Shown here: positions 1 to 64,000 of the stretch, in pieces
Numbering within the stretch: the stretch's first letter is position 1
How the letters are laid out: each line of letters opens with the position of its first letter
Virus record (IMG/VR): IMGVR_UViG_3300030040_000144
Location: 37,244 to 101,243 of that record
Length of the DNA stretch: 64,000 bases
DNA from: a virus
Reading direction: 5' to 3' (one strand)
Notes under the pieces: generated by a model
Databases searched by the model: none
What the model was told of the DNA's origin: nothing
What the model saw: the letters and a program-made list of their open reading frames with translations, nothing else
Program-made: the position numbers and the translations under genes

Positions 1-3000
1 CGGCACAAGGTTCTACCGCCAACACTTACTGGTGGAATAATGAGCAGAGCAAGCTTGATAAGGTTACTTATCGCATACATGTACTGTTCCTTACACTGCA
101 CGCCGAGTTTGGCTGGAAGCCCGAAAAATCTAATTTTACCGACGAAGCCGCCGCCGCTTATCCGCTGTATCTTAACGGCGAGCAGATTCAGGGCGATGCT
201 GTGGCTACACTGTCTGAAGCTCAGAAAGAAAAGCTTGAAATAGACGTTCCCGATGGCTGGATAGACGGTAACGGCATGTATCATGGCCAGTTCTATACAC
301 CGCAGATAGGCGGAGCCAAGGCTACCAAGGTGGTAAACAAGATTAATTACGCATCACCCATGCAGTCGCATAAAATGGGAGCTACGCGTCTTTACAATGA
401 CGTGATGAAGGCGGTATGCAAGGACGAACTGCCCGACTGGATGACAAGCAACCCTGCCGCACGTTTCGCTGTTCATGAAGAAGGGTATTACTTCTTTAAC
501 CAGCCAGAAGGTGAGAAAGAACCGATATTCGTCGGGTTCGGCACGTTCGGCTCTGGTAAATGCGACAAGGCCACATGGGGCTACGATAAGAGCAAGATGT
601 TTGCCTTTGAAGGTTTAAACAACAACCTTCCGCTGTGCGACTTCCGTGTACCTGCCGACGAGGATGTTACTTATAACGTAGGCGACGAGTCGTGGGTGTA
701 TAACGGCATAAAGTCGTTTGAGTACTCGTTAGGCAAAACCAATGACGACGGAACGCCCGTGGCAAAGAACGATGCTCTTTTCCGCAGATACTGTAACTTT
801 ATCTACGCTCACGATGTGCGTATGCAGTACTTCCGTGGCGACCGTGCCGCATTCGACGCACGCTATGCCGATGTGTACGACCGTGCTACGGCGGTAGGCG
901 CTACAGATGCCGATACGCAGATGCTCGACGAAATGCAAACCACGAAATACTGGCTGCGCGATGGCGACGAAGCGTTTCATCTGCTGCGTTTTAACTACGT
1001 CACAGGTAAGTTTGTCGATGCGGGCACTTGGACCGATACCGACGGGTATAAAGCCGGAGTTCGAGACCTCTCTACAGACCCCGTAACAAAGGCGGCATAC
1101 GAGGCGTGGAAAGCCAGCGAGGACGTGGGAGACTATGAGAATCTGAACCTCCGCTTTCGTATGGCTATAGCTGCTTCGTTCAACGAGCACTGCGGTAAGT
1201 ATCTTAACAAGAAGAACCATCAGGTGCACTATAATCTTGTTAACTACCTTTTTGCCGGTACCGACAACTGCTCTAAGAACACTTACTACACCATCGGCAT
1301 CACAACGGGATTGTGCTGGCTCTATCAGGACGACCTCGACACTATCTTCAAGACCGACAACAACGGAAGGCAGACAAAGGTTTACTTCCTCTCGCGTTAC
1401 TTCGACGTGCAAGACACCGAGGCCGGACTGAAGAAGCAGAAAGATTATGAAGGTACGGCTTCGGCATTGTTCAATGTTATGGAAGCCGCGTGGGAAACGC
1501 TCGACCCTACCGCCTTACCTGCCAATATGCGTGAGGTGCTGACGGCAATGTGTACGCTTGTCGGAGCCAACGAGGAACTTGACGGACTGACGACAACGCA
1601 GCGACAAACGCCTTACGGATGTCTGCACAAGTATTTTTTCTCCACCCAGAAGTACTTTGCCGAGTCCGCATGGGCAGAGCAGCAGCGTATCCGTTACGAT
1701 TGGCCCGCATCGTGGGGCTATGAGAGCTATGGTAATCAGGCGCGTGGAGTGTTGGCGGTAACGCAAGGCATTGGCGACCAGCTTGAGAGCGAGGTGCAGT
1801 ACATGACGCGCCGTCTGGCTCTTGTGTGCTCTTATGCGGCATGGGGAGATTTCTCCAGCGGTGTGAACACGGGTTCTACCGGACTTGTGGATGCCAGCGC
1901 AGGCTTACAGTTTACGCCGGGCTCCGGCCGTACGGGAGGTGAATATACATTCGACCTTGTTCCTCATCAGTTCATTTACCCTTGCGGTGTGCGAGACCGT
2001 GCACTCATCAATCCGCACTTCCGCATGATACCGGGTCAACATTACACGTTTACGGTAAACCCTGCTTCCACTCCTATCCCCGGCGACTCGTCTGTGGGGC
2101 TTGCGGCTACAAACTACTACCGCTCTATAGGCAACGTGGGCAATATGGTGGTAGGTAATAACAACTTCACCATACAAGGCCGCCGCATGACTGAGTTTGT
2201 GGCAGAACCAAAGCCCGGCAGTAGCGCCTTTGCTCCGAAGCAGATAGACGTTGATGCGGCGAACCTTCAGAAGCTTTCGCTAAACGGCGTGAGCGCGTCG
2301 AGCGGCACGTTCAACCTCTCAAAAGCCACACGCCTGCAAACGCTCGATCTTCGCGGCACGCGGTACGGACAGGTGCGTATGCCGTCATCACCGCAGCTTA
2401 CGGTAGCCCGCTTCGGTGCCGAGCTTTCACAGCTTGAGGTTCGCGATATGCCGCAGCTTACCACCCTTACGCTCGACGGCTACAGCCGCCTTACGCAGCT
2501 TACGGTACTGAGGTGCGGATCCAGTACTCTGCCGTTAGTGCGCGGATGTAGCGATGCCGCCGCCCGGCTCAGTACGCTGCGCATTGATGCCGTGGCGTGG
2601 ATTGATGTAGCTCCTGCCGTGTTGTCGTACCTTGCATCAGTACCTACGTGCGACATTCAGGGACGGATAGCTGTGACCGACGGACAGAATGTTGACGCAA
2701 CGCTTAAACTGGCACTGCTGCGCAAGTTTGGCGATATAGACTCTGAGAGTAATGCGCTCTATGTTACATACTCGCTGCGAAGCGTTACAGGACTGAACAT
2801 CACGACTCAGCGTTTTGTGATAGCAGAAGCGGGTGACTACCCTTATCAATGCTCTGTTTTGCCTTCAATGGCCAACAACTTTACAGACTTGCGGTGGTCG
2901 GTGTCTGACAACGATTTCAATGTTACGGTAGATCCTCTTACCGGCGTGCTGCACGCTCCGGCCGTAGGTGAGGAAAGCAACAACCCTACCGCTACGCTTA

Positions 3001-4250
3001 CCGTTACTGCCACGCTTATAGGCGGGAAAACCATTGCCGCTACGGTAGAACTGAAGCTTTTTAACCGCATCCCCAAACTGGGAGACTGGGCTTATTATAA
3101 TGGTGAGTTCGACTCTGTGCTTTACCCCGGCAAGAGGGTGATAGGATGGGTTTACAAGGTAACTCCGTATGCCGACCTTCCTACCGAGGTGCTTAACGAG
3201 TATCTGAAGAACGAAAAGATTTCAGCGCAGTACACCGTCGGAAAAACCATGTACGAGGTACTGATAGAAAACACCGAAGAAATTACCATCACCTCGTCTG
3301 ATAACGCCAATTCGTTCCGCGAACTTCCCTGGGGAATCTATCCGCAAGACACGGGCGAAGAAGGCTTTACGTCTGATGAGTGCAAGCCTATTGCCGAAGC
3401 TCTCTCCATATCGGAGATGGACCTTAAAAACATACCTGCGCTTAAAGACTGTACGCGCCGAGGTATGTACGATGAAGAAGGCAATGAAACCGCATATATA
3501 AAAGACGCTCACGCATACGATGACAGTCAGCCCGACGGTTTTAAAGTGTATGCAGCAAACGAAGCGCCGTCGCAGTGGAACGGACTGAAAGATACCGCGT
3601 CTATAGTGGCGCACGCCAACAACATTCTGGAACACTATGTGGGTGAAGGATTGCTTACCGACAGTGAAGGCCATACCATATTTGACTATCTGCCCGCAGG
3701 CCGCACGCACATATTACCACGTAACAACAAGGAACTGGCCGATCTGTGCGTAGCGTTAGGAAACATAGGCGGTCACGACCGCTGGCGGCAGTTGGCATAT
3801 CCCGCGGCATACTCGTGTATGTTATACGAACCCGAACTGAACGGCAAGCCAATAGAAGGTTTGTCCGAATGGTTCTCCCAAGGTCATTGGTACTTGTATG
3901 GCAGTGGCGATATGGTACGTCTATATATATTTTTCCGTAACAGCCGTGCACTTGCGCCTGCCGATGCCGGTACGCCTACTGCCGAGTTCTCTGATGAGGA
4001 TAACCCTTTGCGCCCCTTAGAGCCTACCGATGCCCGCCGCCCATGCTATGCCAACCTACAGAAGCGCGCGCAGACAGCAGGTCTTAGTTGTCCCGTCAGC
4101 AATCCTGCGCAGACTAACCGCTGGAGCAGCACTGAGTTCAGCAGCTACTACAGCTGGAACAGTAACTTCAGCAGCGGCAACATCTACGGCAACCACAAGT
4201 ACTACAGGTTTAGAGTCCGTCCCGTCGTCGCTTTTCCCTTTATTCTTTAG
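1..4250 (+). CDS. DGR target protein, 5'-partial. The frame is open back to the window start, and the track ORF 201..4250 begins at an internal GTG. A large tail or surface protein with leucine-rich-repeat-like central segments and a C-terminal variable region.
   Basis: No stop in frame from nt 3 to 4250. LxxLxL-type repeats occur around aa 700-800 (LQKLSLNG, LQTLDLRG, LTTLTLDG). The last ~45 aa (NRWSSTEFSSYYSWNSNFSSGNIYGNHKYYRFRVRPVV) are a diverged copy of the TR-encoded peptide 0.95 kb downstream. Confidence 0.8.
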   Translation, partial: AQGSTANTYWWNNEQSKLDKVTYRIHVLFLTLHAEFGWKPEKSNFTDEAAAAYPLYLNGEQIQGDAVATLSEAQKEKLEIDVPDGWIDGNGMYHGQFYTPQIGGAKATKVVNKINYASPMQSHKMGATRLYNDVMKAVCKDELPDWMTSNPAARFAVHEEGYYFFNQPEGEKEPIFVGFGTFGSGKCDKATWGYDKSKMFAFEGLNNNLPLCDFRVPADEDVTYNVGDESWVYNGIKSFEYSLGKTNDDGTPVAKNDALFRRYCNFIYAHDVRMQYFRGDRAAFDARYADVYDRATAVGATDADTQMLDEMQTTKYWLRDGDEAFHLLRFNYVTGKFVDAGTWTDTDGYKAGVRDLSTDPVTKAAYEAWKASEDVGDYENLNLRFRMAIAASFNEHCGKYLNKKNHQVHYNLVNYLFAGTDNCSKNTYYTIGITTGLCWLYQDDLDTIFKTDNNGRQTKVYFLSRYFDVQDTEAGLKKQKDYEGTASALFNVMEAAWETLDPTALPANMREVLTAMCTLVGANEELDGLTTTQRQTPYGCLHKYFFSTQKYFAESAWAEQQRIRYDWPASWGYESYGNQARGVLAVTQGIGDQLESEVQYMTRRLALVCSYAAWGDFSSGVNTGSTGLVDASAGLQFTPGSGRTGGEYTFDLVPHQFIYPCGVRDRALINPHFRMIPGQHYTFTVNPASTPIPGDSSVGLAATNYYRSIGNVGNMVVGNNNFTIQGRRMTEFVAEPKPGSSAFAPKQIDVDAANLQKLSLNGVSASSGTFNLSKATRLQTLDLRGTRYGQVRMPSSPQLTVARFGAELSQLEVRDMPQLTTLTLDGYSRLTQLTVLRCGSSTLPLVRGCSDAAARLSTLRIDAVAWIDVAPAVLSYLASVPTCDIQGRIAVTDGQNVDATLKLALLRKFGDIDSESNALYVTYSLRSVTGLNITTQRFVIAEAGDYPYQCSVLPSMANNFTDLRWSVSDNDFNVTVDPLTGVLHAPAVGEESNNPTATLTVTATLIGGKTIAATVELKLFNRIPKLGDWAYYNGEFDSVLYPGKRVIGWVYKVTPYADLPTEVLNEYLKNEKISAQYTVGKTMYEVLIENTEEITITSSDNANSFRELPWGIYPQDTGEEGFTSDECKPIAEALSISEMDLKNIPALKDCTRRGMYDEEGNETAYIKDAHAYDDSQPDGFKVYAANEAPSQWNGLKDTASIVAHANNILEHYVGEGLLTDSEGHTIFDYLPAGRTHILPRNNKELADLCVALGNIGGHDRWRQLAYPAAYSCMLYEPELNGKPIEGLSEWFSQGHWYLYGSGDMVRLYIFFRNSRALAPADAGTPTAEFSDEDNPLRPLEPTDARRPCYANLQKRAQTAGLSCPVSNPAQTNRWSSTEFSSYYSWNSNFSSGNIYGNHKYYRFRVRPVVAFPFIL
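4107..4233 (+). repeat. DGR variable repeat (VR), 127 bp, at the 3' end of the target gene
   Basis: 116/127 nt identical to 5055-5181. All 11 mismatches sit where the downstream copy has A (A->C, T, T, T, T, G, T, G, G, C, T). The 3' ~40 nt (IMH-like, GC-rich ...gtccgtcccgtcgtcgct) are identical. Confidence 0.9.
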
Positions 4251-4265
4251 CCTTTTGGCGCACTC

Positions 4266-4285
4266 GGCTCGCCTTTTAGCGAGCC
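4266..4285 (+). promoter_or_regulatory. GC hairpin about 30 nt downstream of the VR, a candidate DGR homing-enhancing hairpin or cruciform
   Basis: ggctcgc-cttttа-gcgagcc: a perfect 7-bp stem with a 6-nt loop directly 3' of the VR and stop codon, the position known for DGR VR-flanking hairpins. Confidence 0.45.
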
Positions 4286-4325
4286 GCACATCACGCAAAA
4301 ACACGCATTTTTCAGTGTTTGCAAT

Positions 4326-4356
4326 AAAAAAGTACGGCGTAACCGTACTTTTTTAT
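4326..4356 (+). terminator. Rho-independent terminator after the target gene
   Basis: gtacgg-cgtaa-ccgtac stem followed by a TTTTTTATTTT run. Confidence 0.5.
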
Positions 4357-4469
4357 TTTATTTTATTATCTTTGTGTCTGTTTTAACGGATAAAAAACCC
4401 TCACGGTTTTATCCGGCAAGCTAAATTACAACACAAATTACACACAAAACACACTACGACTAAACGTAA

Positions 4470-4910
4470 ATGTCAACAAAACAATACGTCAACATAACAC
4501 AGCAGCAAATAGATAAAAGCCGCCAGTTAAAGAAAGAGAAAGTCAGGACTATTCACCAGCAGCAGGTTTTTCGTGATGCGCAGAACATATACTATGTTCT
4601 GGCGCAAGTGCGTAAAACATGCCCGGTAAAATACCGTGCAGTTATAGAACCTCTATATACGGAATGCGCAGCTCTGCTGGTAAACTTGTCTATAGCTTAT
4701 GCCGACCCCGTAGCGCGAATACCGCAGCTTACCGTAGCCGCCGCGCACACCGACGCCATAAAGACCGTTATTGGCATTATGCGTTCGTTAGGCTGCATAA
4801 GTAATGACGACTTCAAGAAAATCAAGACACTCGTCGCTTCTTGCGCCTCGCAGGTTTTAGCCTGGCGAGCATCGTCAGTGGTCAGAGTAACACAAGGTAA
4901 TGACCAATAA
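4470..4910 (+). CDS. avd: Accessory variability determinant (Avd)-like small basic protein
   Basis: 146-aa basic, helical-looking ORF located between the target gene and the TR/RT, the canonical avd position. No other match is recognisable from sequence alone. Confidence 0.55.
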   Translation: MSTKQYVNITQQQIDKSRQLKKEKVRTIHQQQVFRDAQNIYYVLAQVRKTCPVKYRAVIEPLYTECAALLVNLSIAYADPVARIPQLTVAAAHTDAIKTVIGIMRSLGCISNDDFKKIKTLVASCASQVLAWRASSVVRVTQGNDQ

Positions 4911-4922
4911 ATCAGATAGGTT

Positions 4923-6401
4923 ATGAATTGTGTTAGCGCACCACAGGAAGTTTTAAAAGGGAGGCTTACCTACATAGATGCGTACCCTACGGCGTTCCCC
5001 GCATACGGATACGGCAACTATGCTGGTTACGAAGATGCAATGCCTCAATCAGATGCGCAGACTAACCGATGGAGCAGCACTGAGAACAGCAGCAACAACA
5101 GCTGGAACAGTAACTTCAACAGCGGCAACATCAACAACAACAACAAGTACAACAGGTTTAGAGTCCGTCCCGTCGTCGCTTATGATACTCCTATAGACTT
5201 TCTCGATCTAGTACTGGAGGCTTTTTATGACTGCTGTCGTCGTAAGCGTACCAGTCAAGCGTGCATAGACTATATGCAGATAGCCAACGAAGACCTGCCC
5301 GCATTGGCGCACGAGCTGTACACCGGCACATACCAGCCTGGTGTGAGCACGTGTTTTTTGGTAAAATATCCTAAATATAGAGAGGTGTTCGCGGCTTGTT
5401 TTCGTGACAGAATCGTACATCATTTTTTATTCATTATACTCAATCCTCACTTTGAAGAAAGATTTACAAAACAAGGTAACGTGTCGTTCAATTGCCGTAA
5501 AGGTTTCGGAACACTTGCTGCGCAGCGTGCGGTAGCTAAAGCCATGCGCGAAGCAACCGACGGTTATCGCAAAAAAGCATGGATATACCGCGGCGATATA
5601 GTATCGTTCTTCATGTCTATAGACAAGCGCATCCTATGGCGCAAGCTGGAGCCGTTCATCAACACTCATTATAACGGTCCGTACCTGGCGCAGGTAATAG
5701 CTGTGGCCCGTGTAACGGTATTCCATTGCCCCGAACATAACTGCGTGTTCAATACCGACCCCGCCGAATGGAAAGACCACATAGAGACCCTGAAATCACT
5801 CTTTGGCAATACAGACCACTTCGGTATGCCTATAGGCAATCTTACCACGCAACTTTTTGTGAACTTCTTTATGTCGTTCTTCGATGAGTTTGTCATCGCG
5901 TGGTTCAGTGCCCGCGGCTATCGTGTGTACTACGTGCGTTTTGTCGATGACTTCATAGTGATATGCGTAAGCCGTACCGTGCTCAAGGTATTCGTAAAGA
6001 GCGCGCGCGTGTTCATGTATGCCGAACTCGGCATAGAGCTGCATACAGACAAGTACCACTTCCAGCCCGCCTCGCACGGGGTAATGTTTGTGGGAGCCTA
6101 TATAAAGTTCGGCCGCATATATCTGTCTAACCGTACACTGGCACGTTTTACCGAGCGCGTTTACGGTTTCAATGAATTGCTCAATAATAAAGACCAAATC
6201 ACCATAACCGACCTTTGCCGCATAGAGCAGGTAGTGAACTCCTATTTAGGCTTTTGCCGCGACAAGCGCACCTACAGCATCCGCCGCGCCATACTGTTTA
6301 CGTTCTGCCGTGCCTTTTATGAGTACTTCTACATTAAAGGCCACTATGACGGCATCCGCCTTCGCACCGCACATAAACCTATAAAAACCACCGCATCATG
6401 A
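4923..6401 (+). CDS. DGR-type reverse transcriptase. The functional start is probably downstream of the TR, around 5185-5275; the track ORF start at 4923 includes the TR in frame.
   Basis: RT motifs are present: YVRFVDDFIVI (YxDD box, ~nt 5931-5960) and IGNLTTQLF (DGR-RT-specific [I/L]GxxxSQ-like motif). The gene is about 400 aa after the TR and sits directly 3' of the TR. Confidence 0.9.
   Translation: MNCVSAPQEVLKGRLTYIDAYPTAFPAYGYGNYAGYEDAMPQSDAQTNRWSSTENSSNNSWNSNFNSGNINNNNKYNRFRVRPVVAYDTPIDFLDLVLEAFYDCCRRKRTSQACIDYMQIANEDLPALAHELYTGTYQPGVSTCFLVKYPKYREVFAACFRDRIVHHFLFIILNPHFEERFTKQGNVSFNCRKGFGTLAAQRAVAKAMREATDGYRKKAWIYRGDIVSFFMSIDKRILWRKLEPFINTHYNGPYLAQVIAVARVTVFHCPEHNCVFNTDPAEWKDHIETLKSLFGNTDHFGMPIGNLTTQLFVNFFMSFFDEFVIAWFSARGYRVYYVRFVDDFIVICVSRTVLKVFVKSARVFMYAELGIELHTDKYHFQPASHGVMFVGAYIKFGRIYLSNRTLARFTERVYGFNELLNNKDQITITDLCRIEQVVNSYLGFCRDKRTYSIRRAILFTFCRAFYEYFYIKGHYDGIRLRTAHKPIKTTAS
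5055..5181 (+). repeat. DGR template repeat (TR), 127 bp
   Basis: The invariant partner of the VR. Adenine-rich, with many AAC codons in the VR reading frame (encodes ...NSSNNSWNSNFNSGNINNNNKYN...). It lies immediately upstream of, or within the 5' extension of, the RT ORF. Confidence 0.9.
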
Positions 6402-6865
6402 ACACAACCATCACACACACCGATGCCCTTGAGCGTATACCTACCGCCATAGTACGCTCTTACACCCGTGGCAAAGAGATTCTGACACTAAACCTCGCTC
6501 CCAAAGCGTACGATACGGAGACGGGCGAACACCTTTACCGCTGCACTACTCTTTCGATAGTACACGCTGGTCGCCTTACCGCACCGCAGGTACTCGGCAC
6601 GGTGTATAGCAACGGGCTTTTCGACGGCATTACACCCGATTTCCTGAAAACTCTGACACGCATGTACTCCGTTCCCGACTATGATACTCTGGCGGCACAC
6701 CTCATAGCCGCACGCTATACCTATGCCGAAGAGTTGGCGGTACACCGCAAGGCACTGATGGGCGATACCGCGCCGATAACTGAACTTACGGCGTGGGCAG
6801 ACCGCTGCAAGGCCATGGCGGCAGCCGCATTCAGCAAAACCGAAACCGACGGGAAGCAATCATGA
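6398..6865 (+). CDS. Hypothetical protein, translationally coupled to the RT (ATGA overlap)
   Basis: ORF of 155 aa with a start overlapping the RT stop. No recognisable motif. Confidence 0.45.
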   Translation: MNTTITHTDALERIPTAIVRSYTRGKEILTLNLAPKAYDTETGEHLYRCTTLSIVHAGRLTAPQVLGTVYSNGLFDGITPDFLKTLTRMYSVPDYDTLAAHLIAARYTYAEELAVHRKALMGDTAPITELTAWADRCKAMAAAAFSKTETDGKQS

Positions 6866-7191
6866 AGGTAGTCCACGCAATATCAGAGCAGGAGCGCACC
6901 GCAGGCTGCACGCTATACCTTTTGCAGCAAGGCATATTCTATCACGCCTTCGGCCGATGCGCCGCGTTTATGCGTGCCGTTACCGGCTACCGTGTGCGCA
7001 CCGTACGGCTGGGTAAAGGCTTTACTGACCAATTGGGAATACCGTGCGCCGCCATAGACTGCGCTCTGCATAAGGTTGAAAAGAAGTACCCTGATGTTAC
7101 CGTATGCCGCACGCCCGGCACACCGCATTACACGCTAACACTGCCGCCGCACGTAGCCGCCGAGATTCTGTACGAAGCCGCCACCACATAG
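6862..7191 (+). CDS. Hypothetical protein
   Basis: ATG at 6862 overlaps the previous stop (ATGA). 109 aa. No motif recognised. Confidence 0.4.
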   Translation: MKVVHAISEQERTAGCTLYLLQQGIFYHAFGRCAAFMRAVTGYRVRTVRLGKGFTDQLGIPCAAIDCALHKVEKKYPDVTVCRTPGTPHYTLTLPPHVAAEILYEAATT

Positions 7192-7300
7192 CCACATACG
7201 TTTTATTATTTCCGCCCTGCGCACACACCGATGTCCGCACCGCGCCATACCATAGTTCTATCTTTGTTTAGTAAGTTAAACCAAGATAGAACTATTTTTT

Positions 7301-7609
7301 ATGACAGAACATGACTACTCCGTGTCGGGTTACAGCATCTCTGTAAACAACCTGCACATTTACCGCTCTTACCGTTACAAGGCAAGCCAAATGCAGAGTT
7401 TCCTTGAAATGGCGCACATAAACTATCCGCACTCTAACGTCTGGATTCGCGATTACCGTTCGCTCAAGGTCGAATGGATGGTACACAACGCCCTGTATCG
7501 CCTGCACATACTGCGCAGCCGCACCGCCGATGTCGATCTTAACTACCCCAACCATTTTGAGTGGGCATACATCATGCTGGCACCGCTGGCACGTTTAATC
7601 ATTAAATAA
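7301..7609 (+). CDS. Hypothetical protein
   Basis: 102-aa ORF immediately upstream of the large tail-fibre-like gene. Confidence 0.35.
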   Translation: MTEHDYSVSGYSISVNNLHIYRSYRYKASQMQSFLEMAHINYPHSNVWIRDYRSLKVEWMVHNALYRLHILRSRTADVDLNYPNHFEWAYIMLAPLARLIIK

Positions 7610-7620
7610 CCCCCTGCCGT

Positions 7621-10600
7621 ATGATGACCGAAGCCACCACCAAAGACTATTGGATTTCGCCCCAGGCGCTGCGCCTTGAGCCTAACGCGTTGGGCAACCC
7701 CGACTATCTGCAAGCCTCGTGCACCGCCGGAGCGCAGATACTGGTTTACGTAAAAGACATCATAGGCTACGATGCAGGACACAACTACCGCCGATGGCCG
7801 CTGCAAGCCTCGCCCACTGTATTTAACACCCATACCATCAAGTACGTGTACGCCGCCATACCGCGCACTACTGATGCCGGACGCACCGCCCAGATAGTGT
7901 TCCCCTCAGAGCGCATAGACATATACGGTCTGAATGAAGCGGAAGAACAGAAGGGCAACCCTGACTACTACTACATATTCCTTCAGGGAATACTAACCGC
8001 ATCGGGCGATAACGGCACCACCAAGCGCACGTGGCAGCAGCGTGTAGCCACGGGCTACCTGTCGTCGGACGAAGCGGTGAATGCCGGACCGTCTGACACC
8101 GAGTGGTATCAATACAGCACCGTAGATGGCATAGTGACGTTCCTGAAGAACCTCGCCATGAAAGCCGGAACGGAGTTCGTGCAGCTGTTTGCCCGTACGC
8201 TTACCATCGTTTCGGGCGGACGGATAGAGTTTGAAGGACAAGACGGAGGCGTAACCGGGATGGCCGATGCCACCACCCCCGAAACCGCCGCCGACAAGAT
8301 AGTGACACCGCAGTACATGGACGACAACGCCCTGTCAAAGCGACACGATGACGAGACCCCGTACAGCCTGGGAGCGAAAGACCTTGTGGCACGTCGCGAC
8401 CTCGACGTGTTCGGCAACACACGCCTTCACGGGCCGCTTACCGTAGGGCAGTACAATAAGGGAGTGGAAGGAGCGCACGTAGATTTTTACGGCAATGCCG
8501 AGTTTGAAAGCATAGTGAGCCGCAGCTTCATCGAGTCGCCCGAACTGCGCTATAACCGCACCACCATTACCGTGGGCAATAAGTGGCAGACCAAGGGTGC
8601 CGGAATCATAGAGCACGTGTGGAACAACGCCAACCTCGACGGTTCTCCTCTAAGTGCCAACACTCGCGGCGTGGCGTGCCTCAAGCTTGAGCCGGGCGAA
8701 GCCGGAGCTATAGCTGTAGACGACAAGTGCCAAGGCGTGTTCCATATAGACGGAGCCAAGAACGATCCATCCACCACCGACTCGCGCGACGGAAATTTCC
8801 ATTTCGCCGGCTTTACCACCATATACTTCGTCATTACCGAGATATACACTGCCGATACGTTGCCGCAGTACATAAAAGACCGGCTCAGTCCCACCGATAC
8901 CGTAGGGCAGAACCAATACTTCGCGTACGAACTTAGAGCCGCCACATGCGCCGCGTTACCACCCGAAAACCGCGATTACTGGACCGATGCCACGCATCCG
9001 CAGCCCGGTATGCACTTTGCCGCATACGCCAACGCCACCAATGCCGACCGTCAGGCTTCGCGCCTTACCACCACCACATACCAGCTGCATTTGGCAGGTA
9101 TGACGGGCTGGACCTACACCGAAGCCAACATGCGCCTCATTATAGGATGGCTCACGGGATTTTCTTTCCTTCAGCGCGTATGGGACAACACCAAGGGCGA
9201 GTTCGTTGAAGTAACCAAAGAACTGAACGGCGAAGGCATAGCCACGGGCAACATTTACATGTGGGGCAGCATAGACCAGTTCGACCGCGTGCCGCAGCTT
9301 GTGGCGCAGCAACCCTACTACAAGAGCACGGAGACCGCCGACCCTCCCGAGGGAATCATACTGAGCACCGACGGTACGCCACATTACGAGCTTAACGGCT
9401 GGAGCGCCGATGCCATAACGCCTACCGCCACCGCAAGAATAGTGTGGCAGCAGTGGCTTTACACCTACAGCGATGGCACTTACCGTACCGGGCAGGTAGC
9501 GTTTCATGCCGCCCACCCCACGGCACTAACAGTACTGCCAAGCCAGAGCATAGTGAGCGTGGCACTGAGCGACTGGTACGACACTGCGCACCCCGACGAC
9601 ATCGAGATAAACCTCAGCGCACGCCTCATGGCAGGCAGTGAGCCCGTGGCCATAACCGAAGCCACTGCGCAGTATGCCGACGGTAACTCCGGCTCCGGTG
9701 CAACCATAGACACTGCCGGAAGCTCCATCACCATCAGCGATGACGGCACTACCGCACAGTTCCGTCTCAAAATAAAGGGTTACGTTGGTGTAACGGTAGA
9801 CGGCACCACCCCCGAAGATTCCTACATAACGCTAACGCTTACCTCCGCCGTGGGTACAGCAAGCGGCATGGTAGCCATAGCGCAGAACCGCGAGGGCGAG
9901 CAGGGAAAACCCGGCGAGCAGGGAAAACCCGGAGCAGCGGGCATTACCGTGCGCCGCACGGAGTGGGAAGAAGGCGTGCAGTACCGCAACGACTCTTCCG
10001 CCGCTACCGCCGCTCCCGACGGGCAACGCTATCTTGACGAGGTATCAGTAACCAGTCTCGCCACCGGAACGGCGCAATGGTACGTGGCGCGCCCCACGCA
10101 TAACGGAATGACTTCTTCGGCAGCCAACAAGCCGTCCACCGCAGCCGGAAACGACTGGTGGGAACCCGTGAACGACATGCGCCCATTGCGCACCTCGTTT
10201 GCCGACATCATGACCGCCTTCATAAAGTTTCTCCAGGTAAACCAGATACAGATAACCGACGACGACGGCACTCCTTACGGAGCCTTCGGAGGCGGCACGG
10301 ATATGGAATACCCGTTGTGGTTCGGGGGAAAGACTTATGCCGATGCCGTAACCAAGTTCAACCGTCAGGGCGACGCATGGATAGGCAAGAACTTCAGCGT
10401 GGTAAACGGAGCCGTGACGTGCGATGCCGGAGAGTTCAACAACGTAAAGGTGAAAGGAGATTCCGAGTTCTCCGGAACACTGAAAGGTGTTTCCGGCTCG
10501 TTTAGAAAACTGAACTGCGTAAACGACAACGGCGAGTCTGTAGGAGGTATCTCGTTCGGTTCTACAGGGAGGATGTATTTCTCTGGCGACCTGCTTAGTC

Positions 10601-11121
10601 GAGGTTACAATTACGACCTCGACCGCAGTTATCGTTTCTACACAAGCGACATCTGGTGCGCGGGTAATTTCGGGCATAACGGAAAAACGGTTGCCGTGGT
10701 TGTCAAAGACGAGATGCGGGTGTATACCGACGACAAGAACTATGAAACCGTGAAGCTACCTCAGAAGTTTATCGCCGGAACTTCAAACAAGTATTACGAG
10801 ATACGTCTGTACAATTCCGGTTATGAAGATTCTCCGGAAAGCGACACGGCCGGTCTTCCGATTGACGTAGTTGTATTCTCGCAGTCGGATGACTGGTACT
10901 ATGTGTTCATACCGTACGGAAAAGGCAAGGAGTTTACCATCATTAACGCCAACGACAGAAGCAGCATACACTACGCCGACACAATGGGATGGAAAGAACT
11001 GAACGGCGGTCTGTCAAGACATTGCGTTTATATTGACCCCTCATGGCTTTACCCCGTTCCGCCAACCAGCTATCTCGGGCGTGGCGTATTCACCGTCGAT
11101 TCAGATTTGGACTGGGAATGA
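7621..11121 (+). CDS. Tail fibre / receptor-binding-like structural protein with a short collagen-like segment
   Basis: 1166-aa ORF rich in Thr/Gly/Asp, with GEQGKPGEQGKPGAAG Gly-X-Y repeats at ~nt 9895-9945. It is adjacent to the DGR target gene. No VR-like sequence at its 3' end. Confidence 0.5.
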   Translation: MMTEATTKDYWISPQALRLEPNALGNPDYLQASCTAGAQILVYVKDIIGYDAGHNYRRWPLQASPTVFNTHTIKYVYAAIPRTTDAGRTAQIVFPSERIDIYGLNEAEEQKGNPDYYYIFLQGILTASGDNGTTKRTWQQRVATGYLSSDEAVNAGPSDTEWYQYSTVDGIVTFLKNLAMKAGTEFVQLFARTLTIVSGGRIEFEGQDGGVTGMADATTPETAADKIVTPQYMDDNALSKRHDDETPYSLGAKDLVARRDLDVFGNTRLHGPLTVGQYNKGVEGAHVDFYGNAEFESIVSRSFIESPELRYNRTTITVGNKWQTKGAGIIEHVWNNANLDGSPLSANTRGVACLKLEPGEAGAIAVDDKCQGVFHIDGAKNDPSTTDSRDGNFHFAGFTTIYFVITEIYTADTLPQYIKDRLSPTDTVGQNQYFAYELRAATCAALPPENRDYWTDATHPQPGMHFAAYANATNADRQASRLTTTTYQLHLAGMTGWTYTEANMRLIIGWLTGFSFLQRVWDNTKGEFVEVTKELNGEGIATGNIYMWGSIDQFDRVPQLVAQQPYYKSTETADPPEGIILSTDGTPHYELNGWSADAITPTATARIVWQQWLYTYSDGTYRTGQVAFHAAHPTALTVLPSQSIVSVALSDWYDTAHPDDIEINLSARLMAGSEPVAITEATAQYADGNSGSGATIDTAGSSITISDDGTTAQFRLKIKGYVGVTVDGTTPEDSYITLTLTSAVGTASGMVAIAQNREGEQGKPGEQGKPGAAGITVRRTEWEEGVQYRNDSSAATAAPDGQRYLDEVSVTSLATGTAQWYVARPTHNGMTSSAANKPSTAAGNDWWEPVNDMRPLRTSFADIMTAFIKFLQVNQIQITDDDGTPYGAFGGGTDMEYPLWFGGKTYADAVTKFNRQGDAWIGKNFSVVNGAVTCDAGEFNNVKVKGDSEFSGTLKGVSGSFRKLNCVNDNGESVGGISFGSTGRMYFSGDLLSRGYNYDLDRSYRFYTSDIWCAGNFGHNGKTVAVVVKDEMRVYTDDKNYETVKLPQKFIAGTSNKYYEIRLYNSGYEDSPESDTAGLPIDVVVFSQSDDWYYVFIPYGKGKEFTIINANDRSSIHYADTMGWKELNGGLSRHCVYIDPSWLYPVPPTSYLGRGVFTVDSDLDWE

Positions 11122-11171
11122 GAAACGGATAACATGAATTTTACAACTGAAACCTAAACATTTATCAAATC

Positions 11172-11636
11172 ATGGAAGTAACAGTAAAAAGAATAGCCCT
11201 GCGCCCCACCTACACCATCGGGCGCATGTACATTGACGGGCAGTACGTGTGCGACACCCTTGAAGACACCGACCGTCACCTCACCTCTGCCATGAGCCCC
11301 GCGCAGATAGCCGCCGTAAAGGTGCCCGGCAGTACCGCCATACCCACGGGCAGATACCCCCTGAGCCTTAACACCGTGTCGCCGCGGTTCGGTAAGCGCA
11401 AGGCTTACCAGTTCTGCGGCGGCCGCCTGCCGCGTCTGTGCAACGTGCCCGGCTACAGCGGCGTACTTATACACATAGGCAACACCGAAGCCGACACTGA
11501 AGGCTGCATATTGGTGGGCAAAAACAAGGCCGTGGGGCAGGTGCTACAGTCGGCCGACACGTTCCGTGCCGTGTACGCCCTGCTCGATGCCGCCGCCCGC
11601 CGTGGTGAGCGCATCTTCATTACCATAGAGCGATGA
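11172..11636 (+). CDS. YkuD (L,D-transpeptidase)-fold-like protein, a possible cell-wall-acting or tail-associated enzyme
   Basis: C-terminal LIHIGNTEADTEGCILVGKN matches the H-x-G...G-C-[IV] catalytic signature of L,D-transpeptidase catalytic domains. Confidence 0.4.
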   Translation: MEVTVKRIALRPTYTIGRMYIDGQYVCDTLEDTDRHLTSAMSPAQIAAVKVPGSTAIPTGRYPLSLNTVSPRFGKRKAYQFCGGRLPRLCNVPGYSGVLIHIGNTEADTEGCILVGKNKAVGQVLQSADTFRAVYALLDAAARRGERIFITIER

Positions 11637-11680
11637 CCGCCCGAAGCCCGCACCGTAACCCACGCGTGCGGGCATAAAAA

Positions 11681-11710
11681 AAGCCGCTATCTTCGCAGAC
11701 TGCGGCTAAA
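11681..11710. terminator. Bidirectional intrinsic terminator
   Basis: aaaaaagccgc-[loop]-gcggctaaaataaa: a stem flanked by A/T runs, between convergent gene blocks. Confidence 0.5.
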
Positions 11711-11853
11711 ATAAATTAATTATAATTACTTTTTCAACTATCGCCGCCCCCCGGCAGCCGATTGTATGTTTGTATAAGTTTATACTCGTTCTTGTTGAGT
11801 ACAATGCAAAGGTACTTTTTTTTTCCGGTATTCCAAATTTTCGGCTTGTGATT

Positions 11854-12393
11854 TTAAAATTTCACGTCTTTCAGCCACGTCTTGTCGTATTCCGTGGCAT
11901 TTGCGGTCTTGTAGAAAACCACGTCGTTATAATTGCGGTCGTGGTAGAGTACCGCCTTTGTGCGTTCGTCGTTAAGCCACACTATCTGCAAGCGCCATGT
12001 GCCGTAAGCGTCCAGATGATCCTCGAACTGAATAACATCATCGGGGTCGGAGTTGAGATGTCCCATAGTGCCGCGCTTGTACAGATACCACTTCCCGTCT
12101 TTTCTGAGCACCGTCATGCGGAACGGACTCACGGAGTGCTTGTCGCTGGCCACTATCTCCAGCTTGTACTTTGTGATACCGTTGTTTTCCGCAGTGGCTA
12201 TCTCGTCCGTCTCCCACTGCCCGAAGAGGGCTTTCTCCGTTTCGTAATACCCGCAGTCATCCTTTTGACACGAGGCGAAACATACGCTCATCATTACCAC
12301 GCATACCGCCATGATGGTGCGGAACATTCCTTTGAGCAGCCGTGGCAGCGTTCTTGCTTGTCTCTCTCTCTGATTCTTGATTGATTGTTTCAT
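11854..12393 (-). CDS. Lipoprotein (probable moron)
   Basis: Internal Met start MKQSIKNQ... followed by a hydrophobic signal and a CFASC lipobox-like motif. Minus strand, between + strand blocks. Confidence 0.45.
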   Translation of the reverse strand: MKQSIKNQRERQARTLPRLLKGMFRTIMAVCVVMMSVCFASCQKDDCGYYETEKALFGQWETDEIATAENNGITKYKLEIVASDKHSVSPFRMTVLRKDGKWYLYKRGTMGHLNSDPDDVIQFEDHLDAYGTWRLQIVWLNDERTKAVLYHDRNYNDVVFYKTANATEYDKTWLKDVKF

Positions 12394-12878
12394 GGTCCTT
12401 GTTGTTTTGGTTGATATTGAAGTTATGTATTTATTTTTTTCAGTGTAAATTATTATTATTCTTTTTGAAAACTCGCGTCTTGATGCCACTCGCCATATAT
12501 GTCCGCTCCGTGTACTTGTTTTACATACTTTTACAGTGGGAACAAAGAGGTGTTTTCACGTGTTTTTCCGATAGGGTTTTCATAAGCTTCTCGTCTCGCT
12601 CGCCATCGGGCTGTGGGCATTGCCGGTAATGGTGGCGAGGGAGGTGTGGCAGTGGAAACGCTACAGGCTCGCGAGATTTGAATGGTGGGACGTGGTGAGG
12701 TAACACATCCTTGTGCGAATAGACTTTCTTGCATAATACCAAAAAGAAAGACCGCTGTCATCACGGATAGCAGCCTTTATTGATTTTAACATTTTAAATA
12801 CTTCATAGAATATAAAATTCTTGTGAAATACTTGATGCAAGGTCCATATATTTTTATTCTCCTGCAAGAGAAATTATG

Positions 12879-13448
12879 TTAATTGACAAGCATCGGTCCT
12901 GTATCACGGCCTGTGAACGAAATATTGATGTTTCTGGCATAGTCGCCATTCTTTTCTGTCATTTCATCTATATGTAGCGTCACCTGGAATGTCTTTCTTC
13001 CGTATTCGTCGCCCTTGTCAAGAGTCTTGATTTCCGCCCATGCCCCTTTCACGGGTTGATTGTTCTCCCATGTACTGAGTTCGTGCTTCTTGTATTCAGA
13101 TAGCCATTGCTCCTTCCATCCCCATACCGAACCATCTACCTGCATTATCTCGTAACGTCCATCATACATATCATCTTGCGGAGCATTGTAGACGATTATT
13201 CCTATTACATAATAATCGTTTTTGAAATTACCTTCTATCGGGTCGCTTTGAAGGTTAAAGAATCCCCAGTCATACCTTTTTGAATAACTCAACTGATGCG
13301 CGGGTTTTTCTCTAAGGAGTTTAGCGAACGGCGATTCTACAGGCACATACTCCTCTTTCTCTGCTCCGTCGCTGCTGCAACTCGCTACACTCGCGCCCAC
13401 GGCAAGCAGCATGGCTGCCATGAGCAAAAATCCAAAAATCTTCTTCAT
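12879..13448 (-). CDS. Lipoprotein
   Basis: MKKIFGFLLMAAMLLAVGASVASCSS: a classic Bacteroidales lipoprotein signal with a Cys lipobox. Confidence 0.5.
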   Translation of the reverse strand: MKKIFGFLLMAAMLLAVGASVASCSSDGAEKEEYVPVESPFAKLLREKPAHQLSYSKRYDWGFFNLQSDPIEGNFKNDYYVIGIIVYNAPQDDMYDGRYEIMQVDGSVWGWKEQWLSEYKKHELSTWENNQPVKGAWAEIKTLDKGDEYGRKTFQVTLHIDEMTEKNGDYARNINISFTGRDTGPMLVN

Positions 13449-13759
13449 AATGAATTTATTGTTTTTAGTTAATAATGTTACCATATATTTATTGTTGTCA
13501 ACGAAATGCCCTAAAACACGAAAAAACTTGCCTTATGGAGTGCGGAGTTTTCGTCTTTTCGTTTGTTTCGTTGACAAAAAAGAACCATTTGCAGACTCTC
13601 CCCCACACCGCTATGTCCGATGTTTCACGCACGTTTTTTGTACCTTTATACCATGAGCAACGTCATTGGACTTTCGTAGTACTTTCATAGTACTTTCGTA
13701 GTACTTGCTCTGTTTGTATTCACGCCCCTTTTTAGGAGTATTGTTTCACGGAAAAATTA

Positions 13760-14212
13760 TTGCTTATGGCTAAGATTGTTCCAAGCCACTTGGTTAGTTC
13801 CATTAGTGGCAAACTGTGCAAGAAGGACACTACTTACATTGGTGTCAACAAGCGCACGGGTAAGATGTATTCGGCTGGCTATCACGGATGCGTGCAGCCG
13901 AACAGTGAAAAACAGCAGATGGCAAAGGCCACTTTCAAGAAGAAAGCGCAGTTTGCCTCTGCTTGGTGGAAGCAGAACCGTCCGTCGGCTACGTCGGCGA
14001 AGGGCAGCGAGGCTTACCTCTCGATGATGAAGGCATACAAGGCGCAGCACAAGATTGGTAATCCCTACTCTTTCCTCCGTTCGCTGGTTACAGACGATTG
14101 TAAGGTGATGCTTAAAGGTACCGACCTTACGGGCGGTATCGCATCGGGAGGCGACACCGCCGAGGGTGGAAGCCCAGGACAGCAGAAGCCCGGCGGAAGC
14201 CTTGAAGGGTAA
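13760..14212 (+). CDS. Hypothetical lysine-rich protein
   Basis: 150-aa ORF preceded by a triple tagtactttc repeat and a 13-bp inverted repeat. Confidence 0.35.
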   Translation: MLMAKIVPSHLVSSISGKLCKKDTTYIGVNKRTGKMYSAGYHGCVQPNSEKQQMAKATFKKKAQFASAWWKQNRPSATSAKGSEAYLSMMKAYKAQHKIGNPYSFLRSLVTDDCKVMLKGTDLTGGIASGGDTAEGGSPGQQKPGGSLEG

Positions 14213-14267
14213 GGCTGGGATGGAAGAGTAAGAAAGGCGCATAGTCGGATAAGACCGTGCGTTTTTT

Positions 14268-14591
14268 TTAGTCTGCCGACACGCTGGCGTTAATCTTCGC
14301 TCCGCACGTGGGGCATACCGTCTGTATATTGAACTGGACGGGAGTCTTTACCTGATCTTCTTCGGGGAACAGCTGGGTTATCTTGACACCAAGCGCATCA
14401 GCTATTTCGTACAGGTTGCTAAGCGTGGGGTTTCCGTTTATACGTAAACTCAAGGCGCCCGGTGTAACTGTGCGTACGTTATTATCTTTATCTGTTCTGG
14501 TTATTTTTGCCGCAAGGTCTGAAAGCGTCATGCCTTTTTGACGCATTATTTCCGCAATGCGCAGTCTGTTCTTTTTTATTTCTGTAGCCAT
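14268..14591 (-). CDS. XRE-family HTH regulator with C-terminal VCPTCG motif
   Basis: N-terminal HTH (GMTLSDLAAKI...) and a C-terminal ...TVCPTCGAKI motif. Divergent from the small protein and nuclease operon. Confidence 0.55.
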   Translation of the reverse strand: MATEIKKNRLRIAEIMRQKGMTLSDLAAKITRTDKDNNVRTVTPGALSLRINGNPTLSNLYEIADALGVKITQLFPEEDQVKTPVQFNIQTVCPTCGAKINASVSAD

Positions 14592-14800
14592 AGGTTTATA
14601 GTATTATCAAAATGTTGCACAAATATAAATATAATATTGTTAAACCAAAACATATTTAGTGGAATTAGTTTTATTTTTAGTTTTTGCTATATTTTTATTT
14701 GCATATTTAAAGTTATATCATTAGTTTTGCGCCGTGCTTTTGCATAGAACGCTAAAAACACGTGTTGCGTTGATTCAATAACTCTTAATATTATTTAAAA

Positions 14801-14986
14801 ATGAGACAAACAAAAGTAACCATTGAGTTAGGAAAAGAAGATTTGCGGCTTGCCGCCACATCAGTTATCGAGTATTTAACATTATACCCACCTTTTAGCG
14901 AAGAACGCAGTGTAGGATTCGATATGGGTGTACAGCTCCTTTTTGATGTCTTGAAATCCACTTTTAAGGATAACGGAAAGGAGTAG
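14801..14986 (+). CDS. Small conserved protein, paralog of 22192..22374
   Basis: 61 aa. It shares the K-V-TI...IEY-TL-PP core with the ORF at 22192. It ends 4 nt before the nuclease gene. Confidence 0.35.
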   Translation: MRQTKVTIELGKEDLRLAATSVIEYLTLYPPFSEERSVGFDMGVQLLFDVLKSTFKDNGKE

Positions 14987-14989
14987 TGT

Positions 14990-16516
14990 ATGGAGAAATA
15001 TGAGTTATCCGAAGCAAAAATAAATGCCGTAAAGAATATTCTGTGCGACAAAATTTCTTTGGAGTGCAGTTGTCTTACAAGTGTAGAACGTGTTCATTTA
15101 ATTCTTGCGTCTTGCGCTTATGTAAATAACCCTAAATCCTTGATTTCTTCAAAACGTTTACATGGAATTATGGATGTTTTACACTTTAGACACCATCGTT
15201 TCCGTGCTCATCGTATGCGCTACTTTTACGAGCTGATAAAGAACATTGCTGCTGAAGGCGAAAACATTTATCCAGAACGATTGCAAACTTTAAAAGTCGC
15301 AGAACTTGTCAAAGAGGGATTGAGCGAAGACCCGAGCGTATCTTCTATTTCCGACGAGATAAACGAGTATAAGAGCCAAGTTGATATTATGAAGAAGAGA
15401 TATTCCGACTTGGTTGAAGACCTGATAGAAGTACAACGCAAGGAATCTGATGAATACTTTGCAAACAAGAAGCCTTATGTACAAAGACATGACCGCAGAT
15501 TTGCCTTTGACGCGAGAAACCAACCTTACACGAACGAGGAGTTTATAGAAAAGCTCCGTGCGGTGTATGGTGATGATTATGACTATTCAGATGTGAATTA
15601 TACAAATAACCGAACCGCAATAAGGTTAAAGTGTAAAAAGCATGGCGATGTATTTGAACGCTTGCCATTGAACTTGCTGAAGGGATGGGGTTGTCCTTCC
15701 TGCAATAAGGAGCAGGGAAAGACATGGGCAAATACTATTGCGTGCTCTTACGATCCACAGCAACGCAGTGTGCGTTGGAATACAAAACGCTTCATTGCAG
15801 AGTCGAAAGCTCGTTTTGGCGATGATGTTTTTGATTACTCCCAATGCGTTTACAAGAACAACGACACTCCCGTTACTCTTATACACAAACACAGTGGAAA
15901 AGTCTTTTCGGTCTGGCCTTATGAACATTTGCGACATGATGAATGTTACTATGGAGAACGCCGCTACTATCAAGGCACTACGGATGCAGAAAAAATCCAC
16001 TTCATCGTTAAACGTATTAGAGAGAACGTGAACCATAAAGTATATGTACCGATGCAGCATATTGAAGATTCTTGGAAAACCATTAAGTGTATATGTCCTG
16101 TTCATGGTGTGTTTTATACCAATCTGGCGCGTATATATAATGGAGTGTGTTGTCCTGAATGTCAAATGCCGGCAGGCGAAAGCCTTGGAGAGCGTAATGT
16201 CCGCAAATACCTTACGAGCAAAGGAATAGTTTTCTTGCAGGAATACCGTATTGAAGATAAAGGATATTTTGAGAACTTCGCGCGTGTTGATTTCTATCTG
16301 CCCGAACATAACGTTTTCATAGAGTTCCAAGGTGAGCAGCATTATGGCATAGGCAATGAGGAGTTGTCGCACGGACGAAAGACATTCAAAGAGCAAAAGA
16401 AGCGTGATGATAGTTTGCGGAAATACGCTTTTGACAAACGTATTGAACTGATTGAAGTTCCGTTCTTTTTTCGTAATCACGTTAAAGACTATTTGGATAA
16501 GTATTTTGTTGTCTGA
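14990..16516 (+). CDS. Protein with triple zinc-ribbon-like repeats and a C-terminal Vsr/DUF559-like PD-(D/E)xK nuclease domain. A putative homing-endonuclease-like or defence nuclease.
   Basis: Three ~80-aa repeats each carry a Cys/His cluster (...GWGCPSCN, ...HDECYYGE, ...GVCCPECQ). The C-terminus VDFYLPEHNVFIEFQGEQHYG matches the D-x(n)-IE-x-G-xx-H pattern of Vsr/DUF559-type endonucleases. Confidence 0.45.
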   Translation: MEKYELSEAKINAVKNILCDKISLECSCLTSVERVHLILASCAYVNNPKSLISSKRLHGIMDVLHFRHHRFRAHRMRYFYELIKNIAAEGENIYPERLQTLKVAELVKEGLSEDPSVSSISDEINEYKSQVDIMKKRYSDLVEDLIEVQRKESDEYFANKKPYVQRHDRRFAFDARNQPYTNEEFIEKLRAVYGDDYDYSDVNYTNNRTAIRLKCKKHGDVFERLPLNLLKGWGCPSCNKEQGKTWANTIACSYDPQQRSVRWNTKRFIAESKARFGDDVFDYSQCVYKNNDTPVTLIHKHSGKVFSVWPYEHLRHDECYYGERRYYQGTTDAEKIHFIVKRIRENVNHKVYVPMQHIEDSWKTIKCICPVHGVFYTNLARIYNGVCCPECQMPAGESLGERNVRKYLTSKGIVFLQEYRIEDKGYFENFARVDFYLPEHNVFIEFQGEQHYGIGNEELSHGRKTFKEQKKRDDSLRKYAFDKRIELIEVPFFFRNHVKDYLDKYFVV

Positions 16517-16540
16517 CAGCATGAGGTAGGGCAGAACCTT

Positions 16541-16984
16541 CTACCCTACCCCATTCTTCTCCTCGGCATATCGCGGAATGTTGGTTACGAGGAAGGCGGT
16601 GGCGCAGTTGGGGCATACCAACACCTTGTGTGCGTCTTGCGGAGTCTGTGCGAATAGCGGGCCTAAGCGTTCGCGCTCGGCATACTCCTTCAGCTTCTCA
16701 AAGCTCACCTTCGGCTCTTCGATGATGGTGCCGTCTTGAGCCATGCGATAGAAGAAGTCGCGGGGGTCAACGTCTATTGCCCAGGCTATCTTGTAGATGG
16801 TGGAGATTGTAGGGTTGCCCGATGTCATTTGCGACACGGCTGCCTTTGTCACGCCCAGTCGTTCTGCCACTTGCTGAGTGGTGAATCCCTTGCGATGAAC
16901 GGTCTCCATAATGTTCAGTTCGGTAACGGGAGCGTATGGCTGCACCACCTTGCGCCCATCTTTCTTTATCTCGATGTCTACCAT
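16541..16984 (-). CDS. XRE-family HTH regulator with C-terminal VCPNC motif
   Basis: HTH (TTQQVAERLGVTKAAVSQM) and a C-terminal LVCPNCATAF motif. Confidence 0.55.
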   Translation of the reverse strand: MVDIEIKKDGRKVVQPYAPVTELNIMETVHRKGFTTQQVAERLGVTKAAVSQMTSGNPTISTIYKIAWAIDVDPRDFFYRMAQDGTIIEEPKVSFEKLKEYAERERLGPLFAQTPQDAHKVLVCPNCATAFLVTNIPRYAEEKNGVG

Positions 16985-17456
16985 ATATATAGTGTTTTGT
17001 GTTGTTTATAACGCAAAGTTAAGGCATTTTGTTTTTATGCACAGGACATTATGCGCTTTTCGTCATTTTCGTATAAGTTTGGTCTATTAATAAGGCGTTT
17101 TTAGTATAGTTCTCGGTTGTTTTAACGTACTAAAAATGAGCGTTTAAATGTGTTTTATCCCCAAAATAACCGTTGTAATTTGGGTTTCCCGAAAATTGGC
17201 AGAACGTAGGTTGCTACCCATAAAACCATGTAATTTTTTAAGAATTAAAGCAAAGGTGTTCGTTTGAACGGCTCGACCTCACGCGGCACGGCCCACCGCA
17301 CTGAGTAGAGCTGTTCCTACCTGACACAGTCATAACTGTACGATTTATGCCCACGCATAGGCAGGCGTAACGGTCGGCGATCTCTCCGCTGTGGATGCTC
17401 GGACGGTGGCGAGGTAATCCGTAGTAGTTTTTTTTTGTGAATTATTTGCAAAAAAA

Positions 17457-17488
17457 TTTGGTAAAAGGTAGAAAAATTACTACTTTTG
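17457..17488 (+). promoter_or_regulatory. Bacteroides-type promoter (-33 TTTG / -7 TActTTTG) for hicAB
   Basis: TTTG sits 21 nt upstream of TACTTTTG, about 30 nt before the hicA start. Confidence 0.4.
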
Positions 17489-17518
17489 CAAAGTCAAACA
17501 AATAAAACGTATAAAACA

Positions 17519-17698
17519 ATGAAGTACAAAGAATTTCACAAGAGAATCAAGGCTAAGGGCTGGAAGTTCAGCCACGCCGAAGGCTCACACTACTTTTACA
17601 CCAAGGGCGGCAAGCTCTCGCCGCCTGTCCCATACCATGGAGCCAAGGAGATCCCCGAACGGCTCCGCCGGAGCATAGCGCAAGCAATGGGCATATAA
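17519..17698 (+). CDS. hicA: HicA-family toxin (mRNA interferase)
   Basis: 59 aa: MKYKEFHKRIKAKGWKFSHAEGSHYFYTKGGK. It matches the HicA K..E..K.L...GW......GSH..Y signature. Confidence 0.7.
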   Translation: MKYKEFHKRIKAKGWKFSHAEGSHYFYTKGGKLSPPVPYHGAKEIPERLRRSIAQAMGI

Positions 17699-17765
17699 CA
17701 GACAAGAGGGAAGGGCTAGCCCTTCCCTCTCGATAATAAAAATAATAAAGATAATATATAAGATT

Positions 17766-18173
17766 ATGGTAAATGAAATTATAATGCTTATTTCAGCAAG
17801 TGCCGACAGTTTCGGCGCATGCTCTGAGAACTGCCCCGGCATCTGGGCGGCTGGTGATACCGTGGAAGCGTGCAAAGCCGACGCCGTACGAGCTATTGAA
17901 CTAATAAAAAAGAACATGCCGCGCGAGGACTGGCCCGAACCTTTAAAGGCTAAAGAATATACTATAACATGGCAATATGATATAGAAAGCTTTTTACTTT
18001 TCTTTGGTAGCTTCATTTCGCTAGCCGGTATGGAGCGTATAACGGGCATAAATCAAAAACAATTATGGGCCTATATGCACGGGCGCAAAAAGCCACGACA
18101 GGCACAGAAAGAAAAGATAATAAACGCTTTGCACCGTTTCGCCCATGACTTGGCGGCGGCTGTTATACTTTAG
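17766..18173 (+). CDS. hicB: HicB-family antitoxin
   Basis: The N-terminal PG...G.T.EA......AIEL segment is HicB-like. The C-terminus is HTH-like (ITGINQKQLWAYMHGRKKP). It lies directly downstream of hicA. Confidence 0.6.
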   Translation: MVNEIIMLISASADSFGACSENCPGIWAAGDTVEACKADAVRAIELIKKNMPREDWPEPLKAKEYTITWQYDIESFLLFFGSFISLAGMERITGINQKQLWAYMHGRKKPRQAQKEKIINALHRFAHDLAAAVIL

Positions 18174-18259
18174 GTTAGTTTTATTTGTTTGACAGCTTAG
18201 GAAATTAACCGAAGCTTTCCCGGCATGGTGTAAACCTTGTCGGGATTTTTTTTTGCTTT

Positions 18260-18595
18260 TTATTTCTTTGCTTCTTCCCGCTCCAACTTCTCCACGATGT
18301 CGCGGAGCTGCTGCACGGTGTCGGCGGTGTAAATCTCACAGCCTACACGCACAACACCCACTAGGCCGCCGCTGTAACGCTGCGCTTTTTTTTGCTTCAA
18401 TTCCTCAACAACCGAAGGAGGTGCGAGGAGCTGCCACGGTTCGACATCCAAAGCGGCGGCGATGCGCTCCAAGGTTGGGAACGAGGGGCGCGAGATTGTG
18501 GCCGAAATGTTTTGCTGTGTAACCCCGAGACGGTCGGCAAGCTCTTTCTGCGTAACGCCTAATATATTTAGATACTCTTTTATATATACGTTCAT
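18260..18595 (-). CDS. XRE-family HTH regulator
   Basis: HTH ILGVTQKELADRLGVTQQNIS. A Lys-rich C-terminus. Confidence 0.55.
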   Translation of the reverse strand: MNVYIKEYLNILGVTQKELADRLGVTQQNISATISRPSFPTLERIAAALDVEPWQLLAPPSVVEELKQKKAQRYSGGLVGVVRVGCEIYTADTVQQLRDIVEKLEREEAKK

Positions 18596-18622
18596 TTTTT
18601 ATTTTTTTTGCAAATACGGGCG

Positions 18623-18913
18623 TTATTCTTCGCTTTTGGATAAATTAACGTGCAAAGGCTTTCCGCAATGAGGACAGACAAGCCGCACGCCTCGCCCCTC
18701 CTGCTGCGTGTTTGCTGCAACCTCTTCAGGGCTGGCGAATAGTTGCCACATCGGTATATTAAGCACGGCCGCCCACTTCTCTAACGTGGGATAAGATGGC
18801 GTTTTAATCTGCTGATATAAACCGACCGGAGAGATACCGAGCAGGGCGGCGAACTCCTTTTGTGTGATATTGCGTTCTTTTAGTATTTGCTTTATCCTGT
18901 TCATCTGTAACAA
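18623..18913 (-). CDS. XRE-family HTH regulator with C-terminal VCPHCG motif
   Basis: HTH ITQKEFAALLGISPVGLYQ and a C-terminal RLVCPHCGKPLH motif. The third member of the HTH+VCPxC set. Confidence 0.55.
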   Translation of the reverse strand: MLQMNRIKQILKERNITQKEFAALLGISPVGLYQQIKTPSYPTLEKWAAVLNIPMWQLFASPEEVAANTQQEGRGVRLVCPHCGKPLHVNLSKSEE

Positions 18914-19020
18914 TATATAATATTTAGTATTTGATATTGCAAAAGTATATAAAACCTAAAAGTATATAGTATATACTTAGTTAATAAGTATTAAATATAT
19001 AGTATTTTCTATTGTTTTAT

Positions 19021-19051
19021 TTTGTTGCACTAAGCATTTACTATATATTTG
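19021..19051 (+). promoter_or_regulatory. Bacteroides-type promoter (-33 TTTG, -7 TATATTTG)
   Basis: TTTG at ~19021 lies 20 nt upstream of TATATTTG (~19044-19051). An AT-rich divergent intergenic region. Confidence 0.4.
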
Positions 19052-19087
19052 CACACAGAAAACAAAAACAAATAAATATAAATCATC

Positions 19088-21133
19088 ATGAAAGCAACAT
19101 TAAACCAAATCGCCGAGAACTTAGTAAAAGTATTAACAGACAAGAGCGAAAGCCGCATATATTACACGGATGCCGAGCAATACGCCGGCGTGTGCGGTTG
19201 GTGCGGTGTAATGTCTCCATTATCTCGCCCGGCATATTACAAAACCTTTGGCAAGGAAACCACCGACGCAGCAGAAGCGAAAGCACGCGAAATCATCGCC
19301 GAGAAGGAAGCAGCACGCACACGTATGGAGTATTACAAGCACGGACAGGAAGCCGACAGACTGGAAGGAGTGCCCACCGTGGGCGGCTTCTTCTGGGCTG
19401 ATAACAGCGGCCTAAAGTGCGACGGCGGCCGCGGACTATTCGAAGAGCTGCACGCCCTGAACTACTACACCGACACCCTAAACACTCCCCCCCGCCTTTG
19501 CTGCGTTAATGAAATTATACGAGTATCTGAAAAAGACTTTGCCCGCCCTGCCCTGGCTGATGAGCTCGTAAAGGCTCACAATTTAAAGGGCTTCTGTCGT
19601 TCCGAGGATGTGGACGACGACGAAGACATGACCGCCATATATAACGATCCTGAGAAATTAGCGACATTCTACACCGTCGGCGCTCTCGTTGTGTCGCCAT
19701 CGGGCAAATACTACCTTATAGACACCGAGGGCAACAACTACGCCCGATATATATACGTTCCCATAGAGTGGCCCGTATTACTCGCCGACGAGGTGGCAAC
19801 AGTCAAGGCAGAGGAGGAAGCACGACAGAATGAAGACGCACGACAGGAAGCGGAAGCGAAGGCGCAGCGCCTCGCACAGTATCGCGCACGTTGTGCCAAA
19901 TGGTTACACCTCATGAAGGATGTACGCCCGTTAGAGGCTGACAAGAAGACTACCAGCCGTCAAGTAATTAACGCCCGAAAGGCTAATATCTTGGCAATGT
20001 GCCGCGCCGCATTTCCCGGCGTTAAGTTCTCCGTTAAAGTGCGTTATGGCTGGGGGGCTGATTTTACATTATCATGGACCGACGGCCCAACCGTCGAGGA
20101 GTTCAAGGAAAATACAGATCTGTCTTTATTCTGCCGCTGCCGTGACACCTTCAACGGCTGGGACGATAGCACGGGCGTAGATTACGCCGAGTTCGACGAC
20201 TTCGCACGCCTCACGATGGGCAGCAATGGCGGCGATATTGAGACGGAAAGAGTAATGAGCGACGACGCACGCACCGAGATTTTAACGCAGATTTTCGCCG
20301 TAGTACCAGCGGCCAACGACCGCGATAAATACGGCTACACACTTGCGCACGATTACACCGCTAACGAGGCGGCAGCGGTGGCCGCAGCCCTGGGCGTGGA
20401 AGTGGCCGACATCTTGCCGCACGGTTGTACAGATAACGCCGAAACCATCGCCCGCCGTGCGTGGAATGTGCGCAGCTATACCCCAATTATAGCGCCAGAA
20501 CCTACCGACCCGAAGCCGGGCAAGGCTCAGACAGTAGACACCGACACCACCGACACAGCAGACGAAGCACCCGCCGAGGGCTTGCAGCTTGTGGAGACTG
20601 CCGAAGGCGTGGCGGTGGTAGGCGATAGCCGCACCACATACCGCAACCGCAAGCAGATCAAGGCACACGGGGCAACATGGAACAAGACCGCCCAACAGTG
20701 GCAAGCCACAGAACCGGAAGCCGTGGCACGCCTTCGCGAATGGTTCGGGGTAACTGATACCCCGACCGCCGAAGAGTGCGGCACAGCGAACGAGGACGAG
20801 CCACAGAGCGACAGCACCGAACCGATAGAAGCCGCCAACATTGAACCGACGAGCGTAAACGCCACGTTATACGATAGCAGCGAAAACACCACCCCCACCG
20901 ACACCGCACCAACGGCGAACGCTGGCAGCCCTGAAGAACTCAGCGGCGAAAACGCCGACACTATAGCCCTACAGTGTACCGCCGCAGAGTTCACGCCCGA
21001 AGAATTCCGCACACTGTACGGCAATTATAGGCAAGAGCACCCCGACGACATACCGCGGCATAACGTCAAGCCGGAGCGGTTCGGCAGCGTTACCCCGCTT
21101 TTCCTTTCACTTGGTGACCGTGTGATAAATTAA
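19088..21133 (+). CDS. Large acidic multi-domain hypothetical protein, possibly polyvalent-like
   Basis: 681 aa. A central Lys/Arg-Ala coiled-coil-like segment, a long acidic Thr/Asp-rich low-complexity C-terminal part, and a short Y.NRK.IKAHGATWNK segment. Function not recognisable. Confidence 0.35.
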   Translation: MKATLNQIAENLVKVLTDKSESRIYYTDAEQYAGVCGWCGVMSPLSRPAYYKTFGKETTDAAEAKAREIIAEKEAARTRMEYYKHGQEADRLEGVPTVGGFFWADNSGLKCDGGRGLFEELHALNYYTDTLNTPPRLCCVNEIIRVSEKDFARPALADELVKAHNLKGFCRSEDVDDDEDMTAIYNDPEKLATFYTVGALVVSPSGKYYLIDTEGNNYARYIYVPIEWPVLLADEVATVKAEEEARQNEDARQEAEAKAQRLAQYRARCAKWLHLMKDVRPLEADKKTTSRQVINARKANILAMCRAAFPGVKFSVKVRYGWGADFTLSWTDGPTVEEFKENTDLSLFCRCRDTFNGWDDSTGVDYAEFDDFARLTMGSNGGDIETERVMSDDARTEILTQIFAVVPAANDRDKYGYTLAHDYTANEAAAVAAALGVEVADILPHGCTDNAETIARRAWNVRSYTPIIAPEPTDPKPGKAQTVDTDTTDTADEAPAEGLQLVETAEGVAVVGDSRTTYRNRKQIKAHGATWNKTAQQWQATEPEAVARLREWFGVTDTPTAEECGTANEDEPQSDSTEPIEAANIEPTSVNATLYDSSENTTPTDTAPTANAGSPEELSGENADTIALQCTAAEFTPEEFRTLYGNYRQEHPDDIPRHNVKPERFGSVTPLFLSLGDRVIN

Positions 21134-21170
21134 ACCTTATATTATAGACTGATAAAAAAATTACTTAATC

Positions 21171-21452
21171 ATGAAGGCAAAAGTAACAACACCTACAGCG
21201 CCGAGCGTTAGCGCCTCGGATGTGGTAAAATCTTTAGGAGTGTGTACAACTCTTTGTGTAATGTATGTATTACAAGGCTTCGCCAAGCTGAAAAGTTTGG
21301 CGAAGTGCGCAGCCCTTAGCGTATGCCGGTGGCTCAACGATCGCCACAACGTAACCGATCAGGAAGACCCCGTAATGATGACGGGCTGGCAGTGCCTCGG
21401 CTGCGGTGTGTTGGTTCTATTCGCAGCGGTGGCAATCTGCATCAGGTGGTAA
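21171..21452 (+). CDS. Small membrane protein
   Basis: 93 aa with two hydrophobic segments. Confidence 0.3.
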   Translation: MKAKVTTPTAPSVSASDVVKSLGVCTTLCVMYVLQGFAKLKSLAKCAALSVCRWLNDRHNVTDQEDPVMMTGWQCLGCGVLVLFAAVAICIRW

Positions 21453-21512
21453 CATTCGCTTCGTTATAGCGTGTGCGAGAAATTAGAGATTTTCAATTTT
21501 AACAAAAATAAC

Positions 21513-22142
21513 ATGATTTTACAATTAACAAAACAGAGTTCCGGCCAAGAAATAAAGGCGTACTTTGAGAAAGTATTAAGAATGACAAGAGACAGCGAGG
21601 AATTTCCCGTTAATCTCGATGATGTATGGCCGTTAGTATATTCAAGAAAAGACAAAGCGGTAAGAGCATTACAAAGTAACGATTTATTTATGCAAAACGT
21701 TGATTATCAGGTTTTACCCCAAAATGGGGAAAACTCTGGGGTTTTAGCCCAAAACGGGGGAAAAGTCCAAAACGGTCGCCCGACAGAGATTTACATGCTC
21801 TCCGTTCCTTGCCTTGAGTTTTTCATCGCCCGCAAGGTTCGCCCCGTGTTCGAGGTCTACCGACAGGTATTCCACAAGGTAGCGAGCGGTGAGCTGATAC
21901 AAGTGGCTCCGGCTTATTCTGAACCTTGTGACTTCGAGACAACCATCACGCCGTTTACAGACTATGCCGGGGAGGTCTACAAGCGATGGAAAAGGCTTTT
22001 TGAACTCTCGGATGATAAAGTACGGCTCCGGAAAGATTACCAAAATTGGCTCATTACATATCGAAACTTCTGCTATTATACCAACCAATTGGCATATCTG
22101 GAAACGATGGAGAAACTGGATGGGGCCTGTTACCTCACATAA
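21513..22142 (+). CDS. Hypothetical protein, possibly KilA-N/Bro-N-like
   Basis: Start at the internal MILQL.... The N-terminal FPVNLDDVWPLVYSRKDKAVRAL weakly resembles antirepressor-type N-domains. Confidence 0.3.
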   Translation: MILQLTKQSSGQEIKAYFEKVLRMTRDSEEFPVNLDDVWPLVYSRKDKAVRALQSNDLFMQNVDYQVLPQNGENSGVLAQNGGKVQNGRPTEIYMLSVPCLEFFIARKVRPVFEVYRQVFHKVASGELIQVAPAYSEPCDFETTITPFTDYAGEVYKRWKRLFELSDDKVRLRKDYQNWLITYRNFCYYTNQLAYLETMEKLDGACYLT

Positions 22143-22191
22143 CGGGCAATTAATAATCAATAACTATTAATATATAAAAAAAAACAAAACA

Positions 22192-22374
22192 ATGGAAGAA
22201 AAAACAGTAATTACAATCGACATGGACAAAGCAAGCCTCCGTGAGGCAATGACACGAATCATAGAGTATATCACACTTACCCCTCCCAATCCCGACGAGT
22301 TCGGCAACAAGGAGCTCGTAGAGTACAACCTGGGTCTCAACGCGCTATTCTCCTGCCTACGTCAGACGTATTGA
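22192..22374 (+). CDS. Small conserved protein, paralog of 14801..14986
   Basis: 60 aa, ...RIIEYITLTPPNPDEF..., homologous to the ORF at 14801. Confidence 0.35.
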   Translation: MEEKTVITIDMDKASLREAMTRIIEYITLTPPNPDEFGNKELVEYNLGLNALFSCLRQTY

Positions 22375-22385
22375 TGAAATACTTG

Positions 22386-22436
22386 TCCCGTGCCCGGTAT
22401 GGCCTTTAACGGTGGTTCGATTCCACCGGCGGGAAC
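22386..22436 (+). other. tRNA 3'-end-like fragment (T-arm plus acceptor 3' strand), a candidate att core
   Basis: GGTGGTTCGATTCCACC (a perfect T-arm with the GTTCGAwTCC loop) followed by GGCGGGA + A. Upstream TCCCGTG can pair 6/7 with the acceptor 3' strand. At ~50 nt it is too short for a complete tRNA. Confidence 0.4.
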
Positions 22437-22583
22437 ACAAGAAAAAAAATTATCAGATATGATAAAAATCTGTTATCAAATTTGGTACATTCGATTTTAA
22501 TTACTAAATTTGTAACAGTTAAGAAAAACAGACAATAAACCCTTTAAAGCTGGTGGCAACAGTTTAAATTCAGCACCGAAAAT

Positions 22584-23072
22584 ATGAAGACTTTTAACGG
22601 AAAAACCATCACAAAGAAACAGATCGTCAGCGTTATCCGCACCCAGGACCCTACACAGATTTACCGCCTTTATCATCATGTTTACGGCGTTAAGCCAGTA
22701 GATGTGGAGGTATGCAAGTTCATCCAGCAGTTTGCCCCCACCAATAAGCTTTACAAGGCTGCTTATAACATAGCGTGCCGCTGCGCCCGCAAGTTTCACC
22801 CTGTAGTGACTCAGGGCGAGTTCGACAAGTACAGATCATGGGAAAAGGCTAACTGCCGTCAAATAACTATGCAGCGCCTACGAGACGAAATAGCCCGTGG
22901 TGTGGATGGTTACACCAAGCGTCCTATAATGGGAGACACTAACCTATACTTCGCCTCTCCGGTTTACGGGCATCATGACTACAACAAGTTTATAGCCTTA
23001 CCCATAAGCGGCAACGAGCGTTTCTGTGAGCTTATCTGCCGATTGGCCGACAAGTACATTCCCAGAGGTTAA
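22584..23072 (+). CDS. Hypothetical protein
   Basis: 162-aa ORF. Confidence 0.35.
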   Translation: MKTFNGKTITKKQIVSVIRTQDPTQIYRLYHHVYGVKPVDVEVCKFIQQFAPTNKLYKAAYNIACRCARKFHPVVTQGEFDKYRSWEKANCRQITMQRLRDEIARGVDGYTKRPIMGDTNLYFASPVYGHHDYNKFIALPISGNERFCELICRLADKYIPRG

Positions 23073-23255
23073 GTAACCTATAATATAATATATAAACAAT
23101 AATCAACTTAACGCTGCGCTATCGGCATGACGGGCAATATATCATGAACAAAGAAGTAGCAAAAAACTTAATTCTACTGCGTCACGGTAAAGCGGATTTT
23201 TTCTGAAGATAGACTTTTTATTAATCATTATTTATAACATTAATTACAGATCATC

Positions 23256-23696
23256 ATGAACGAAGACAGATATACACTTACTCAGGCAGCCGAACCCGGC
23301 TACTGGACGGTGGCCGACCACGAAAACGGCATAGAGATAACCTTTAAGGAAAAAGCGTACAACACTACGCAGATGATAAACTATACCGATGCAGCGCAAA
23401 GCAAAACAATGGCTTTCGCCATGAAACTGCCCACCTATATGCGTGAGATGGCCGATTGGATAAGCCAGAATCATTATAACATCGCCATGCCGTCACTGAC
23501 AGAAAAACGTTTATCTATGGGGCAGCGTATAAAAGAGCTGCGCACCGAGCAGGGATTAACCCTTCAGCAGTTGGCGGACTATGCAGGCATTACCAGAGCG
23601 AATCTCAGCAACATAGAGGGTGGCCGTTACTCTGTAGGCCTCGATGTGCTGAACCGTATCGCGATCGCCCTGGGTGTGGAACTGAAGATGGAGTAA
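23256..23696 (+). CDS. Regulator with a C-terminal XRE-type HTH
   Basis: C-terminal LTLQQLADYAGITRANLSNIEGG is an HTH_XRE. The N-terminal ~90 aa are unknown. Confidence 0.45.
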   Translation: MNEDRYTLTQAAEPGYWTVADHENGIEITFKEKAYNTTQMINYTDAAQSKTMAFAMKLPTYMREMADWISQNHYNIAMPSLTEKRLSMGQRIKELRTEQGLTLQQLADYAGITRANLSNIEGGRYSVGLDVLNRIAIALGVELKME

Positions 23697-23952
23697 CCTT
23701 GTTGTTATGGTATAACTCCAGAATTAGTATATTATAATAAAATACACATTTTATCAATTATCCCCTTTTAAAACATTTATAAACCATGAAAAAGATTATC
23801 ACTTACACGGCAGTTGCCATTGCCGTTGCAGCTACCGGAGTTCTGCTTTTCTCATTCTTAGGCGTAGCCGTATTTTTTCTGCCGCTTCTGTGCGGAGCGT
23901 TTAAAAGGTAAAACTTCGTCAGTATATTTAAAACAACCTTATTATAAAAGTC

Positions 23953-24918
23953 ATGAAGAACAATCTTATGCAGTGCGCCATCGCAGCGATGGCGTGCCTG
24001 GTGTGCGCATCGTGCGCCAACGAAAGCGAATCTTTAATTTCACAACCCTCTACCGCCACTCCAGCCGTGGGTAAAGCCCGTGTAAAGCTGGTATGCGGTA
24101 TGGATGTGAGCGTAACGTCATCTCCGTTGCGCCACGTTACGGGCGGCAGCCGTGCGGCGCTTACCGCTAATGGTAAAGCCCTTACCCACCTCTATATAAT
24201 GGACTACGACAAGCAGAGCGGAAAGCTGCTGCAAGTGCTGCACCAAACCAGTACGGCAACCGATTTTGCTGAACCCGATCTTATGCTTGATTATGGCGAG
24301 CATACACTGAAGGTAGTGGCTACACGCAGCGAATCGCCACAGCTTAGCCTGGCATCAGGGGCGGCATGGAATCATACGCCCGATGTGCTTACTCCTGTCA
24401 GCGCCGATGTGCCGGTATCGGTAACGAGCAGCAAAACCTCTGATACGTTCGGTGCACAGAAAGATGTTACCGTAAACATCGGTAAAACCACTACCGTAAA
24501 CATCACTCTGGAGCGATTGGTGGCTATGTTGATAGTAAACAGTACAGATCAGTTCCCTACAGATTGTACCACTATGCAGCTTAGCTTGGACGAGCACCGT
24601 GCATTTGCCTTTGATGGCTTCGACGTTACGGAAGCGGTGAAAAATCAGCGTACCAGCGATGTTTCTTCTTTGCGTGGTATTACAGGAACTACCATAAACT
24701 ACTTTTTTCTTGTACCATCGGCCGGCTATAGCACCGACATTACCTTCACCATGAACCGTACTGATGGAGCGCCATATTCAGTGATAACCGTGCCCAATGT
24801 GCCGTTTACCCGAAACCATCAGACCACCGTAACAGGTTCGTTCTACACCCATCAGCAAGACTTTAAGATTTCGTTAGCTGATACGTGGAGCGACGAACGG
24901 CATGAGATAGACATTTAA
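23953..24918 (+). CDS. Lipoprotein
   Basis: MKNNLMQCAIAAMACLVCASCANE lipoprotein signal. A beta-rich 321-aa body. Confidence 0.45.
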   Translation: MKNNLMQCAIAAMACLVCASCANESESLISQPSTATPAVGKARVKLVCGMDVSVTSSPLRHVTGGSRAALTANGKALTHLYIMDYDKQSGKLLQVLHQTSTATDFAEPDLMLDYGEHTLKVVATRSESPQLSLASGAAWNHTPDVLTPVSADVPVSVTSSKTSDTFGAQKDVTVNIGKTTTVNITLERLVAMLIVNSTDQFPTDCTTMQLSLDEHRAFAFDGFDVTEAVKNQRTSDVSSLRGITGTTINYFFLVPSAGYSTDITFTMNRTDGAPYSVITVPNVPFTRNHQTTVTGSFYTHQQDFKISLADTWSDERHEIDI

Positions 24919-25023
24919 TCCGTCACGCATCAATTAATATAATACGCACGCCACTTATCGATCATCTTAACGATAAGTGGCGCTGCTGTTTATGTGTTAT
25001 TTGAAAAAACATCCCCTTTATAC

Positions 25024-25593
25024 ATGTTACACTTCGTAAAAACCACTACTCTACTGATAACGGCAGCCGCCATTCTGTCCGCTTGCAGTAAACCGTATCT
25101 GGTAGAAGAAGGCGACGGTAGCCATACCACCACATCGCCCGATGGCGGCAGTCAGCACCCAGACGCTCCGTCCGCTCCTACCCTGCCGGAGTTTCTTATC
25201 GCTACCAACGATACCGCACGTTTCTATCTGTCGGGCATGGAAATTGCCGACGTATCGCTATCGGCGTATCATGATCCGTCGCAGCTTATATCAGACTCAC
25301 GTTATCGAATACCTACCAGATTAGAGGTAACGACGGTACTTAGAGACCTTGCGCTGCCTTTCGACTATTATCACTCGGCGCAACGCATTCTGTGCTATGA
25401 CACGCCTTCGCACTATGGCATTAGAGTAAACTCCACCAAGTTTGGCACTGGCTATTACTATACGTACATGCCCGGCAGCACCGTTGCACGTGCTGGGCAG
25501 AAGACCAAGTTCTGCATCATTCCTATACGTACGGAGCTGAGACAGAGCGATGGAAGCAAAGTAGACATCACCGTAGATGACCGCTGGCAGTAA
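25024..25593 (+). CDS. Lipoprotein
   Basis: Internal start MLHFVKTTTLLITAAAILSACSK with a lipobox. Confidence 0.4.
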   Translation: MLHFVKTTTLLITAAAILSACSKPYLVEEGDGSHTTTSPDGGSQHPDAPSAPTLPEFLIATNDTARFYLSGMEIADVSLSAYHDPSQLISDSRYRIPTRLEVTTVLRDLALPFDYYHSAQRILCYDTPSHYGIRVNSTKFGTGYYYTYMPGSTVARAGQKTKFCIIPIRTELRQSDGSKVDITVDDRWQ

Positions 25594-25910
25594 GTATTTT
25601 GTGCATTTGTGTAATTGTGCAAACGTGCAATCGCATAAAGACACGAAAACATATTTGTGCAAATACACAAATGCACGCACAAACACACAAACGCATAAAC
25701 AAACGCATACACGTACAAATCAACAAACGAACAAACAAACAAACGAATAAATACATGCACATATAAACACACAAACGCATGAACAAACATACATGCGTTT
25801 ATACGCATACATAAACAAACAAATAAACACATACACACATACATGCACGCATAAACGAACAAACAAACGCATAAACATATAAACAAACATACGTTTGTGC
25901 TTGCTTATAT
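25594..25910. repeat. Degenerate CAAAC/ACAAACG microsatellite-like repeat tract, with an inverted GTTTG copy at 26020-26100. A candidate centromere (parS) or host-factor-binding array upstream of parA.
   Basis: About 300 nt composed almost entirely of caaac(g/a)/acaca units. The flanks gtgcatttgtg..gtgcaaacgtgca recur at 25601 and 26049. A similar tract lies at 59620-59690. Confidence 0.55.
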
Positions 25911-26183
25911 GAATTTTAATTTTTAAATTTGCAATATCAAAACACGGAGGCAGTAATGGAGGTGCCGTATGGCTCATCCCTCTGCTGAACCTTGACGACA
26001 GTACACCGTGAGCGCGTGCAAACGTGCGTTTGTCTGTCTGTTGGTTTGTGCATTTGTGCAAACGTGCATTTGTTGGTTTGTGCATTCGTGTATTGATTTA
26101 TGTGCTACCCCCTGGTGCATACGTGCTTTTAATGAAGCTTGATAATAAATTTTATAAATTAATTAGAAATACTTTTTTAGACT

Positions 26184-27053
26184 ATGGAAGAAAAACTTAA
26201 AGAAGTGCTCGCCTTCGTGAATCACAAAGGCGGAGTAGGTAAGACAACAACAGTGCAGAGCCTTGCAGCCGGGCTAAGAACTTTCGGCAAAGGTCAGTTC
26301 GGTAAAGATAAAGACGGCAACGACCGCATCCCCCGCGTACTTATAATAGACCTCGATCCGCAAGCGTGTGTTTCGTTTCTCTCCGGTTGGAGTGAAACAA
26401 AGAACGTGGGCAAACCCACCATGTACGATGCGCTGGTGCAGCAAAGTCAGATGCCGGTGTATAAGGTAAACGAAGGTATATACCTGGCTCCGGCTTCGAG
26501 CCGACTGATAGGTATAGAGCCGTTCCTCAATCAGATGGCAGTCCCCAGAAAGGCGTTGTGTAAGCTGCTGGCTAAACCATTAATGGAAATGGAAGGTACG
26601 GAGCTGCACGATGAAGGCACTTTTAATGTGAACGAGGCGTTCGACTACGTGCTGATAGACTGTCCTCCTGCCATGTCGCTTCTTACATACAACGCACTTA
26701 CAGCGGCTACCAGTGTGGTACTGCCAGTGCAACTTGAAATGCTCGCTACAAAAGGTATAGCCGAGATTATCAATGCCGTAAAAGAAACTCGCGAAGACCT
26801 GAATCCCGACCTCGACATCAGAGGCTTGCTTATGGTCATGAGCAACGATCAAACCAAGGCTACCAAGCAGTTCAAAGAATATCTGGGAGACAAATTTGGT
26901 GATTATATGTTCGACTCTTATACTCGCCGTGACACCAAGATGGTAGAAGCCCAGGCTATGAACGAAGATATATTTTCTTACGCCCCACAGAGCAGGGTAG
27001 GCGAGGACTATGAAAATTTTACTAAAGAAATCATGGCTAGTATGCCACAATGA
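26184..27053 (+). CDS. parA: ParA/Soj-family partition ATPase
   Basis: Deviant Walker A VNHKGGVGKTTT near the N-terminus. 289 aa. Confidence 0.85.
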   Translation: MEEKLKEVLAFVNHKGGVGKTTTVQSLAAGLRTFGKGQFGKDKDGNDRIPRVLIIDLDPQACVSFLSGWSETKNVGKPTMYDALVQQSQMPVYKVNEGIYLAPASSRLIGIEPFLNQMAVPRKALCKLLAKPLMEMEGTELHDEGTFNVNEAFDYVLIDCPPAMSLLTYNALTAATSVVLPVQLEMLATKGIAEIINAVKETREDLNPDLDIRGLLMVMSNDQTKATKQFKEYLGDKFGDYMFDSYTRRDTKMVEAQAMNEDIFSYAPQSRVGEDYENFTKEIMASMPQ

Positions 27054-27577
27054 AATGTTTAACCGCGTTAATATTATACTTTATGGCAAGACCTGTAACA
27101 TCTAAGGTCAAGAAATTCAGCTTGACCGAATCGGAAGTAGTAGAAGAAAACGAACGCATACTATCTCAGAAGACAGAACGGCATACACCTGCCGCTAAGG
27201 AGGAAACCGCACCGCACGATACCGCTCAGCCCGATACCGAACCGCAGCAATCCGATGCAGTGCAACCGCAGGCAACTACACAGACTGCTACATCTACGCC
27301 TCAGTCTGTAGCCGTGACTCCGGAAACCACACCGCAGCAGCCCGCACCAACGGAACAGACCTCTTCCGCCTCTGTCGGATCTCCGGCGACCGACGGACTG
27401 GAGGAGCTGGCGGCTATGCGCAAGCCTAAAGGCAAGAAAACGGAAAACGGAATCACGGTTTATGTGCCGATGGAGTACTATGAGCGCATTGCCTTAATGA
27501 AAATGCGCACCGGAATACCTATTCGGGATTTGGCTCTGCAAGCCGTCATTGAGTTTATTGATAGGAATATGGCATAA
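27050..27577 (+). CDS. ParG-like ribbon-helix-helix centromere-binding protein with a disordered Pro/Thr/Gln-rich N-terminal region
   Basis: Overlaps the parA stop (ATGA). The C-terminal GITVYVPMEYYERIALMKMRTGIPIRDLALQAVIEFI has an RHH (beta-alpha-alpha) pattern. Confidence 0.45.
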   Translation: MKCLTALILYFMARPVTSKVKKFSLTESEVVEENERILSQKTERHTPAAKEETAPHDTAQPDTEPQQSDAVQPQATTQTATSTPQSVAVTPETTPQQPAPTEQTSSASVGSPATDGLEELAAMRKPKGKKTENGITVYVPMEYYERIALMKMRTGIPIRDLALQAVIEFIDRNMA

Positions 27578-27662
27578 ACCTACGTTTTTGTGCACCAAAA
27601 CCTCCCTTTTTGTGTACCTAAACCTCCGTTTTTATGTACGTAAACCTCCCTTTTTGTTTACC
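27576..27662 (+). repeat. Four 22-bp iterons (aaacctcc[c/g]tttttgtgtacc), the inverted set
   Basis: Four tandem copies with 22-bp periodicity. They are the reverse complement of the set at 27844-27930. Confidence 0.7.
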
Positions 27663-27843
27663 AAGTGCGTTGTAAACACTTGATTTACAAATAATTCTGA
27701 ACCTCTTAATATAAGATAATATAATAGGTTTTTTATTGTTATTGATTATATAAAAGAGTATATACTATAGATATAACAGTTTATATTATATTATATTAAG
27801 GGATTTATTACAGACTGATTATTAATGGTTTACATGATAGTTG

Positions 27844-27930
27844 GTACACAAAAAGGGAGGTTTAAGTACACAAAAAGGGAGGTTTTGGTACACAAAAAGG
27901 GAGGTTTAAGTACACAAAAAGGGAGGTATG
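27844..27930 (+). repeat. Four 22-bp iterons (gtacacaaaaagggaggttt), the direct set abutting the rep start
   Basis: Four tandem copies. The two sets flank a ~180-bp, >80% AT segment (27663-27843), a putative DNA-unwinding element. The rep ATG follows within 20 nt. Confidence 0.7.
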
Positions 27931-27946
27931 AAAAAAGATAGAAGAC

Positions 27947-29524
27947 ATGGCTAAGAAGAAAAAAACAGAAGACGAGGTAAGACTTGCGCTTGAAGACCAT
28001 TGCTGGATCAATACTCCGGTAGCTTACACTATATATAGCAAGAGCTTTTCGCTGGTGCAGCAGGATGTGATGCTGCAAGTTAGCGGTAAGCTCCAGAGTC
28101 ACTTCTCCAAGTTCCTGAACGAGCAGCGTTATCTAAATAAAGAAGATCCTCAGAGCGGTATAGCCGCAGAAGACCTCGCAAACATAGAACCTATACGTTT
28201 GCGTTTGGCCGACCTCGGAATCAGCAGTAACCACTATGACGAGGTGGTGCAGAAAGTCAATGATATAACATCCATAACTTTTAGGCTTCCGCGTTTCGAC
28301 GTGAAAACCGGGCTGCGTAAAGGTGACGACTATATGCCTATATTCAGTAAGATTTTTATTCCTAAGAGTTTTGCCACAAAAGAAGGTAATTCTTACGGCT
28401 ATAACGGAAGCAACATAAAGACCGACGAGGAAGGCAAGGTGATAAGCGATTTCAGACGCGACGGTTTTGTGGAGGTAACTATCAATATAGAAGCTGCGAA
28501 AGCTATTTTTAACATGAACAGAGGCTATATCAACCACCTGGAGCGTATAGCGTTTTTCTGCAACTCGGTGTTTACGTCGCGGCTTTATCTGCTTTTAATG
28601 AAGTACGTCAGCAAAGGACAGATGCACCCCTCTATAGACTATGTAGAACTGAAAGACTTTCTCGGTATGTATGAAAGGCAACCAAAATCGGATGTCGTAG
28701 TGAACGAGAAATATCAGAAATTCTCTCAGTTCCGAAAGCAGGTACTGAACGTGGCACGCCGTGACATGGAGCGTCTTTGCGCCGAAAACAAGATAGAAAT
28801 AATGTTGCAGTGCACGGCGGAGTGCGAAGACGGCTATGAGCCGCTTTATAAAGGCACGGTGAAGCGTGGCAACCCTGAAAAGATACGCTTTCATATAAAG
28901 CGTACTCCGCTCGGTGTAGCACGCGAGATGGAAGTGCACAGAGGTTCATCAGAGCAGCGTCTGTGTGATAAAATAATGGAGCGTTACCCTACGCTCGACG
29001 AGCAGAGACTGATAGCTTTTGTAGCCGATGTGCCGGAAGATCTGTGGTCGGACTTCAAGAAGTACGCCTACAATGGAGTGCCCAAGGCGGTAGAAAGCCC
29101 ACATCAGTGGGACGGTACTCCCGAAGAATTTATTTTCTACATCATGGGCCAATGGGTGGATAGCCGCAAGAGAAAAGCCACTCCTGTAGCGCAGCAGCCG
29201 AATTTGTTCAGTCAGTCTGATTTTGCCGTCCCGATTCCCCTAGTTCCTGTAGTTGAAGACTACCCCGGAAAGTATGCCGAAGAATGGCAGACGTTCATGT
29301 CGCAGTACGATGGTGCATTGAAGCCGTTGCTTATGCAAGCTACGCACTATGGAGCTTCAGCAGCCGGATTCATGTCGATACGTTTTCCTGATCGGAAAAC
29401 ACTTGATGCCTTTAACGCAGAGTGCGACAAGAACAAGGCTGCATACACCGAGCTTATGGCACTTCTGTCTCAGCTTATAGGTAAAGCCGCCGCACGTGTA
29501 TTAGTGCGAGGCGTGGCCGACTGA
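27947..29524 (+). CDS. rep: Plasmid-type replication initiator (Rep)
   Basis: 525-aa ORF immediately downstream of the iteron/AT-rich origin and of parA-parG. Basic N-terminus. No contrary motif. Confidence 0.55.
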   Translation: MAKKKKTEDEVRLALEDHCWINTPVAYTIYSKSFSLVQQDVMLQVSGKLQSHFSKFLNEQRYLNKEDPQSGIAAEDLANIEPIRLRLADLGISSNHYDEVVQKVNDITSITFRLPRFDVKTGLRKGDDYMPIFSKIFIPKSFATKEGNSYGYNGSNIKTDEEGKVISDFRRDGFVEVTINIEAAKAIFNMNRGYINHLERIAFFCNSVFTSRLYLLLMKYVSKGQMHPSIDYVELKDFLGMYERQPKSDVVVNEKYQKFSQFRKQVLNVARRDMERLCAENKIEIMLQCTAECEDGYEPLYKGTVKRGNPEKIRFHIKRTPLGVAREMEVHRGSSEQRLCDKIMERYPTLDEQRLIAFVADVPEDLWSDFKKYAYNGVPKAVESPHQWDGTPEEFIFYIMGQWVDSRKRKATPVAQQPNLFSQSDFAVPIPLVPVVEDYPGKYAEEWQTFMSQYDGALKPLLMQATHYGASAAGFMSIRFPDRKTLDAFNAECDKNKAAYTELMALLSQLIGKAAARVLVRGVAD

Positions 29525-29689
29525 TGGCACCTGCCGCACCGATAAGACATTTCATATCTCAAGCATCGCCTTACCCGTAAGTATACCGGGTAGGGCGGTG
29601 CTTTTTCTGTTTCATCTCAGGCATGTCCGTGTAAGTTTATCGTCATTGCCTATATTTGCAGCATACAGATAAACCGAAATTTTAGAGTT

Positions 29690-30274
29690 ATGAGAAAATC
29701 TTACTTGATGTACGCCGTGTGCCTGACGCTTCTTTGCGGATGCGCCACAAGTCATAAGACCGTACATGGCACCATACGCGAGATGACAGACAGCCTATCC
29801 ACTGCGCGCACCGATAGCACGGCGGTATCTGCCGTAAGCATGGATAGCGTGTCGCGGTTATTCACCGCAAGCGGCACAACGAGCAATGCCGCTACCGAGA
29901 CAGGCGAAAACGAAGAAACCGTGCACGAACGCATTACCGAAACGGTAGACTCTGCTGGAGTACACATGGTAGTTACCGACCGCACTATAAAAAAACGAGG
30001 CGGTTACACTGCAAGCAGATACATGAGCGAGAGTGTAAACCTTCAGCAGCAAATAATGCAGTCGCTTATGAGCCGCATAGATAGTATGCGCCGGGCGGAA
30101 ACTGCGGAACATGCCCTACACAGCCTGAAAACCGACAGCATATCTACCGAATCCGTGCGTCAGAGCAGGGGAGAGGTGTGGACGGAGTGTCTGCGATGGC
30201 TTGTAATCGCTTTTGTGGCGGTAGGCGTGTGCTATGAGCTTGTATCGTCTAAACTGAAAAACAGAGAATCATGA
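29690..30274 (+). CDS. Lipoprotein
   Basis: MRKSYLMYAVCLTLLCGCATSH lipobox. Confidence 0.45.
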   Translation: MRKSYLMYAVCLTLLCGCATSHKTVHGTIREMTDSLSTARTDSTAVSAVSMDSVSRLFTASGTTSNAATETGENEETVHERITETVDSAGVHMVVTDRTIKKRGGYTASRYMSESVNLQQQIMQSLMSRIDSMRRAETAEHALHSLKTDSISTESVRQSRGEVWTECLRWLVIAFVAVGVCYELVSSKLKNRES

Positions 30275-30564
30275 AGCACGATAAAGACGAAATAGGAACG
30301 GAACAAGCGGAGGTAACGCTTCAAGACTTCGTTATACCTGCTAAGATAAACGCTTTCTGTAGTCAGTACGAGCCGCTCGATCACTGGACCGAAGACTGCG
30401 ATGTGTTTACTGACTATCAGCTGCGTACGTACTTCAAGGCGGTAGTATGCCCTTTGGGCGACCCATTGTCGCTCTATATAGCGGAGCTGGGCTATCGCGG
30501 CTATCGTATGAAAAACGATGAGTGCGGAGAGCCGGTAATATACGTGCGCGCCAAATTCAACTGA
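30271..30564 (+). CDS. Hypothetical protein
   Basis: 97-aa ORF overlapping the previous stop. Confidence 0.35.
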   Translation: MKHDKDEIGTEQAEVTLQDFVIPAKINAFCSQYEPLDHWTEDCDVFTDYQLRTYFKAVVCPLGDPLSLYIAELGYRGYRMKNDECGEPVIYVRAKFN

Positions 30565-30604
30565 TTGAGAAAATATAATAGTAAAAACTAAAAGAAACAG
30601 AGAC

Positions 30605-31162
30605 ATGGAAAAACCTCATTTTTTTTATAAAACGAAAGAAGACACATTAGCAGGTCAGAGCTTGCAGCAGTTTATAAACGATTGTGACGCGGCGTCGGAA
30701 ACGGCTCGCCTCTGGGCTTTGGCTCATGGAGTGGAAGTGTATTACGAATCGGCGAACGGGATGGCTGGAGGTATAGCCGCCGTAGAGTTTAGTGACGATA
30801 AACCGCATGAAGGGTGGGAGTGTATAGCCGAGCACGGCGAACAGAAATTCTTCGCCCCGGTAGCGGACTCGGATTTGGAGAAAGAGATGTACGCTCTGCC
30901 TGTAGTAAGCGAGTTTAAGCTGATAGGCATACTGAATTTTAAGCGCAGAACGAAAAGCGACGGTACGCCTTTACCTATCACCTTTGGCGACACCACGCCA
31001 CGCTTGTTTCCTTTGCAAGGCTATTGGTACATTGATGTGCCTTACGAATGTACGGCGCAAGGTTTGGAGAGTATAGATGTGAAAGAATTTACTAATGCCT
31101 GCCACATCGTTTCGTTTCATAACCTTAGAACCCAAAATCCGCAGACGGAAAATGCCTATTGA
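30605..31162 (+). CDS. Hypothetical protein
   Basis: 185-aa ORF followed by a 9-bp-stem terminator hairpin (31199-31237). Confidence 0.35.
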   Translation: MEKPHFFYKTKEDTLAGQSLQQFINDCDAASETARLWALAHGVEVYYESANGMAGGIAAVEFSDDKPHEGWECIAEHGEQKFFAPVADSDLEKEMYALPVVSEFKLIGILNFKRRTKSDGTPLPITFGDTTPRLFPLQGYWYIDVPYECTAQGLESIDVKEFTNACHIVSFHNLRTQNPQTENAY

Positions 31163-31299
31163 TGATAAAGAAGGATAGTTGATAAAAAGGAACATCCCGG
31201 CAGTGCCTTGTTGCATCGTCGGGATGTTTCTTTATAGAATGCGCATTTTTCATCCCCTAAGTCTTTAGCTTAGGGGATGAAAAATGCGGGGTAGCGTAG

Positions 31300-31707
31300 C
31301 TACCCTTGGTTCTCAAGGTATTTCTTGATGGTTTCTTGACTAACATTCCCTATGGATGAAACGAAATAACCGTCTGTCCAAAAAGTGTGTTCTTTGTAGA
31401 AATTGTGCCTGAGAAAATCACCATACTTTTTCCAAATGGCAGTAGTGGACATCTGCTTTAATCGCTTGACAATCTGTAGTGGTGACAGTTTAGGTACACT
31501 TCTGACCATCATGTGCAAGTGGTCTTTGTCCGTTTCCATAACTTCAATATCAAAGTCGGACATTTCTGATATGTTCCGCATGATATTCTTCATGTCGTGT
31601 TCGATTGCTCCGACAAGCAACTGCTTTCTGTATTTACATACGAAAATGACATGATACTTGATGAGGAATTTAGAGTGGTTCTTTGAAATGTATTCTTTCT
31701 GAATCAT
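31300..31707 (-). CDS. tnpA: IS200-like Y1 (HUH) transposase TnpA
   Basis: 135 aa. HUH motif HLHMMV and the catalytic Tyr region GYFVSS. Confidence 0.85.
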   Translation of the reverse strand: MIQKEYISKNHSKFLIKYHVIFVCKYRKQLLVGAIEHDMKNIMRNISEMSDFDIEVMETDKDHLHMMVRSVPKLSPLQIVKRLKQMSTTAIWKKYGDFLRHNFYKEHTFWTDGYFVSSIGNVSQETIKKYLENQG

Positions 31708-31742
31708 AACGTTTTCTGATTTTAAATGATTAACTTTGCATT

Positions 31743-32984
31743 ATGTTACGAACATACAAATATAGAATATATCCGACAGATGAGCAGAAGGTCTTGTTCG
31801 CAAAGACTTTCGGCTGTTGCCGCTTTGTCTATAATTGGGCTTTGAACATGAAAATCACAGCATACAAGGAGCGCAAGGAAACTCTTGGCAACGTGTATCT
31901 GACCAACTTGATGAAGAAGGAACTGAAGAGGGAATACGAATGGCTCACGGAGGTTAATTCACAGTCGTTGCAGAGCGCATTGCGCAATCTTGATACGGCT
32001 TACACAAACTTTTTCCGCAACACGAAAGGCGTTGGTTTCCCCCGTTACAAGTCGCGCAAGGACAGGCAGAGTTTTCTATGTCCCCAACATAGCCGTGTCG
32101 ATTTTTCCAAACACACAATAACCATACCAAAAGCAAAAGACATACCCGCAGTTTTGCACCGCAAGTTCAATGGTACAGTGAAGACTGTTACTATAAGCAT
32201 GACACCTTCGGGCAGATACTTTGCTTCTGTTCTTGTGGATACGGATATACAGGAAATCCCAAAGTCGGCAACGAACTCCAGTACAACCATTGGCATTGAC
32301 CTTGGCGTCAAGACTTTGGCAGTATGCTCCGACGGACGGACCTTTGACAATCCCAAGAACTTGCGCAAAGGTCAGAACCGCCTTGCGCTGTTGCAAAAGC
32401 GTCTGAGCCGTAGGCAGAAAGGCTCTTCAAACAGGAACAAGGCTCGCATAAAGGTCGCCCGTTTGCAAGAACGCATATCCAACCAACGTAAGGACAACCT
32501 TCACAAAATTACCCATACACTCACGCACGACAGCCAAGTGCGTACCATCTGCATGGAGGATTTGAATGTGAAAGGCATGACACGCAATCACCATTTGGCT
32601 CAGTCAGTGGCCGACGCTTCCTTTGGCATGTTCCTTACGATGTTGGAATACAAGTGCAAGTGGTATGGTGTGAATTTGGTAAAGATAGACCGTTTTGCCC
32701 CAAGCTCGAAGACTTGTGGCAAATGCGGCTATGTGTACAAAGGATTGAAGTTGAGCGAGCGCAGTTGGGAGTGTTCCGTTTGTGGAACACGCCACGACCG
32801 CGACTATAACGCAGCTTGCAATATCAAAGAGTTTGGCTTGAAAGCCCTACCCACGGAACGTGGGAAAGTAAAGCCTGTGGACTGCCCTCTTGTGGATGGC
32901 CGACCTCGTGTCCTAAAAAGCAATGGCAGGAAGAAGCAGGAAAAGCGAGGAGGTGCAGTATCTCCGAAGCCGCTAAGTCTTTAG
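31743..32984 (+). CDS. tnpB: TnpB (IS605 OrfB; RNA-guided RuvC-like nuclease)
   Basis: 413 aa. C-terminal CGKCGYVY...CSVCG zinc finger and a RuvC-like DNACNI segment. Its 3' end abuts the right-end hairpin, where an omega-RNA would be encoded. Confidence 0.85.
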   Translation: MLRTYKYRIYPTDEQKVLFAKTFGCCRFVYNWALNMKITAYKERKETLGNVYLTNLMKKELKREYEWLTEVNSQSLQSALRNLDTAYTNFFRNTKGVGFPRYKSRKDRQSFLCPQHSRVDFSKHTITIPKAKDIPAVLHRKFNGTVKTVTISMTPSGRYFASVLVDTDIQEIPKSATNSSTTIGIDLGVKTLAVCSDGRTFDNPKNLRKGQNRLALLQKRLSRRQKGSSNRNKARIKVARLQERISNQRKDNLHKITHTLTHDSQVRTICMEDLNVKGMTRNHHLAQSVADASFGMFLTMLEYKCKWYGVNLVKIDRFAPSSKTCGKCGYVYKGLKLSERSWECSVCGTRHDRDYNAACNIKEFGLKALPTERGKVKPVDCPLVDGRPRVLKSNGRKKQEKRGGAVSPKPLSL

Positions 32985-32996
32985 CTTAGCGGTAGT

Positions 32997-33665
32997 TCAC
33001 TTATCTGTATCAGGTTCTGCCGCTATATCTGCGCCGCAAGTATCAGGCAGTACTCTATAGTCTTTAGTCTTGCGCTCGTCAATCAGTTTTTCGGTAAGAT
33101 ACGCTATCTGTTTGCGTTGCCTTTCTATTATACTCAGCATCTCAGCTCGTTGCTCATGATGCTTTTCCTCTAGCTTTATTAACGCCAATATATCTATTTC
33201 TTTCGGAACAAAGCTTCCTTTGTCTTTGCTTTCCTTAGAAGCGTATATCGTCTCATCTTCGTGCACTTTGCTTTCAATGTCGGCTTTTTGCGTTTCTGTG
33301 TAGTATTCATTTTCGGTTTCGGTATATGATTTTTCATATCCCGGCACTTTCGACGGAATGAAGCTGACATCAGCCGGATCGAGCGGAGCACGGTTGCCGG
33401 GGTTGCGTGCCGTGACGTACCCGCCGTCGGGTTCCCATTGGTCTGATTCCTCCGGAAAAATGTAAGGTGCAGGGTCTTCCGGTTTCGCTTCGGTGTCGCA
33501 TATAAACGCCGATATTGGCACTTGAAAAGCGTTGCAGAATCTCAGCAGTGTACCAAGCGGTATCAGGCTTTTCCCTTTTTCCCATAGGCGCAGGCTGCTA
33601 TTGTTTGATGTTGAGCCGATGGCTTGCAGAATCATACTCATAGAGATACTTTTATTCTCTTCCAT
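32997..33665 (-). CDS. HTH (XRE-like) regulator of the early operon
   Basis: Start at the internal MEENKSISMSMILQAIGSTSNNSSLRLWEKGKSLIPLGTLLRFCNAFQV (HTH). Divergent from the + strand early gene block. Its stop abuts the IS605 right end. Confidence 0.45.
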   Translation of the reverse strand: MEENKSISMSMILQAIGSTSNNSSLRLWEKGKSLIPLGTLLRFCNAFQVPISAFICDTEAKPEDPAPYIFPEESDQWEPDGGYVTARNPGNRAPLDPADVSFIPSKVPGYEKSYTETENEYYTETQKADIESKVHEDETIYASKESKDKGSFVPKEIDILALIKLEEKHHEQRAEMLSIIERQRKQIAYLTEKLIDERKTKDYRVLPDTCGADIAAEPDTDK

Positions 33666-33832
33666 CCATCGCTTTAAGAATGAGTAATTAAACTTATACA
33701 ACATAGCTGATATATATTTATAGATGAAATATGTTAAATATAGTAAAATCCAAAAAAAGAAATTATAGTTCAAATATAGATTCCATATTTTAATTATTAA
33801 ATTTGCAACAAATATAGGAAATACACAAAGCA

Positions 33833-34330
33833 ATGACAAAAGAAAATATTGAAAAAATATCGGTTACGTTCGCTTTTTTTGGTATTGAAGAGATTTCGGC
33901 GGAAGAGAAGAAGCGTTTAATTGATTTTTTATCAGATAAAGGCTTTTCTTCTACTACTTTTTATCTGCGATTCTTTCAGAAAGGCTTTGCTCAGTGGGAG
34001 ATTATAGGAGTAAACGAATGTAAAAGACAGTTTTTAGCTATACCAGAAATAGCTCAGCTATTGTTGGAATACGTAGATTCTGATGCAGAAAAAGAAAACC
34101 GGGGCTATCTCTACACGTTAGCCTTGAATAATGAGGCAGGTTCTTTCTATAATAGTCTTAAACGAGTAAACAACGGCCTCTGTATGAAGTTCATTGACTT
34201 TATGCAGCAGAGAGGCATGAGCACCGGCACGGTGATAAAGAGATTCTCGTCGGACAACTGGAAGCCTTGGGAGGTGGACGGAATAACCAATTTGCTTTGT
34301 CAGTACAATGAAAAACAATCAGCATCATGA
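33833..34330 (+). CDS. Hypothetical protein (first early gene)
   Basis: 165-aa ORF. Confidence 0.35.
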   Translation: MTKENIEKISVTFAFFGIEEISAEEKKRLIDFLSDKGFSSTTFYLRFFQKGFAQWEIIGVNECKRQFLAIPEIAQLLLEYVDSDAEKENRGYLYTLALNNEAGSFYNSLKRVNNGLCMKFIDFMQQRGMSTGTVIKRFSSDNWKPWEVDGITNLLCQYNEKQSAS

Positions 34331-34992
34331 TAGATATTACTTTCGACCTTGAAACTTGCGCACGTTGTCCCAACGCTGCGGTCATGAGCATTGCAGCTCA
34401 AGTGTGGAACAGACACGCCAACGGCTCGCCGTTTACGGAATGGCATCCCGATGCCGAACCAAGATACAAGACTTTCTATTCACATATAGACTTGCGAGGC
34501 ATGTTTCTTGACGGTTTTTCGTTCGACAGTGCTACGGCGCAGTGGTGGAAGCAGCAAAGCCCCGAAGCTAAGGCGGAAGTGCTGGCAAATGATAGCGACG
34601 ACAGCCCATGTGTGCCTATAAATACCGCTATTGAAAACTTTTTCGACTGGATAAAAGACATCAGTCAAGAAACCGCCGATGAGGTTTTTTTATGGTCGCA
34701 AGGTACCGACTTCGACGTGGCTATATTACGCAATATCTGCTACCGATACCGCCTTGAGACTCCGGTGAAGTACACAAACTACAGAGACCACCGCACCTTT
34801 TTCATGGAAGGCGCTAAGACTATATGCGATGTGGCAGGTTCGGACTTCGACCCAAAACATGCTTATACGCTTGTAGACGAGTACGACGGAGAAGGAGTGC
34901 AGCATTCGCCTCTGTTCGACTGCCGTCGCAGCATATACTCTACGTGGCAGATGATGACTCATCTTAGATGCCTCGGTAAAAGTGGAGACTGA
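34327..34992 (+). CDS. DnaQ-like DEDD 3'-5' exonuclease
   Basis: Exo I IDITFDLETC, Exo II SQGTDFDVAIL, Exo III HSPLFDCRRS (DEDDh-like). Confidence 0.6.
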   Translation: MIDITFDLETCARCPNAAVMSIAAQVWNRHANGSPFTEWHPDAEPRYKTFYSHIDLRGMFLDGFSFDSATAQWWKQQSPEAKAEVLANDSDDSPCVPINTAIENFFDWIKDISQETADEVFLWSQGTDFDVAILRNICYRYRLETPVKYTNYRDHRTFFMEGAKTICDVAGSDFDPKHAYTLVDEYDGEGVQHSPLFDCRRSIYSTWQMMTHLRCLGKSGD

Positions 34993-35411
34993 TGTCATAT
35001 AAAAGTCATTTATATCGCCCCTATGTGCCTAACCGTAGCAATAAGAAAAAGTCCGGCAGACCTACGCCTCATGCTTACCTGCATCGCATAGCCTATACGG
35101 AAGTCATGCGAGGCATAAATGACGAGATTCCCGCCTTGATGTTTTACGCACCGTTCGAGTTGTTGAAAGATGCCTGCGAGCATCTGTTTAAGTTGATGAA
35201 CGGCAGGGTGGGGAATCTCATCATAAAAAACAGCCATTCATGCCGTGTAAAAAATGGCAAATGCTATTGGCGGGTAGAAGTACACATAGTAAACCTGGAC
35301 GAAGCATTGATGTCTCTGTCTGACTTTACGATGCTGCTTATTGCCCACATGAAGAATATCTGCAATTGCACAATCAAGCACTATCGGCTTGAGACGTTTC
35401 TTAACTTGTAA
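34992..35411 (+). CDS. Hypothetical protein
   Basis: 139-aa ORF. Confidence 0.3.
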   Translation: MSYKSHLYRPYVPNRSNKKKSGRPTPHAYLHRIAYTEVMRGINDEIPALMFYAPFELLKDACEHLFKLMNGRVGNLIIKNSHSCRVKNGKCYWRVEVHIVNLDEALMSLSDFTMLLIAHMKNICNCTIKHYRLETFLNL

Positions 35412-35444
35412 AAAGTAACTATTTAACAACATTATTTTAAAGAC

Positions 35445-38400
35445 ATGCTCTTTCACCCTATAATCAATCAGTTAGCCAATATAGACCTTACCTATTTGGT
35501 AAAGCCTGCTGATGAGCAGCACATTGAAGGACAGACGGCTTGTTTCTGTCCGTTTTGCTCAAAGAGTGCCGAAATATACGGTAGGGCTAAGAGTATGCAG
35601 ACTCCGCATTTCATTATATACAACAATGAACGTGGCGGTTTATATAATGGAGTAGGAGTAGACGATGACCGTTTGGCTATACATGGTGCGGTACACTGGA
35701 AGTGCACCGTAACCGGAAAACAGGGGTATGGGGCTATAGAACTATATGCCGCCATCCATGATATTCCCCCGTTCGGGGCTAACCTACTGCGTATATGCCG
35801 TGCGCTTACGGTAATGAAATATGGCGATACCGACGAGGTACATGCCGCTTTTCCTGAAGTGTTCGCACCGATGGACTACCGTACATGCGCAAATCAGACC
35901 ATTGGCACGTTTCTGTTTCAGCCCAAGACCGACTTCTCGCCGCAAGAACTTGCGGCACTTGGTTGCGAGGTTACACTTCAGAAAGGTTTGCCGGTGTTCG
36001 GCTTCGGCAGCGATTTCAGTACAAAGATGCTGAACGACGATTTCCGTATATTCTCACTCCTGAATGTGACACTGCCGGATGTTCTGCGCGACGGGCAGCA
36101 TGTAAGCGAGGTAATTCACGGCACACCGTGGAATCCGCTTTTTGTTTGTTTCGCTTCTGACGAGACCGGACCGCAAGGTTCTTACGGATGTATTTTCCGC
36201 CCCGCGATAACTGCCGACCCCATTGTTTTTTCTACCGACGAAGAGCATAGCGTGCGCAAGGTGAGCAAGTGGCTCATGGGAGACAATGTATTTGTCTACG
36301 CCATGAATCACCGCGGAACCGGCAATACCGCCGTACATGCTGCTATACAGCGTTTCTGTCCCGACGAGGAATATACCATCACCAAGGAAGAGTGGGTGGA
36401 AAAAGAAGACAAGGACGGAAACCCCAAAGGCACTTTCAAGATGATAGAAACCGAGATACCGGCAGCTGAAATCAAGGCACGGAACATCGTTTTCTGCCGC
36501 ACCCCTGAGGATGCTCTTAGCGTGTACTATGCCATGCGCAGCCTGCGCCTTGACAAGAGTGATGTCGACGAGCACTTTGCGCATCACTGCTGGTATCACG
36601 TGGCTTTCGCCCTGGGTAGACGCAATTTTTGGTATATAGAGCGCGGGGAATGGCGACAGGAAAAACTCGACTTTAGCGGAGTGCAGTTTCAGAAGATGAA
36701 ACGCTTTGCGGAACGTGTAATCATGCTTTACCCAAATGATATAGCCAGCCAGCGTGATTGCGGCTCTATTGTAACCAAGTTTACGGAGCTGCATTATGCC
36801 ATGCTTCCTGAAGCTTTTCATTGCGCCTACTGTAAGCGTTGGAAATGGCTTTACGGCGGCACACCAAGGTCGGTAAGAGACTATATGTTATCGTACCGCA
36901 TGACTGTTGATGATAACTTCCGTTTCGATCACGACATACGCATACCGCTTTACTCGCGTCTGCGCGGAGCGAAAGATGCCGATCCGTTCGAGATAGAATA
37001 CCCTCGCGACCCCCGAAGCGGTAAGCCTAAAGCGCCCACATGCAAGGTGTCGCCTACTAAGGTATGGCTCTTTATGACCGCACACGGTTATTACCGCATG
37101 ATAGACCCCGAGAGTACCGACCTTGTAGGACAGTTCATCCACCTCGACCGTTGTTTTGTAGAGTATATAGATGCAAAGAGTATCATGCAGGCGGTAAAAA
37201 CTCTGCTCATGCAGTACATAGAGCAGAGCTGGCGACACTCTGACAATGAGCGCCGCCTGATGTCGGACTGCGCGAACCTTATAGACAAGACATTCACGGA
37301 AAAATCGGCTGGCGGCTTGCAGGGCATGGTAATAAACTTTGCCGATGCCTTTAATGCGAAGACGGAATATTTTTACTTCCGCAACGTAGCACTAAAGATA
37401 ACGCCCGACAGCATCCGCGCCGTGTCTTACGATGATATAAACTTCTTCATCCCGTCTCTCGCCAAGAAACCGTACGATTTTACCATGCGTCAGTTCAAAA
37501 CGCCGTTCGCCATTTTTGAGCGACCGGAGTACCGTGAGCGTCTTGATGCGATAAACAAGAAAGAGGCGATGAGAAACGAAGACGGATCTCCGGCTTATTC
37601 TTACGACGAGATTAAGCAACTGCGCGGCGAGCTTATGGAGTGGGCCCAGACTTACCGTTGGGATGTGGATTGGTTTGGCCAGAGCGAACAAGACCTTTGG
37701 CCGATACTGCGTATAGTGCGTGGCTTCTCTAATGTGTTGTGGGAACGCGAGAAAGAGGCGCAGCGAAACAAAGAACCTCTTACTGCCGAAGAGAAAGCCA
37801 TAATGAATGCGCACTTTGCCAATATGCTTTCATGTATAGGCCGCTTGTGCTTTCGCTCATGGGAAGGAATGCAGAATATTGCTCCCTATCTGCTTGAAGA
37901 CAACATAGCCGATGAAAAACAAGCAGCGGGAGGTAGCGGAAAATCGGTGTTGGTAAATACCGTGGTAGGTGCGGCGGTGAATGTACTATCAGTAGACATG
38001 AAAGATTTCATGATAGTAACCGATGCAAAATTTTCATTGACAGACCTTTTGCTTTATCCTGGCAAATACCGCGTGGTACATTGGGAAGATAAACAGAAGA
38101 GCTTTCCTATGAACTACTTCTACAATAAGGTCACTAAAGGGACCAAGGTTGAAAAAAAGTTTGGTGACCCGATAAATCTGAAGATGAACGAATCACCTAT
38201 TCACGCGATAACGAGTAATAGCCCGTTGAGCGATGACGACCCGTCTACGTTAGGCCGTTTTCCGTTGGTAAGTTTCTCCGACCGCTTTGCGCGAGAGAAT
38301 CAGCAGAAAAGACAACCTGCGCGTTCGCCGGCAGAACTGATGAAGCATTTCGATCCAAACCCTGAAAAGCTTACCGATACCGATCGCAATCAGGCTATTT

Positions 38401-39119
38401 ACCTGTGCGCTCTTGCGGTGCAGTTCTTGATGCGGTATAAAACATTCGCCATTGCGCCGCAAGGCAATGTTCGCCGTCGCCAGATGGTACAGAAGCTTAC
38501 GGAAAGCATTGTCCGCTACTTCGAATGGTTCTTTTCACGCAATGCCGTGTACGGAGTCCCTGTTTGTACCGATGATATGTTCAACGAGTTCATGCGCGAT
38601 TGGGCAGACGCTTCGGAAGGCAAGAGCAAGGAGTATAGCCGTGCCACTTTCAAGAAGAAGATTTACGACTATTGCGAAAACATGGGCATAGCGTGCAATC
38701 CTAAACATCTGTTTGAGAACGAGAGCGACAAGCAGCGCCGATGCTTCAAGCTTCAGGCGTGGGTAACGCAGGAGTACTTTACGGGCAGGGAATGGGAGAA
38801 TGACAATACCATCGAGCCTAAGTATATACGCTACCTACAAACCTCTAAGCACGTATTCTTCTTCTACCGTCTCGGCAAGGATGAGATACCTAAAGACTAC
38901 CGCGAACTGAAACGTATAGCAAAAGTGTATGCCGAGCGTCCCGACCCACTACCACATCTTGACGACAACGGTATGCCGATATATCTAACCGACGAAGAGA
39001 AAGAGCGATGGGAAAACAACCGCACGCGTAAGCAAGGCCGCCGCATAGTAGCGGCACCGGGCAACGCGCAGCAGCCCAACCCGCTACCTGAACTGAAGGA
39101 TGAAGATATGCCGTTTTAA
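35445..39119 (+). CDS. Primase-helicase (zinc-binding primase-like N-terminus, P-loop NTPase, P4/D5-like) with an SSB-Ct-like acidic tail
   Basis: N-terminal Cys/His cluster CFCPFCSK...HWKC. A Walker A-like AAGGSGKSVL at about aa 820. C-terminus ...LKDEDMPF. Confidence 0.55.
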   Translation: MLFHPIINQLANIDLTYLVKPADEQHIEGQTACFCPFCSKSAEIYGRAKSMQTPHFIIYNNERGGLYNGVGVDDDRLAIHGAVHWKCTVTGKQGYGAIELYAAIHDIPPFGANLLRICRALTVMKYGDTDEVHAAFPEVFAPMDYRTCANQTIGTFLFQPKTDFSPQELAALGCEVTLQKGLPVFGFGSDFSTKMLNDDFRIFSLLNVTLPDVLRDGQHVSEVIHGTPWNPLFVCFASDETGPQGSYGCIFRPAITADPIVFSTDEEHSVRKVSKWLMGDNVFVYAMNHRGTGNTAVHAAIQRFCPDEEYTITKEEWVEKEDKDGNPKGTFKMIETEIPAAEIKARNIVFCRTPEDALSVYYAMRSLRLDKSDVDEHFAHHCWYHVAFALGRRNFWYIERGEWRQEKLDFSGVQFQKMKRFAERVIMLYPNDIASQRDCGSIVTKFTELHYAMLPEAFHCAYCKRWKWLYGGTPRSVRDYMLSYRMTVDDNFRFDHDIRIPLYSRLRGAKDADPFEIEYPRDPRSGKPKAPTCKVSPTKVWLFMTAHGYYRMIDPESTDLVGQFIHLDRCFVEYIDAKSIMQAVKTLLMQYIEQSWRHSDNERRLMSDCANLIDKTFTEKSAGGLQGMVINFADAFNAKTEYFYFRNVALKITPDSIRAVSYDDINFFIPSLAKKPYDFTMRQFKTPFAIFERPEYRERLDAINKKEAMRNEDGSPAYSYDEIKQLRGELMEWAQTYRWDVDWFGQSEQDLWPILRIVRGFSNVLWEREKEAQRNKEPLTAEEKAIMNAHFANMLSCIGRLCFRSWEGMQNIAPYLLEDNIADEKQAAGGSGKSVLVNTVVGAAVNVLSVDMKDFMIVTDAKFSLTDLLLYPGKYRVVHWEDKQKSFPMNYFYNKVTKGTKVEKKFGDPINLKMNESPIHAITSNSPLSDDDPSTLGRFPLVSFSDRFARENQQKRQPARSPAELMKHFDPNPEKLTDTDRNQAIYLCALAVQFLMRYKTFAIAPQGNVRRRQMVQKLTESIVRYFEWFFSRNAVYGVPVCTDDMFNEFMRDWADASEGKSKEYSRATFKKKIYDYCENMGIACNPKHLFENESDKQRRCFKLQAWVTQEYFTGREWENDNTIEPKYIRYLQTSKHVFFFYRLGKDEIPKDYRELKRIAKVYAERPDPLPHLDDNGMPIYLTDEEKERWENNRTRKQGRRIVAAPGNAQQPNPLPELKDEDMPF

Positions 39120-39177
39120 ACAGATTGAGCTTATATACTGAATTACAATATTTTACAAACATTTAAAATATAAAGCT

Positions 39178-39408
39178 ATGAGTTTTACCCCCCCCACTTG
39201 CCAAAACTGCATATCATACAGTCATGTGCAGTGCAGTTGCCGCGAACAAGGCTCCGACTTTTTCGGCGGCAATATCAGTCCTTTCCATCCGGCTTGCTAC
39301 AAGTATATCGGCATCGCCTCAGTTTACAGCCGCAAGAACCGCCCTAAGAAATGGTTTAAGGCAAAAACGATGGAGGATATGTACGATGATAAAGCGAGAG
39401 TTTATTAA
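39178..39408 (+). CDS. Hypothetical Cys-rich small protein
   Basis: 76 aa, MSFTPPTCQNC...CSC. Its 5' region contains a C9 homopolymer. Confidence 0.3.
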   Translation: MSFTPPTCQNCISYSHVQCSCREQGSDFFGGNISPFHPACYKYIGIASVYSRKNRPKKWFKAKTMEDMYDDKARVY

Positions 39409-39427
39409 AATATAAAGACGCATTAAT

Positions 39428-39655
39428 ATGGAAGAAGGAAAGGATTCAATTTGGCACGATGCAAGCGAAATGCCGGAAAGGGAAGAAGAGATATTGGTCG
39501 AGATGCAAAATAGCGTACTTGATAATGAGAATGAGATTAAAATGAAAAGCGAGATAAACCTCTTTTTAGCTGACAAAATACAGTGGAGTGAATTTATTTC
39601 CGGTCTCAATGTAAAAAGATGGTGTTATTATACAGATTTTTTAAATGCGTTATGA
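39428..39655 (+). CDS. Hypothetical small acidic protein
   Basis: 75 aa. N-terminal ...SIWHDASE motif shared with the next gene. Confidence 0.3.
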   Translation: MEEGKDSIWHDASEMPEREEEILVEMQNSVLDNENEIKMKSEINLFLADKIQWSEFISGLNVKRWCYYTDFLNAL

Positions 39656-40059
39656 AAGGAAAAGCAAAAAAATCAATCTGGCCCGATGCAAGCGAAGAAC
39701 GGTTCCATCTTGAAGATATTACAATTGATAAAGAGATGAAGAAAAAAGTATTAAGGTTAACCCTCAAAAAAAAGTGGTACAATCTTATTATGCTTGGTGC
39801 CAAACGAGAAGAATACCGCGAAATCAAAGAGTATTGGTTAAAGCGTTTGTTCGATGTTCAAAATCCTATGATAGCAAAGTTCATCTTTGGCAACGTTGGA
39901 TTGACCCCTAAGAATTTCACGCATGTTCAATTTCGTCTCGGCTATAGAAAGAATGCTCCAACTATGGAATTTCAGATAACTGACATCGGTATAAATAGAG
40001 GAGATAGTAGTATGGGAGCCCCCGTAGATCAAAATGTGATTATAATCAAGTTTAAATAA
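39652..40059 (+). CDS. Hypothetical protein, possibly ASCH/PUA-like
   Basis: Start MKGKAKKSIWPDASE. LTLKKKWYNLIMLGAKREEYREIKEYW weakly resembles ASCH-type beta-barrel domains. Confidence 0.3.
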   Translation: MKGKAKKSIWPDASEERFHLEDITIDKEMKKKVLRLTLKKKWYNLIMLGAKREEYREIKEYWLKRLFDVQNPMIAKFIFGNVGLTPKNFTHVQFRLGYRKNAPTMEFQITDIGINRGDSSMGAPVDQNVIIIKFK

Positions 40060-40067
40060 AGTAAATC

Positions 40068-40322
40068 ATGGATAGAACAAAGTACAAAGTGATACATGTG
40101 AGACGTAAACTCCCCAAGCAGGATTGTACGGTGATGCTCTGTAAAGACCGCGCTACCGATAAATGGTGTTTTGTAAATATGACTTCCAAGCATTTTTGCG
40201 CTTGTCGTTTTGATACAGTTAAAGACGCGATGCAAGATCTTGAAAAACGTGATGAAGTAATATCGTATACCGTAGAAGCGTTCGGCTATTATGATGTACA
40301 CATGAGCGGAAAGCTGATTTGA
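40068..40322 (+). CDS. Hypothetical protein
   Basis: 84-aa ORF. Confidence 0.3.
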   Translation: MDRTKYKVIHVRRKLPKQDCTVMLCKDRATDKWCFVNMTSKHFCACRFDTVKDAMQDLEKRDEVISYTVEAFGYYDVHMSGKLI

Positions 40323-40347
40323 AAATCAATATCAAACAACAGACTAT

Positions 40348-40626
40348 ATGATAACATTTAGAATAAAAACTTTTAAAGATTATAAGAATCAGTTTATTGA
40401 GTGGGTTAAAGAACCACGAAGGAGAGTTTGTAAAAGTTACGTGTCTTATTCTGCGGAAATTGCAAAAAGACTGATAGATAGAGATCTCGTCGCTAAATGT
40501 AAAGAACTGGGGCTTAACGAAGACGCAACGTCACAGATAGTAGATTTAGCGGAGTTTTGCGTCAGTAAAGCAGAACGAGAAACTAAAGAACTCATTGATT
40601 CTTGTCAACCTAAAAACCTTTTATAG
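40348..40626 (+). CDS. Hypothetical protein
   Basis: 92-aa ORF. Confidence 0.3.
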   Translation: MITFRIKTFKDYKNQFIEWVKEPRRRVCKSYVSYSAEIAKRLIDRDLVAKCKELGLNEDATSQIVDLAEFCVSKAERETKELIDSCQPKNLL

Positions 40627-40628
40627 TT

Positions 40629-40961
40629 ATGGCAAAGATAATCTATTTCGGCACAAACGGATGTAGCGGTCACACAGCGATTGGTATTGATGTTGATTTG
40701 ACGCACGACGAATACCTGAAATGGTGCGAGTGCGACAACGAAAAATGGATATATACACTCTATCAAGAACCGGAAAAGCACACGCGTTACATAACTCATT
40801 ACGGTTTAGTATACACGGTCTATTCCATTCCTTTATCTGTGGACGATCATCGTTTGATGTCGCATACCAATTTGTTTTGGGAGGGGCGACATACAGAACA
40901 AGAGATGATAGATTTTATCAGGAACAATGATTTTTTAAAAAGGCAATTTCAATTGGATTAA
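40629..40961 (+). CDS. Hypothetical protein
   Basis: 110-aa ORF. Confidence 0.3.
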   Translation: MAKIIYFGTNGCSGHTAIGIDVDLTHDEYLKWCECDNEKWIYTLYQEPEKHTRYITHYGLVYTVYSIPLSVDDHRLMSHTNLFWEGRHTEQEMIDFIRNNDFLKRQFQLD

Positions 40962-40972
40962 AATTAATAGTC

Positions 40973-41542
40973 ATGGAAATAAAGAAAGAAAATGCAATAG
41001 CGGCTTATAACGCTGCTGACGAAAACACGAGACAAGTGCTTCTGTCACTCGTGCCGGAACTGAAAGAAGCAGTCGAACCAAAGTCTATTACAGAACGTGT
41101 GAAAACTTTTGAGGACGCTTGCGAGATTCTTGGAGAGGAACATCCGTTTGTATGCGCATACTATTGCATTGAGGATGTTGATGAATGCTATAACGATATT
41201 GCAGCGTTCTTGAAGCTCCGCGTCATCTGTGCAGCTCTAAATGAGGGTTGGGAACCTCAGTTTACAAAAAGCGAGGAACGTTGGTTCCCTTGGTTTGCGC
41301 TATGGACTGAAGAAGAACTGTCGGATAAGAGTGACAAGTGGAAAGCCGACCGACACCTCATATCGCCAGACGACTATTCATGCGACTATGCAGGTCTCGC
41401 CTGTGCGGGCTCGAATAACGCCCCATCATTTGCGTTTGCGAACCTCGGCTCTCACCTTTGCCTTAAGAGTGAAGCCCTCGCCACGTATTGCGGCAAACAA
41501 TTTATCGAGTTATGGGCAGACTTTAACCTAATTAGAAAGTAA
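40973..41542 (+). CDS. Hypothetical protein
   Basis: 189-aa ORF. Confidence 0.35.
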   Translation: MEIKKENAIAAYNAADENTRQVLLSLVPELKEAVEPKSITERVKTFEDACEILGEEHPFVCAYYCIEDVDECYNDIAAFLKLRVICAALNEGWEPQFTKSEERWFPWFALWTEEELSDKSDKWKADRHLISPDDYSCDYAGLACAGSNNAPSFAFANLGSHLCLKSEALATYCGKQFIELWADFNLIRK

Positions 41543-41547
41543 AGACT

Positions 41548-41958
41548 ATGTATTTAAAAGACTTAAGAATCGGGAATGTTGTATGGCACTCTAGTGAATA
41601 TATAGGATATAGATATTCAGAGGTAATCGGTTTTTTGGATGCTGAATATGTAATAGTTTTAGAACATTTCAGAGAAGGACGTGATGATATGGTATTCAAA
41701 AGAGTGTTTGCGATTGAAGCGGTGCAAGGTTTTCCGTTGACTTCAAGAATTTTAAAAAACAACGGTTTCAAGTCAAATATATGCAATAGTATAGAAAAAG
41801 ATGGTAAAAGAATAGGTTTATTCCGCAGTCCCGAAAACAAAAAAGTGTATCTGCGTTTGCAATTAACTTATGATTCGAGAAAAGTATTTAAGTACGTCCA
41901 CGAATTTCAGAACTTTCTTAATCTGATAGGCTTGGATGATGAATTAAAAATTGAATAA
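41548..41958 (+). CDS. Hypothetical protein
   Basis: 136-aa ORF. Confidence 0.3.
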   Translation: MYLKDLRIGNVVWHSSEYIGYRYSEVIGFLDAEYVIVLEHFREGRDDMVFKRVFAIEAVQGFPLTSRILKNNGFKSNICNSIEKDGKRIGLFRSPENKKVYLRLQLTYDSRKVFKYVHEFQNFLNLIGLDDELKIE

Positions 41959-42121
41959 TGAATAAAAAGCGTTTATCACTAATATCAGGTATCACGATTG
42001 CCTGTATAGCCTTAGCTGCAAGCAGCCGGATATTTAACCACGTAAGTCCGTGGCTTGGAATAATGACATTTGCGATAGCATTGTTTTACATAATTCATAA
42101 ACTAACTAAATTTTAAACAAC

Positions 42122-42928
42122 ATGAAAAAAATGATTCAATTGATTGCGGTATGTGTAGCCGCAGTGGTATTGTCATCGTGCGAAAGAGTGGCTCCAAACT
42201 ATGCTGGCGTACTGATGGAAAACTATGGCAAACAAGGTAAGGAAGACTTCAAGGTTGTATCCGGCAGGGTAGCCACATGGGAGTTTGGTACAGAACTGTT
42301 CCAGGTACCGCTGTTTGATCAGCGCGGAGAGTTTACTTCACCTGTTGAACTGAAAGCCGCCGACAATACTGCCTTTACCGCGTGCCCGTCGTACTCTTAT
42401 AAGGTACTTCGCAATCGTGCGGTTGATGTAGTTTTTGACAATAAGCACATCGACAAAGCGAATACCAGCAACGGTAAGGACGGTTTCATGCAGAGTCTTG
42501 AAGATAACATTCTTGAACCCCGTATCTACGACCTTATCAAGGAAGAAAGCCGCAAGTATAAAACCGATACGTTGATGGCAGAGGGCGGTTCGCTCCTTTT
42601 CGAGAAGAAACTTGAACGCATAGTAGAGCAGGAATTTGAGAAAAGAGGCCTTCAATTGATAGTGTTTTCGGCGCAGTTGGAATTTTCTAAAGCCGTGCGC
42701 GAAAAGATAGACAGTCGTAATGAAGTCAACACTAACATCTCCGTTCTTGAGCAGCAGATTTCAGAGCAGAAAAAGCGCAACGAACTGGAGCAACTGAAAA
42801 CCGAGCAGGCTTTAATCACCTCAAAGGGTCTCACTAAAGAAATACTGTACAAGCAGTTTATCGACAAATGGGATGGTCGCACCCCCATCTATGGAGCTAT
42901 CCCCGATTTGATTAAAATTCAGAAGTAA
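42122..42928 (+). CDS. Lipoprotein, possibly SPFH/band-7-like with a C-terminal coiled coil
   Basis: MKKMIQLIAVCVAAVVLSSCE lipobox. C-terminal heptad-like EQQISEQKKRNELEQLKTEQ. Confidence 0.35.
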   Translation: MKKMIQLIAVCVAAVVLSSCERVAPNYAGVLMENYGKQGKEDFKVVSGRVATWEFGTELFQVPLFDQRGEFTSPVELKAADNTAFTACPSYSYKVLRNRAVDVVFDNKHIDKANTSNGKDGFMQSLEDNILEPRIYDLIKEESRKYKTDTLMAEGGSLLFEKKLERIVEQEFEKRGLQLIVFSAQLEFSKAVREKIDSRNEVNTNISVLEQQISEQKKRNELEQLKTEQALITSKGLTKEILYKQFIDKWDGRTPIYGAIPDLIKIQK

Positions 42929-42955
42929 TACATTAACTAAAACCTATATATCATT

Positions 42956-43567
42956 ATGGCAAGTTACAATGGCAACATCGACCTGCTTTCTCTGAATGGA
43001 GCGCAGGTATTTACTGGCATCGACCAGAAGAATCCCGGAAAGGCATACGTATGTATTCCGGTAGATTTAAATGACATCAGAGTGGAAAGCGTAAACGGCG
43101 GAGCGCAAGGTACACCGCGTACCGTGGCACGACTGAGAGTAAACATCTGGCCGCTCAATGAGCAGTATAAAGCCAGAGTGCGTCAGTCGTCTTTAGAAAG
43201 AGGCGACAGCAACGTCAGTGTACCGACTCACGAGATGCAAATCTCTTATTCTACTGACTTCGTTAAGCACGCTGCACGCAGTCTGCCGAAGCTGGTAGAA
43301 GAAGTCAGAAAAGCCAACGCCGAGCATCATCCGGAGTTTGCGGGTCAAGACCCCACAGATGAGACACAGTCGCTCTTCAAGGCGATACGCAGCCGCATGA
43401 ACAAACGCATAGCTATGCTTTATCAGCCGCAGACGGCGCAGCAGCCATCGCCTTATCCGAATCAGGCAGCCGGATATGCGCAAGCTGGAGGGGCTTCGGT
43501 ATATACACCCACAGCAGCAACCGGAGGAGCGTTCGAGTTTGAACCAGACGAAGACCTGCCGTTCTAA
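42956..43567 (+). CDS. SSB-like protein with a canonical SSB-Ct-type acidic tip
   Basis: 203 aa. A Gly/Gln/Pro/Ala-rich flexible linker (YPNQAAGYAQAGGAS) and C-terminus EFEPDEDLPF (compare E. coli SSB ...DDDIPF). Directly upstream of the clamp gene. Confidence 0.5.
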   Translation: MASYNGNIDLLSLNGAQVFTGIDQKNPGKAYVCIPVDLNDIRVESVNGGAQGTPRTVARLRVNIWPLNEQYKARVRQSSLERGDSNVSVPTHEMQISYSTDFVKHAARSLPKLVEEVRKANAEHHPEFAGQDPTDETQSLFKAIRSRMNKRIAMLYQPQTAQQPSPYPNQAAGYAQAGGASVYTPTAATGGAFEFEPDEDLPF

Positions 43568-43616
43568 TGAGTGCAACAACAGTAAAAACCGATAAACAAT
43601 AAACCAACGTAAAAGA

Positions 43617-44801
43617 ATGAAACTACAAGCCAAATCATCAAAAGAACTCAATAAGGCACTGCGCAAATCGGCAAAATGTATGGCAAATAAAAACGCCCTG
43701 CCTATCCTTGACAACGTACTGCTGTCAATGAACGCCGACGGCCGTTTCTGTTTCACTACCTCTACCGGCGATGCGCAGCTTTCCATCCCTGCACCGCTTA
43801 CCATATTCGACGGCAAGTTTACCGCCCCCGTGGCGTTACCGCTCAGCATCATCACTTCGTTTCTGGCGGCTCTGCCTGAGTGTACCGTGACACTTGTGTT
43901 CGATGAGAAATCCAGCACTCTAACATTTGAATATTGCACCGAGGTAGGCGACAAGGTAAAAGAAGGAGAGGTATCTGTGGCTTACTACGACGGTAAGGAG
44001 TACCCTCTGCTGAAGCCCGCTACCGAGAACTGCACATACATTTCTCTGCCGATGGCGGTATTGAACAGCGTGCTCGCCCAAGCTAAAGACTTCATCAAGA
44101 TAGACGACCTCCGCCCTGTAATGAACTGCCTGTGCATAGATATAGCCGACGACCTTTCTGAACTGAACTTCGTAGCCAGCGACGGCAATACTCTCTACCG
44201 CCGCACATACAGCAACGATCCTGCCAAAGGCGGCGGTGAGTTTTTCCGCAGTGGTGAAGCGTGCCGTATTCTGGTAAGCCTGCTCTACTTCCGCACGCTG
44301 TCGGCATTCGACGGGTGCGACACCGTAGACATACAGACCGATGGCCGCACCATCTATTTCTCCGCTCCCGATGTAGAGCTTACATGCCGCGCCATAGAAG
44401 GTCGCTACCCCAACTACCGTGCCGTGATACCTACGGGTAATCCATACTATATATGCGTGGGTAAAGCGGAAGCGTTGGCAGTATGCTCGCGCGTAAGTCT
44501 TTTCTCTGACAGAAGCAACAATAACATCGTGCTGAAGAAAGAAGGAATGTTCCTTAACGTGTCGGCGCGAGACCTTGACTATTCTACCGCCGCCGAAGAT
44601 CAGGTGCTGATAGCCGACAACGAATGTCAGGACGGCTTTAGCATAGCGTTCAACGTACAGAAGTTTATTACTGCCATGAGTGCCATTTCAGCCGACGGTG
44701 TGCGTATACAGATGTCAGAACCTAACCGCGCGGTGGTGATTACCGCCAACAGTCCGGTCCCCGACACACTTACGCTATGTATGCCTATGCTGATAGACTG
44801 A
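43617..44801 (+). CDS. dnaN: DNA polymerase III beta sliding clamp-like protein
   Basis: 394 aa. N-terminal ...ALPILDNVLL... resembles the conserved DnaN LPILsNVLL segment. The length is typical of a three-domain clamp. Confidence 0.65.
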   Translation: MKLQAKSSKELNKALRKSAKCMANKNALPILDNVLLSMNADGRFCFTTSTGDAQLSIPAPLTIFDGKFTAPVALPLSIITSFLAALPECTVTLVFDEKSSTLTFEYCTEVGDKVKEGEVSVAYYDGKEYPLLKPATENCTYISLPMAVLNSVLAQAKDFIKIDDLRPVMNCLCIDIADDLSELNFVASDGNTLYRRTYSNDPAKGGGEFFRSGEACRILVSLLYFRTLSAFDGCDTVDIQTDGRTIYFSAPDVELTCRAIEGRYPNYRAVIPTGNPYYICVGKAEALAVCSRVSLFSDRSNNNIVLKKEGMFLNVSARDLDYSTAAEDQVLIADNECQDGFSIAFNVQKFITAMSAISADGVRIQMSEPNRAVVITANSPVPDTLTLCMPMLID

Positions 44802-44905
44802 TAAATGCGGCGGTGTCAGTGTATGCCGTGGCAGGCGTACACTGATGCCATCCGTAAACACCCCGAACCCCGAAATAAAGATATAACCTGATAAATACAG
44901 AAAAA

Positions 44906-45547
44906 ATGACTCTTGACGATACACTACTCTTTATGCCTCCGTGCTGCGTAGACCGCCGTCTGCCGCAAGCCATAATGCAAAGCCCCGGTCGCATGTTGAC
45001 TTTCTATACGCATAGCGACGTGCTGATGGAGAACTTCTTTCGTGCGGTGGCTTTCATGGTAGAAGACCCCGCTGTGATGGTGCTGTCCATGTCGTTGCTC
45101 GCGTCAGAGAATGCCGTGTTCCTTCAGCAGTGTTTTGAGCGCAACTGGATAACCGACCTTGTGCTTTCTACCTCCAGCGAATCAGAGAAACTGATAAACC
45201 TCCATCTGTCGGAGTATAAAGACCGCATACTATATGTAAACACCGACGACGCTACGGATCAGTCATCGCACATGGTACTTTACACCAAGAAGAAAGCTCT
45301 GGTGCTTACCGGACCGATGTACAACCGTTTCCGGGCATCGGGACTGACCGCCTACACTCTGACACTTTACCCTAACATGGGGACTTTCTCAGACAATCTG
45401 AATTGGGGTCATCCCGTGCGCAACGTGCTTTTCCCCGATGTGCTACGGCACAGACAGAAGGTACTGAAAGACAAACTGACGGTATCTTCGCCTGCACTGA
45501 AATGTTTTCTTCACGCAGAGTTCCCACCTTATAAAGACGATGAATAA
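44906..45547 (+). CDS. Hypothetical protein
   Basis: 213-aa ORF. Confidence 0.3.
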   Translation: MTLDDTLLFMPPCCVDRRLPQAIMQSPGRMLTFYTHSDVLMENFFRAVAFMVEDPAVMVLSMSLLASENAVFLQQCFERNWITDLVLSTSSESEKLINLHLSEYKDRILYVNTDDATDQSSHMVLYTKKKALVLTGPMYNRFRASGLTAYTLTLYPNMGTFSDNLNWGHPVRNVLFPDVLRHRQKVLKDKLTVSSPALKCFLHAEFPPYKDDE

Positions 45548-45861
45548 TGAATACTACACCTACACAGAGTTATACCGAACTGCGCCGCTATACCGAAAAA
45601 TGGCAGTGGATAGACCCCAGAACCGGAAACAAAGTTACCGGCTACGTGCATCCGCAAACCGCAAGGCAGGTGCAGCGCGTGCCGTTCTACATCAAGTTCC
45701 TCACCAAGACGGGGCATGTGGACGAAGGCACGTGCGTATGCCTGTCGGTAGACACCATGCGACACCAGCGCAAGGTGCAGTTTGTAGATAGCGGAGAAAT
45801 ACGCATGGTAAACGACATCCTGGTAATACAGGTAGACGGTACACGCTTTATAACCCATTAA
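45547..45861 (+). CDS. Hypothetical protein
   Basis: 104-aa ORF, translationally coupled. Confidence 0.3.
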   Translation: MNTTPTQSYTELRRYTEKWQWIDPRTGNKVTGYVHPQTARQVQRVPFYIKFLTKTGHVDEGTCVCLSVDTMRHQRKVQFVDSGEIRMVNDILVIQVDGTRFITH

Positions 45862-45894
45862 TTTTTTACGTAACTAATAAAAAACAGATAATAT

Positions 45895-46458
45895 ATGTGG
45901 AACTTTTTTAGAGAAAGAAAGAAACGCAAGCAGTTGAGAAATCTTACACGCGCCTTGGGAGTAATGAAGTCGTTCGCCATAGCAGGCTTGATTTATTGGA
46001 GAGAAAAAGACCGTGTACTGCTTATAGAAGAAAGTCTGGCAATGGTCAACATGGCGGAGGGCGGAGAAATCTTTCGTAACTTCCTTAATGCGGCAGCACT
46101 GTACGTCAACTACAAGCTGATGCAAGATACCTATAGTAAGGTGATGCAGCAGAAAGAAGCCGAAGCCGTGCGTCAGGCATTGAAAGAATACGGCACTACC
46201 GGCGATGCTGATATAAACCGAATACGTCAGAAGGTGAGAGACGATCTTGAAATGATAGATGCTTCCAAGATGAAGCTCGTAACGGAGTTCGACATCCTGA
46301 TAATTCGTCAGCACACCAAGAACCGCGACCATGCTACCGAAGAAGGAGGCGAACTTTTAGCCGTAGGCCATTATGACGGAAAAACCGTAGAGATGGCATC
46401 GTTCGACGATATAAAGCATAACCTCGTAAACAACAGAGAGAATAGCGAGAATAACTAA
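45895..46458 (+). CDS. Hypothetical protein
   Basis: 187-aa ORF. Confidence 0.3.
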   Translation: MWNFFRERKKRKQLRNLTRALGVMKSFAIAGLIYWREKDRVLLIEESLAMVNMAEGGEIFRNFLNAAALYVNYKLMQDTYSKVMQQKEAEAVRQALKEYGTTGDADINRIRQKVRDDLEMIDASKMKLVTEFDILIIRQHTKNRDHATEEGGELLAVGHYDGKTVEMASFDDIKHNLVNNRENSENN

Positions 46459-46474
46459 GATAACGACCAAGATA

Positions 46475-46723
46475 ATGACTAAGACAATGATCAAGAAATT
46501 TAAGAGCTGGATAATTCACCGTCTGGGCGGCGTTACTATAAATGAGATTGAACAAAAAGACAGTAACTCGTTTGATATGGGAATCTACGTTACACTGGAG
46601 TCTCTGAGAGACTATGCCCGCAGTCTGAACGGGCTATCAGCCGACGAGTGGTGCCGACGCATGTATGCTCATATAGATGATAGTATAAAGCAACTCAATG
46701 GGGAGGAGGGAATCAATGATTAG
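46475..46723 (+). CDS. Hypothetical protein
   Basis: 82-aa ORF. Confidence 0.3.
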   Translation: MTKTMIKKFKSWIIHRLGGVTINEIEQKDSNSFDMGIYVTLESLRDYARSLNGLSADEWCRRMYAHIDDSIKQLNGEEGIND

Positions 46724-47270
46724 ACTATCGCTCGATCGTCATGACTTCGTGGCGGCCGTAGAGGGTTTCGCTCGCGGCAGCCATTTGCGGCAGCACGTGT
46801 GGCAGCAGCATGTTTTCAGCAGCATACCGCAGATGAGCCCCGATGAGATGGACTTCTTTTGGTACGTGTTTCGTCGCAATCTATGGGAGTGCTACTTCTG
46901 TCCACACGACGGTAAAACCACAGCGGAATGCGGAGCTGAAGATTATCTGCAAACCCTTGCGGCGCTTCATAGAGGAAACCGATATAAGATAGATTTCCGT
47001 GTGCCCGGCGATCGTCGCAAGCATACCGCCATTTGCTATCGTTTTATGGGTAAATACCGTCCTCTCTACGCCGACGGCTATACCGTGATAGAAGACTTCA
47101 GAAGCTACGTGCCGCAGGAGTACATAAGGTGTGTAGAGCAGTGTAACATGCCAGCTAACCACAATGTGCCGGAAAAAGACATTGCATGGTGGACCGACCT
47201 TGAAGTGTACGATTCGGCAGAGCTGCTTACCCGGAATCCCAATGCCGCTCAAGTGAACAAGCAACCATAA
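46698..47270 (+). CDS. Hypothetical protein
   Basis: 190-aa ORF. Confidence 0.3.
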   Translation: MGRRESMIRLSLDRHDFVAAVEGFARGSHLRQHVWQQHVFSSIPQMSPDEMDFFWYVFRRNLWECYFCPHDGKTTAECGAEDYLQTLAALHRGNRYKIDFRVPGDRRKHTAICYRFMGKYRPLYADGYTVIEDFRSYVPQEYIRCVEQCNMPANHNVPEKDIAWWTDLEVYDSAELLTRNPNAAQVNKQP

Positions 47271-47297
47271 TTTTAAAGAAACATATACCACATAACT

Positions 47298-47669
47298 ATG
47301 TCAGAAAACGAACCTTCATTACCGCCCGTGTGTAATGATACAACATTCTTCAATCAGCGTGGAGTGCTCGCCACAGATTTCATAGCCGCACTGCGCCAGT
47401 TAGCCAATCGCCGTGGCAACCGCCGCATAAGCTTAAAGCACCAGTTCGTGACCGGGGTGGAGTATCAGAGCAACCTGAGAACCTTTTCTCTTACATGCCG
47501 CAAGGTAGACCCCATGCGCGCCGAAGAGATGATGTCTACACTACAGCAGATGATTTACGACTATGGTAACCGCACCGTAACCGTAGAGGGCTATAACCCC
47601 ACTAGCATCCGCTATGCACGCTCCGGTGCTCGATTTAATGTATACGTAAAATCACTGCACGATGAGTAA
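47298..47669 (+). CDS. Hypothetical protein
   Basis: 123-aa ORF. Confidence 0.3.
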   Translation: MSENEPSLPPVCNDTTFFNQRGVLATDFIAALRQLANRRGNRRISLKHQFVTGVEYQSNLRTFSLTCRKVDPMRAEEMMSTLQQMIYDYGNRTVTVEGYNPTSIRYARSGARFNVYVKSLHDE

Positions 47670-48024
47670 AACATACATAGACGAACAGCAGCAGTTCAAG
47701 AAACATGCCGAACTCGCCATAAAGATGTATCACGACAGCTGCGACCAGATGGCGCAGCTGGTAAACCGTCAGCTGTTCGATGGCGAGCGTGCGTGGTACT
47801 GGATAGCTGACGAGAAAGGCGGAGTGGCCGACTTTGAGGGAACGGACGTTCTTTCTGCGGCAGACATGGCACGCATACTCCGCACTGGCATGACCTATGC
47901 CGAGTACGCCGAATGGCGCGATGCCAACATCGAGCACAAAGAGTACGTAAACCTGTACTCGTGGCTTAAAGTTTTGCGCCACAGCATGATAAAAGACGGA
48001 AGCGACGACACCGCTACCGCATAA
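47662..48024 (+). CDS. Hypothetical protein
   Basis: 120-aa ORF overlapping the previous stop. Confidence 0.3.
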   Translation: MSKTYIDEQQQFKKHAELAIKMYHDSCDQMAQLVNRQLFDGERAWYWIADEKGGVADFEGTDVLSAADMARILRTGMTYAEYAEWRDANIEHKEYVNLYSWLKVLRHSMIKDGSDDTATA

Positions 48025-48056
48025 CGAAAACCATACTAAAGATTTATAGAAAAAAC

Positions 48057-48914
48057 ATGAAACAGAAACCCCAAATGGTACCCTCCAGCCCCCGTATCTC
48101 GATGGACGAGCTGGCAATATCGGTAAGCAGTGCCGCCGCCACGGTAAAGACCTACTGCTCTGTAGGCAACAATGCGCCGTGGTCGGCTTGCATTACCGCC
48201 ATGAACCACATACGCCGCCACCCTGCATACCGCCATCACGTGAAAGCCGCCTACCGCAAGGCTTTCGCGGCATTCCTGAAACATGAGCGCACGCTTATCT
48301 ATACTTCCCAGAACCGCTTCTTTCATGTGGGAGATATGGCAGAGAGCACACGCAAGTATTACGGCGATATTACTGATGCAGACTATTATAATTTCTGGGC
48401 ATCTTTCGGCTATTCCGCCTTCTGCGATACCAAGCCGTTCTTTACCGTCCTGGTAAACAAGGTAAAACTGATATACGACCGTCACGGTGTAGCCAATTCT
48501 GAAAGTTTGGCGTGGAGCTATGCCGCTCATGCGGCTCTTGTGGTAGGGGTGAACATCTTTAACGCCGCGGTAGAGGGTTGCCTTGATAAGTACCCCAACG
48601 TGCCGCTAACCAAAGAGAAATGGTCGAGACTTTTTGCAGACTTCGATCTCTCCGATGTGGTATTATTATGGCAAAAGGCACATGCCGAACTCGACCGTGC
48701 GTCCGGTCCGGAATTTCCTCTCACCGCCGACGAGGCGCGCAACATACAGATGAGCATAGACCAGCTGTACGAGATGTGGATTTCGAACGAACGCCTGCTT
48801 TCATCGCGTATGCAGGTAAGCGAAGACAATGCCGACATTTTCCGCACCAAGGGGGAGCTGATGAAAGTGCAGCGCATATTTGCCGGTATGCGCCAAAGCG
48901 AAGTAGGCGACTAA
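48057..48914 (+). CDS. Hypothetical protein
   Basis: 285-aa ORF. Confidence 0.35.
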   Translation: MKQKPQMVPSSPRISMDELAISVSSAAATVKTYCSVGNNAPWSACITAMNHIRRHPAYRHHVKAAYRKAFAAFLKHERTLIYTSQNRFFHVGDMAESTRKYYGDITDADYYNFWASFGYSAFCDTKPFFTVLVNKVKLIYDRHGVANSESLAWSYAAHAALVVGVNIFNAAVEGCLDKYPNVPLTKEKWSRLFADFDLSDVVLLWQKAHAELDRASGPEFPLTADEARNIQMSIDQLYEMWISNERLLSSRMQVSEDNADIFRTKGELMKVQRIFAGMRQSEVGD

Positions 48915-48955
48915 CCGTTTAACAAAAACAATAACCGATAAAAAACAGAAAAGAC

Positions 48956-49246
48956 ATGGAAAACGAGAAAGAAGAAAGAGAATACGTTGACGCACGTTTC
49001 GACGTGATAGAAGAATGTTCTGACGCTATTACTGAAGTATTGAACAAGCAGCTTGATAAGTATGGCACCACGCTCGAAGAACAGTTCATCATACTGGGTG
49101 TTCTTAGTGCACAGACTATAAAATTCGGCTGCGATAATTCACCTCTTACCCGTCAGAGCATAAAGAAGAATCTTCTGCGCACGGTAAGCGTCATGATAGA
49201 CAAGGCACTTGAGATAGCCGACCGCGCCGACACCACCAAAAACTGA
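48956..49246 (+). CDS. Hypothetical protein
   Basis: 96-aa ORF. Confidence 0.3.
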   Translation: MENEKEEREYVDARFDVIEECSDAITEVLNKQLDKYGTTLEEQFIILGVLSAQTIKFGCDNSPLTRQSIKKNLLRTVSVMIDKALEIADRADTTKN

Positions 49247-49253
49247 TACCGCT

Positions 49254-49529
49254 ATGCCATCATCAGAAAAAACAGAAAAGCCCAACTATCCGTGCCTGTT
49301 GTATGTGTGCGAGATAGACGAGCGTGGCCATGAGCAATGCACATACATAAACGCCGACAGCATAGAAGGCATATTCATCGATCCACACCGCCACATACTC
49401 GATGTCAGAACCAAAAGCGGCACCAGCATAAACTTTCGTCAGCCGTTCTGCTACGAGTTTATCAGTGGCGCATCGGTTAAGGGAGCGTTCTTTGACGATT
49501 CCGCGCTGCGGCGCATAAAGGTGGAATAG
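49254..49529 (+). CDS. Hypothetical protein
   Basis: 91-aa ORF. The last gene of the + strand block before the IS. Confidence 0.3.
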   Translation: MPSSEKTEKPNYPCLLYVCEIDERGHEQCTYINADSIEGIFIDPHRHILDVRTKSGTSINFRQPFCYEFISGASVKGAFFDDSALRRIKVE

Positions 49530-49625
49530 ACACCGTTCATTAAAATCCGTTTATAAGTTATATTCTTTATTTTTGTTTGTTCTTCCTCGTCCACATTCTT
49601 TTGAGGCGAGGAACAAAAAAACGGC

Positions 49626-51420
49626 CGTTGTGATAAGAGGGCACTGAAAAAGTAATCACTATTCAGAGTTCTCTGAGGATTATATGAAAAATATAGAGTT
49701 CGTCAACTCCTTATCCGAGGACTTGACGAACTCTGATTTTTATCGATAGGTAGGTTATATGACTCTGTATTGACTCTAATCAGCCATGTGCAGCCTTATT
49801 CTGGGATAATGATGAGCAGTCCTCAGCTCAGTTTGAGGATTCTTTTTATATTTGCAACAAAAATCACCATTGCCCCTTGCATACGCATACAGTCCAGACC
49901 ATACGAGTCTGCACGGTCGTATCCAAATACATTCTTCAATTCTGCGTTTTTGGCCTCGATTTTATATCGGATTTTAGCCTTTGTCTTGAACTCCTCTGTT
50001 TGTTCAAAGTCGGCTTGCTGCAGATGCTCTCCCGATTTAATCTGCACGGCATAAGACTTGCTTTTGGCCCCTTCTTTATAACATCCGTTCCGCCGTGAAC
50101 ATGTTCTGCATTTCTCTACATCAAAGTAGAAGACAAGTGACTGGTTCTGTTTCTCTCCCTTCTTTCCCTGTCGCGCTTTTCTTATCGCCATATGCCCGGC
50201 CGGACAAACATACATTCCGGCATCCTTGTTATAATCAAAACGGTCTTCTTCCTTACGCGTGCCATTGCTGATTGTCGGATTTAATCTGGCAACCAGCTCA
50301 AAACCATTTTCTTTGTCATTTGAAAGTATTATGTTGTCTTTGCCCGAGTACGCAGTGTCGCCGACTACTGTATCAACGACCATGCCGTTGGTGCGGCTCT
50401 GCTCTACAAGTTCCTGAAGCTGGGGGCCGTCCCCTTTCTCTCCGGAGGTGACTGTCGCAGCCGTTATGATGCGTTCATCACTCATTGCGATATGGGTCTT
50501 ATATCCGAAGAAAGAGGCATCCTTACTCTTGTGCCCAATCCTGGCATCCTCGTCCTTGGACGTTACATAATGGTCTTCAATATCTGAAAGTACCTCCTTA
50601 AGCATGTTAAGACGCTCCTTGATTTTAGGAACTTCTGCAAGACAGGGATTGGAACCTACGACATTCAGCAGATTTTTGGTGTAGTCAAGCTCATGTTCCA
50701 GATTATCATCCGTGTTCTTTTCAGGAAGAGTATTTTTGATAGTCTCGTCTGATTCATACAGACATTTGCGCAACTGTTTTGAGCGAAGCCGCAATATCTC
50801 AACCGGGGAATAAGGATTGCTTCGTGAGCCGGTGTGGGTGGCATCAACGATTATAGTACGTGATTTGATTATTCCTTTTTCAATTGCAATCTCAACGGTT
50901 TTGCCAATCAGAAGATTCAACAGGGCCTTGTCTTTTAGTCTAAGCTTACGGAACTTACACAGAGAACTGGGATTTATCAGGTCCGTGTTTTCTGGACTCA
51001 TCCCAAGAAAATACTTGAAAGACATATCATAACGGGACCTCTCTACAACATCAACATCGGATATGTCATAAATTGTCTTCAGAAGAAGATATTTGAACAT
51101 CATTACAGGGCTTTCAGCCATGCGGCCATTGTCATGGCAGTATTTATCCATAAGTTCTTTTTGGATGAAGGAGAAGTCCACAAGGTCATTAATCCTGCGC
51201 AGAACATTATCGCTAGGAATAATCAAATCGTATAAATCACTGTAATTGCTGAATTGTATTGTCTGTTGAGTCGGGAGCATTTCTTTGTGTGTTATATCTA
51301 TAAAGATACGCAAAAATCGGCATATATCCAAAATGTTTATTGGGTATATGCCGATTATATCAGACAATTATCCTATGAAAGGACTTTTTCAGTGCCCTCT
51401 TGTGATAACGTCCGTTTTTT
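49626..51420. mobile_element. IS1182/IS5-like insertion sequence
   Basis: Terminal inverted repeats of ~38 bp: aaaaaacgg[c/a]cgtt[g/a]t[g/c]a[t/c]aagagggcactgaaaaagt at 49626-49663, and its reverse complement at 51383-51420. They bracket a single DDE transposase gene. Confidence 0.7.
49823..51367 (-). CDS. DDE transposase (IS1182/IS5-like family)
   Basis: 514 aa. N-terminal ...DLVDFSFIQKELMDKYCHDNGRMAESPVMMFKYLLLKTIYDISD... is typical of IS1182-type transposases. Confidence 0.7.
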   Translation of the reverse strand: MSDIIGIYPINILDICRFLRIFIDITHKEMLPTQQTIQFSNYSDLYDLIIPSDNVLRRINDLVDFSFIQKELMDKYCHDNGRMAESPVMMFKYLLLKTIYDISDVDVVERSRYDMSFKYFLGMSPENTDLINPSSLCKFRKLRLKDKALLNLLIGKTVEIAIEKGIIKSRTIIVDATHTGSRSNPYSPVEILRLRSKQLRKCLYESDETIKNTLPEKNTDDNLEHELDYTKNLLNVVGSNPCLAEVPKIKERLNMLKEVLSDIEDHYVTSKDEDARIGHKSKDASFFGYKTHIAMSDERIITAATVTSGEKGDGPQLQELVEQSRTNGMVVDTVVGDTAYSGKDNIILSNDKENGFELVARLNPTISNGTRKEEDRFDYNKDAGMYVCPAGHMAIRKARQGKKGEKQNQSLVFYFDVEKCRTCSRRNGCYKEGAKSKSYAVQIKSGEHLQQADFEQTEEFKTKAKIRYKIEAKNAELKNVFGYDRADSYGLDCMRMQGAMVIFVANIKRILKLS

Positions 51421-51438
51421 CTTTTTCTACTCGCTTCT

Positions 51439-53433
51439 CTATCTTCCGTTAGGCATTACGAAACAGTAGCCGCCGCATCTGAACAGCTTGCAACCCAGAT
51501 AAAGCGTGTCGAAGGCATCGGTAAAGTCGGTTCTCTGCTGAAGAGGAAGCGTATCTTCGCTTTCCGGCTTTTTTTCCTGACTCTTGTCTTTCTGAAATCC
51601 CTTATACGAAATTTTCACCTCGCACAGCTGCATGGCTATGATAAGGTCGGCATTGTTCTGCTGGTTTATGCGGATAGCCGGAAACGACAGATGAGCCAGA
51701 GCGTCGTTTATGATTTTATGCTTCAGGTCGTGCCGCTCCGGTGCTCCCATGTCTATGCCCGTAACCGCCCATCCGTACCGCTCTAATTCCTGCATCACCG
51801 TCATGTAGAAGCGTTCGTCGGTGCTGGCGTACGACGCGCCCTGCTTTGCCGTAGCGTCATAGAAATACGTCACGTCTCGGTTGATGGAACGCTTCGGGGC
51901 GTAGTATGCCGAAAAGTCGGCTATAAGCTCACGCAGCTTGCGCTCGTTCTTCACGTAGAAACTCTTTATCACGTTAAGACACTCCATCCCGTCGCGCTCA
52001 TATATCTGCCCGACCACAAGCGTGTTGATGTTAGCGTTATAGTCGAGGGCTATATATAAAGGAAGGGAGTTGATGCAGTCGGCATCCATGCGGCAGTCGT
52101 TGCGCTCCGACAGTTCCTTGAAGTCGGGCTGATAACTCTCTGACGTGATTTCCCGTCCACCGATGATGCCTGACACCTTTTGCGTAGTGAATTTGGCGGA
52201 CGACAGAGGGTCTATCTCGTCGGGAATATAACCGTGCACGTGGTCTATATCGAGGTTAGAGTAAAAGCCGTCGTTGCTCTTCTGCATTTTCATGTTGAGA
52301 ATCGAGACCATGAAGGTGTAGTTCGGAAGATCTCTGCGCATGTCTCTTATGTAACTCTCAGTCAGAAGGTCCACATTGTCGAGGGTTGACGCGCGGCGCA
52401 CGCAGAAAGCCACACGGCGCAGCTCACGCAGATAGCCGTCAGAGAACTTCTTTGAGCGAAGAAACATCTGCATCTCAAAGTCCTCTTCGGGCGTGATAAG
52501 ATACTCGTGATCATAAACCAGCTCGGCATCGTCCTGCGGAATGAGTTTATAGTTGACAGCCATCTCTACCATGCCTTTTGTAACGTGCCGCCCGTGGTTG
52601 GGCATCATCTTGAACTGCCCCTCGTGTTTCATCATCTTCAGCGCCACGGCACGTATCATGGTGCGCAGTTCGGGCGGAACCACGTGTACGGAGTGTCCCG
52701 TTTTCCGAGCGTTGTACAGAAGGTCGTTGTAGCGTATCACCTTGTCGGCATACTCTTCGAGCTGCTGCTGCACCCAGCGGTAGGTTTTCCCTTTGAAGCG
52801 TCCTGTTTCTATCTCCAAGTCGAGTTTCTCTTCTTCCTTCTCCAACCACGAGCCTTTGGCCGTGAGCGATGCGTCCGAAAGAAAACGTGTTGACTTGTAC
52901 AGCGGATTATGATCCGTAAAGTTGATGTCGCCCAATGGGTGCGTCTGGCCCGAAAGTGCCGGCATCAGTTCGTCCGTCACCTTCTTGTACGGAAAGAAAC
53001 GGGCTTCGTCGCCTACCATGGCTGAGAAGGTGTAACTGTTAGCGCTGGCGGTCTGCGATAGCGAAATGAGTACCCAGCCCGCACCGTTGGCGAACCAAAT
53101 GTAATTATCGTAGTTCTTAGGCTTGAATATACTCTCGCGGGCATGTTTGGGCGGCCGCCCCCATCCGAAGTGCACGCCCTGCGTAAAGCCGAACATGCGC
53201 TCCATAGCCGCCATAGTGCTCGGAATGGTCTTACCGAAGCCCTGCTGACGGCTTACCGCCACCCACGCTCCCAGCATACCGGGCATGGAGTTCGAAGCCA
53301 TCCACACGTACGGGGCCACAAGTCCGTCGGTCTTACCCACACGGCGTGCGGCTATCACTCGTTCGTCCTTCGCCCCCATGTACAGCGACTGCTGCTGAAA
53401 TTTGGTAAGGTATATGTCGTGTGCTTTTTGCAT
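51439..53433 (-). CDS. terL: Terminase large subunit
   Basis: 664 aa. Walker A AARRVGKT and Walker B MVGDEARF in the N-terminal ATPase. The C-terminal half is Asp-rich and nuclease-like. Confidence 0.6.
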   Translation of the reverse strand: MQKAHDIYLTKFQQQSLYMGAKDERVIAARRVGKTDGLVAPYVWMASNSMPGMLGAWVAVSRQQGFGKTIPSTMAAMERMFGFTQGVHFGWGRPPKHARESIFKPKNYDNYIWFANGAGWVLISLSQTASANSYTFSAMVGDEARFFPYKKVTDELMPALSGQTHPLGDINFTDHNPLYKSTRFLSDASLTAKGSWLEKEEEKLDLEIETGRFKGKTYRWVQQQLEEYADKVIRYNDLLYNARKTGHSVHVVPPELRTMIRAVALKMMKHEGQFKMMPNHGRHVTKGMVEMAVNYKLIPQDDAELVYDHEYLITPEEDFEMQMFLRSKKFSDGYLRELRRVAFCVRRASTLDNVDLLTESYIRDMRRDLPNYTFMVSILNMKMQKSNDGFYSNLDIDHVHGYIPDEIDPLSSAKFTTQKVSGIIGGREITSESYQPDFKELSERNDCRMDADCINSLPLYIALDYNANINTLVVGQIYERDGMECLNVIKSFYVKNERKLRELIADFSAYYAPKRSINRDVTYFYDATAKQGASYASTDERFYMTVMQELERYGWAVTGIDMGAPERHDLKHKIINDALAHLSFPAIRINQQNNADLIIAMQLCEVKISYKGFQKDKSQEKKPESEDTLPLQQRTDFTDAFDTLYLGCKLFRCGGYCFVMPNGR

Positions 53434-53504
53434 TGTAGTATAGTTTAGTCGTGTTCGTGTAGTGTTATCCTGATTTCCGTGTGTGCCTTATGTGCGCCGC
53501 TCCG

Positions 53505-53726
53505 TTATTTGTGCCGATGGCCTACGTGCCACTTCTGACATGTATGGCATCGGTACACGGTGTAGCCTTCGGCACGCAGCCGCGGGTTTTGTTGCAGAAA
53601 CTCCCACGCCGCATCTTCCGTGTCGTACGGAGCCTTGGCTTTCCACGAGCGTTGCTTGCGTGTGTAATGTTCAGAATCCGGTTTGAATGGCGGCACCTTG
53701 TTGAAGTATTTGTGTCTGTTGTTCAT
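53505..53726 (-). CDS. Small zinc-ribbon protein
   Basis: 73 aa, ...YRCHTCQKWHVGHRHK. Confidence 0.3.
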   Translation of the reverse strand: MNNRHKYFNKVPPFKPDSEHYTRKQRSWKAKAPYDTEDAAWEFLQQNPRLRAEGYTVYRCHTCQKWHVGHRHK

Positions 53727-53741
53727 GTTTTTTTTGTGCGT

Positions 53742-54807
53742 TTAGAATAGTGTTGTCTGTATGGCTCTGTTTCCTCGTTCTGCTTGATGCCGTGGCACGT
53801 ATATTCGCTCGGTTACAAGGTTATTTGCCGTGGCGCTCAGAGTAGAGCGGTGAGCGAACTCTTCTATGCAGATAAAACGGTCGTCTGGCATACGGTACGA
53901 TGAAATGAATACGGGTTCCGTCTGGCGTTCGCACCATCGGTAGAAACGTTCATAATCGAAGCCTTCCGCCTTGTCGTATACGTTTGTTCCTTCATACGGG
54001 ATGTCGCAGTATATCACGCTGTCCTCGGGTATGCTGACCTCTTCGTAGTCAAGCACAGAGGAAGTGATGGGCAAAATCTCTCCCCCCCTCTCGTATATCT
54101 GGGCAGACTGTGCTGTCGTTCTCTGTACTGCAAGCGAGGCGACTGAGTTTCGTCTCTCGCAGTTGGGGAGTTCTCCGCTTCGATTTTTTTTTTTGAAAGA
54201 CAGCTCTCGTTCGCCATCTTTCCATTTGCATTGAGGCAAGTCGGGCAGTGCGGTTGAATGATTCCTGCTGCATCCGTTGATTCTCCCCCCCCCCCTCAAA
54301 CGATTGCTGTCGGAAGTGTCCCAACTTACTGAAGTAGTGCTTCACTGCGAGGTATCGCTTCTGCAGGTCTTGTATGGGGTCGATGAACGAGAGGTTGTGG
54401 CCGAGTTCTTTACCAAGCGAATAGTCGCCGAAGAACATGGCGTAGTGTATGGCTTTCTTTAGCGGCTCTATCTCACGCGAATAGAGATAGTCGCGCAGAT
54501 TGTTGCCGAACGACCACACCACCGCGACATACGGGTCAGTGTCCTTCAGCCGGAAGAAGTCCTCTCGGCTAATCCATCGGCTTTCGTCGTTGTATTTGCC
54601 GTTCAGCGCGTCGATGAAGAGCGTGGGACACATCCAGTTAATATCGTTTATATGTATATGCTCATATTTATCCATGAGCAGTGCCGCATGGCTCACGGCA
54701 CAGCCGCCGCAGAACAAATCTATGAGATGTTTTTTTCGTGGCAACAGCCGCACTATGCGCTCTGCCAGCTTGTTCTTGCTTCCCTTGTAAGGTAATCCGT
54801 ATTTCAT
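53742..54807 (-). pseudogene. Dam-like N6-adenine DNA methyltransferase, split across frames at homopolymers (G11 and A11 on the coding strand). Frameshifted, possibly phase-variable.
   Basis: ORF 54049-54807 carries motif I (KYGLPYKGSKNKL...LIDLFCGGCAV). ORF 53742-54299, in another frame, carries motif IV (VIYCDIPY). A C11 run (~54285-54295) and a T11 run (~54184-54194) on the + strand lie between the motifs. Confidence 0.55.
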
Positions 54808-54869
54808 TCTTTTTTTTATGGTGTTGGTGTGTGTTTGTAGTTATGTATCATCAAGCGGCGGCATCGGGG

Positions 54870-55524
54870 CTAGTTAAACCACTTTACTATGGTTTCGCCT
54901 TTGTAGCCCTTCTCCCAAACGAACCATGCGTATGCCGCCGCACTGCTGCTTACGGAGCTGAAATCTCCGTTCATGGCGCATTTAAGCCGGGACGAGCTTA
55001 CCCATACCCTAATGGGGGGGGGTAGTTTTGAACAGACGGCGGCGACTCTTCCCTTCAAGAAAGGTGAGTTTTAAGAACATCGCCACCTTTTTGTCCGCAG
55101 GAATGATGCTCAGTGCTTTTTCCACAAACTCTTGGGCGAATTTGTAGGGTGGGTTGGTTACGATGTTACCATCCCACGCTAAGTTGTCTATGGCGAGGAA
55201 ATCTGCTACCGTGCCGTAGCCTCTGTCTATCAGGTCCCGGCTTTCCACTTCGTAGCCGTACGCTTTAAGTACCTCGCTTATGTGACCCTCGCCGCACGAC
55301 GGTTCGAGTATTTTGCCTTCAAACCGCTCCAGGCGGCAGAGCCATTCGGTAGCCTTCGGTTCTGTGGCGTAGTAGTCGTCTTGCTCACGCTCACGGTCGG
55401 AGTGGTTGCTCGCCCCGAGTGTGGCGAAAACGGCGGTGCGTCCGCCCGTCCAGCATTTAGCCACGGTGCACCTCCTTTCCTTTTTGTCTGTTGCCGGAGT
55501 CGGCCGCGTGGCGCAGCTCGTCAA
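54870..55524 (-). pseudogene. Second N6-adenine (NPPY) methyltransferase. The reading frame stops at a G9 homopolymer and the C-terminal ~48 aa continue in the -1 frame.
   Basis: ILEPSCGEGHI (motif I) and IVTNPPY (motif IV), then ...KTTPPH-stop at the 55014-55022 G-run. With G8 the frame reads through to ...YAWFVWEKGYKGETIVKWFN (ORF 54870-55058). Confidence 0.5.
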
Positions 55525-55714
55525 GCGTGGGATAGTCAGCGCACGGCATCAGAGGGTCTTCGTCGGTTATCATGAAGTGTATCTGAGTGTCACGATAACC
55601 CAATTCATGCAGCATGGCGTAAACCTCTTCCGTGCTGCGGTTCTTTGTTTCGTTGTTGGCATCGTATATAATGGAGACGGTGCCGTTGCTGTAGTCTAAG
55701 ATTGATATGTACAT
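55457..55714 (-). CDS. Hypothetical small protein
   Basis: Start MYISILDYSNGTVSI.... It lies just downstream of the repeat arrays and overlaps the 5' extension of the methyltransferase ORF. Confidence 0.3.
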   Translation of the reverse strand: MYISILDYSNGTVSIIYDANNETKNRSTEEVYAMLHELGYRDTQIHFMITDEDPLMPCADYPTLDELRHAADSGNRQKGKEVHRG

Positions 55715-55744
55715 GTGTATTCGTTTTATGTTATACTTATTGTT

Positions 55745-55870
55745 TTTTTTAAACAATGCCCATTGTTTGACTATAACTATGCCCATTGTTGTATGTAAAC
55801 AATGCCCATTGTTTACATAAGGTTATGCCTATTACTTTGATAAGGTTATGCCTATTACCTTGGTAAGGTT
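55745..55870. repeat. Two direct-repeat arrays: 3x aacaatgcccattgtt (palindromic arms) and 3x aaggttat[g/a]cctattac
   Basis: Copies at ~55745, 55770 and 55798, and at ~55820, 55840 and 55860. Regular spacing of about 20-28 nt in the intergenic region of the minus-strand late operon. Confidence 0.55.
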
Positions 55871-55882
55871 ATACCTATTACC

Positions 55883-56902
55883 TCATATTCCGTACTTTCT
55901 CAGATACTCCTCACATCTGAATCCCTTTCTCGGCGTGAAATCCTTAAAATCGGTAGTGCAGAAAATCATTCGCTTATTGCACCATTTTGCCATATCTTTC
56001 TGCCATTCGGGGATTGTGCGGTTTGGATTTGTCGGGTCGCGGTAAGGTTGAGCGTAAGCATAGACGGCTCTGCCTTCGTGACTCTTGCGAAAACTTTGCA
56101 GGCGTTCCCACCAATAATGCAGTCGATGGTAGCACTCCTTGAAATTGTTCTTGCCGCCAATCATCGTGTATAGGGAATACTCGCCACGAAATCCAGCAGC
56201 GTTGATGAGCTGCATGGCGCGTTCACATTCCGCTATCTGTGCCGTGGTATCGCAGCCGAAACGTATGCGCGAGTCTATCCATTTCACTTTGCCCAACAGT
56301 TCGGCATATTCGGGAGTAACCAACCGTGCGTCCATTGCCTGGTTGAAGTCGATATGCAGACCGAGGTCGATTATCTTCTGAAGCTGCTCCTTGGCATAGT
56401 CGCCCGCCGCAAGAATGTTGTTATCCATCAGCACAACATGCGTGCGCCCCTCGATGGCTATCTCTTCAATATCCATGTAGGGACGTATGTACCCTTCCTT
56501 CTTCGGAACGACACACCAGAAGCATTTGTTAGGGCATCCCTCGGTCAGTTTGCCTACGGCTTGATTTTTCGGTAGCCAAGGGTACATCGTGTAAAGAGGC
56601 TGTAGTTTGTCTATCTCGTCGGGCAGACGCTTGCAGATGTCGTAGCCCGTGCCGCCCTTCTCCAGCCGGTCGTAAGAAAACTGACTGAAGTCTATATCGG
56701 GCGAGAAATTAAACACCTTACTGGCATACAGTATGTCGTAATGATGTCTGTCGAACAGGTTGGCGGGTTGCGCCCACTCTACAGCATCGCCCTGCATGGC
56801 GTGCCAACGTGCAATCTTACCGAGGGCTACGTTGGGATATATCGTTGCGCCCCATTTCTTTTTGCCGTGTCGCCCGTCTACATCTAACAGTCCTATCCTC
56901 AT
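55883..56902 (-). CDS. Radical SAM domain protein (CX3CX2C)
   Basis: 339 aa. TEGCPNKCFWCVVP gives a C-x3-C-x2-C cluster at aa ~121-128. Adjacent to the two DNA methyltransferase genes. Confidence 0.45.
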   Translation of the reverse strand: MRIGLLDVDGRHGKKKWGATIYPNVALGKIARWHAMQGDAVEWAQPANLFDRHHYDILYASKVFNFSPDIDFSQFSYDRLEKGGTGYDICKRLPDEIDKLQPLYTMYPWLPKNQAVGKLTEGCPNKCFWCVVPKKEGYIRPYMDIEEIAIEGRTHVVLMDNNILAAGDYAKEQLQKIIDLGLHIDFNQAMDARLVTPEYAELLGKVKWIDSRIRFGCDTTAQIAECERAMQLINAAGFRGEYSLYTMIGGKNNFKECYHRLHYWWERLQSFRKSHEGRAVYAYAQPYRDPTNPNRTIPEWQKDMAKWCNKRMIFCTTDFKDFTPRKGFRCEEYLRKYGI

Positions 56903-57666
56903 ACTCCGTCCTCCGCTCTTTCTTCGGCTTCGTCTTCTTCCGTCATGTATTCCACGTAGTCCGGCTCGTCCTCCGTGTCGGCGGCGGGAACTCCCAGCAT
57001 CGATTCTTCTTCCATGTCTTGAAGGTCTTTCGTGGTGAGTCCGTACTTGCGCTTCATGCGCTCCTTCTCCTCATCGGTATAGTTCACGCGGTCGCGCTTC
57101 ACTATGCTCACATCCTGCGTAATGGCAATGCGGCTCATGTCCGGCATTTCGTCCGTAGCGTCGCGCTGCTCGTCGAAATCCTTGTATACCTTAGCCAACG
57201 CCTCCATGCCCTTCGCCACGGCACGGTCGTTGTTCTGCTGTTTACCCGTGCGGATAAGCCACTCTGCCGAACCGAGGAACATAGCCTTGTGGCGCGGACT
57301 CTCGTCGGTCTGGAAGAAGCGTATCAGGTGGTTGCACACCAGCACGTCGTTGTTCAGCTCCGTTACGGTGCGCGGCATCACGTTTCCTTCCTTGTCAATG
57401 GTGATGCGCAGGGCGTGCACCATTTCCATAGCCTCGCGGTTTCCCTGTCCTGCCTGGCGGAAGAACAGCTCGTAGTCGCGTCGGGCTATGTTGCGGCACG
57501 TTACGCGCGGATCGATGTCGCGGTTCTGTAGCCATCTCTTGTAAAATTCGCTGCACATCTGCATACGGTATCGCTGCTCCGGCTTGGGGAAGGCGTGCTC
57601 TATGCCCGTCCCTAATGTGAGCCACTTGTCGATGCGTGCCAGCGTGTTTTCTGTTATTCCTGACAT
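56899..57666 (-). CDS. Hypothetical protein with a highly acidic C-terminus
   Basis: 255 aa. C-terminal EDEPDYVEYMTEEDEAEERAEDGV. Confidence 0.3.
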   Translation of the reverse strand: MSGITENTLARIDKWLTLGTGIEHAFPKPEQRYRMQMCSEFYKRWLQNRDIDPRVTCRNIARRDYELFFRQAGQGNREAMEMVHALRITIDKEGNVMPRTVTELNNDVLVCNHLIRFFQTDESPRHKAMFLGSAEWLIRTGKQQNNDRAVAKGMEALAKVYKDFDEQRDATDEMPDMSRIAITQDVSIVKRDRVNYTDEEKERMKRKYGLTTKDLQDMEEESMLGVPAADTEDEPDYVEYMTEEDEAEERAEDGV

Positions 57667-57843
57667 ATATCATCTGTTTTTTGGTTCTTTGTTTCTTTTA
57701 CGCCGAAGTTATGATAAAAGATTTTCTCCATACGGACATCCCTCCGTCCTCCGTATGTCCGTACCTCCCCGCGGACATTGCCTACATTTGCCTAAAACAT
57801 AAAACAACATTCTTATCACTAACCAAAAAAAACACGAACAGAA

Positions 57844-58401
57844 ATGCAGAATCCCTACAACCTCGCTCGCGCCATAGCCGCTCTACTGAGCCTTGCATGG
57901 TGCTACGTAGAACCGTCCATCAATTTTATCACGGTTTGTTTCTTTGCCCTTATCATCGACTGCTACACGGCTTGGAGGTGCAACCGCCGCATCTACGCCC
58001 GATACCGCGAAGCCATAAAGCGAAACCCCAAGTGCAGAATGGACGGTAAGTTGCGATCAAAGAAAATGGCGAAGATGGTGTGGACCTTTTCGGTACTGAT
58101 AATGTGCATCTGCCTCGCTTCGGCACTCGACCGCGGCGTGCTAGGCTACATGGATACGCATCTGGCCAACCAGCTTACCGCGCTTTATTGCGGAGTGCAG
58201 TTTGTGAGCATCCTCGAAAACGAGAGCACATGCAACGGCAGCACATGGGCACGTGTATTACAGAAGATAGTGGCCGACAAGACCGAACGACACTTTAACA
58301 TAAAGCTGAAAGAGCTTATGAAAGATGATGCCGAAGCCGCCGCCGCTACCGCCGAAGCCGCCACCCCCGACCCCGAAGAAGCGGACGGTAGCAAAGAGTA
58401 A
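57844..58401 (+). CDS. Holin-like membrane protein
   Basis: Three predicted TM segments in the first 120 aa, an FVSILENE motif, and a charged Ala/Glu/Asp-rich C-terminal tail. Confidence 0.4.
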   Translation: MQNPYNLARAIAALLSLAWCYVEPSINFITVCFFALIIDCYTAWRCNRRIYARYREAIKRNPKCRMDGKLRSKKMAKMVWTFSVLIMCICLASALDRGVLGYMDTHLANQLTALYCGVQFVSILENESTCNGSTWARVLQKIVADKTERHFNIKLKELMKDDAEAAAATAEAATPDPEEADGSKE

Positions 58402-58422
58402 CGAACAAAAAAACATCAGACT

Positions 58423-59016
58423 ATGGATATAAGCGACATCTTGGAACATTGGGCGAGCATTTACAAGCCCCTATCGCACCACCCCGACAGCGAGCGGATA
58501 GAAGACCGAAGTTTTTTCAACGTGCGGTACATAGACCTTGAGAACGTGTTCTCACGCAACGCCAACGTAATACACTCGCCCTGCCTGCTACAGAGCGTGG
58601 CGGTAACGGGCGAGGTGGTAGACGCAAAGAAGGCGGTGGTATCGCATCAGGTGTGGTTCCTGAGCAAACTTAAAGACACGCAGCAAACCTTGGGACGTTT
58701 TAGCGGCGCGCAGCTTAAACGCGCATCGAACGACCTCGTGGAGCACTGCGAGCAACTCGTGGCGTGGCTCGTAGAGATGCGCCGCACGGGAGTATGCCCC
58801 ATCACGGGGCGCAGTTTCGCCAACGACCCCCGCCTCATGACGGAGCTGAAGAGCATAGACATCAGTTCATTCTCGTTCGGCGTGGTACCGGAGCTGTACA
58901 GCGGGCAGTGGCTCATAGCCGGACTCGACTGGAAATCCTTCCGTCCGCTCTACTCGTTTCAGTGCGGCATGAACGGCAAGTACATAGTGCCGGAGGATAA
59001 CGGAAGTAAAGGGTAA
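58423..59016 (+). CDS. Hypothetical protein
   Basis: 197-aa ORF. Confidence 0.3.
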   Translation: MDISDILEHWASIYKPLSHHPDSERIEDRSFFNVRYIDLENVFSRNANVIHSPCLLQSVAVTGEVVDAKKAVVSHQVWFLSKLKDTQQTLGRFSGAQLKRASNDLVEHCEQLVAWLVEMRRTGVCPITGRSFANDPRLMTELKSIDISSFSFGVVPELYSGQWLIAGLDWKSFRPLYSFQCGMNGKYIVPEDNGSKG

Positions 59017-59039
59017 AGAAGGAAAGGAGAGCTTCAGTC

Positions 59040-59612
59040 ATGGGTAATTTCATTTCACCAATCCAGAATCCGTTCGCTCCGCTGTCAAGGGTCGCGCCTC
59101 TGTACCTTGACCAGACACTCATGGATCTTGAGGTAAACATGCAGGCCCAGCGCATCTATCCCACCGAGGTTTACAAAGGATATAACACCGTAAACAAGTA
59201 CCGCCGTGAGCACGGCATGTGGTACAGTACGGGCGAGGGAGCGAAGTCGTTTACCGGACACATCTACCAAGCCGACGACGAGAACGGTCTGCTTACCGTA
59301 GGAATCCGTTTCAACGACTACCTGCGCTACGTAGACATCGGTGTAGGTCTTACCGGAGCGCCGTCCGACCCCGCCGCCCACATCAAGGCGAGCGATGTAG
59401 ACCGCCAGCGCCCGGCACGCCATAACACCCGATACATAAGCAAGTGGGACCGACGGGCGGGTAAATCACACCGCCCCGCCATTATGCGAACCGTAAACCG
59501 TCTGCGCGAGCGATACCGCAACTATCTGGCCGACTTTTACGGCTATCAGGGAGGCGTGGAGATTATAGCCGCATTCGAGGGGATGGGAGAGCACGCGAAG
59601 TCTCAGCCGTAG
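59040..59612 (+). CDS. Hypothetical protein
   Basis: 190-aa ORF. Confidence 0.3.
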   Translation: MGNFISPIQNPFAPLSRVAPLYLDQTLMDLEVNMQAQRIYPTEVYKGYNTVNKYRREHGMWYSTGEGAKSFTGHIYQADDENGLLTVGIRFNDYLRYVDIGVGLTGAPSDPAAHIKASDVDRQRPARHNTRYISKWDRRAGKSHRPAIMRTVNRLRERYRNYLADFYGYQGGVEIIAAFEGMGEHAKSQP

Positions 59613-59619
59613 CCGCCGC

Positions 59620-59690
59620 GAACGCGCGTTTACACAAACACACAAACACACAAACGCATAAATACACAAACCAACACATAAAACACAAAC
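59620..59690. repeat. ACAAAC/CACAAACG simple repeat tract, same type as 25594-25910
   Basis: gtttacacaaacacacaaacacacaaacgcataaatacacaaaccaacacataaaacacaaacgca. Confidence 0.4.
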
Positions 59691-59696
59691 GCAGAT

Positions 59697-62600
59697 ATGG
59701 CAAACCTAAAAACAGAAGTCATACTCACCATGAACGGCAAGGCCGTGATAAACGTGCTTGAGCTGATGAAGCAGAAAGCCGCAGAAACGAAAGCCGAAAT
59801 GGATCGCGTGGGAAAAGACTCGGAGCTGTACAAGCCGCTCAAAGAGCAGTACGACGCTTTCAGCAGCGCACACGAAAGCACCATCAAGAGTACCGAACGC
59901 CTTCAGCACGCCGTGCAGAACCTTTCTACCACATCGCTTCAAAACTTGCGCCGTGCGCTTGGTGCCGGGAAGCGAGACCTTCAGAAGCTGTCGGAAGCGC
60001 AGTTGGCCGAAGCTGACTCTATACGCGAAATGATGCGCATAGTAGGCAACCAGATTCGCCTGCTTGAAGGTCAGTACGTAAAGATACCCAAAGGATTGGC
60101 CGACCTTTCCTCTCAGTCCGATCAATGGCTAAGCAAAGCCATAGCCCAGCAGAAAGAGTTGCTCGAAGTTACACGCCGCGGCACTAAAGAATACATGGAG
60201 CAGGAAGGCGTAATGCGCCAGCTTACCGCCGAGAACGACCGCCGTACGGCAGCCGTGCGCGCCGAAGCCGCCGCCCGTCAGCAGGCGCAGTTCCGCACCC
60301 AGGTAGCCGAATCGCGCCGTATGCTGTCGTCCGAAGACTCCATGCGCGGTTACTCGCAGAATGAACTACGCTCGGCAATAAGCACTCTGGCGCAAGCCCG
60401 CGACGCTGCAAAGCTGGGCGGCGAAGAATGGAAGACTTTCGCGGCGGAAGTAGAAGAAGCGGAGAAACGTTTGACTTCTCTGTCCGGAAAAGTGAAAGAG
60501 GTAAAGGCGGCAATGTCGGCAGGCGAGGCAAACGCTGTGATAGCCAAAATGGACGAGCATACTGAAACCGAGATTCGAGAAGCCATTAACGCATTGCGTC
60601 AGCTTCAGAACCAAGTGAACGTGGGCGGCACAGAGTGGAGAGCTTATGCCAACGACATAGACGCGGCAGAAAGCCGTTTGGCCAAACTTACCGGAAGGGT
60701 AAAAGAGGTGAAAGCTGCCATGTCAAAACAGGAGGCCAACAACGTCATCTCCAATATGGGCGAACACACCGAAGCCGAGGTTCGCGAAGCCATATCCGCA
60801 CTGCGCCAGCTTCAGAACCAAGTGAACATGGGCAGCAAGGAGTGGATGGCTTATTCGGCCGATATAGAAGCGGCGGAAAACCAATTAAGTACGCTTACCG
60901 GGCGTATCAAGAATGTCAAAACCGAGCTGAGTCAAGATACGGTAGAGTCGCGGATGGCAAATCTGGGCGCTCAGTCTGAAAACAGCCTTAAAGAAATGCT
61001 GTCTTACCTTGAAAAGATGAAAGGTTCGCTTACTCCGTATACCGACGAGTGGGAACGTCTGGCCCGACAGATAGACGAGGTAAAGCAGCGTATGGCCGAT
61101 GTACAGTCATCGTCTCCATACATGCGTAACACTAACGCGGCTTTCGCAGTGGCATACAGAAACCAGTTAGAGTTTCAGAGTGGGGCTACTTACGATGTAA
61201 CGCAAAGAGACCTGCAATGGGCGAAGGGACACTTGCAGAAAGAACTTTTAGATACCCCCATGCTCGATGCCCAGCGTATATCCGACATCCAGGCCGCCAT
61301 CGACAAGATAGACGAGCGCATGAATATGTTCCGCACCGACACGAAAGAAGCCGCCACCGCCACGGTAAACCTGGAGCGTGTATTAGGCAACCTTAAAACC
61401 GCGTCGCTCGAAGAACTGGAAGCTGCTTCATCGTCTCTGAATAACCAGCTCAAAAAACTCGCGCCGTCGAGCGACGAAGCCAAGAAAATCAAGGAGCAAC
61501 TCCGGGATATAGACAAGGAAATCCGTCAGGTGGGAGCTGACATGGTAGACGTGAACGACGTGCTGGCACGCAGCAAGCGCGGCAAAGCGTCGATAGACGA
61601 GCTGCGCAAAGCGTACAAGCAACTTGAGGAGGAACTGAATGAACTGAACACCAAAAGCACTCAGTTCGCCGAAAAGCAACGGCGGATGAAGGAGCTTAAA
61701 AAATACATAGACGATGCTACCGGAGCGGTGCAGAAGCAAGGCGACGCATGGAGTACCGCACTGAGAAACCTCACGGCATACGTGGGACTGTTTGCGGTGT
61801 TTAATCAGCTGAAGTCGATGCTTACGGGAATCATACAGAAGAACTTCGAAATGTCGGACTCTCTGGCAGACATCCGTAAAGTTTCGGGCTTGCTATCTGA
61901 GGAAATAGAAACCATGACATCCAATCTGGCGAAAATTGACACCCGTACTTCGTTGGATTCACTAAACCGTATCGCGTACGCGGGGGCTAAGCTTGGAATT
62001 GGCGAGTATGGAGCCGCGGGACTTGAGTCTTTCGTCCGTGCCAGCAACCAGGTGAACGTGGCATTAAAGGAAGATCTTGGAGACGAAGCTCTGACCGCTC
62101 TCGCTAAGATTACCGAAGTGATGGGACTTATCCCAAAGATGGGTGTGGAGCAGTCAATGCTTAAAACCGGTAGCGCCATCTTCAAGTTAGCCAGCACCAC
62201 CACCGCCACATCGGGGAAGATTATCGACTTCAGTAACCGACTTCTGGCAATGGGTAAGGTGGGGGCACTGTCCACCTCCGACATCCTGGCGCTCGGTGCG
62301 GCCGTAGATGCTATGGCCATGGAGCCAGAAGTGGCGAGTACCGCCTTTAGTAAGATGATTGCTGAGATGAGAAAAGGTACCGCGTCTATCGAGAAAGACC
62401 TTGGTCTAACCGAAGGATATTTAAAGAATCTGCTTAATACGAGTAGGGGTATGGAGGCTATTCAAACCATATTTCACAAGATGCACGAAACCGGTAACGT
62501 GTTTGCGCTCGATGGGCTTTTTAAAGACCTCGGTTCCGCCGACGGTGCACGTCTTATCAAGGTAATGGTCACTATGGCCGACAAGGTAGACATGCTCGAC

Positions 62601-64000
62601 AAAATGGTAAGAACATCTAACGCCGCATTTGTTGAAGGAACGGCAGTTACTCAGGAATACAATATCCAGCAAGAGACCGCACAGGGTATACTCGAAAGAG
62701 CCAACTCGATGTTTTCCAAAGCGTTTGTAAACCCCGACGGTGTCAATGCCGTGAAATCTCTGGCGGTAGCGTGGTACGATTTCTCAAGAGCCTTAACAAC
62801 TTCGGCTTCGGCTCAGGCATCGTTCCTTACTACGGTCAAGATATTGATAGCCTCGTGCGAGACTCTTATATATCTGCTGCCCGAGATAATAGGCTTCCTT
62901 GTAGGCCGCAGTATAGCCGCAGCTATAGTTAATGTAAAACGCATGGTTGTCGCTGTACATGCGTGGGTAACAGCGCAGAAAGCTCTTAACGCTACTATGG
63001 CGGCAAACGTGTTCGGCATGATAGCATCGGCGCTTGCGCTGGTATATACGCAGCTGCGTAAAAACTCGGAAGCCGCAAAGCAGGCAGCCGACTCGATGGA
63101 CCGCTTTACCAAGTCGCTCTCTGAAGCCGAAAGCGACGTGGGTAAAGCCCTGCTTGAACTTGACGGCTATAAGGATGTGATAGAAAATACAAAGAAAGGA
63201 ACGAACGAGCACCGTGTTGCCATAGAGAACTTTAACAAGAAGTACGGTTCGTACCTCTCTAAACTATTGACGGAAAAATCTACTGCCGAAGATATGGCAA
63301 AGGCGTATAACGAGGTAGCGTCGGCCATAGAACGCAAGGTCATGGCGCAGGCCAAGGAGAAAGACATCGAGCAGCACGTTGCCCCTAAAGCCGGACGTGA
63401 GGCCCAGCGTCTTTATGAGTACGACCAGATGGCGCTTAAAAACGGCATTCCGCAGCGCAACGGCGAATGGCTGCGTGCGTTCGTGAACGACCGTGTGCAT
63501 AAAAAGTCGCTCGAAACCACTATCGAAGAACTTATATTGAACAGCGGCGTTGGCCAGGACAAGAATGAAGCTTTTCGTGAAGGTCTGTTTGAAGCCCTGA
63601 GAAACACCAATGGTACGCCAGCCCAGTTTTACGATGTAGCATACCTTAAAAAACGTGATACCGGAGGTGAGTATATAGAACATACTATGGGTAAGTTCTC
63701 GAATAAGGAAAAGCAGGTAGCTATGGGCGTAGCCTACATCCGGCAGCGTTTCGCCCGTGAAAAGTCAATGGACGAGGTAAAGAAGAAGTTCAAGTACTAT
63801 CCTGATACATTGTCAAAGGAAGACGTGGAACCCGTTACTGTAGGCGATAGCAAGGAATATAAGAGTGCGGCCGAAATAGCCAAGACACGAGCCAATGCCG
63901 TCATAGCTAACATCAAGGCGTTTTACGAAGAACAGATGCGCAAGTACCTGGTGTGGGTTACAGAGGTGAACGCCGATGGCGAGAAACTGAGCGAGGGACA
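59697..64000 (+). CDS. Tail tape-measure protein, 3'-partial (runs off the window end)
   Basis: Frame open from the ATG at 59697 to the window end; not in the ORF track, presumably because there is no in-window stop. Coiled-coil-rich with three ~69-aa tandem repeats (...EW[KRM].[FY]A..[IV]E.AE..L..L.G[KR][VI]K.VK... at ~60420-60940). Hydrophobic TM-like stretches (ILIASCETLIYLLPEIIGFLVGRSIAAAIV) are typical of tape-measure proteins. Confidence 0.6.
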   Translation, partial: MANLKTEVILTMNGKAVINVLELMKQKAAETKAEMDRVGKDSELYKPLKEQYDAFSSAHESTIKSTERLQHAVQNLSTTSLQNLRRALGAGKRDLQKLSEAQLAEADSIREMMRIVGNQIRLLEGQYVKIPKGLADLSSQSDQWLSKAIAQQKELLEVTRRGTKEYMEQEGVMRQLTAENDRRTAAVRAEAAARQQAQFRTQVAESRRMLSSEDSMRGYSQNELRSAISTLAQARDAAKLGGEEWKTFAAEVEEAEKRLTSLSGKVKEVKAAMSAGEANAVIAKMDEHTETEIREAINALRQLQNQVNVGGTEWRAYANDIDAAESRLAKLTGRVKEVKAAMSKQEANNVISNMGEHTEAEVREAISALRQLQNQVNMGSKEWMAYSADIEAAENQLSTLTGRIKNVKTELSQDTVESRMANLGAQSENSLKEMLSYLEKMKGSLTPYTDEWERLARQIDEVKQRMADVQSSSPYMRNTNAAFAVAYRNQLEFQSGATYDVTQRDLQWAKGHLQKELLDTPMLDAQRISDIQAAIDKIDERMNMFRTDTKEAATATVNLERVLGNLKTASLEELEAASSSLNNQLKKLAPSSDEAKKIKEQLRDIDKEIRQVGADMVDVNDVLARSKRGKASIDELRKAYKQLEEELNELNTKSTQFAEKQRRMKELKKYIDDATGAVQKQGDAWSTALRNLTAYVGLFAVFNQLKSMLTGIIQKNFEMSDSLADIRKVSGLLSEEIETMTSNLAKIDTRTSLDSLNRIAYAGAKLGIGEYGAAGLESFVRASNQVNVALKEDLGDEALTALAKITEVMGLIPKMGVEQSMLKTGSAIFKLASTTTATSGKIIDFSNRLLAMGKVGALSTSDILALGAAVDAMAMEPEVASTAFSKMIAEMRKGTASIEKDLGLTEGYLKNLLNTSRGMEAIQTIFHKMHETGNVFALDGLFKDLGSADGARLIKVMVTMADKVDMLDKMVRTSNAAFVEGTAVTQEYNIQQETAQGILERANSMFSKAFVNPDGVNAVKSLAVAWYDFSRALTTSASAQASFLTTVKILIASCETLIYLLPEIIGFLVGRSIAAAIVNVKRMVVAVHAWVTAQKALNATMAANVFGMIASALALVYTQLRKNSEAAKQAADSMDRFTKSLSEAESDVGKALLELDGYKDVIENTKKGTNEHRVAIENFNKKYGSYLSKLLTEKSTAEDMAKAYNEVASAIERKVMAQAKEKDIEQHVAPKAGREAQRLYEYDQMALKNGIPQRNGEWLRAFVNDRVHKKSLETTIEELILNSGVGQDKNEAFREGLFEALRNTNGTPAQFYDVAYLKKRDTGGEYIEHTMGKFSNKEKQVAMGVAYIRQRFAREKSMDEVKKKFKYYPDTLSKEDVEPVTVGDSKEYKSAAEIAKTRANAVIANIKAFYEEQMRKYLVWVTEVNADGEKLSEG

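Follow-up and report, generated by a model that had tools for sequence, protein, structure and literature searches.

The present analysis points to the region at 27576-27927 of a 64-kb stretch of DNA (the window) as the replication origin (oriV) of a large, probably extrachromosomal element of Prevotellaceae origin, situated inside a par-ori-rep maintenance module (Table 1), and from the sequence and from structural models we put the probability of this reading at roughly 0.8. The element, of about 100 kb, very probably belongs to gut bacteria of the Prevotella type and very probably replicates from this region. The origin is of a familiar plasmid type with an unusual mirror-image layout, in which initiator-binding repeats flank easily melted DNA on both sides. 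This bilateral layout is a departure from one-sided iteron theta replicons with WH1-WH2 initiators, and we term the origin a variant because two inverted arrays flank the core and the arrangement is kept in relatives. An iteron origin with repeats around a DNA-unwinding element (DUE) beside rep had been proposed earlier for this locus, and this original prediction was borne out by evidence established computationally throughout: the fold of Rep, the restriction of the repeats to this locus, the predicted melting of the AT-rich core, conservation of the architecture, and co-variation of Rep with the iterons. What had been called a classic theta oriV does prove to be an iteron-type origin, but the layout is not the classic one, since a second, inverted array lies across the DUE.

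Table 1. Coordinates of features in and around the putative origin, in positions of the window.
Feature	Position	Strand	Description or basis
Candidate partition centromere	25598-26094	.	8-bp-period short-repeat arrays upstream of parA, GTGCA / ACAAACGCATAAAC types
parA, ParA/MinD-type partition ATPase, 289 aa	26184-27053	+	Pfam AAA_31 (E 1.4e-35), CbiA
Small partition partner, 175 aa	27050-27577	+	Low-complexity middle, C-terminal RHH-like segment ITVYVPMEYYERIALMKMRTGIPIRDLALQAVIEFIDRNMA
Left iteron array	27576-27664	-	Four 22-bp units; identical in independent assemblies; kept in relatives
AT-rich core, putative DUE	27665-27843	.	179 bp between the arrays
Inner AT-rich palindrome, left arm CTCTTAATATAAGATAATATAA	27700-27724	.	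Inverted repeat finder
Inner AT-rich palindrome, right arm TTATATTATATTATATTAAGGGA	27781-27805	.	Inverted repeat finder
Right iteron array	27844-27927	+	Four 22-bp units with identical 18-nt cores GTACACAAAAAGGGAGGT
8-codon upstream ORF MKKDRRHG*	27928-27954	+	Sequence compared with relatives
rep residues 1-320, predicted WH1-WH2 iteron-binding initiator domains	27947-28906	+	Profile, AF2, Foldseek, Pfam
rep residues 321-435, helical region then disordered linker	28907-29251	+	Secondary structure, pLDDT
rep residues 436-525, KH-like module resembling DnaA domain I and DciA	29252-29524	+	Structural likeness
Exonuclease	34327-34992		
DnaN-like clamp	43617-44801		

A tandem-repeat search, which had been suggested together with the original prediction, recovered both arrays over the coordinates of Table 1 at a period of 22 bp, the left by TRF with 4.0 copies and 82% matches and the right with 3.8 copies and 93%, or 100% at a period of 44 bp. 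Start-to-start spacings of the iterons were 22, 22 and 22 bp by the repeat finder, so that the tandem repeats adjoining rep are phased at about two helical turns (the range for the class being 17-22 bp), and the two arrays form inverted arms of 107 nt that are 83% complementary (27578-27684 versus 27821-27927). The 18-nt core GTACACAAAAAGGGAGGT had 8 matches at up to 3 mismatches in the 64-kb window, against 0.05 expected from shuffles; all were in these two arrays, with no further copies elsewhere in the window. All four right cores, on the plus strand, had 0 mismatches, whereas the left cores, on the minus strand, had 3, 0, 2 and 1. The phasing, number and orientation of the predicted four plus four inverted repeats therefore stand, but the left copies are degenerate rather than exact, and this array, more degenerate than the right in the window lineage, could be a weaker or purely regulatory site. 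Among assemblies with identical or 99%-identical Rep the left array was constant, and the perfect right array had 2, 4 or 5 copies. The right-array count of four may thus be variable or affected by short-read repeat collapse, and exact symmetry of four and four is either not fixed or not reliably assembled.

The core between the arrays had been predicted as a segment of about 180 bp with more than 80% AT, which is true of its inner part (82.4% at 27685-27820 and 84% at 27700-27805) but not of the full 179 bp, with 78.8%. No 60-bp duplex anywhere in the window is less stable than one within it (27739-27798, at -55.6 kcal/mol compared with a mean of -84.0 and sd of 6.9), and as single-stranded DNA the core folds better than shuffles (z = -2.8). 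The arms of the inner palindrome are 25 nt long and 88% complementary, and the arm is near-invariant as TAATATAATATAA across relatives, even those with different iterons. There was no DnaA box in 27401-28000 at up to 1 mismatch to TTATCCACA, the E. coli consensus, which was assumed to hold for Bacteroidota. Many iteron-controlled theta replicons have such boxes, but some do without them.

The rep ATG was correctly placed at 27947 in the original prediction, and the reading frame that it opens (27947-29524, 525 aa) is a real initiator as judged by its modeled fold. The AF2 model (pLDDT 84.5) identifies Rep as a WH1-WH2 initiator with the fold of the iteron-binding proteins pi and RepE. The sole sequence-profile match in PDB was to WH2 of R6K pi (2NRA, E 1.1e-5), and Foldseek with the Rep model gave the 2NRA pi-iteron complex (E 5.9e-7), RepE54-iteron complexes (target TM 0.62-0.69) and, also among the top matches, the RepE-DUE single-stranded DNA complexes 8AC8 and 8AAN. 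Against Pfam Rep3_N the window Rep scored 18.2 bits, where the cutoff is 22.4 (E 0.0035), and at E <= 0.01 the Rep3_N model matched 18 of 32 family members and Rep3_C 9 of 32, so by sequence Rep appears as a divergent branch of the Rep3 families. There was no match to Rep in the phage collection. Residues 436-525 are modeled with a KH type II-like alpha-beta-beta-alpha-alpha-beta fold whose closest structural neighbors are DnaA domain I and DciA, at a sequence identity of 9-12%. This module is matched best by DnaA domain I of B. subtilis, for which no binding to the helicase is known, and DnaA domain I of E. coli recruits DnaB (PMC5448010). Because the module is DnaA domain I/DciA-like and the origin is without a DnaA box, the model suggests that Rep docks the helicase itself through these residues.

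The original prediction had been made to depend on conservation of the repeats in related elements, and the architecture is indeed kept in 52 distinct related origins. A search with an alignment of 13 closer sequences found the layout of parA, small RHH gene, left array, AT core, inverted right array and rep at 70 loci, comprising these 52 distinct sequences, on metagenomic and IMG/VR contigs of 50-105 kb. There were 38 that scored as strict four plus four, with in-phase degenerate copies in most of the others, and the same order of genes and arrays was seen in loci L004-L008. One locus (L010), with a Rep 42% identical, had no recognizable iterons anywhere in 7.9 kb, so the repeat layout is not traceable in every branch.

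It is possible, if doubtful, that the right array and AT core are a working one-sided origin like that of pPS10 or the lactococcal Rep_3 plasmids and that the left array serves negative control, in which case it would titrate Rep, handcuff or loop to the right array to limit copy number, or block read-through from par. The right half alone has an AT-rich region, four 22-bp iterons and rep in the standard succession, the mismatches of the window lineage are all in left copies, and the stop codon that closes the par operon, in the gene for the small partition partner, is overlapped by the first left iteron. In addition, left copies in the major group of relatives have the spacer AATCC as opposed to AAAAA, and may differ in affinity because of it, and the plasmid of Segatella copri DSM 18205 has only 2 inverted left copies compared with 7 direct right copies. 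However, in almost every relative the left array has retained its number, phase and distance, the left and right arrays of locus L053 are perfect to an equal degree, and the mirror symmetry reaches past the iterons into the spacer and the arms of the AT palindrome, as is expected if both halves act on the core. Roles of the left array in the origin and in copy control would also not be mutually exclusive.

A further and very unlikely alternative is that the repeats are only operators for a Rep-like transcription factor controlling rep and par while DNA synthesis starts elsewhere. The window covers 64 kb of an element of about 100 kb and encodes other replication-related proteins (the DnaN-like clamp and exonuclease), and with relatives in a viral catalogue a separate lytic origin is conceivable. 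Nevertheless, WH1-WH2 proteins of the fold of Rep are replication initiators, the duplex of lowest stability in the window lies between the repeats, the window has no other copy of the motif, and conservation of the AT palindrome independently of iteron type would be unexpected for a simple operator.

Comparison among relatives indicates that iteron sequence follows the relatedness of Rep and not that of the RHH partition protein. A relative with Rep at 69% identity has the iteron GTACACAAATAGGGAGG, those at 64% have GTACATAAATAGGGAGG (L053) or GGGAAC (L050), those at 57-63% have GTAAACAAAAACGTAGG, and the cultured S. copri plasmids, at 29-33%, have a GGTAAAC half-site with a different second half; at least four groups of iteron specificity can be told apart. 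Spearman correlation of iteron distance was 0.60 with Rep WH distance versus 0.30 with RHH distance, and among relatives the RHH type swaps without a change of iteron. These patterns make it highly improbable that the 22-bp repeats are a partition centromere bound by the small RHH protein instead of iterons bound by Rep, even though they come directly after the pair of parA and the small ORF, with the first repeat overlapping the stop codon of the latter, and some partition systems have repeat centromeres downstream of par genes. Two RHH types only 50-56% identical to that of the window (GITIYVPMEYY..., GIVVNVPMDDY...) share the same CGTAGG iterons, elements whose iterons differ have RHHs at 82-91% identity to that of the window, and in S. 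copri HDE06 iterons of the same half-site family are positioned beside a related rep with no annotated par in the stretch of about 6 kb examined. The RHH type instead matches separate 8-bp-period arrays upstream of parA, where the window and L090, which have the same RHH type, have a CAAAC/ATAAACA-type motif in common and where L004 and L007, with the other RHH type, have a TACGT-type motif. A centromere reading of the 22-bp repeats fails because iterons track Rep while the RHH tracks these upstream arrays, and it is the latter, at 25598-26094, that are candidates for a part of the replication-partition module distinct from the origin proper. Least credible of all is a fold-back assembly chimera, the ends of a small mobile element, or the hairpin-telomere resolution site of a linear plasmid-prophage, for although large inverted repeats are typical of all three and the ends of 12 related contigs fall 41-191 bp upstream of rep, complementarity between the arms is no more than 83% and both consist of tandem 22-bp units co-varying with Rep. 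Left/right differences are reproducible with the same left array in independent assemblies, 52 distinct sequences from different studies show the structure, and neither a transposase nor a protelomerase was seen beside the origin. The contig breaks are scattered and not at the dyad centre, as would follow from assembler trouble with repeats rather than from a physical end.

Type Ib partition systems consist of a small ParA and an RHH centromere-binding protein, e.g. ParF/ParG of TP228 with parH. ParA of the window is without an N-terminal DNA-binding extension and scored below cutoff against the NCBIfam ParA partition models, and its 175-aa partner, with no Pfam, NCBIfam or PHROG match, would be an RHH protein from its sequence pattern. 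There is a likeness to TP228 in the small ParA lacking the DNA-binding extension, the small partner with an RHH-like C-terminus and the very short repeats of 8-bp period upstream of parA, a likeness of the neighboring par genes and not of the origin.

In the window the rep ATG lies 19 nt past the last iteron core, and the extra bases (27928-27946) are the first 19 nt of the upstream ORF MKKDRRHG*, which is missing in most relatives and from its sequence looks like a degenerate duplicate of the 5′ end of rep. Most relatives have no bases between the last iteron and the rep ATG, and on this ground autoregulation of rep is a reasonable inference. The further proposal that the last iteron overlaps the rep promoter and ribosome-binding site gained no clear support: the core ends 19 nt before the ATG, the Shine-Dalgarno-like GGAGG lies within the iteron and belongs to it, most relatives have CGTAGG at that place, and no promoter motif was found. 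For the latter, a search for the Bacteroidota -7 motif TAnnTTTG at up to 1 mismatch gave none in the right array or adjoining it on the strand of rep, and there was no convincing rep promoter.

A mechanism may be proposed in which monomers of the 525-aa Rep would bind the eight 22-bp iterons through WH1-WH2, each iteron having two half-sites separated by about one helical turn, GTAMAY, which is conserved, and a lineage-specific one that is GGGAGG in the window. Phasing of 22 bp would place all bound Rep on one face of the helix, with the arrays pointing toward each other across the AT-rich core of about 180 bp and each half mirroring the other in its four iterons, spacer of about 35 bp and one arm of the TAATATAATATAA palindrome. 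Rep assemblies on both sides could bend and melt the core, and each may hold one melted strand (loop-back), by analogy with RepE and TrfA, as in the loop-back model for Rep proteins (PMC10602881, PMC10797057). If the C-terminal module of Rep docks host DnaB (or DciA), no DnaA boxes would be needed, and one helicase could be placed on each strand for bidirectional theta replication. In a reconstituted system, DnaB can be loaded by initiator clusters that flank a DUE (PMC13643167). Rep on the rep-proximal array would lie across the 5′ region of rep and should repress its own synthesis. The fullest version of this proposal, a DnaA-independent plasmid initiator acting at a bilateral origin where facing Rep arrays each capture one strand and dock one DnaB, with an exchangeable C-terminal adaptor, is speculative and we regard it as unlikely to be correct in its entirety.

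Rep_3 theta plasmids, including pPS10 of Pseudomonas, the lactococcal pCI305/pWV02 group and plasmids of Acinetobacter, have a WH1-WH2 initiator and about four contiguous 22-bp iterons, with AT-rich DNA on one side of the iterons and, directly downstream on the other, rep. Their repeats are direct and on one side only, and several use DnaA boxes. The right half of the present locus has exactly the Rep_3 order, but the window adds an inverted array across the AT core and has no DnaA box, and its Rep, at about double the length, has in addition a helical region and the C-terminal KH-like module. The best structural matches were R6K pi with the gamma ori and F RepE with ori2 (2NRA, 1REP, 7RVA, 8AAN), over about 305-320 aligned columns at a sequence identity to Rep of 11-15%, and it is from these that the monomer binding, DUE melting and single-stranded DNA capture proposed above are taken (PMC10602881, PMC10797057). 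In the classic iteron origin the repeats are direct and confined to one side of the DUE (PMC10797057), and those of R6K and F are likewise direct and beside it, in contrast to the arrays of the window, which face each other across it. Two-sided origins of DnaA or Orc1/Cdc6 are like the window in that initiator sites face each other across the unwound region, and a facing-site layout can support DnaB loading, for which a parallel has been drawn to the archaeal Aeropyrum pernix origin (PMC13643167). DnaA and Orc1/Cdc6 are AAA+ initiators unrelated to the WH1-WH2 Rep, however, making this an analogy of layout and not membership. We found no description of inverted iteron arrays flanking a DUE, or of Prevotella iteron origins, in a literature search of incomplete coverage, which argues weakly for novelty.

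The nearest annotated relatives of Rep, at 29-33% identity, are encoded on complete circular plasmids of cultured S. copri strains, DSM 18205 'unnamed2' (NZ_CP085934, 58.9 kb) and the HDE06 plasmid (NZ_CP137558, 93 kb), where they are annotated as 'RepB family plasmid replication initiator'. Plasmids of this kind have been described as large extrachromosomal elements (PMC10635906). Both have 22-bp phased iterons and the GGTAAAC half-site in common with the window, but neither has the balanced four plus four mirror layout. DSM 18205 has the same order as the window, i.e. parA, small ORF, inverted copies, AT-rich region, direct array, and rep ATG abutting the last iteron, and differs in that its 2 inverted copies are spaced, its direct copies number 7, and more clusters occur downstream of rep, while HDE06 differs in having iterons downstream of rep and no adjacent par. 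No nucleotide similarity of these plasmids to the window was found, and a nucleotide search of PLSDB plasmids gave no match to the par-ori-rep region.

Contigs with an identical Rep reach 97.7 kb and those of Rep relatives cluster at 85-105 kb; from these sizes and from the distant cultured relatives we infer that the element is circular and extrachromosomal. Short-read assemblies of these elements repeatedly break at the inverted-repeat origin. There are 40 related loci listed as viral in IMG/VR. About 30 ORFs of the window compared with PHROGs and Pfam included a reverse transcriptase, the DnaN-like clamp, an HNH nuclease, methyltransferases, the exonuclease and transposases, with no phage structural proteins recognized and one weak terminase-like match (E 3e-4) that had no PDB sequence match. 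Scans of the window for Rfam families and tRNAs found nothing. To either side of the origin almost all genes are on the plus strand, which is at odds with the co-orientation to be expected of bidirectional forks. GC skew, which had been put forward as a check on the predicted origin, is compatible with it at a minimum at 25.9 kb, but there is a second, near-equal minimum at 13.7 kb, and the skew is not decisive because the 25.9-kb minimum coincides with a C-rich repeat block upstream of parA.

Across much of the world Prevotella and Segatella rank among the dominant gut bacteria, and there are few genetic tools for them. Large elements of these bacteria were described recently without analysis of their replication (PMC10635906). 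The par-ori-rep module (about 3.9 kb, 25598-29524), with its specificity determinants known, is a candidate backbone for a shuttle vector and could serve in incompatibility typing of these elements. A conserved two-sided origin with a Rep that bears a DnaA-domain-I-like module is also a natural test case for the placing of two helicases for bidirectional replication, a question under current study in engineered variants of E. coli oriC (PMC13643167). If facing Rep arrays do each capture one strand and dock one DnaB, the origin would be the equivalent, on a bacterial plasmid, of the symmetric origins of archaea and eukaryotic viruses, and the C-terminal module would be an exchangeable host-adaptor common to divergent Rep families of gut Bacteroidales elements.

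By function and initiator family, the locus is very probably an iteron-type origin. The original prediction of such an origin stands on computational grounds: a WH1-WH2 initiator gene, eight cognate phased sites in two facing arrays and, flanked by them, the easiest-melting stretch of the window are all strongly conserved. The iteron arrangement is real and far beyond chance: TRF recovers both 22-bp arrays where they had been placed, and a repeat finder returns unit spacings of exactly 22, 22 and 22, bearing out the strict phasing, and pairs the arrays as inverted arms (27578-27684 versus 27821-27927, 107 nt, 83% complementary). The 18-nt core GTACACAAAAAGGGAGGT, counted window-wide with up to 3 mismatches, has 8 matches in 64 kb, all at the origin locus, where shuffles expect 0.05; left-array copies have 3, 0, 2 and 1 mismatches, and the four in the right array have none. 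The interval between the arrays had been described as more than 80% AT, which is accurate for 27700-27805 (84%) but not for the full 179 bp (78.8%). Inside it lie the least stable 60-bp duplex of the window (-55.6 kcal/mol versus a mean of -84.0, sd 6.9) and a second, AT-only inverted repeat (27700-27724 versus 27781-27805), and as a single strand it folds better than shuffles (z = -2.8). Mirror symmetry extends past the iterons, because the left half aligns with the reverse complement of the right half at 74% identity across the whole ~355 bp.

Features of the origin region and of the remainder of the window
Feature	Coordinates	Remarks
Reverse transcriptase	4923-6401	RVT_1, E 2.5e-10
Likely partition centromere	25598-26094	Dense short-repeat arrays, 8-bp period (GTGCAnnn; ACAAACGCATAAAC)
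parA, ParA-type ATPase	26184-27053	Upstream of arrays; AAA_31, E 1.4e-35
Small ORF, 175 aa	27050-27577	Upstream of arrays; C-terminal ribbon-helix-helix (RHH)-like pattern; stop codon overlaps first left repeat
Left array	27576-27664	Minus strand; 22-bp period, 4.0 copies, 82% matches (TRF)
AT core	27665-27843	
Right array	27844-27927	Plus strand; 22-bp period, 3.8 copies, 93% matches; 100% as 44-bp unit (TRF)
rep	27947-29524	525 aa; begins 19 nt past last repeat
IS200/IS605 TnpA-TnpB pair	31300-32984	1.8 kb downstream of rep
Exonuclease	34327-34992	
[quoted passage not shown]
DDE transposase	49823-51367	
Terminase-like match	51439-53433	Weak, E 3e-4, without PDB match

The protein collection held 114 Rep relatives, nearly all without annotation, and 96 loci were fetched from MAGs labelled Prevotella sp. 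or Paludibacteraceae, human-gut metagenomes and IMG/VR, with contig sizes clustering at 85–105 kb. Throughout the 70 loci spanning the origin region (52 distinct sequences) gene order is kept and left array, AT core of ~165–185 bp, inverted right array and rep follow one another, so that the predicted layout is shared by related elements. Of the 52, 38 fit the strict 4+4 pattern; most others carry degenerate copies that keep the phase, or have 3 copies in one of the arrays. The arms of the AT palindrome, TAATATAATATAA ... TTATATTATATTAAG, hardly change between lineages, including those whose iterons differ, while the centre between them varies. The most serious rival makes the right array and core the origin and has the left array limit copy number, either by soaking up Rep or by handcuffing. 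Such a split of roles is favoured by the degenerate left copies in the window and by the S. copri DSM 18205 plasmid, with its 2 copies against 7, but the strictly conserved left array and the symmetrical inner elements speak for an action of that array on the core; we consider the split less likely, and core-acting and copy-limiting roles can coexist.

A fold-back assembly artefact is ruled out because the degenerate left array recurs unchanged in assemblies whose Rep is identical or 99% identical. In these, the perfect right-array copies number 5, 2, 4 and 4 (related loci L092, L093, L094 and L095, respectively); either this count is truly variable or the perfect 44-bp period was collapsed by short-read assemblers. 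Twelve related contigs (L001, L002, L003, L009, L016, L035, L038, L040, L051, L063, L069 and L077), some of 75–102 kb, stop at scattered positions 41–191 bp upstream of rep, which fits assembly breaks at the inverted repeat; the iteron arrays seem to interrupt short-read assemblies at the origin. A partly duplicated origin was present in other relatives (L032, L033, L046, L047, L066, L070, L075, L082 and L084; e.g. L032 1204-2500), running from one left iteron, AT core and 2–3 right iterons through an inserted 185-aa lipoprotein-like gene to a complete 4+4 origin and rep; judging from these, the origin appears to be a hot spot for recombination or insertion.

The ORF at the predicted rep ATG has the fold of a WH1-WH2 initiator. 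Although the window protein scores just under the Pfam Rep3_N cutoff, Rep3_N was found in 18 and Rep3_C in 9 of 32 homologues, whose profile matched the R6K pi protein in PDB (E 1.1e-5). For the AlphaFold model (pLDDT 84.5), the top structural matches were 2NRA, a complex of pi with iterons (E 5.9e-7), and numerous complexes of RepE with iterons (target TM 0.62–0.69); RepE complexes with single-stranded DNA of the DNA-unwinding element (DUE) matched as well. From these profile, domain and structural matches, residues 1 to ~320 are predicted to be a WH1-WH2 iteron-binding initiator. The C-terminal module (residues 436–525, KH-like) is common to a second Rep family of 393–399 aa, and would be an exchangeable unit since it is about 64–69% identical in alignment, compared with only about 30% in the WH part.

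Each iteron consists of a conserved half (GTAAAC or GTACAY) and, about 11 bp off, a variable half that tracks relatedness of Rep. Across distinct loci, the Spearman correlation of iteron distance was 0.60 with Rep WH distance and 0.30 with RHH distance. The RHH protein was rejected as iteron reader: two RHH types (82–91% and 50–56% identical to that of the window) accompany identical CGTAGG iterons, and the RHH domain of the window is 82–91% identical to those of elements with differing iterons. Moreover, the S. copri HDE06 plasmid has iterons beside rep and no annotated par gene in the ~6 kb examined. The short-repeat arrays between a lipoprotein-like gene and parA are of CAAAC/ATAAACA type in the window and the related locus L090 and of TACGT type in L004 and L007, and RHH type matches motif type. 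Because the motif differs between lineages following RHH type, these arrays are, from sequence, the likely partition centromere; the 22-bp repeats are unlikely to be one, as RHH type does not track them. A second ACACAAAC(GCATAAA) array with 8-bp period (59632-59695), 33 kb from the par genes, may be another centromere-like site. Readings of the locus as operators only, a mobile element or a telomere are unlikely.

Iteron sequence by identity of Rep to that of the window
Rep identity	Iteron
100% (window)	GTACAC-AAAAA-GGGAGG
69%	GTACAC-AAATA-GGGAGG
64% (L053)	GTACAT-AAATA-GGGAGG
64% (L050)	...GGGAAC
57–63% (major group)	GTAAAC-AAAAA-CGTAGG
29–33% (cultured S. copri plasmids)	GGTAAAC with either CGTAGA or GTGGTT

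The closest relatives with annotation are plasmids from cultured Segatella copri, belonging to a class described as large extrachromosomal elements whose origins were not analysed (PMC10635906). IMG/VR holds 40 related loci (L050-L089) on 50–102-kb contigs catalogued as viral genomes; no recognisable virion protein was found in the window, and its sole terminase-like match is weak. The element may be a plasmid or a phage-plasmid. The window also encodes an HNH nuclease, methyltransferases and many proteins without family. Its reverse transcriptase, which may be of a diversity-generating retroelement or of defence type, lies between two very large ORFs without assigned function (201-4250 and 7621-11121). 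The IS200/IS605 pair comprises a 135-aa TnpA homologue (Y1_Tnp on the corresponding gene of L093) and a 413-aa TnpB (OrfB_IS605), and L007 has a resolvase-TnpB pair at a similar position. Near the origin, relatives have genes for an NAD-type DNA ligase and an Rv2179c-like exonuclease. Two tandem repeat families at 55739-55883 (one of palindromic AAACAATGCCCATTGTTT units, the other of ATAAGGTTATGCCTATTACCTTG, with about 3 copies at 93%) lie immediately upstream of a radical-SAM gene (55883-56902, minus strand) and look like operators.

Rep autoregulation is likely, but the overlap of the last iteron with a rep promoter and RBS, from which it had been proposed, is not supported: between the last core and the ATG lie 19 nt, and GGAGG is part of the iteron, reading CGTAGG in most relatives. 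Bacteroidota rely little on Shine-Dalgarno pairing, and a search for their -7 motif in and next to the right array gave no match on the rep strand. Only 0–2 nt separate the last iteron from the rep ATG in the major group, so that the rep 5′ region would have to pass through Rep-bound DNA. The 19 extra nt in the window lineage, absent from most relatives, open an 8-codon upstream ORF (27928-27954, MKKDRRHG*) that overlaps the rep start, and its first 19 nt appear to derive from a duplicated rep 5′ end that has since decayed.

The original prediction called the architecture classic, yet classic iteron origins are defined by one-sided direct repeats, whereas here inverted arrays face each other across the core and Rep is extended. 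By analogy with pi, RepE and TrfA, the models for iteron occupation, melting and loop-back (PMC10602881, PMC10797057), Rep monomers would sit on the iterons, bend the DNA, melt the core and capture one of its strands. Because iterons, spacers and AT palindrome arms are all mirrored, each half offers the same geometry to the opposite strand, which would suit placement of one helicase per strand. No DnaA box was found within 300 bp (27401-28000, up to 1 mismatch to the E. coli consensus, which may not be that of the host); given this and the exchangeable C-terminal module, Rep might, speculatively, dock the helicase or DciA by itself. The module resembles DnaA domain I and DciA in structure, but the case for docking is weakened by a sequence identity of roughly 9%, by the widespread KH fold and by a best match, B. 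subtilis DnaA domain I, that is not known to bind helicase (PMC5448010). On either side of the locus almost every gene is plus-strand, a bias giving bidirectional forks no support. GC skew is compatible, changing sign near the locus (-0.047 left, +0.073 right; local minimum 25,892), but there is a minimum of the same depth at 13,728, and the local minimum falls in the C-rich centromere-like block. In layout, the facing arrays are for Rep what ‘bilateral’ origins are on chromosomes and ORB-DUE-ORB origins are in archaea, and reconstitution with E. coli components has shown that DnaB can be loaded by initiator clusters flanking the DUE (PMC13643167). The origin is of use in Prevotella/Segatella genetics and as a naturally occurring example of the bilateral type.

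Follow-up and report, generated by a model that had tools for sequence, protein, structure and literature searches.

The replication module

The stretch of DNA analysed here (the window, 64 kb) comes from a phage of an uncultured gut family that probably infects Prevotella and other Bacteroidales; three host bins are Prevotella, and Paludibacteraceae and Bacteroidaceae are also represented. It contains a conserved replication module, all genes of which lie on the + strand. The module starts with a putative replication initiator (27947-29524), which shows weak, sub-threshold similarity to Rep3_N / RepM and has homologues in 60 related loci. Further along is a DnaQ-fold 3'-5' exonuclease of the Rv2179c-like type (34327-34992; PF16473, E 2.4e-23; present in 69 related loci), flanked on one side by p165 (33833-34330) and on the other by p139 (34992-35411), two conserved genes present in 68-69 related loci. 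These are followed by a large, probably SF3/D5/P4-alpha-like helicase of 1224 aa (35445-39119), a small protein of 203 aa (42956-43567), a DnaN-type beta sliding clamp (43617-44801) directly downstream of the small-protein gene, and, downstream of the clamp, the conserved genes p213 (44906-45547) and p187 (45895-46458), both present in 71 related loci. Family searches with p165, p139, p213 and p187 gave no match. The order Rep / p165 / exonuclease / p139 / helicase / small protein / clamp / p213 / p187 is kept in about 70 loci.

The helicase and small-protein genes are separated by 3836 nt in the window, compared with 39-1794 nt in 71 related loci. The intervening DNA is an inserted block of small accessory genes with PHROG matches (39120-42955), including a lipoprotein gene (42122-42928), and is assigned no part in the mechanism discussed below. 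The GC content falls to 0.387 at 40-42 kb, inside this block. No DNA polymerase and no canonical PF00436-type SSB was found in the window, which has approximately 82 ORFs and covers about two thirds of the phage genome.

The clamp has the three beta-clamp domains. [quoted passage not shown] The protein matches phrog_947 (E 5e-43) and TIGR00663 (E 9e-34), the latter under the equivalog cut-off, and is therefore a divergent phage clamp. The clamp gene adjoins the small-protein gene, on either side, in the distant relatives L006, L008, L098 and L099 (24-35% identity), and in L011 it lies one small gene downstream.

The helicase and the small protein

The helicase has an N-terminal region rich in Cys and His and a probable helicase part. 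Residues 829-930 match DUF5906 with an E-value of 0.005 for the whole protein and 6.5e-4 for a segment of it, a sub-threshold match (17.9-20.8 bits against a Pfam cut-off of 27.6), and the protein also matches phrog_28855 (E 2.6e-9). By BLASTP, residues 543-1051 align with a protein of Polaribacter phage Leef_1 annotated "DNA primase/TOPRIM" (E 2e-17), and a GGSGKS Walker A sequence, the SF3 P-loop, lies inside the aligned region. The N-terminal segments gave no family match at E<=5; the clues to a primase are a Cys/His cluster and strings resembling Toprim, both noticed by eye. The name "primase-helicase" used in the preliminary description needs correcting: only the SF3/D5-like helicase part is detectable, at sub-threshold level, and the primase, a name that traces to the annotation of the distant Leef_1 homologue, is putative.

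The small protein consists of a globular domain (residues 1-160; 42956-43435), a linker (residues 161-197; 43436-43546) and a C-terminal tip (43547-43567, including the stop codon). An AF2 model based on a 37-sequence alignment gave pLDDT >90 over residues 1-160 and 49-67 over the linker and tip (residues 161-203), the linker being disordered in the model. The linker is rich in P, Q, G, A, S and T, and across the family the linker and tip together are 62% P/Q/G/A/S/T with a net charge of about -5. The globular domain has no sequence match in Pfam, PHROG or PDB and no fold match in PDB or BFVD. An OB-fold SSB (PF00436, gp2.5-like or gp32-like) was considered and rejected, the OB fold being recognisable neither by sequence nor by structure. 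The label "SSB-like" therefore applies to the linker and tip only and does not extend to the globular domain. That domain is mildly basic (median pI 8.6 across the family) and its gene is placed in a replication module, signs from which a role as a single-stranded DNA binder, or as a hub domain, may be conjectured.

The two C-terminal tails

The helicase ends in ...NPLPELKDEDMPF, i.e. ...ELKDEDMPF, and the small protein in ...AFEFEPDEDLPF, i.e. ...EPDEDLPF, which confirms the original observation that both carry an acidic tail of the SSB C-terminal (SSB-Ct) type. The interval of interest, 39090-43567, opens with the codon for the first residue of ELKDEDMPF and closes with the stop codon of the 203-aa gene; the start of the helicase gene lies further upstream, at 35445. 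In both genes the stop codon follows immediately after that of the Phe, leaving this residue at the C-terminus with a free carboxylate. The SSB-Ct consensus has [I/L/V]-P-F behind a run of acidic residues; DEDLPF fits it, as does DEDMPF with M counted as a conservative variant at position -3.

The tails are exclusive to these two proteins. The window has 767 stop-to-stop frames with a length of 40 aa or more; five of them end in PF, and an acidic run precedes the PF only in the helicase and the small protein. From typical residue frequencies, the chance of a C-terminal [DE][DE][DEN][LIM]PF is estimated, to an order of magnitude, at <1e-6 per protein, so that two such tips among about 82 genes would be far beyond chance. 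The tip codons differ, gat gaa gat atg ccg ttt in the helicase gene and gac gaa gac ctg ccg ttc in the small-protein gene. The likeness is thus kept at the protein level and does not reflect a recent DNA duplication.

Both tips follow variable linkers. In the helicase, about 20 residues (...RRIVAAPGNAQQPNPLP; 39030-39089) separate the conserved block ERW..RKQGRR from the tip and stop codon (39090-39119). Across 112 distinct helicase C-termini the linker columns have an entropy of 2-2.9 bits and contain indels, whereas the entropy is about 0 in the adjoining conserved block and in the tip. The small-protein linker likewise has many indels and aligns badly in the 37-sequence alignment, A1. In both proteins conservation is high in the domain, gives way to high entropy and indels in the linker and returns in an invariant P-F, which is the profile of a linear docking motif.

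A C-terminal LPF could also mark proteins for proteolysis. ClpXP of Streptococcus mutans recognises the LPF terminus of SsbA and SsbB as a degron, and in some strains of this species LPF suffices to make GFP a target of ClpXP-dependent degradation; however, E. coli and other streptococci do not recognise the tag, nor is it recognised in vitro (PMC5143411). Since a three-residue degron needs neither a conserved acidic run nor a long linker, this explanation of the phage tails is very improbable.

Conservation of the tip

The tail shared by the helicase and the small protein is real and strongly conserved. A PF terminus occurs in 148 of the 3158 ORFs (80 aa or longer) of 83 related IMG/VR loci, and each of the 148 is a member of the helicase or the small-protein family. 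All 66 IMG/VR loci whose helicase ORF reaches 1000 aa have the tip, and both tails occur together in 71 related loci.

An xPF terminus is found in all 120 helicase homologues among the matches listed (217 homologues were found). The 112 distinct helicase C-termini all end in P and F, with L at position -3 in 79 and M in 32; the family pattern is P-x-[IVLM]-[KND]-[ED]-x-[DN]-[LM]-P-F, and some relatives have less acidic tips such as AKDLPF, KDTLPF and DNGLPF. Conservation of the tail in orthologous helicases had been set beforehand as a test, and the tails passed it. The helicase tip is retained down to 44% identity (...INEDEMPF in L095, ...ESDDDMPF in L096), and in L011 a C-terminal helicase fragment ending in ...NAPDDLPF lies beside a small protein of 31% identity. 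The distant homologue of phage Leef_1 (21% identity) ends in ...EVDNLDFLGE, and there the tip is absent.

The small-protein family retains the tip down to about 25% identity, and all 120 homologues among the matches listed have an xPF terminus. Clustered at 50% identity, 33 of 38 full-size representatives end in PF; of the other five, three look frameshifted and two have acidic variants. Representatives with a PF terminus (n=38) have LPF in 37 cases and MPF in one, and DLPF in 32. Alignment A1 shows no variation at P202 and F203, and conservation of at least 90% at L201. In the small-protein family no other feature is conserved as strongly as the tip.

A second phage lineage has the small protein together with its tip. 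The tailed helicase, the clamp and the exonuclease are all absent within 10 kb, and the small-protein gene stands on its own, not in a replication module.

The solitary gene, the exceptional conservation of the tip and a globular domain unlike any DNA-binding fold would suit a decoy, as opposed to an SSB. The small protein would then use many host-like tips to titrate or redirect nucleases and helicases of the host that interact with SSB (RecJ, RecQ, ExoI-type, PriA) from the phage DNA, with the helicase tail providing local protection or recruitment. Against this, even in deeply diverged relatives the small-protein gene lies directly downstream of the helicase gene and beside the clamp gene, no other candidate for an SSB was found in the window, and a mildly basic domain with an acidic tail resembles the architecture of an SSB. 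A decoy role is improbable on this balance.

Candidate partners of the tails

C-terminal tails of replication proteins can dock on sliding clamps, as those of T4 gp43, gp33 and gp55 do on the clamp gp45. The phage tails might similarly bind the phage's own beta clamp, several proteins docking in its hydrophobic pocket. The clamp retains the canonical ...MPM... C-terminal pocket strand, and its gene keeps company with the small-protein gene here and in distant relatives (one small gene away in L011). However, the tip is strongly acidic and off the bacterial clamp consensus QL[SD]LF / QLxLxL; it is instead letter-for-letter an SSB-Ct. The tails P-D-E-D-L-P-F and L-K-D-E-D-M-P-F have no Q-L at the clamp-motif spacing, and no clamp-binding motif turned up when all module proteins were scanned for QL[SD]LF / QLxLxL by regular expression. 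The second lineage retains the tip yet lacks a clamp gene within 10 kb, and the synteny is explained equally well by the helicase, the small protein and the clamp all being replication genes. The clamp is thus an unlikely partner.

The tails of SSB and gp2.5 fold back onto their own DNA-binding sites. By the same token the helicase tail could lie in a nucleic-acid groove of the small protein, or both tails could contact another phage protein, such as the exonuclease, p139, p165, p213 or p187. The module is maintained in about 70 loci, and several members without known function could hold an SSB-Ct pocket. For the exonuclease there is the precedent of E. coli exonuclease I, a classic SSB-Ct client (PMC10143822). 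A purely internal contact, on the other hand, needs no exact copy of a host-type tip, and in the second lineage the small protein has the tip with the module neighbours absent within 10 kb. A partner of this kind is accordingly doubtful.

The explanation preferred here, and held to be somewhat probable, is that both tails are docking motifs of the SSB-Ct type that mimic the host SSB at its receiving pockets, the partner most plausibly belonging to the host replication machinery. The tip, with its acidic run, L/M-P-F and free C-terminal Phe, would be carried on a flexible linker into a pocket that normally takes the host SSB tip, and the helicase and the small protein would dock on the same kind of pocket. 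The phage module would bring its initiator-like protein, proofreading-type exonuclease, helicase, small protein and beta clamp, while the tails would tether the phage fork proteins to the host Pol III/DnaE machinery, the clamp loader, the primase, or restart and repair factors. With neither a DNA polymerase nor a canonical SSB in the window, tethering to host proteins that recognise the SSB tip is the most likely role. The chi and psi subunits are, as far as is known, largely proteobacterial, and since the likely host belongs to the Bacteroidales they are unlikely partners.

Comparison with known systems

Bacterial SSBs use a tip of this type as an interaction hub that brings in partner proteins. 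The tip is DDDIPF in E. coli SSB (PMC5872125) and DDDLPF in Gram-positive SsbA. Two tabulated Bacteroidota SSBs have DLPF, and Proteobacteria have DIPF or DVPF (PMC3991886); the phage DLPF form is that of these two Bacteroidota SSBs, which are not those of the phage host. In B. subtilis the SSB C-terminus recruits at least 12 fork proteins, DnaE among them (PMC3000357). As in the bacterial proteins, an acidic run and then [IL]-P-F stand at the extreme C-terminus after a disordered P/Q/G-rich linker, and the small protein repeats the full layout of ordered domain, linker and tip. Unlike them, the 203-aa protein has a globular domain that is neither an OB nor any other known SSB fold, and the tip is also carried by a 1224-aa SF3-type helicase, which is no SSB and often has M at -3 and fewer acidic residues.

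The T4 clamp tails and bacterial clamp motifs resemble the phage system in that several proteins have a common C-terminal hydrophobic peptide, and here a clamp gene is a conserved neighbour. They differ in that the phage tips are off the beta-clamp motif and mostly acidic.

With the primase-helicases of the P4 alpha, poxvirus D5 and DUF5906 family the helicase shares a large single polypeptide, the GGSGKS SF3 P-loop, a DUF5906-like core and about 500 residues of homology to the flavobacterial phage "DNA primase/TOPRIM" protein. It differs in that its matches are all under curated thresholds and a primase domain is not detectable. A literature search found no report of an SSB-type tip in this family, and to our knowledge none has been described.

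Phage T7 provides the precedent cited in the preliminary description. Its gp2.5 and gp4 end in ...ADEDGDF and ...WSNDTDF, and these acidic, Phe-ended tails share docking on basic patches of the gp5 polymerase (PMC12593628). The precedent is apt in that, in one phage, a helicase(-primase) and a protein in the SSB position have the same kind of acidic, Phe-terminated tail. It does not carry over in the details: the T7 tips ...EDGDF and ...NDTDF fall outside the bacterial [IL]PF consensus, whereas the tips here are within it, and T7 encodes its own polymerase, whereas none was found in the window. Homology is also absent, gp4 being SF4 DnaB-like and gp2.5 an OB fold, whereas the helicase matches only the SF3-type DUF5906 and the small protein, of no known fold, has no fold match to gp2.5. 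By analogy with T7, tails of one kind on both proteins imply a common docking site that would couple the components of the fork. If the docking on host SSB-tip pockets is correct, the helicase tail would correspond in function to the link between the T7 gp4 tail and the polymerase, or to that between DnaB and tau.

The two tips in the window

The 1224-aa product of the ORF at 35445..39119 (+ strand) ends in ...APGNAQQPNPLPELKDEDMPF and the 203-aa product of the ORF at 42956..43567 (+ strand) ends in ...GGAFEFEPDEDLPF. The last six residues are DEDMPF in the first, an SF3/D5-like protein referred to here as the helicase, and DEDLPF in the second, the small protein. The feature begins at the first codon of the helicase tip and ends with the small gene's stop codon. 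Among the window's stop-to-stop frames, 767 reach 40 aa or more; five of these end in PF, and an acidic run precedes the PF in the helicase and small protein only. This bears out the preliminary description, according to which both proteins carry an acidic tail like the C-terminal tip of bacterial SSBs (SSB-Ct). Different codons are used in the two tips, so the likeness is at the protein level, and a recent DNA duplication as the origin of the common tail is ruled out.

Conservation of the tip

Conservation in orthologous helicases had been set beforehand as the test of the motif, and the tip is kept. All 120 helicase homologues listed (identity at least 73%) end in xPF. The tip is also retained in two more distant loci, L095 at 44% identity (...PQPQPQPQPVPINEDEMPF) and L096 (...ESDDDMPF). 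Contig L011 encodes a 31%-identical small protein; the product of the gene upstream of it ends in ...TTEELERWTIYTERKQGRF...NAPDDLPF, and this C-terminus aligns with the end of the window helicase, ...TDEEKERWENNRTRKQGRR...KDEDMPF. The limit of conservation is the homologue in Polaribacter phage Leef_1 (21% identity), which lacks the PF tip and ends in ...EVDNLDFLGE, an acidic sequence with an internal LDF; this may perhaps be another solution to the same problem. In 112 distinct helicase C-termini a conserved block, ERW..RKQGRR, is followed by an indel-bearing linker with an entropy of 2-2.9 bits and then by the tip, P-x-[IVLM]-[KND]-[ED]-x-[DN]-[LM]-P-F, in which the P and F of the final PF are invariant. 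Judged from these sequences, the profile carries the signature of a selected short linear motif.

The small protein is equally constant at its end. Each of the 120 family matches listed, of 1130, ends in xPF. When the representatives of clusters at 50% identity were searched exhaustively, 62 matched, and 33 of the 38 full-size ones have a PF end; three of the other five are apparently frameshifted and two are acidic variants (...FDDLSY and ...DFDEGSYIQ). Among all PF-ending representatives (n=38), 37 have LPF and one MPF, with DLPF in 32. In an alignment of 37 family members, with identity down to 23%, the sole invariant residues are M1, P202 and F203.

The motif is also exclusive to these two proteins. 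In 83 related IMG/VR loci with 10-kb flanks, 3158 ORFs reach 80 aa or more; the 148 with a PF end are all helicases or small proteins, and the helicase is PF-ended in all 66 loci that contain it. The tips could instead be ClpXP degrons, but a degron of that kind is strain-specific already within S. mutans, making this explanation very improbable.

Identity of the two proteins

The large protein had been called a primase-helicase. The helicase part of the name is credible on sequence grounds. Residues 829-930 give a sub-threshold match to DUF5906 (SF3/D5-like NTPase core) and the protein also matches phrog_28855. Residues 543-1051, which include the GGSGKS Walker A motif, are 21% identical (pairwise E 2e-17) to a 950-aa Leef_1 protein annotated 'DNA primase/TOPRIM' (MT732473.1, 5795..8647), the one annotated relative among 50,697 phage records. 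No sequence relative was found in the PDB, and tblastn against plasmids gave no matches. The N-terminal segments match no family, so the primase part is only putative.

The small protein had been described as SSB-like, and this holds for its layout: a basic domain, then a linker, then an acidic tip. The domain is mildly basic (family median pI 8.6). Linker and tip together comprise 43 residues here and 30-54 across the family, with a median net charge of -5 and a composition of about 62% P/Q/G/A/S/T. The domain itself is not recognizable as OB-fold, gp2.5-like or Rad52-like. Its fold is predicted with confidence, and the predicted model matches no solved structure; a BFVD fold search returned only marginal, uncharacterized entries (A0A6J7X8J1 and M1PXM7, E about 7e-3). 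Small-protein tblastn and megablast of the region gave no matches in the 50,697 phage records. The family is nevertheless large, with 1130 matches at 90% clustering, and abundant in gut metagenomes. Because of this abundance and a confident predicted fold without structural relative, it is a promising candidate for a ssDNA-binding or hub protein of a new kind.

A second acidic-aromatic patch (..DPF..) is seen in many members of the alignment about 12-20 residues upstream of the tip; here it reads ..FEFE... In E. coli SSB, MDF precedes DDDIPF. By analogy, the upstream patch could be a secondary contact.

Gene neighborhood

At about 70 loci the two genes belong to a module that consists of a Rep-like gene, p165 (33833..34330 in the window), a 3'-5' exonuclease (34327..34992), p139 (34992..35411), the helicase, the small protein, a DnaN clamp (43617..44801), p213 (44906..45547) and p187 (45895..46458). 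In distant relatives the clamp gene adjoins the small-protein gene on either side (four loci) or lies one small gene downstream (L011), though most of these contigs are 1-5 kb and deep context is limited. Such synteny would fit docking of the tails on the phage's own clamp, but the tip is unlike the QL[SD]LF motif and this partner is unlikely. Another phage-internal partner, or docking of the helicase tail on the small protein, is likewise improbable.

The gap between helicase and small-protein genes is 3836 nt in the window versus 39-1794 nt in 71 relatives, and this junction therefore appears to be a preferred site of cargo insertion. The accessory block that fills it (39120..42955) has about 10 small genes, among them a lipoprotein gene (phrog_200, 42122..42928), with GC down to 0.387; it is not part of the tip feature.

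In a second lineage (L053 and 14 other loci) the small protein is 53-57% identical and has a ...NSDLPF tip; its gene lies at about 10001-10609 of L053, L054, L055, L061, L072, L082 and others. The genes around it are different, unrelated ones, for an S49 protease (capsid protease), a LysR regulator, a DUF6712 protein and a beta-ketoacyl synthase. Within 10 kb of this small protein, neither a clamp or exonuclease gene nor a tailed helicase was found.

Genome content and host

Among about 82 window ORFs scanned against Pfam, none matched a DNA polymerase or a canonical SSB, and the window scans found no integrase. An episomal phage-plasmid lifestyle is possible because the window encodes a ParA-type ATPase (26184..27053), several Cro/CI-type HTH proteins and a weak Rep3_N/RepM-like initiator match (27947..29524). 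MAG bins with relatives are Prevotella (three), Paludibacteraceae, Bacteroidaceae and one 'Clostridium sp. CAG:302'; from this binning, which is weak evidence, the host is most likely a member of the Bacteroidales. The phage fits none of 'Quimbyviridae', 'Flandersviridae' and 'Gratiaviridae', whose modules are all of the DnaB/DnaG type (PMC8008677).

The window also contains a diversity-generating retroelement (201..6401) with a reverse transcriptase ORF (phrog_1423, 4923..6401). The two copies of its 128-nt repeat (VR 4106-4233, TR 5054-5181) share 91% identity and differ at 11 positions, each of which is an adenine in the 5054-5181 copy, a pattern that, in sequence terms, is classic for template-repeat to variable-repeat transfer. 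The target is the C-terminus of a 1349-aa ORF (201..4250). An IS200-type Y1 transposase with a TnpB-like ORF (phrog_506, 31303..32984) lies inside the replication module, and an IS DDE transposase (DUF772 and DDE_Tnp_1, 49823..51367) adjoins the putative large terminase (51439..53433). An HNH/homing-endonuclease-like ORF (phrog_559, 14990..16516) and a weak radical-SAM ORF (55883..56902) are unrelated to the tips.

Comparison with bacterial SSB tips

The SSB tip is an organizing point for bacterial replication, restart and repair proteins. It is given as DDDIPF for E. coli (PMC5872125) and is DDDLPF in Gram-positive SsbA. Proteobacterial SSBs end in DIPF or DVPF, and those of Flavobacterium psychrophilum and Psychroflexus torquis, the sole two Bacteroidota in the same table, end in DLPF (PMC3991886 Table 1). 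The likeness to the SSB tip that had been pointed out thus takes a more specific form: compared with these two published proteins, the phage tips appear to be letter for letter those of Bacteroidota SSBs. In B. subtilis, DnaE is one of at least 12 fork and repair proteins brought in by the C-terminus of SSB (PMC3000357).

We lean slightly toward the view that both tails are flexibly tethered SSB-Ct-type docking motifs, which would let the helicase and small protein bind where the host SSB tip is recognized, in the same pocket or pockets. Since the module has no polymerase, the likely function would be to connect the phage's proteins at the fork with Pol III/DnaE, the clamp loader, primase or restart factors of the host. 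Such a tail would give a phage or phage-plasmid that lacks a polymerase a simple means, not described before, of linking its own helicase to the machinery of the host. The small protein might instead act as a decoy that titrates the clients of host SSB, which is distinctly less probable.

The docking proposal can be extended, tentatively, to a hybrid replisome. The SF3 helicase and the new-fold small protein, a predicted non-OB ssDNA-binding or hub protein, would both carry copies of the host DLPF and thereby connect directly to the proteins that interact with host SSB (DnaE/Pol III, clamp loader, restart factors), the tip contact standing in for a coupling of the DnaB-tau type. In that case the 203-aa family, which numbers more than 1100 clusters at 90% identity, would add a new structural class to the phage SSBs. 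The tip sequences are ready peptide baits for mapping the SSB interactome in Prevotella and Bacteroides, where it is unstudied.

Comparison with phage T7

What appears new is that an SF3 helicase, and a protein family whose predicted fold matches nothing solved, would mimic a host-type SSB tip. No helicase with an SSB-Ct mimic was found in the literature searched, a limited set of full texts and terms that is no proof of absence. The parallel with T7 had already been proposed and stands: gp2.5 (...ADEDGDF) and gp4 (...WSNDTDF), like both phage proteins here, end in acidic residues plus Phe. Basic patches of T7 polymerase are the docking sites of the gp4 tails, which are required for processivity (PMC12593628). 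However, the T7 tips do not follow the [IL]PF consensus, T7 encodes its own polymerase whereas none is found among the window ORFs, and its helicase is from another superfamily than the SF3-type one. If the docking proposal is correct, the T7 principle of a helicase tail and an SSB tail would apply also to a helicase superfamily unrelated to that of T7 and would include mimicry of a host motif.

Follow-up and report, generated by a model that had tools for sequence, protein, structure and literature searches.

The A9 tract of the T2 agt gene is a phage contingency locus within a DNA-modification gene, its ON and OFF states trading sensitivity between restriction systems directed against modified and against unmodified DNA (Gomez, Barrick & Waters, bioRxiv 10.1101/2025.10.21.683753). 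The same preprint also cites poly-G tracts from other phages (bioRxiv 10.1101/2025.10.21.683753): those of Campylobacter Fletchervirus phages lie in receptor-binding genes (Sorensen 2021), those of Bordetella phage BPP-1 in a methylase gene (Liu 2004). In bacteria, accounts of phase-variable Type III mod, Type I hsd and Type IIG genes cover Haemophilus, Neisseria, Helicobacter, Moraxella and Campylobacter (PMC4889913, PMC5700931).

The locus described here comprises two adjacent, putative methyltransferase genes and resembles T2 agt in that homopolymer slippage within a phage DNA-modification ORF would cause a reversible frameshift. It differs from the agt A9 in featuring a predicted orphan Dam-like m6A methylase of an uncultured gut phage and long G/C runs of 9–12, with several tracts in a single gene, situated in a three-frame-open linker that is conserved across a large family. 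Bacterial phase-variable methyltransferases likewise carry repeats in the methylase ORF, are turned ON or OFF by frameshift and vary in tract length among close isolates; these are, however, chromosomal restriction–modification genes whose switching reprograms host expression, whereas the present genes appear to be orphan phage methylases, the likely target of which is the phage's own DNA. A phasevarion is a regulon controlled by a phase-variable methylase, and the locus is not filed under that term. In the bacterial cases an off-frame shift normally runs into a stop shortly beyond one tract; no earlier account of a multi-tract, stop-free linker is known to us, and literature searches for this cassette found none.

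Two further groups of systems are pertinent. A/T runs of at least nine are classical sites of transcriptional slippage (Thermus dnaX, IS elements, Buchnera poly-A), and the locus shares with programmed slippage in Thermus dnaX, IS transposases and Buchnera poly-A genes an A tract of at least nine within an ORF, flanked by open frames; in the programmed transcriptional systems the DNA tract is fixed, whereas here near-identical genomes differ in their DNA tracts. T4 Dam and E. coli Dam (D12-class, alpha-type; PDB 1q0s, 1yfj) match the Dam-like gene in N-terminal motif and in the order of SAM-binding followed by DPPY-type motifs, but the Dam-like gene differs in its DIPY motif IV, in a disordered insert of 70–150 residues between the halves, and in a TIGR00571 score below the cut-off.

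The candidate methyltransferase genes

The window, meaning the entire 64 kb stretch of DNA analysed, contains the following features, all on the minus strand.

53742..54807, minus: Dam-like (D12-class) putative orphan N6-adenine DNA methyltransferase gene; ATG at 54807, stop at 53742; out of frame (OFF)
54296..54807, minus: SAM-binding N-terminal half, with motif I FCGGCAV and part of the target-recognition region
54730..54736, minus: A7 tract (PRKKH) in the N-terminal half, length-variable in relatives
54075..54295, minus: linker (switch cassette) of ~220 nt, free of stop codons in all three frames, predicted to be disordered, bounded and divided by three tracts
54285..54295, minus: G1 tract, G11 on the coding strand (C11 on the plus strand), the most variable tract
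54184..54194, minus: A11 tract on the coding strand (T11 on the plus strand), encoding KKK
54082..54088, minus: G2 tract, G7, directly 5' of the catalytic half
53742..54074, minus: C-terminal catalytic half, LPITSSVLDYEE...VIYCDIPY... (DPPY-type motif IV), intact and conserved, in a frame different from that of the N-terminal half
54870..55464, minus: second small putative methyltransferase gene, motif I EPSCGEG, motif IV TNPPY, PHROG 799; GTG at 55464; frameshifted (OFF)
55014..55022, minus: C9 tract on the coding strand (G9 on the plus strand), across Thr-Pro-Pro codons

The phage itself is uncultured, ~100 kb in length, gut-derived and lytic-looking. A megablast search of positions 53400–56000 against INPHARED phages gave no match and no close cultured relative, terminase matches are only 26–31% identical, and a PHROGs search gave no crAss-like signal.

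A preliminary description had placed motif I and the VIYCDIPY motif IV of the Dam-like protein in different frames, and the window ORFs bear this out: the N-terminal-half frame remains open across all three tracts (G11, A11 and G7) and extends to a TGA at 54049–54051, giving a 252-aa ORF on the minus strand. The same description ascribed the split to the G11 and A11 runs, both of which are present on the coding strand, but the A11 alone causes no break and a third tract, the G7, also takes part. The gene is repaired by one −1 change at any of the three tracts, the ON state requiring that the lengths of G1, A and G2 sum to 28 (modulo 3), which yields a 354-aa protein; the window sum (G11 + A11 + G7 = 29) is one over, and the gene is OFF.

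Assignment of the Dam-like protein to the D12 class is supported by its over 4,000 homologues, nearly all of which carry a precomputed Pfam PF02086 assignment, and by a PF02086 match to the N-terminal half at 44.6 bits (gathering cut-off 22) that covers residues 7–58 only. In the in-frame protein FCGGCAV occupies residues 32–38 and YCDIPY residues 266–271, both invariant in the alignment, so that an FxGxG motif I precedes motif IV as in the D12 class, the latter reading DIPY rather than DPPY. A PDB profile search with the N-terminal motif region returned weak matches (E ~1e-3). Against TIGR00571, the GATC-specific Dam subfamily, the protein scores 42.2 bits with a curated cut-off of 114.85, and GATC specificity can therefore not be claimed. 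In an AlphaFold model that is weak overall (14-sequence alignment, mean pLDDT only 58) and was used only to contrast ordered domains with the disordered linker, linker residues 167–252 have a pLDDT of ~25. A split enzyme with separately made halves was considered and set aside; the 110-aa 'gene' that some assemblies annotate for the C-terminal half begins at a TTG encoding the Leu of a conserved LPITSS, and fused ON forms are abundant.

The second protein matches PHROG 799 ('DNA methyltransferase') at E=7e-66 over residues 5–198, with EPSCGEG and TNPPY invariant in its alignment and intact homologues of 197 aa; profile match and motifs I and IV together point to an NPPY amino-methyltransferase, while Pfam and NCBIfam searches gave no family assignment. 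Its reported termination at a G9 run is correct in position, a TAG at 55009–55011 ending the frame directly after the tract, two codons on, although the coding strand reads C9. The predicted rescue by a −1 change also holds: ACC CCC CCC (C8) is the ON state and encodes the intact 197 aa, and the C9 of the window is one too many.

Homopolymer runs of this length are concentrated at the locus. Five G/C runs of at least 7 occur in the 64 kb window, three of them within the two methylase genes (~2.7% of the window), and the only two 11-mers in the window both lie inside the Dam-like gene; under an i.i.d. model, about 0.01–0.03 runs of at least 11 would be expected per base type. The other G/C runs, previously given as a C8 near 19490 and a C9 near 39187, are a C7 at 19487–19493 and a C8 at 39188–39195.

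Tract lengths among near-identical genomes

Sequences of the same phage, with 0–3 substitutions over 4–7 kb, were obtained from short-read assemblies (MEGAHIT, SPAdes, Logan) of ~11 other samples, strain-level relatives being retrieved through neighbouring proteins that match exactly; a search of IMG/VR for a 28-mer of the window linker gave no exact match. Genomes with zero substitutions over 4.8–7.3 kb deviate from the window at the tracts only, and across the assemblies the tracts are shifted by −2, −1, +1 or +3. The comparison of relatives that had been proposed earlier finds tract lengths varying in near-identical genomes, among which G1 reads G9, G10, G11 or G12 and the second-methylase tract C7, C8, C9 or C10, whereas four A/T 8-mers within the same 7 kb, located at 53728–53735, 54810–54817, 55743–55750 and 57825–57832 and serving as controls, are invariant among the strain-level genomes. 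One genome (L073) equals the window except for a G10 and encodes the intact 354-aa Dam-like protein, and another (L081) carries C8 and the intact 197-aa second methylase; with no substitution relative to the window, L085 has G12, L069 has G12 and C7, and L070 and L076 have G9 and C7. L067 differs from the window by 3 substitutions and four indels, all of the indels in homopolymers of the Dam-like gene; both it and L075 carry G10 at the G2 tract (G7 in the window, G5–G12 across relatives) and an A6 in place of the A7 at 54730–54736, which breaks the N-terminus. The A tract, A11 in the window, reads A12 or A13 in relatives that have diverged slightly and is stable among zero-substitution genomes.

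Between L016 and L017, which are 99.88% identical, the state is flipped by one tract (G8 versus G7), and a further close pair, L018 and L022, flips state with A9/G8 versus A10/G9; ON and OFF alleles are interleaved among pairs that are 99.8–100% identical. As at a contingency locus, a tract inside the ORF sets the frame (G10 versus G11 and C8 versus C9 giving intact versus truncated products), and tract polymorphism in near-identical genomes is far above background mutation; reversibility is indicated by comparative, indirect evidence, namely the interleaving of states and equal dN/dS. Judged by these comparisons, the tracts are heritably hypervariable, and ON and OFF alleles share one genomic background. 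Given that otherwise identical phage genomes carry tracts of different length, the broken genes resemble genuine mutational switches that turn phage DNA methylation on and off, rather than dead genes or products of sequencing error.

The linker and selection in diverged relatives

More than 30 diverged relatives carry a linker between the SAM-binding and catalytic halves of the Dam-like protein, which in the 31 measured spans 183–451 nt with 2–6 tracts, of G5–G19 and A8–A14, a 65%-identical clade having C tracts instead. Stop triplets per 100 nt in these 31 relatives amount to 0.23 in the linker, compared with 4.48 in the N domain and 3.28 in the C domain, and 48 linker stops were observed where a composition-preserving shuffle gives 421 ± 15. 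The same linker segment is read in all three frames by intact homologues (42, 44 and 18 of 120), and a sister clade (L029–L041) without linker or tracts is always ON. In-frame alleles occur at 17 of 48 loci (~35%), which equals the random-frame expectation and thus gives no sign of net DNA-level selection for ON.

From the codon alignment, dN/dS of the Dam-like gene is ~0.05 in the N domain and 0.10–0.12 in the C domain, the latter being equal for OFF–OFF and ON–ON pairs. The C-domain ORF is intact in every OFF allele, the conserved domains of which contain no stop or indel, and the tracts and stop-free linker are retained across relatives at dS ~0.7–0.9. By these measures the domain 3' of the frameshift is under purifying selection, and the cassette and both enzyme halves are under selection.

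Alternative explanations

That both genes are intact and their homopolymer lengths miscalled in sequencing or assembly is highly improbable. Every platform is prone to errors in long homopolymers, and several short contigs break in or beside tracts, which could also hint at mixed lengths within a population (the end of L079 falls within the C tract and that of L080 3 nt short of it, while L088 begins 6 nt past G1); yet mostly out-of-frame lengths recur in 11 independent short-read assemblies from three assemblers, tract differences reach 3 nt (G7 versus G10, G9 versus G12), one independent assembly reproduces the window exactly over 6,000 nt, out-of-frame tract lengths included, and window ORFs of 1,166–1,349 aa holding many 5–7-mers are intact. 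Errors could yield neither a three-frame stop-free linker nor intact homologues reading it in three frames, and of the two readings offered in the preliminary description, phase variation and sequencing error, the first is backed by the tract-only differences, the ON alleles, the linker and the purifying selection. Decay of dispensable methylases, with homopolymers breaking first as the genes are lost, would accommodate OFF states in 8 of 10 Dam-like and 11 of 12 second-methylase strain-level copies, the independent TGA nonsense mutations in the linkers of L014 and L015, and the out-of-frame alleles of L005 and L095, from which the linker has been lost. It is nevertheless quite improbable for the locus as a whole, given a dN/dS as low in OFF as in ON alleles, conserved domains free of stops and indels, indels restricted to tracts, the persistence of tracts and linker over the divergence noted above, and the interleaving of ON and OFF among near-identical genomes. 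For the second methylase alone, decay is a more serious contender, albeit still a doubtful one. The C tract of this gene is lineage-specific, most relatives having interrupted codons and being ON, and could reflect a recent hotspot of mutation or the onset of decay instead of an evolved switch. Stop-codon recoding, considered on account of the in-frame TGA in L014 and L015, was rejected; the large ORFs of the window become no longer when TGA, TAG or TAA is read as a sense codon, and recoding could repair neither methylase frameshift.

A rescue mainly at the level of RNA or translation, by slippage of RNA polymerase or of the ribosome on A11–A14 and long G tracts while DNA lengths drift almost neutrally and act as a rheostat at most, is unlikely in our estimation. 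Every genotype would then give mixed frames and some full-length enzyme. An A tract of 8–14 is common to all linker-bearing relatives, and its conservation, combined with stability among zero-substitution genomes, fits a role in RNA at least as well as one in DNA; the A11 of the window exceeds the run of nine A/T typical of programmed transcriptional slippage and has open frames on both sides, the linker being open in three frames exactly as such slippage needs. The in-frame fraction of about one-third is moreover what would be expected if the DNA frame were unselected, yet the C domain is strongly purified in OFF alleles. Against this, the DNA-level variation is real and large, and the second methylase has the C9 alone, with a stop two codons later and no open alternative path. 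The RNA and DNA mechanisms are not exclusive, since DNA variation would alter product yield under RNA slippage too.

Proposed mechanism and implications

The reading that we favour, and consider probable on the comparative sequence evidence, is that both genes are phage simple-sequence contingency loci through which DNA methylation is switched on and off. As the phage DNA replicates, slipped-strand mispairing would alter homopolymer tract lengths, shifting the catalytic part of each methyltransferase into or out of frame. The Dam-like switch would be a dedicated cassette, an unstructured linker with several G and A tracts kept stop-free in three frames, with ON or OFF set solely by the summed tract lengths (modulo 3); because only this sum decides the state, a shift at one tract could be compensated at any other, and the linker peptide would vary between ON alleles. 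The phage population may accordingly comprise lineages that methylate their progeny DNA alongside lineages that leave it unmethylated, a possible form of bet-hedging between hosts whose restriction cuts unmethylated DNA and hosts that cut methylated DNA.

A bolder proposal, plausible but slightly more apt to fail than to hold, is that evolution has furnished the Dam-like gene with a modular, frame-agnostic cassette selected for three-frame translatability, through which thousands of gut phage genomes (probably of Prevotella) make their own methylation stochastic. With several hypermutable tracts seeded in a three-frame-open linker, the state of the gene would be the sum of several independent slippage counters. 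If true, this would be the first documented selection for three-frame translatability in a phase-variation device, and an instance of widespread bet-hedging among gut phages.

The cassette signature, a multi-tract linker that is stop-free in all frames and governed by a sum modulo 3, is searchable in other genes and in viromes. Predictions of phage methylase content and host range are biased where gene callers split such genes or label them pseudogenes, and polishing that 'fixes' frameshifts at such tracts would remove real biology. Phage contingency loci have only recently been shown experimentally, in T-even phages; the present locus suggests that the same strategy is common in uncultured phages of the human gut, where it would act on DNA methylation, the mark that most restriction systems read.

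Two methylase genes broken at homopolymers

The preliminary description had reported two adjacent methyltransferase genes broken at homopolymers, and the window sequence confirms this with some corrections.

Methylase genes and tracts in the window
54807 (ATG) to 53742, minus: Dam-like methylase gene, frameshifted
54285–54295, minus: G11 (G1), coding-strand G, read through by the Dam-like N-terminal frame
54184–54194, minus: A11 (A), coding-strand A, read through by the same frame
54082–54088, minus: G7 (G2), coding-strand G, read through by the same frame
55464 (GTG) to 54870, minus: second methylase gene, frameshifted

The Dam-like N-terminal half (KGSK...FCGGCAV, where FCGGCAV is motif I) matches PF02086 (Pfam; 44.6 bits), and its frame, a 252-aa ORF, ends at TGA 54049–54051. 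A different frame encodes the conserved catalytic half (LPITSSVLDYEE...VIYCDIPY...), which ends at 53742; the reading frame is set by G1+A+G2 modulo 3. The second methylase carries EPSCGEG and TNPPY motifs, matches PHROG 799 ‘DNA methyltransferase’ (E=7e-66), and halts at TAG 55009–55011, two codons past a coding-strand C9 (55014–55022), its conserved C-terminus (...YAWFVWEKGYKGE...) running on in the +1 frame to 54870. Three of the five G/C runs of at least 7 nt in the 64-kb window, and both of its 11-mers, fall within these two genes.

Tract lengths among near-identical genomes

Strain-level relatives (L-numbers, related loci or contigs) were located by exact matches to proteins of neighbouring genes, all in short-read assemblies (MEGAHIT, SPAdes, Logan) from other samples.

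Tract lengths in the window and its relatives (genome; substitutions; tracts; remarks)
Window; reference; C9 G1=11 A11 G2=7; both genes out of frame (OFF)
L083; 0/6000; C9 G1=11 A11 G2=7; same as window
L073; 0/7330; C9 G1=10 A11 G2=7; Dam-like intact, 354 aa
L085; 0/4774; C9 G1=12 A11 G2=7
L069; 0/5968; C7 G1=12 A11 G2=7
L070 and L076; 0; C7 G1=9 A11 G2=7; two contigs, one sample
L086 (Hadza sample); 2/4150; C10 G1=12 A11 G2=7
L067; 3/4027; C9 G1=9 A12 G2=10; A6 replaces N-terminal A7
L068; 28; C7 G1=9 A11 G2=7
L075; 81; C10 G1=9 A12 G2=10; A6 replaces N-terminal A7
L074; 344; C10 G1=9 A13, G2 without value; Dam-like intact, 353 aa
L081; 15/1014; C8, others without values; second gene intact, 197 aa

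The comparison of tract lengths among relatives, proposed earlier, reveals differences between genomes with zero substitutions; all indels of these genomes and of L067 lie within the tracts, and four A/T 8-mers of that region are invariant. Homopolymer miscalling, previously offered as the alternative explanation for the broken frames, is extremely improbable, because the tracts differ by 2–3 nt across several assemblers and the out-of-frame state of the window is reproduced exactly in another short-read assembly (L083). The comparison shows that tract lengths vary heritably. Contigs L079, L080 and L088 end at tracts, which fits local heterogeneity and is no proof of it. L071 and L072 (two samples, two assemblers) both begin at window 54128, in the linker between the Dam-like halves and 40 nt upstream of G7; this shared start may mark assembly-graph convergence of co-occurring linker variants.

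The C tract of the second methylase is clearly hypermutable, spanning C7–C10 among zero-substitution or near-identical genomes. Its in-frame (ON) state is C8 (ACC CCC CCC), as in the intact allele of L081, which bears out the suggestion that a −1 change at the 9-mer restores the C-terminus; intact homologues have 197 aa, with Pro-Pro invariant at the tract site. The gene is OFF in 11 of 12 strain-level copies, and also in L025 (uninterrupted C7). The tract appears to be a lineage-specific hotspot, formed recently, since most relatives have interrupted codons at this site (e.g. ACG CAG CCA CCT, ACC CCA CCC) and are ON; the gene may be either a contingency locus of recent origin or a gene being lost.

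A conserved linker open in three frames

Dam-like homologues number >4,000, many on ~95–105 kb contigs, with N and C domains ~90–100% conserved and a segment from ‘QQSFEGG’ to ‘GGQ.LPIT’ that is hypervariable in length and sequence. The loci analysed (66 IMG/VR and 15 MAG) were retrieved by the N domain alone, avoiding bias toward intact genes. The linker-bearing clade has 2–6 tracts (G5–G19 and A8–A14); a ~65%-identical clade has C tracts and an A tract in place of G/A tracts; and a 305-aa sister clade, without linker or tracts, is always in frame. Distinct Dam-like loci comprise 17 ON and 31 OFF (~35% ON). A single tract (G8 vs G7) flips the state between the 99.88% identical L016 and L017, and the near-identical L018 and L022, of opposite state, differ as A9/G8 vs A10/G9. 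In L005 and L095 the entire linker is absent (nt ~3512–3530 per locus) and only a G8, which leaves the gene out of frame, stands between the N and C halves; this suggests recombinational deletion between G tracts.

Over the 8,291 nt of linker from 31 loci there are 19 stop triplets, a density of 0.23 per 100 nt, against 4.48 in the N domain and 3.28 in the C domain; a composition-preserving shuffle predicts 421 ± 15 stops against 48 observed, most of these being one TGA site immediately upstream of the first tract. The 220-nt linker of the window has no stop triplet. For the stretch from the A tract to the last G tract, all three frames are in use among 120 intact homologues, reading ‘...VASLAI..AQSAQ...’ (42), ‘...CIACNTES...’ (44) or ‘...RLQYRERQHSLP...’ (18), and L073 and L074 carry alternative linker frames within the window's own lineage. 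AlphaFold, from a shallow alignment with low overall confidence, orders both halves of the Dam-like protein (pLDDT ~70–89) and leaves residues 167–252 without structure (pLDDT ~25). With Lys encoded once by AAA and three times by AAG ahead of the tract in the window's gene, codon usage does not seem to account for the pure A/G runs. Two loci that otherwise match the in-frame L009/L011 allele carry an in-frame linker TGA through one different substitution each (L014, TGG>TGA, nt ~3570–3572, gene nt 570; L015, GGA>TGA, nt ~3588–3590, gene nt 588), their sole linker changes; these may be independent knock-outs or stops bypassable via flanking tracts.

Selection on out-of-frame alleles

The C-domain ORF is intact to its normal stop in every OFF allele, and codon alignments (dS ~0.7–0.95) give dN/dS of 0.047 for both ON–ON and OFF–OFF pairs in the N domain, and of 0.096 and 0.122, respectively, in the C domain. 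The downstream half, though frameshifted, must therefore have been translated frequently enough in the course of evolution to stay under strong purifying selection, which makes it very unlikely that these OFF alleles are decaying pseudogenes. RNA-level slippage on the A tract, the main rival or complement to DNA-level switching, is a minority possibility: the A tract is always present as a site, and slippage there would account for a random-looking DNA frame (~1/3 ON) alongside a conserved C domain. Contingency at the DNA level is the reading we favour, with both genes probably acting as simple-sequence loci that toggle methylation; the Dam-like cassette is conserved and stop-free, with both enzyme halves under selection.

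Genomic context

The phage, which is uncultured, uses the standard genetic code, and no close relative was found among deposited phages; five of eight close MAG matches were binned as Prevotella, Prevotellaceae or Bacteroidetes, a faint hint of the host. GATC is very scarce in the 64-kb window (62 observed vs 175 expected, O/E 0.35), with CTAG alone lower (0.12), and several 6-bp palindromes are all but missing (observed/expected: GATATC 0/13, ATGCAT 0/11, CTCGAG 0/9, CTGCAG 2/21). This looks like restriction-site avoidance, in keeping with restriction pressure on the phage, and does not identify the methylase targets.

A radical-SAM protein (PHROG 9298, E=4e-85) and a 255-aa protein without known family are encoded at 55883–57666 (minus), immediately upstream of both methylases and co-oriented, and may form a larger DNA-modification module with them. 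A 23-nt unit (ATGCCCATTGT... / ATGCCTATTAC...) occurs ~6–7 times in the intergenic stretch 55732–55881, between the radical-SAM gene and a 109-aa gene upstream of the methylases. This array, which contains internal inverted repeats, probably controls the methylase operon as an operator or iteron-like element; exactly one unit (55840–55862) is missing from L075. Directly downstream of the terminase gene lies a DDE transposase (49823–51367, minus; Pfam DUF772 and DDE_Tnp_1, E ~1e-15 to 1e-17), within which contigs L083 and L087 both end at ~50034, as expected of a repeated IS element within the phage genome.

Relation to known systems and proposed role

Phase-variable methylases are textbook knowledge in bacteria. 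Among phages, a T2 agt contingency locus was reported in 2025 (bioRxiv 10.1101/2025.10.21.683753), where Campylobacter phage poly-G contingency loci (reported 2021) and methylase-gene poly-G tracts of Bordetella phage BPP-1 (noted, not studied) are cited. Given these bacterial and phage precedents, the kind of system is already known; the literature search found no description of a three-frame-open multi-tract linker as a conserved cassette in an orphan phage methylase, nor of its wide occurrence in gut phages. The switch cassette is a real feature.

Slipped-strand mispairing during phage replication would yield mixed ON and OFF progeny, and the enzyme in an infected cell would methylate the entire burst, so that virion methylation would mirror the parent's allele. 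Within the stop-free linker each tract could compensate any other, raising the OFF-to-ON rate. The mixture of progeny may hedge between hosts restricting unmethylated DNA and hosts restricting methylated DNA, by the logic shown experimentally for T2 agt.
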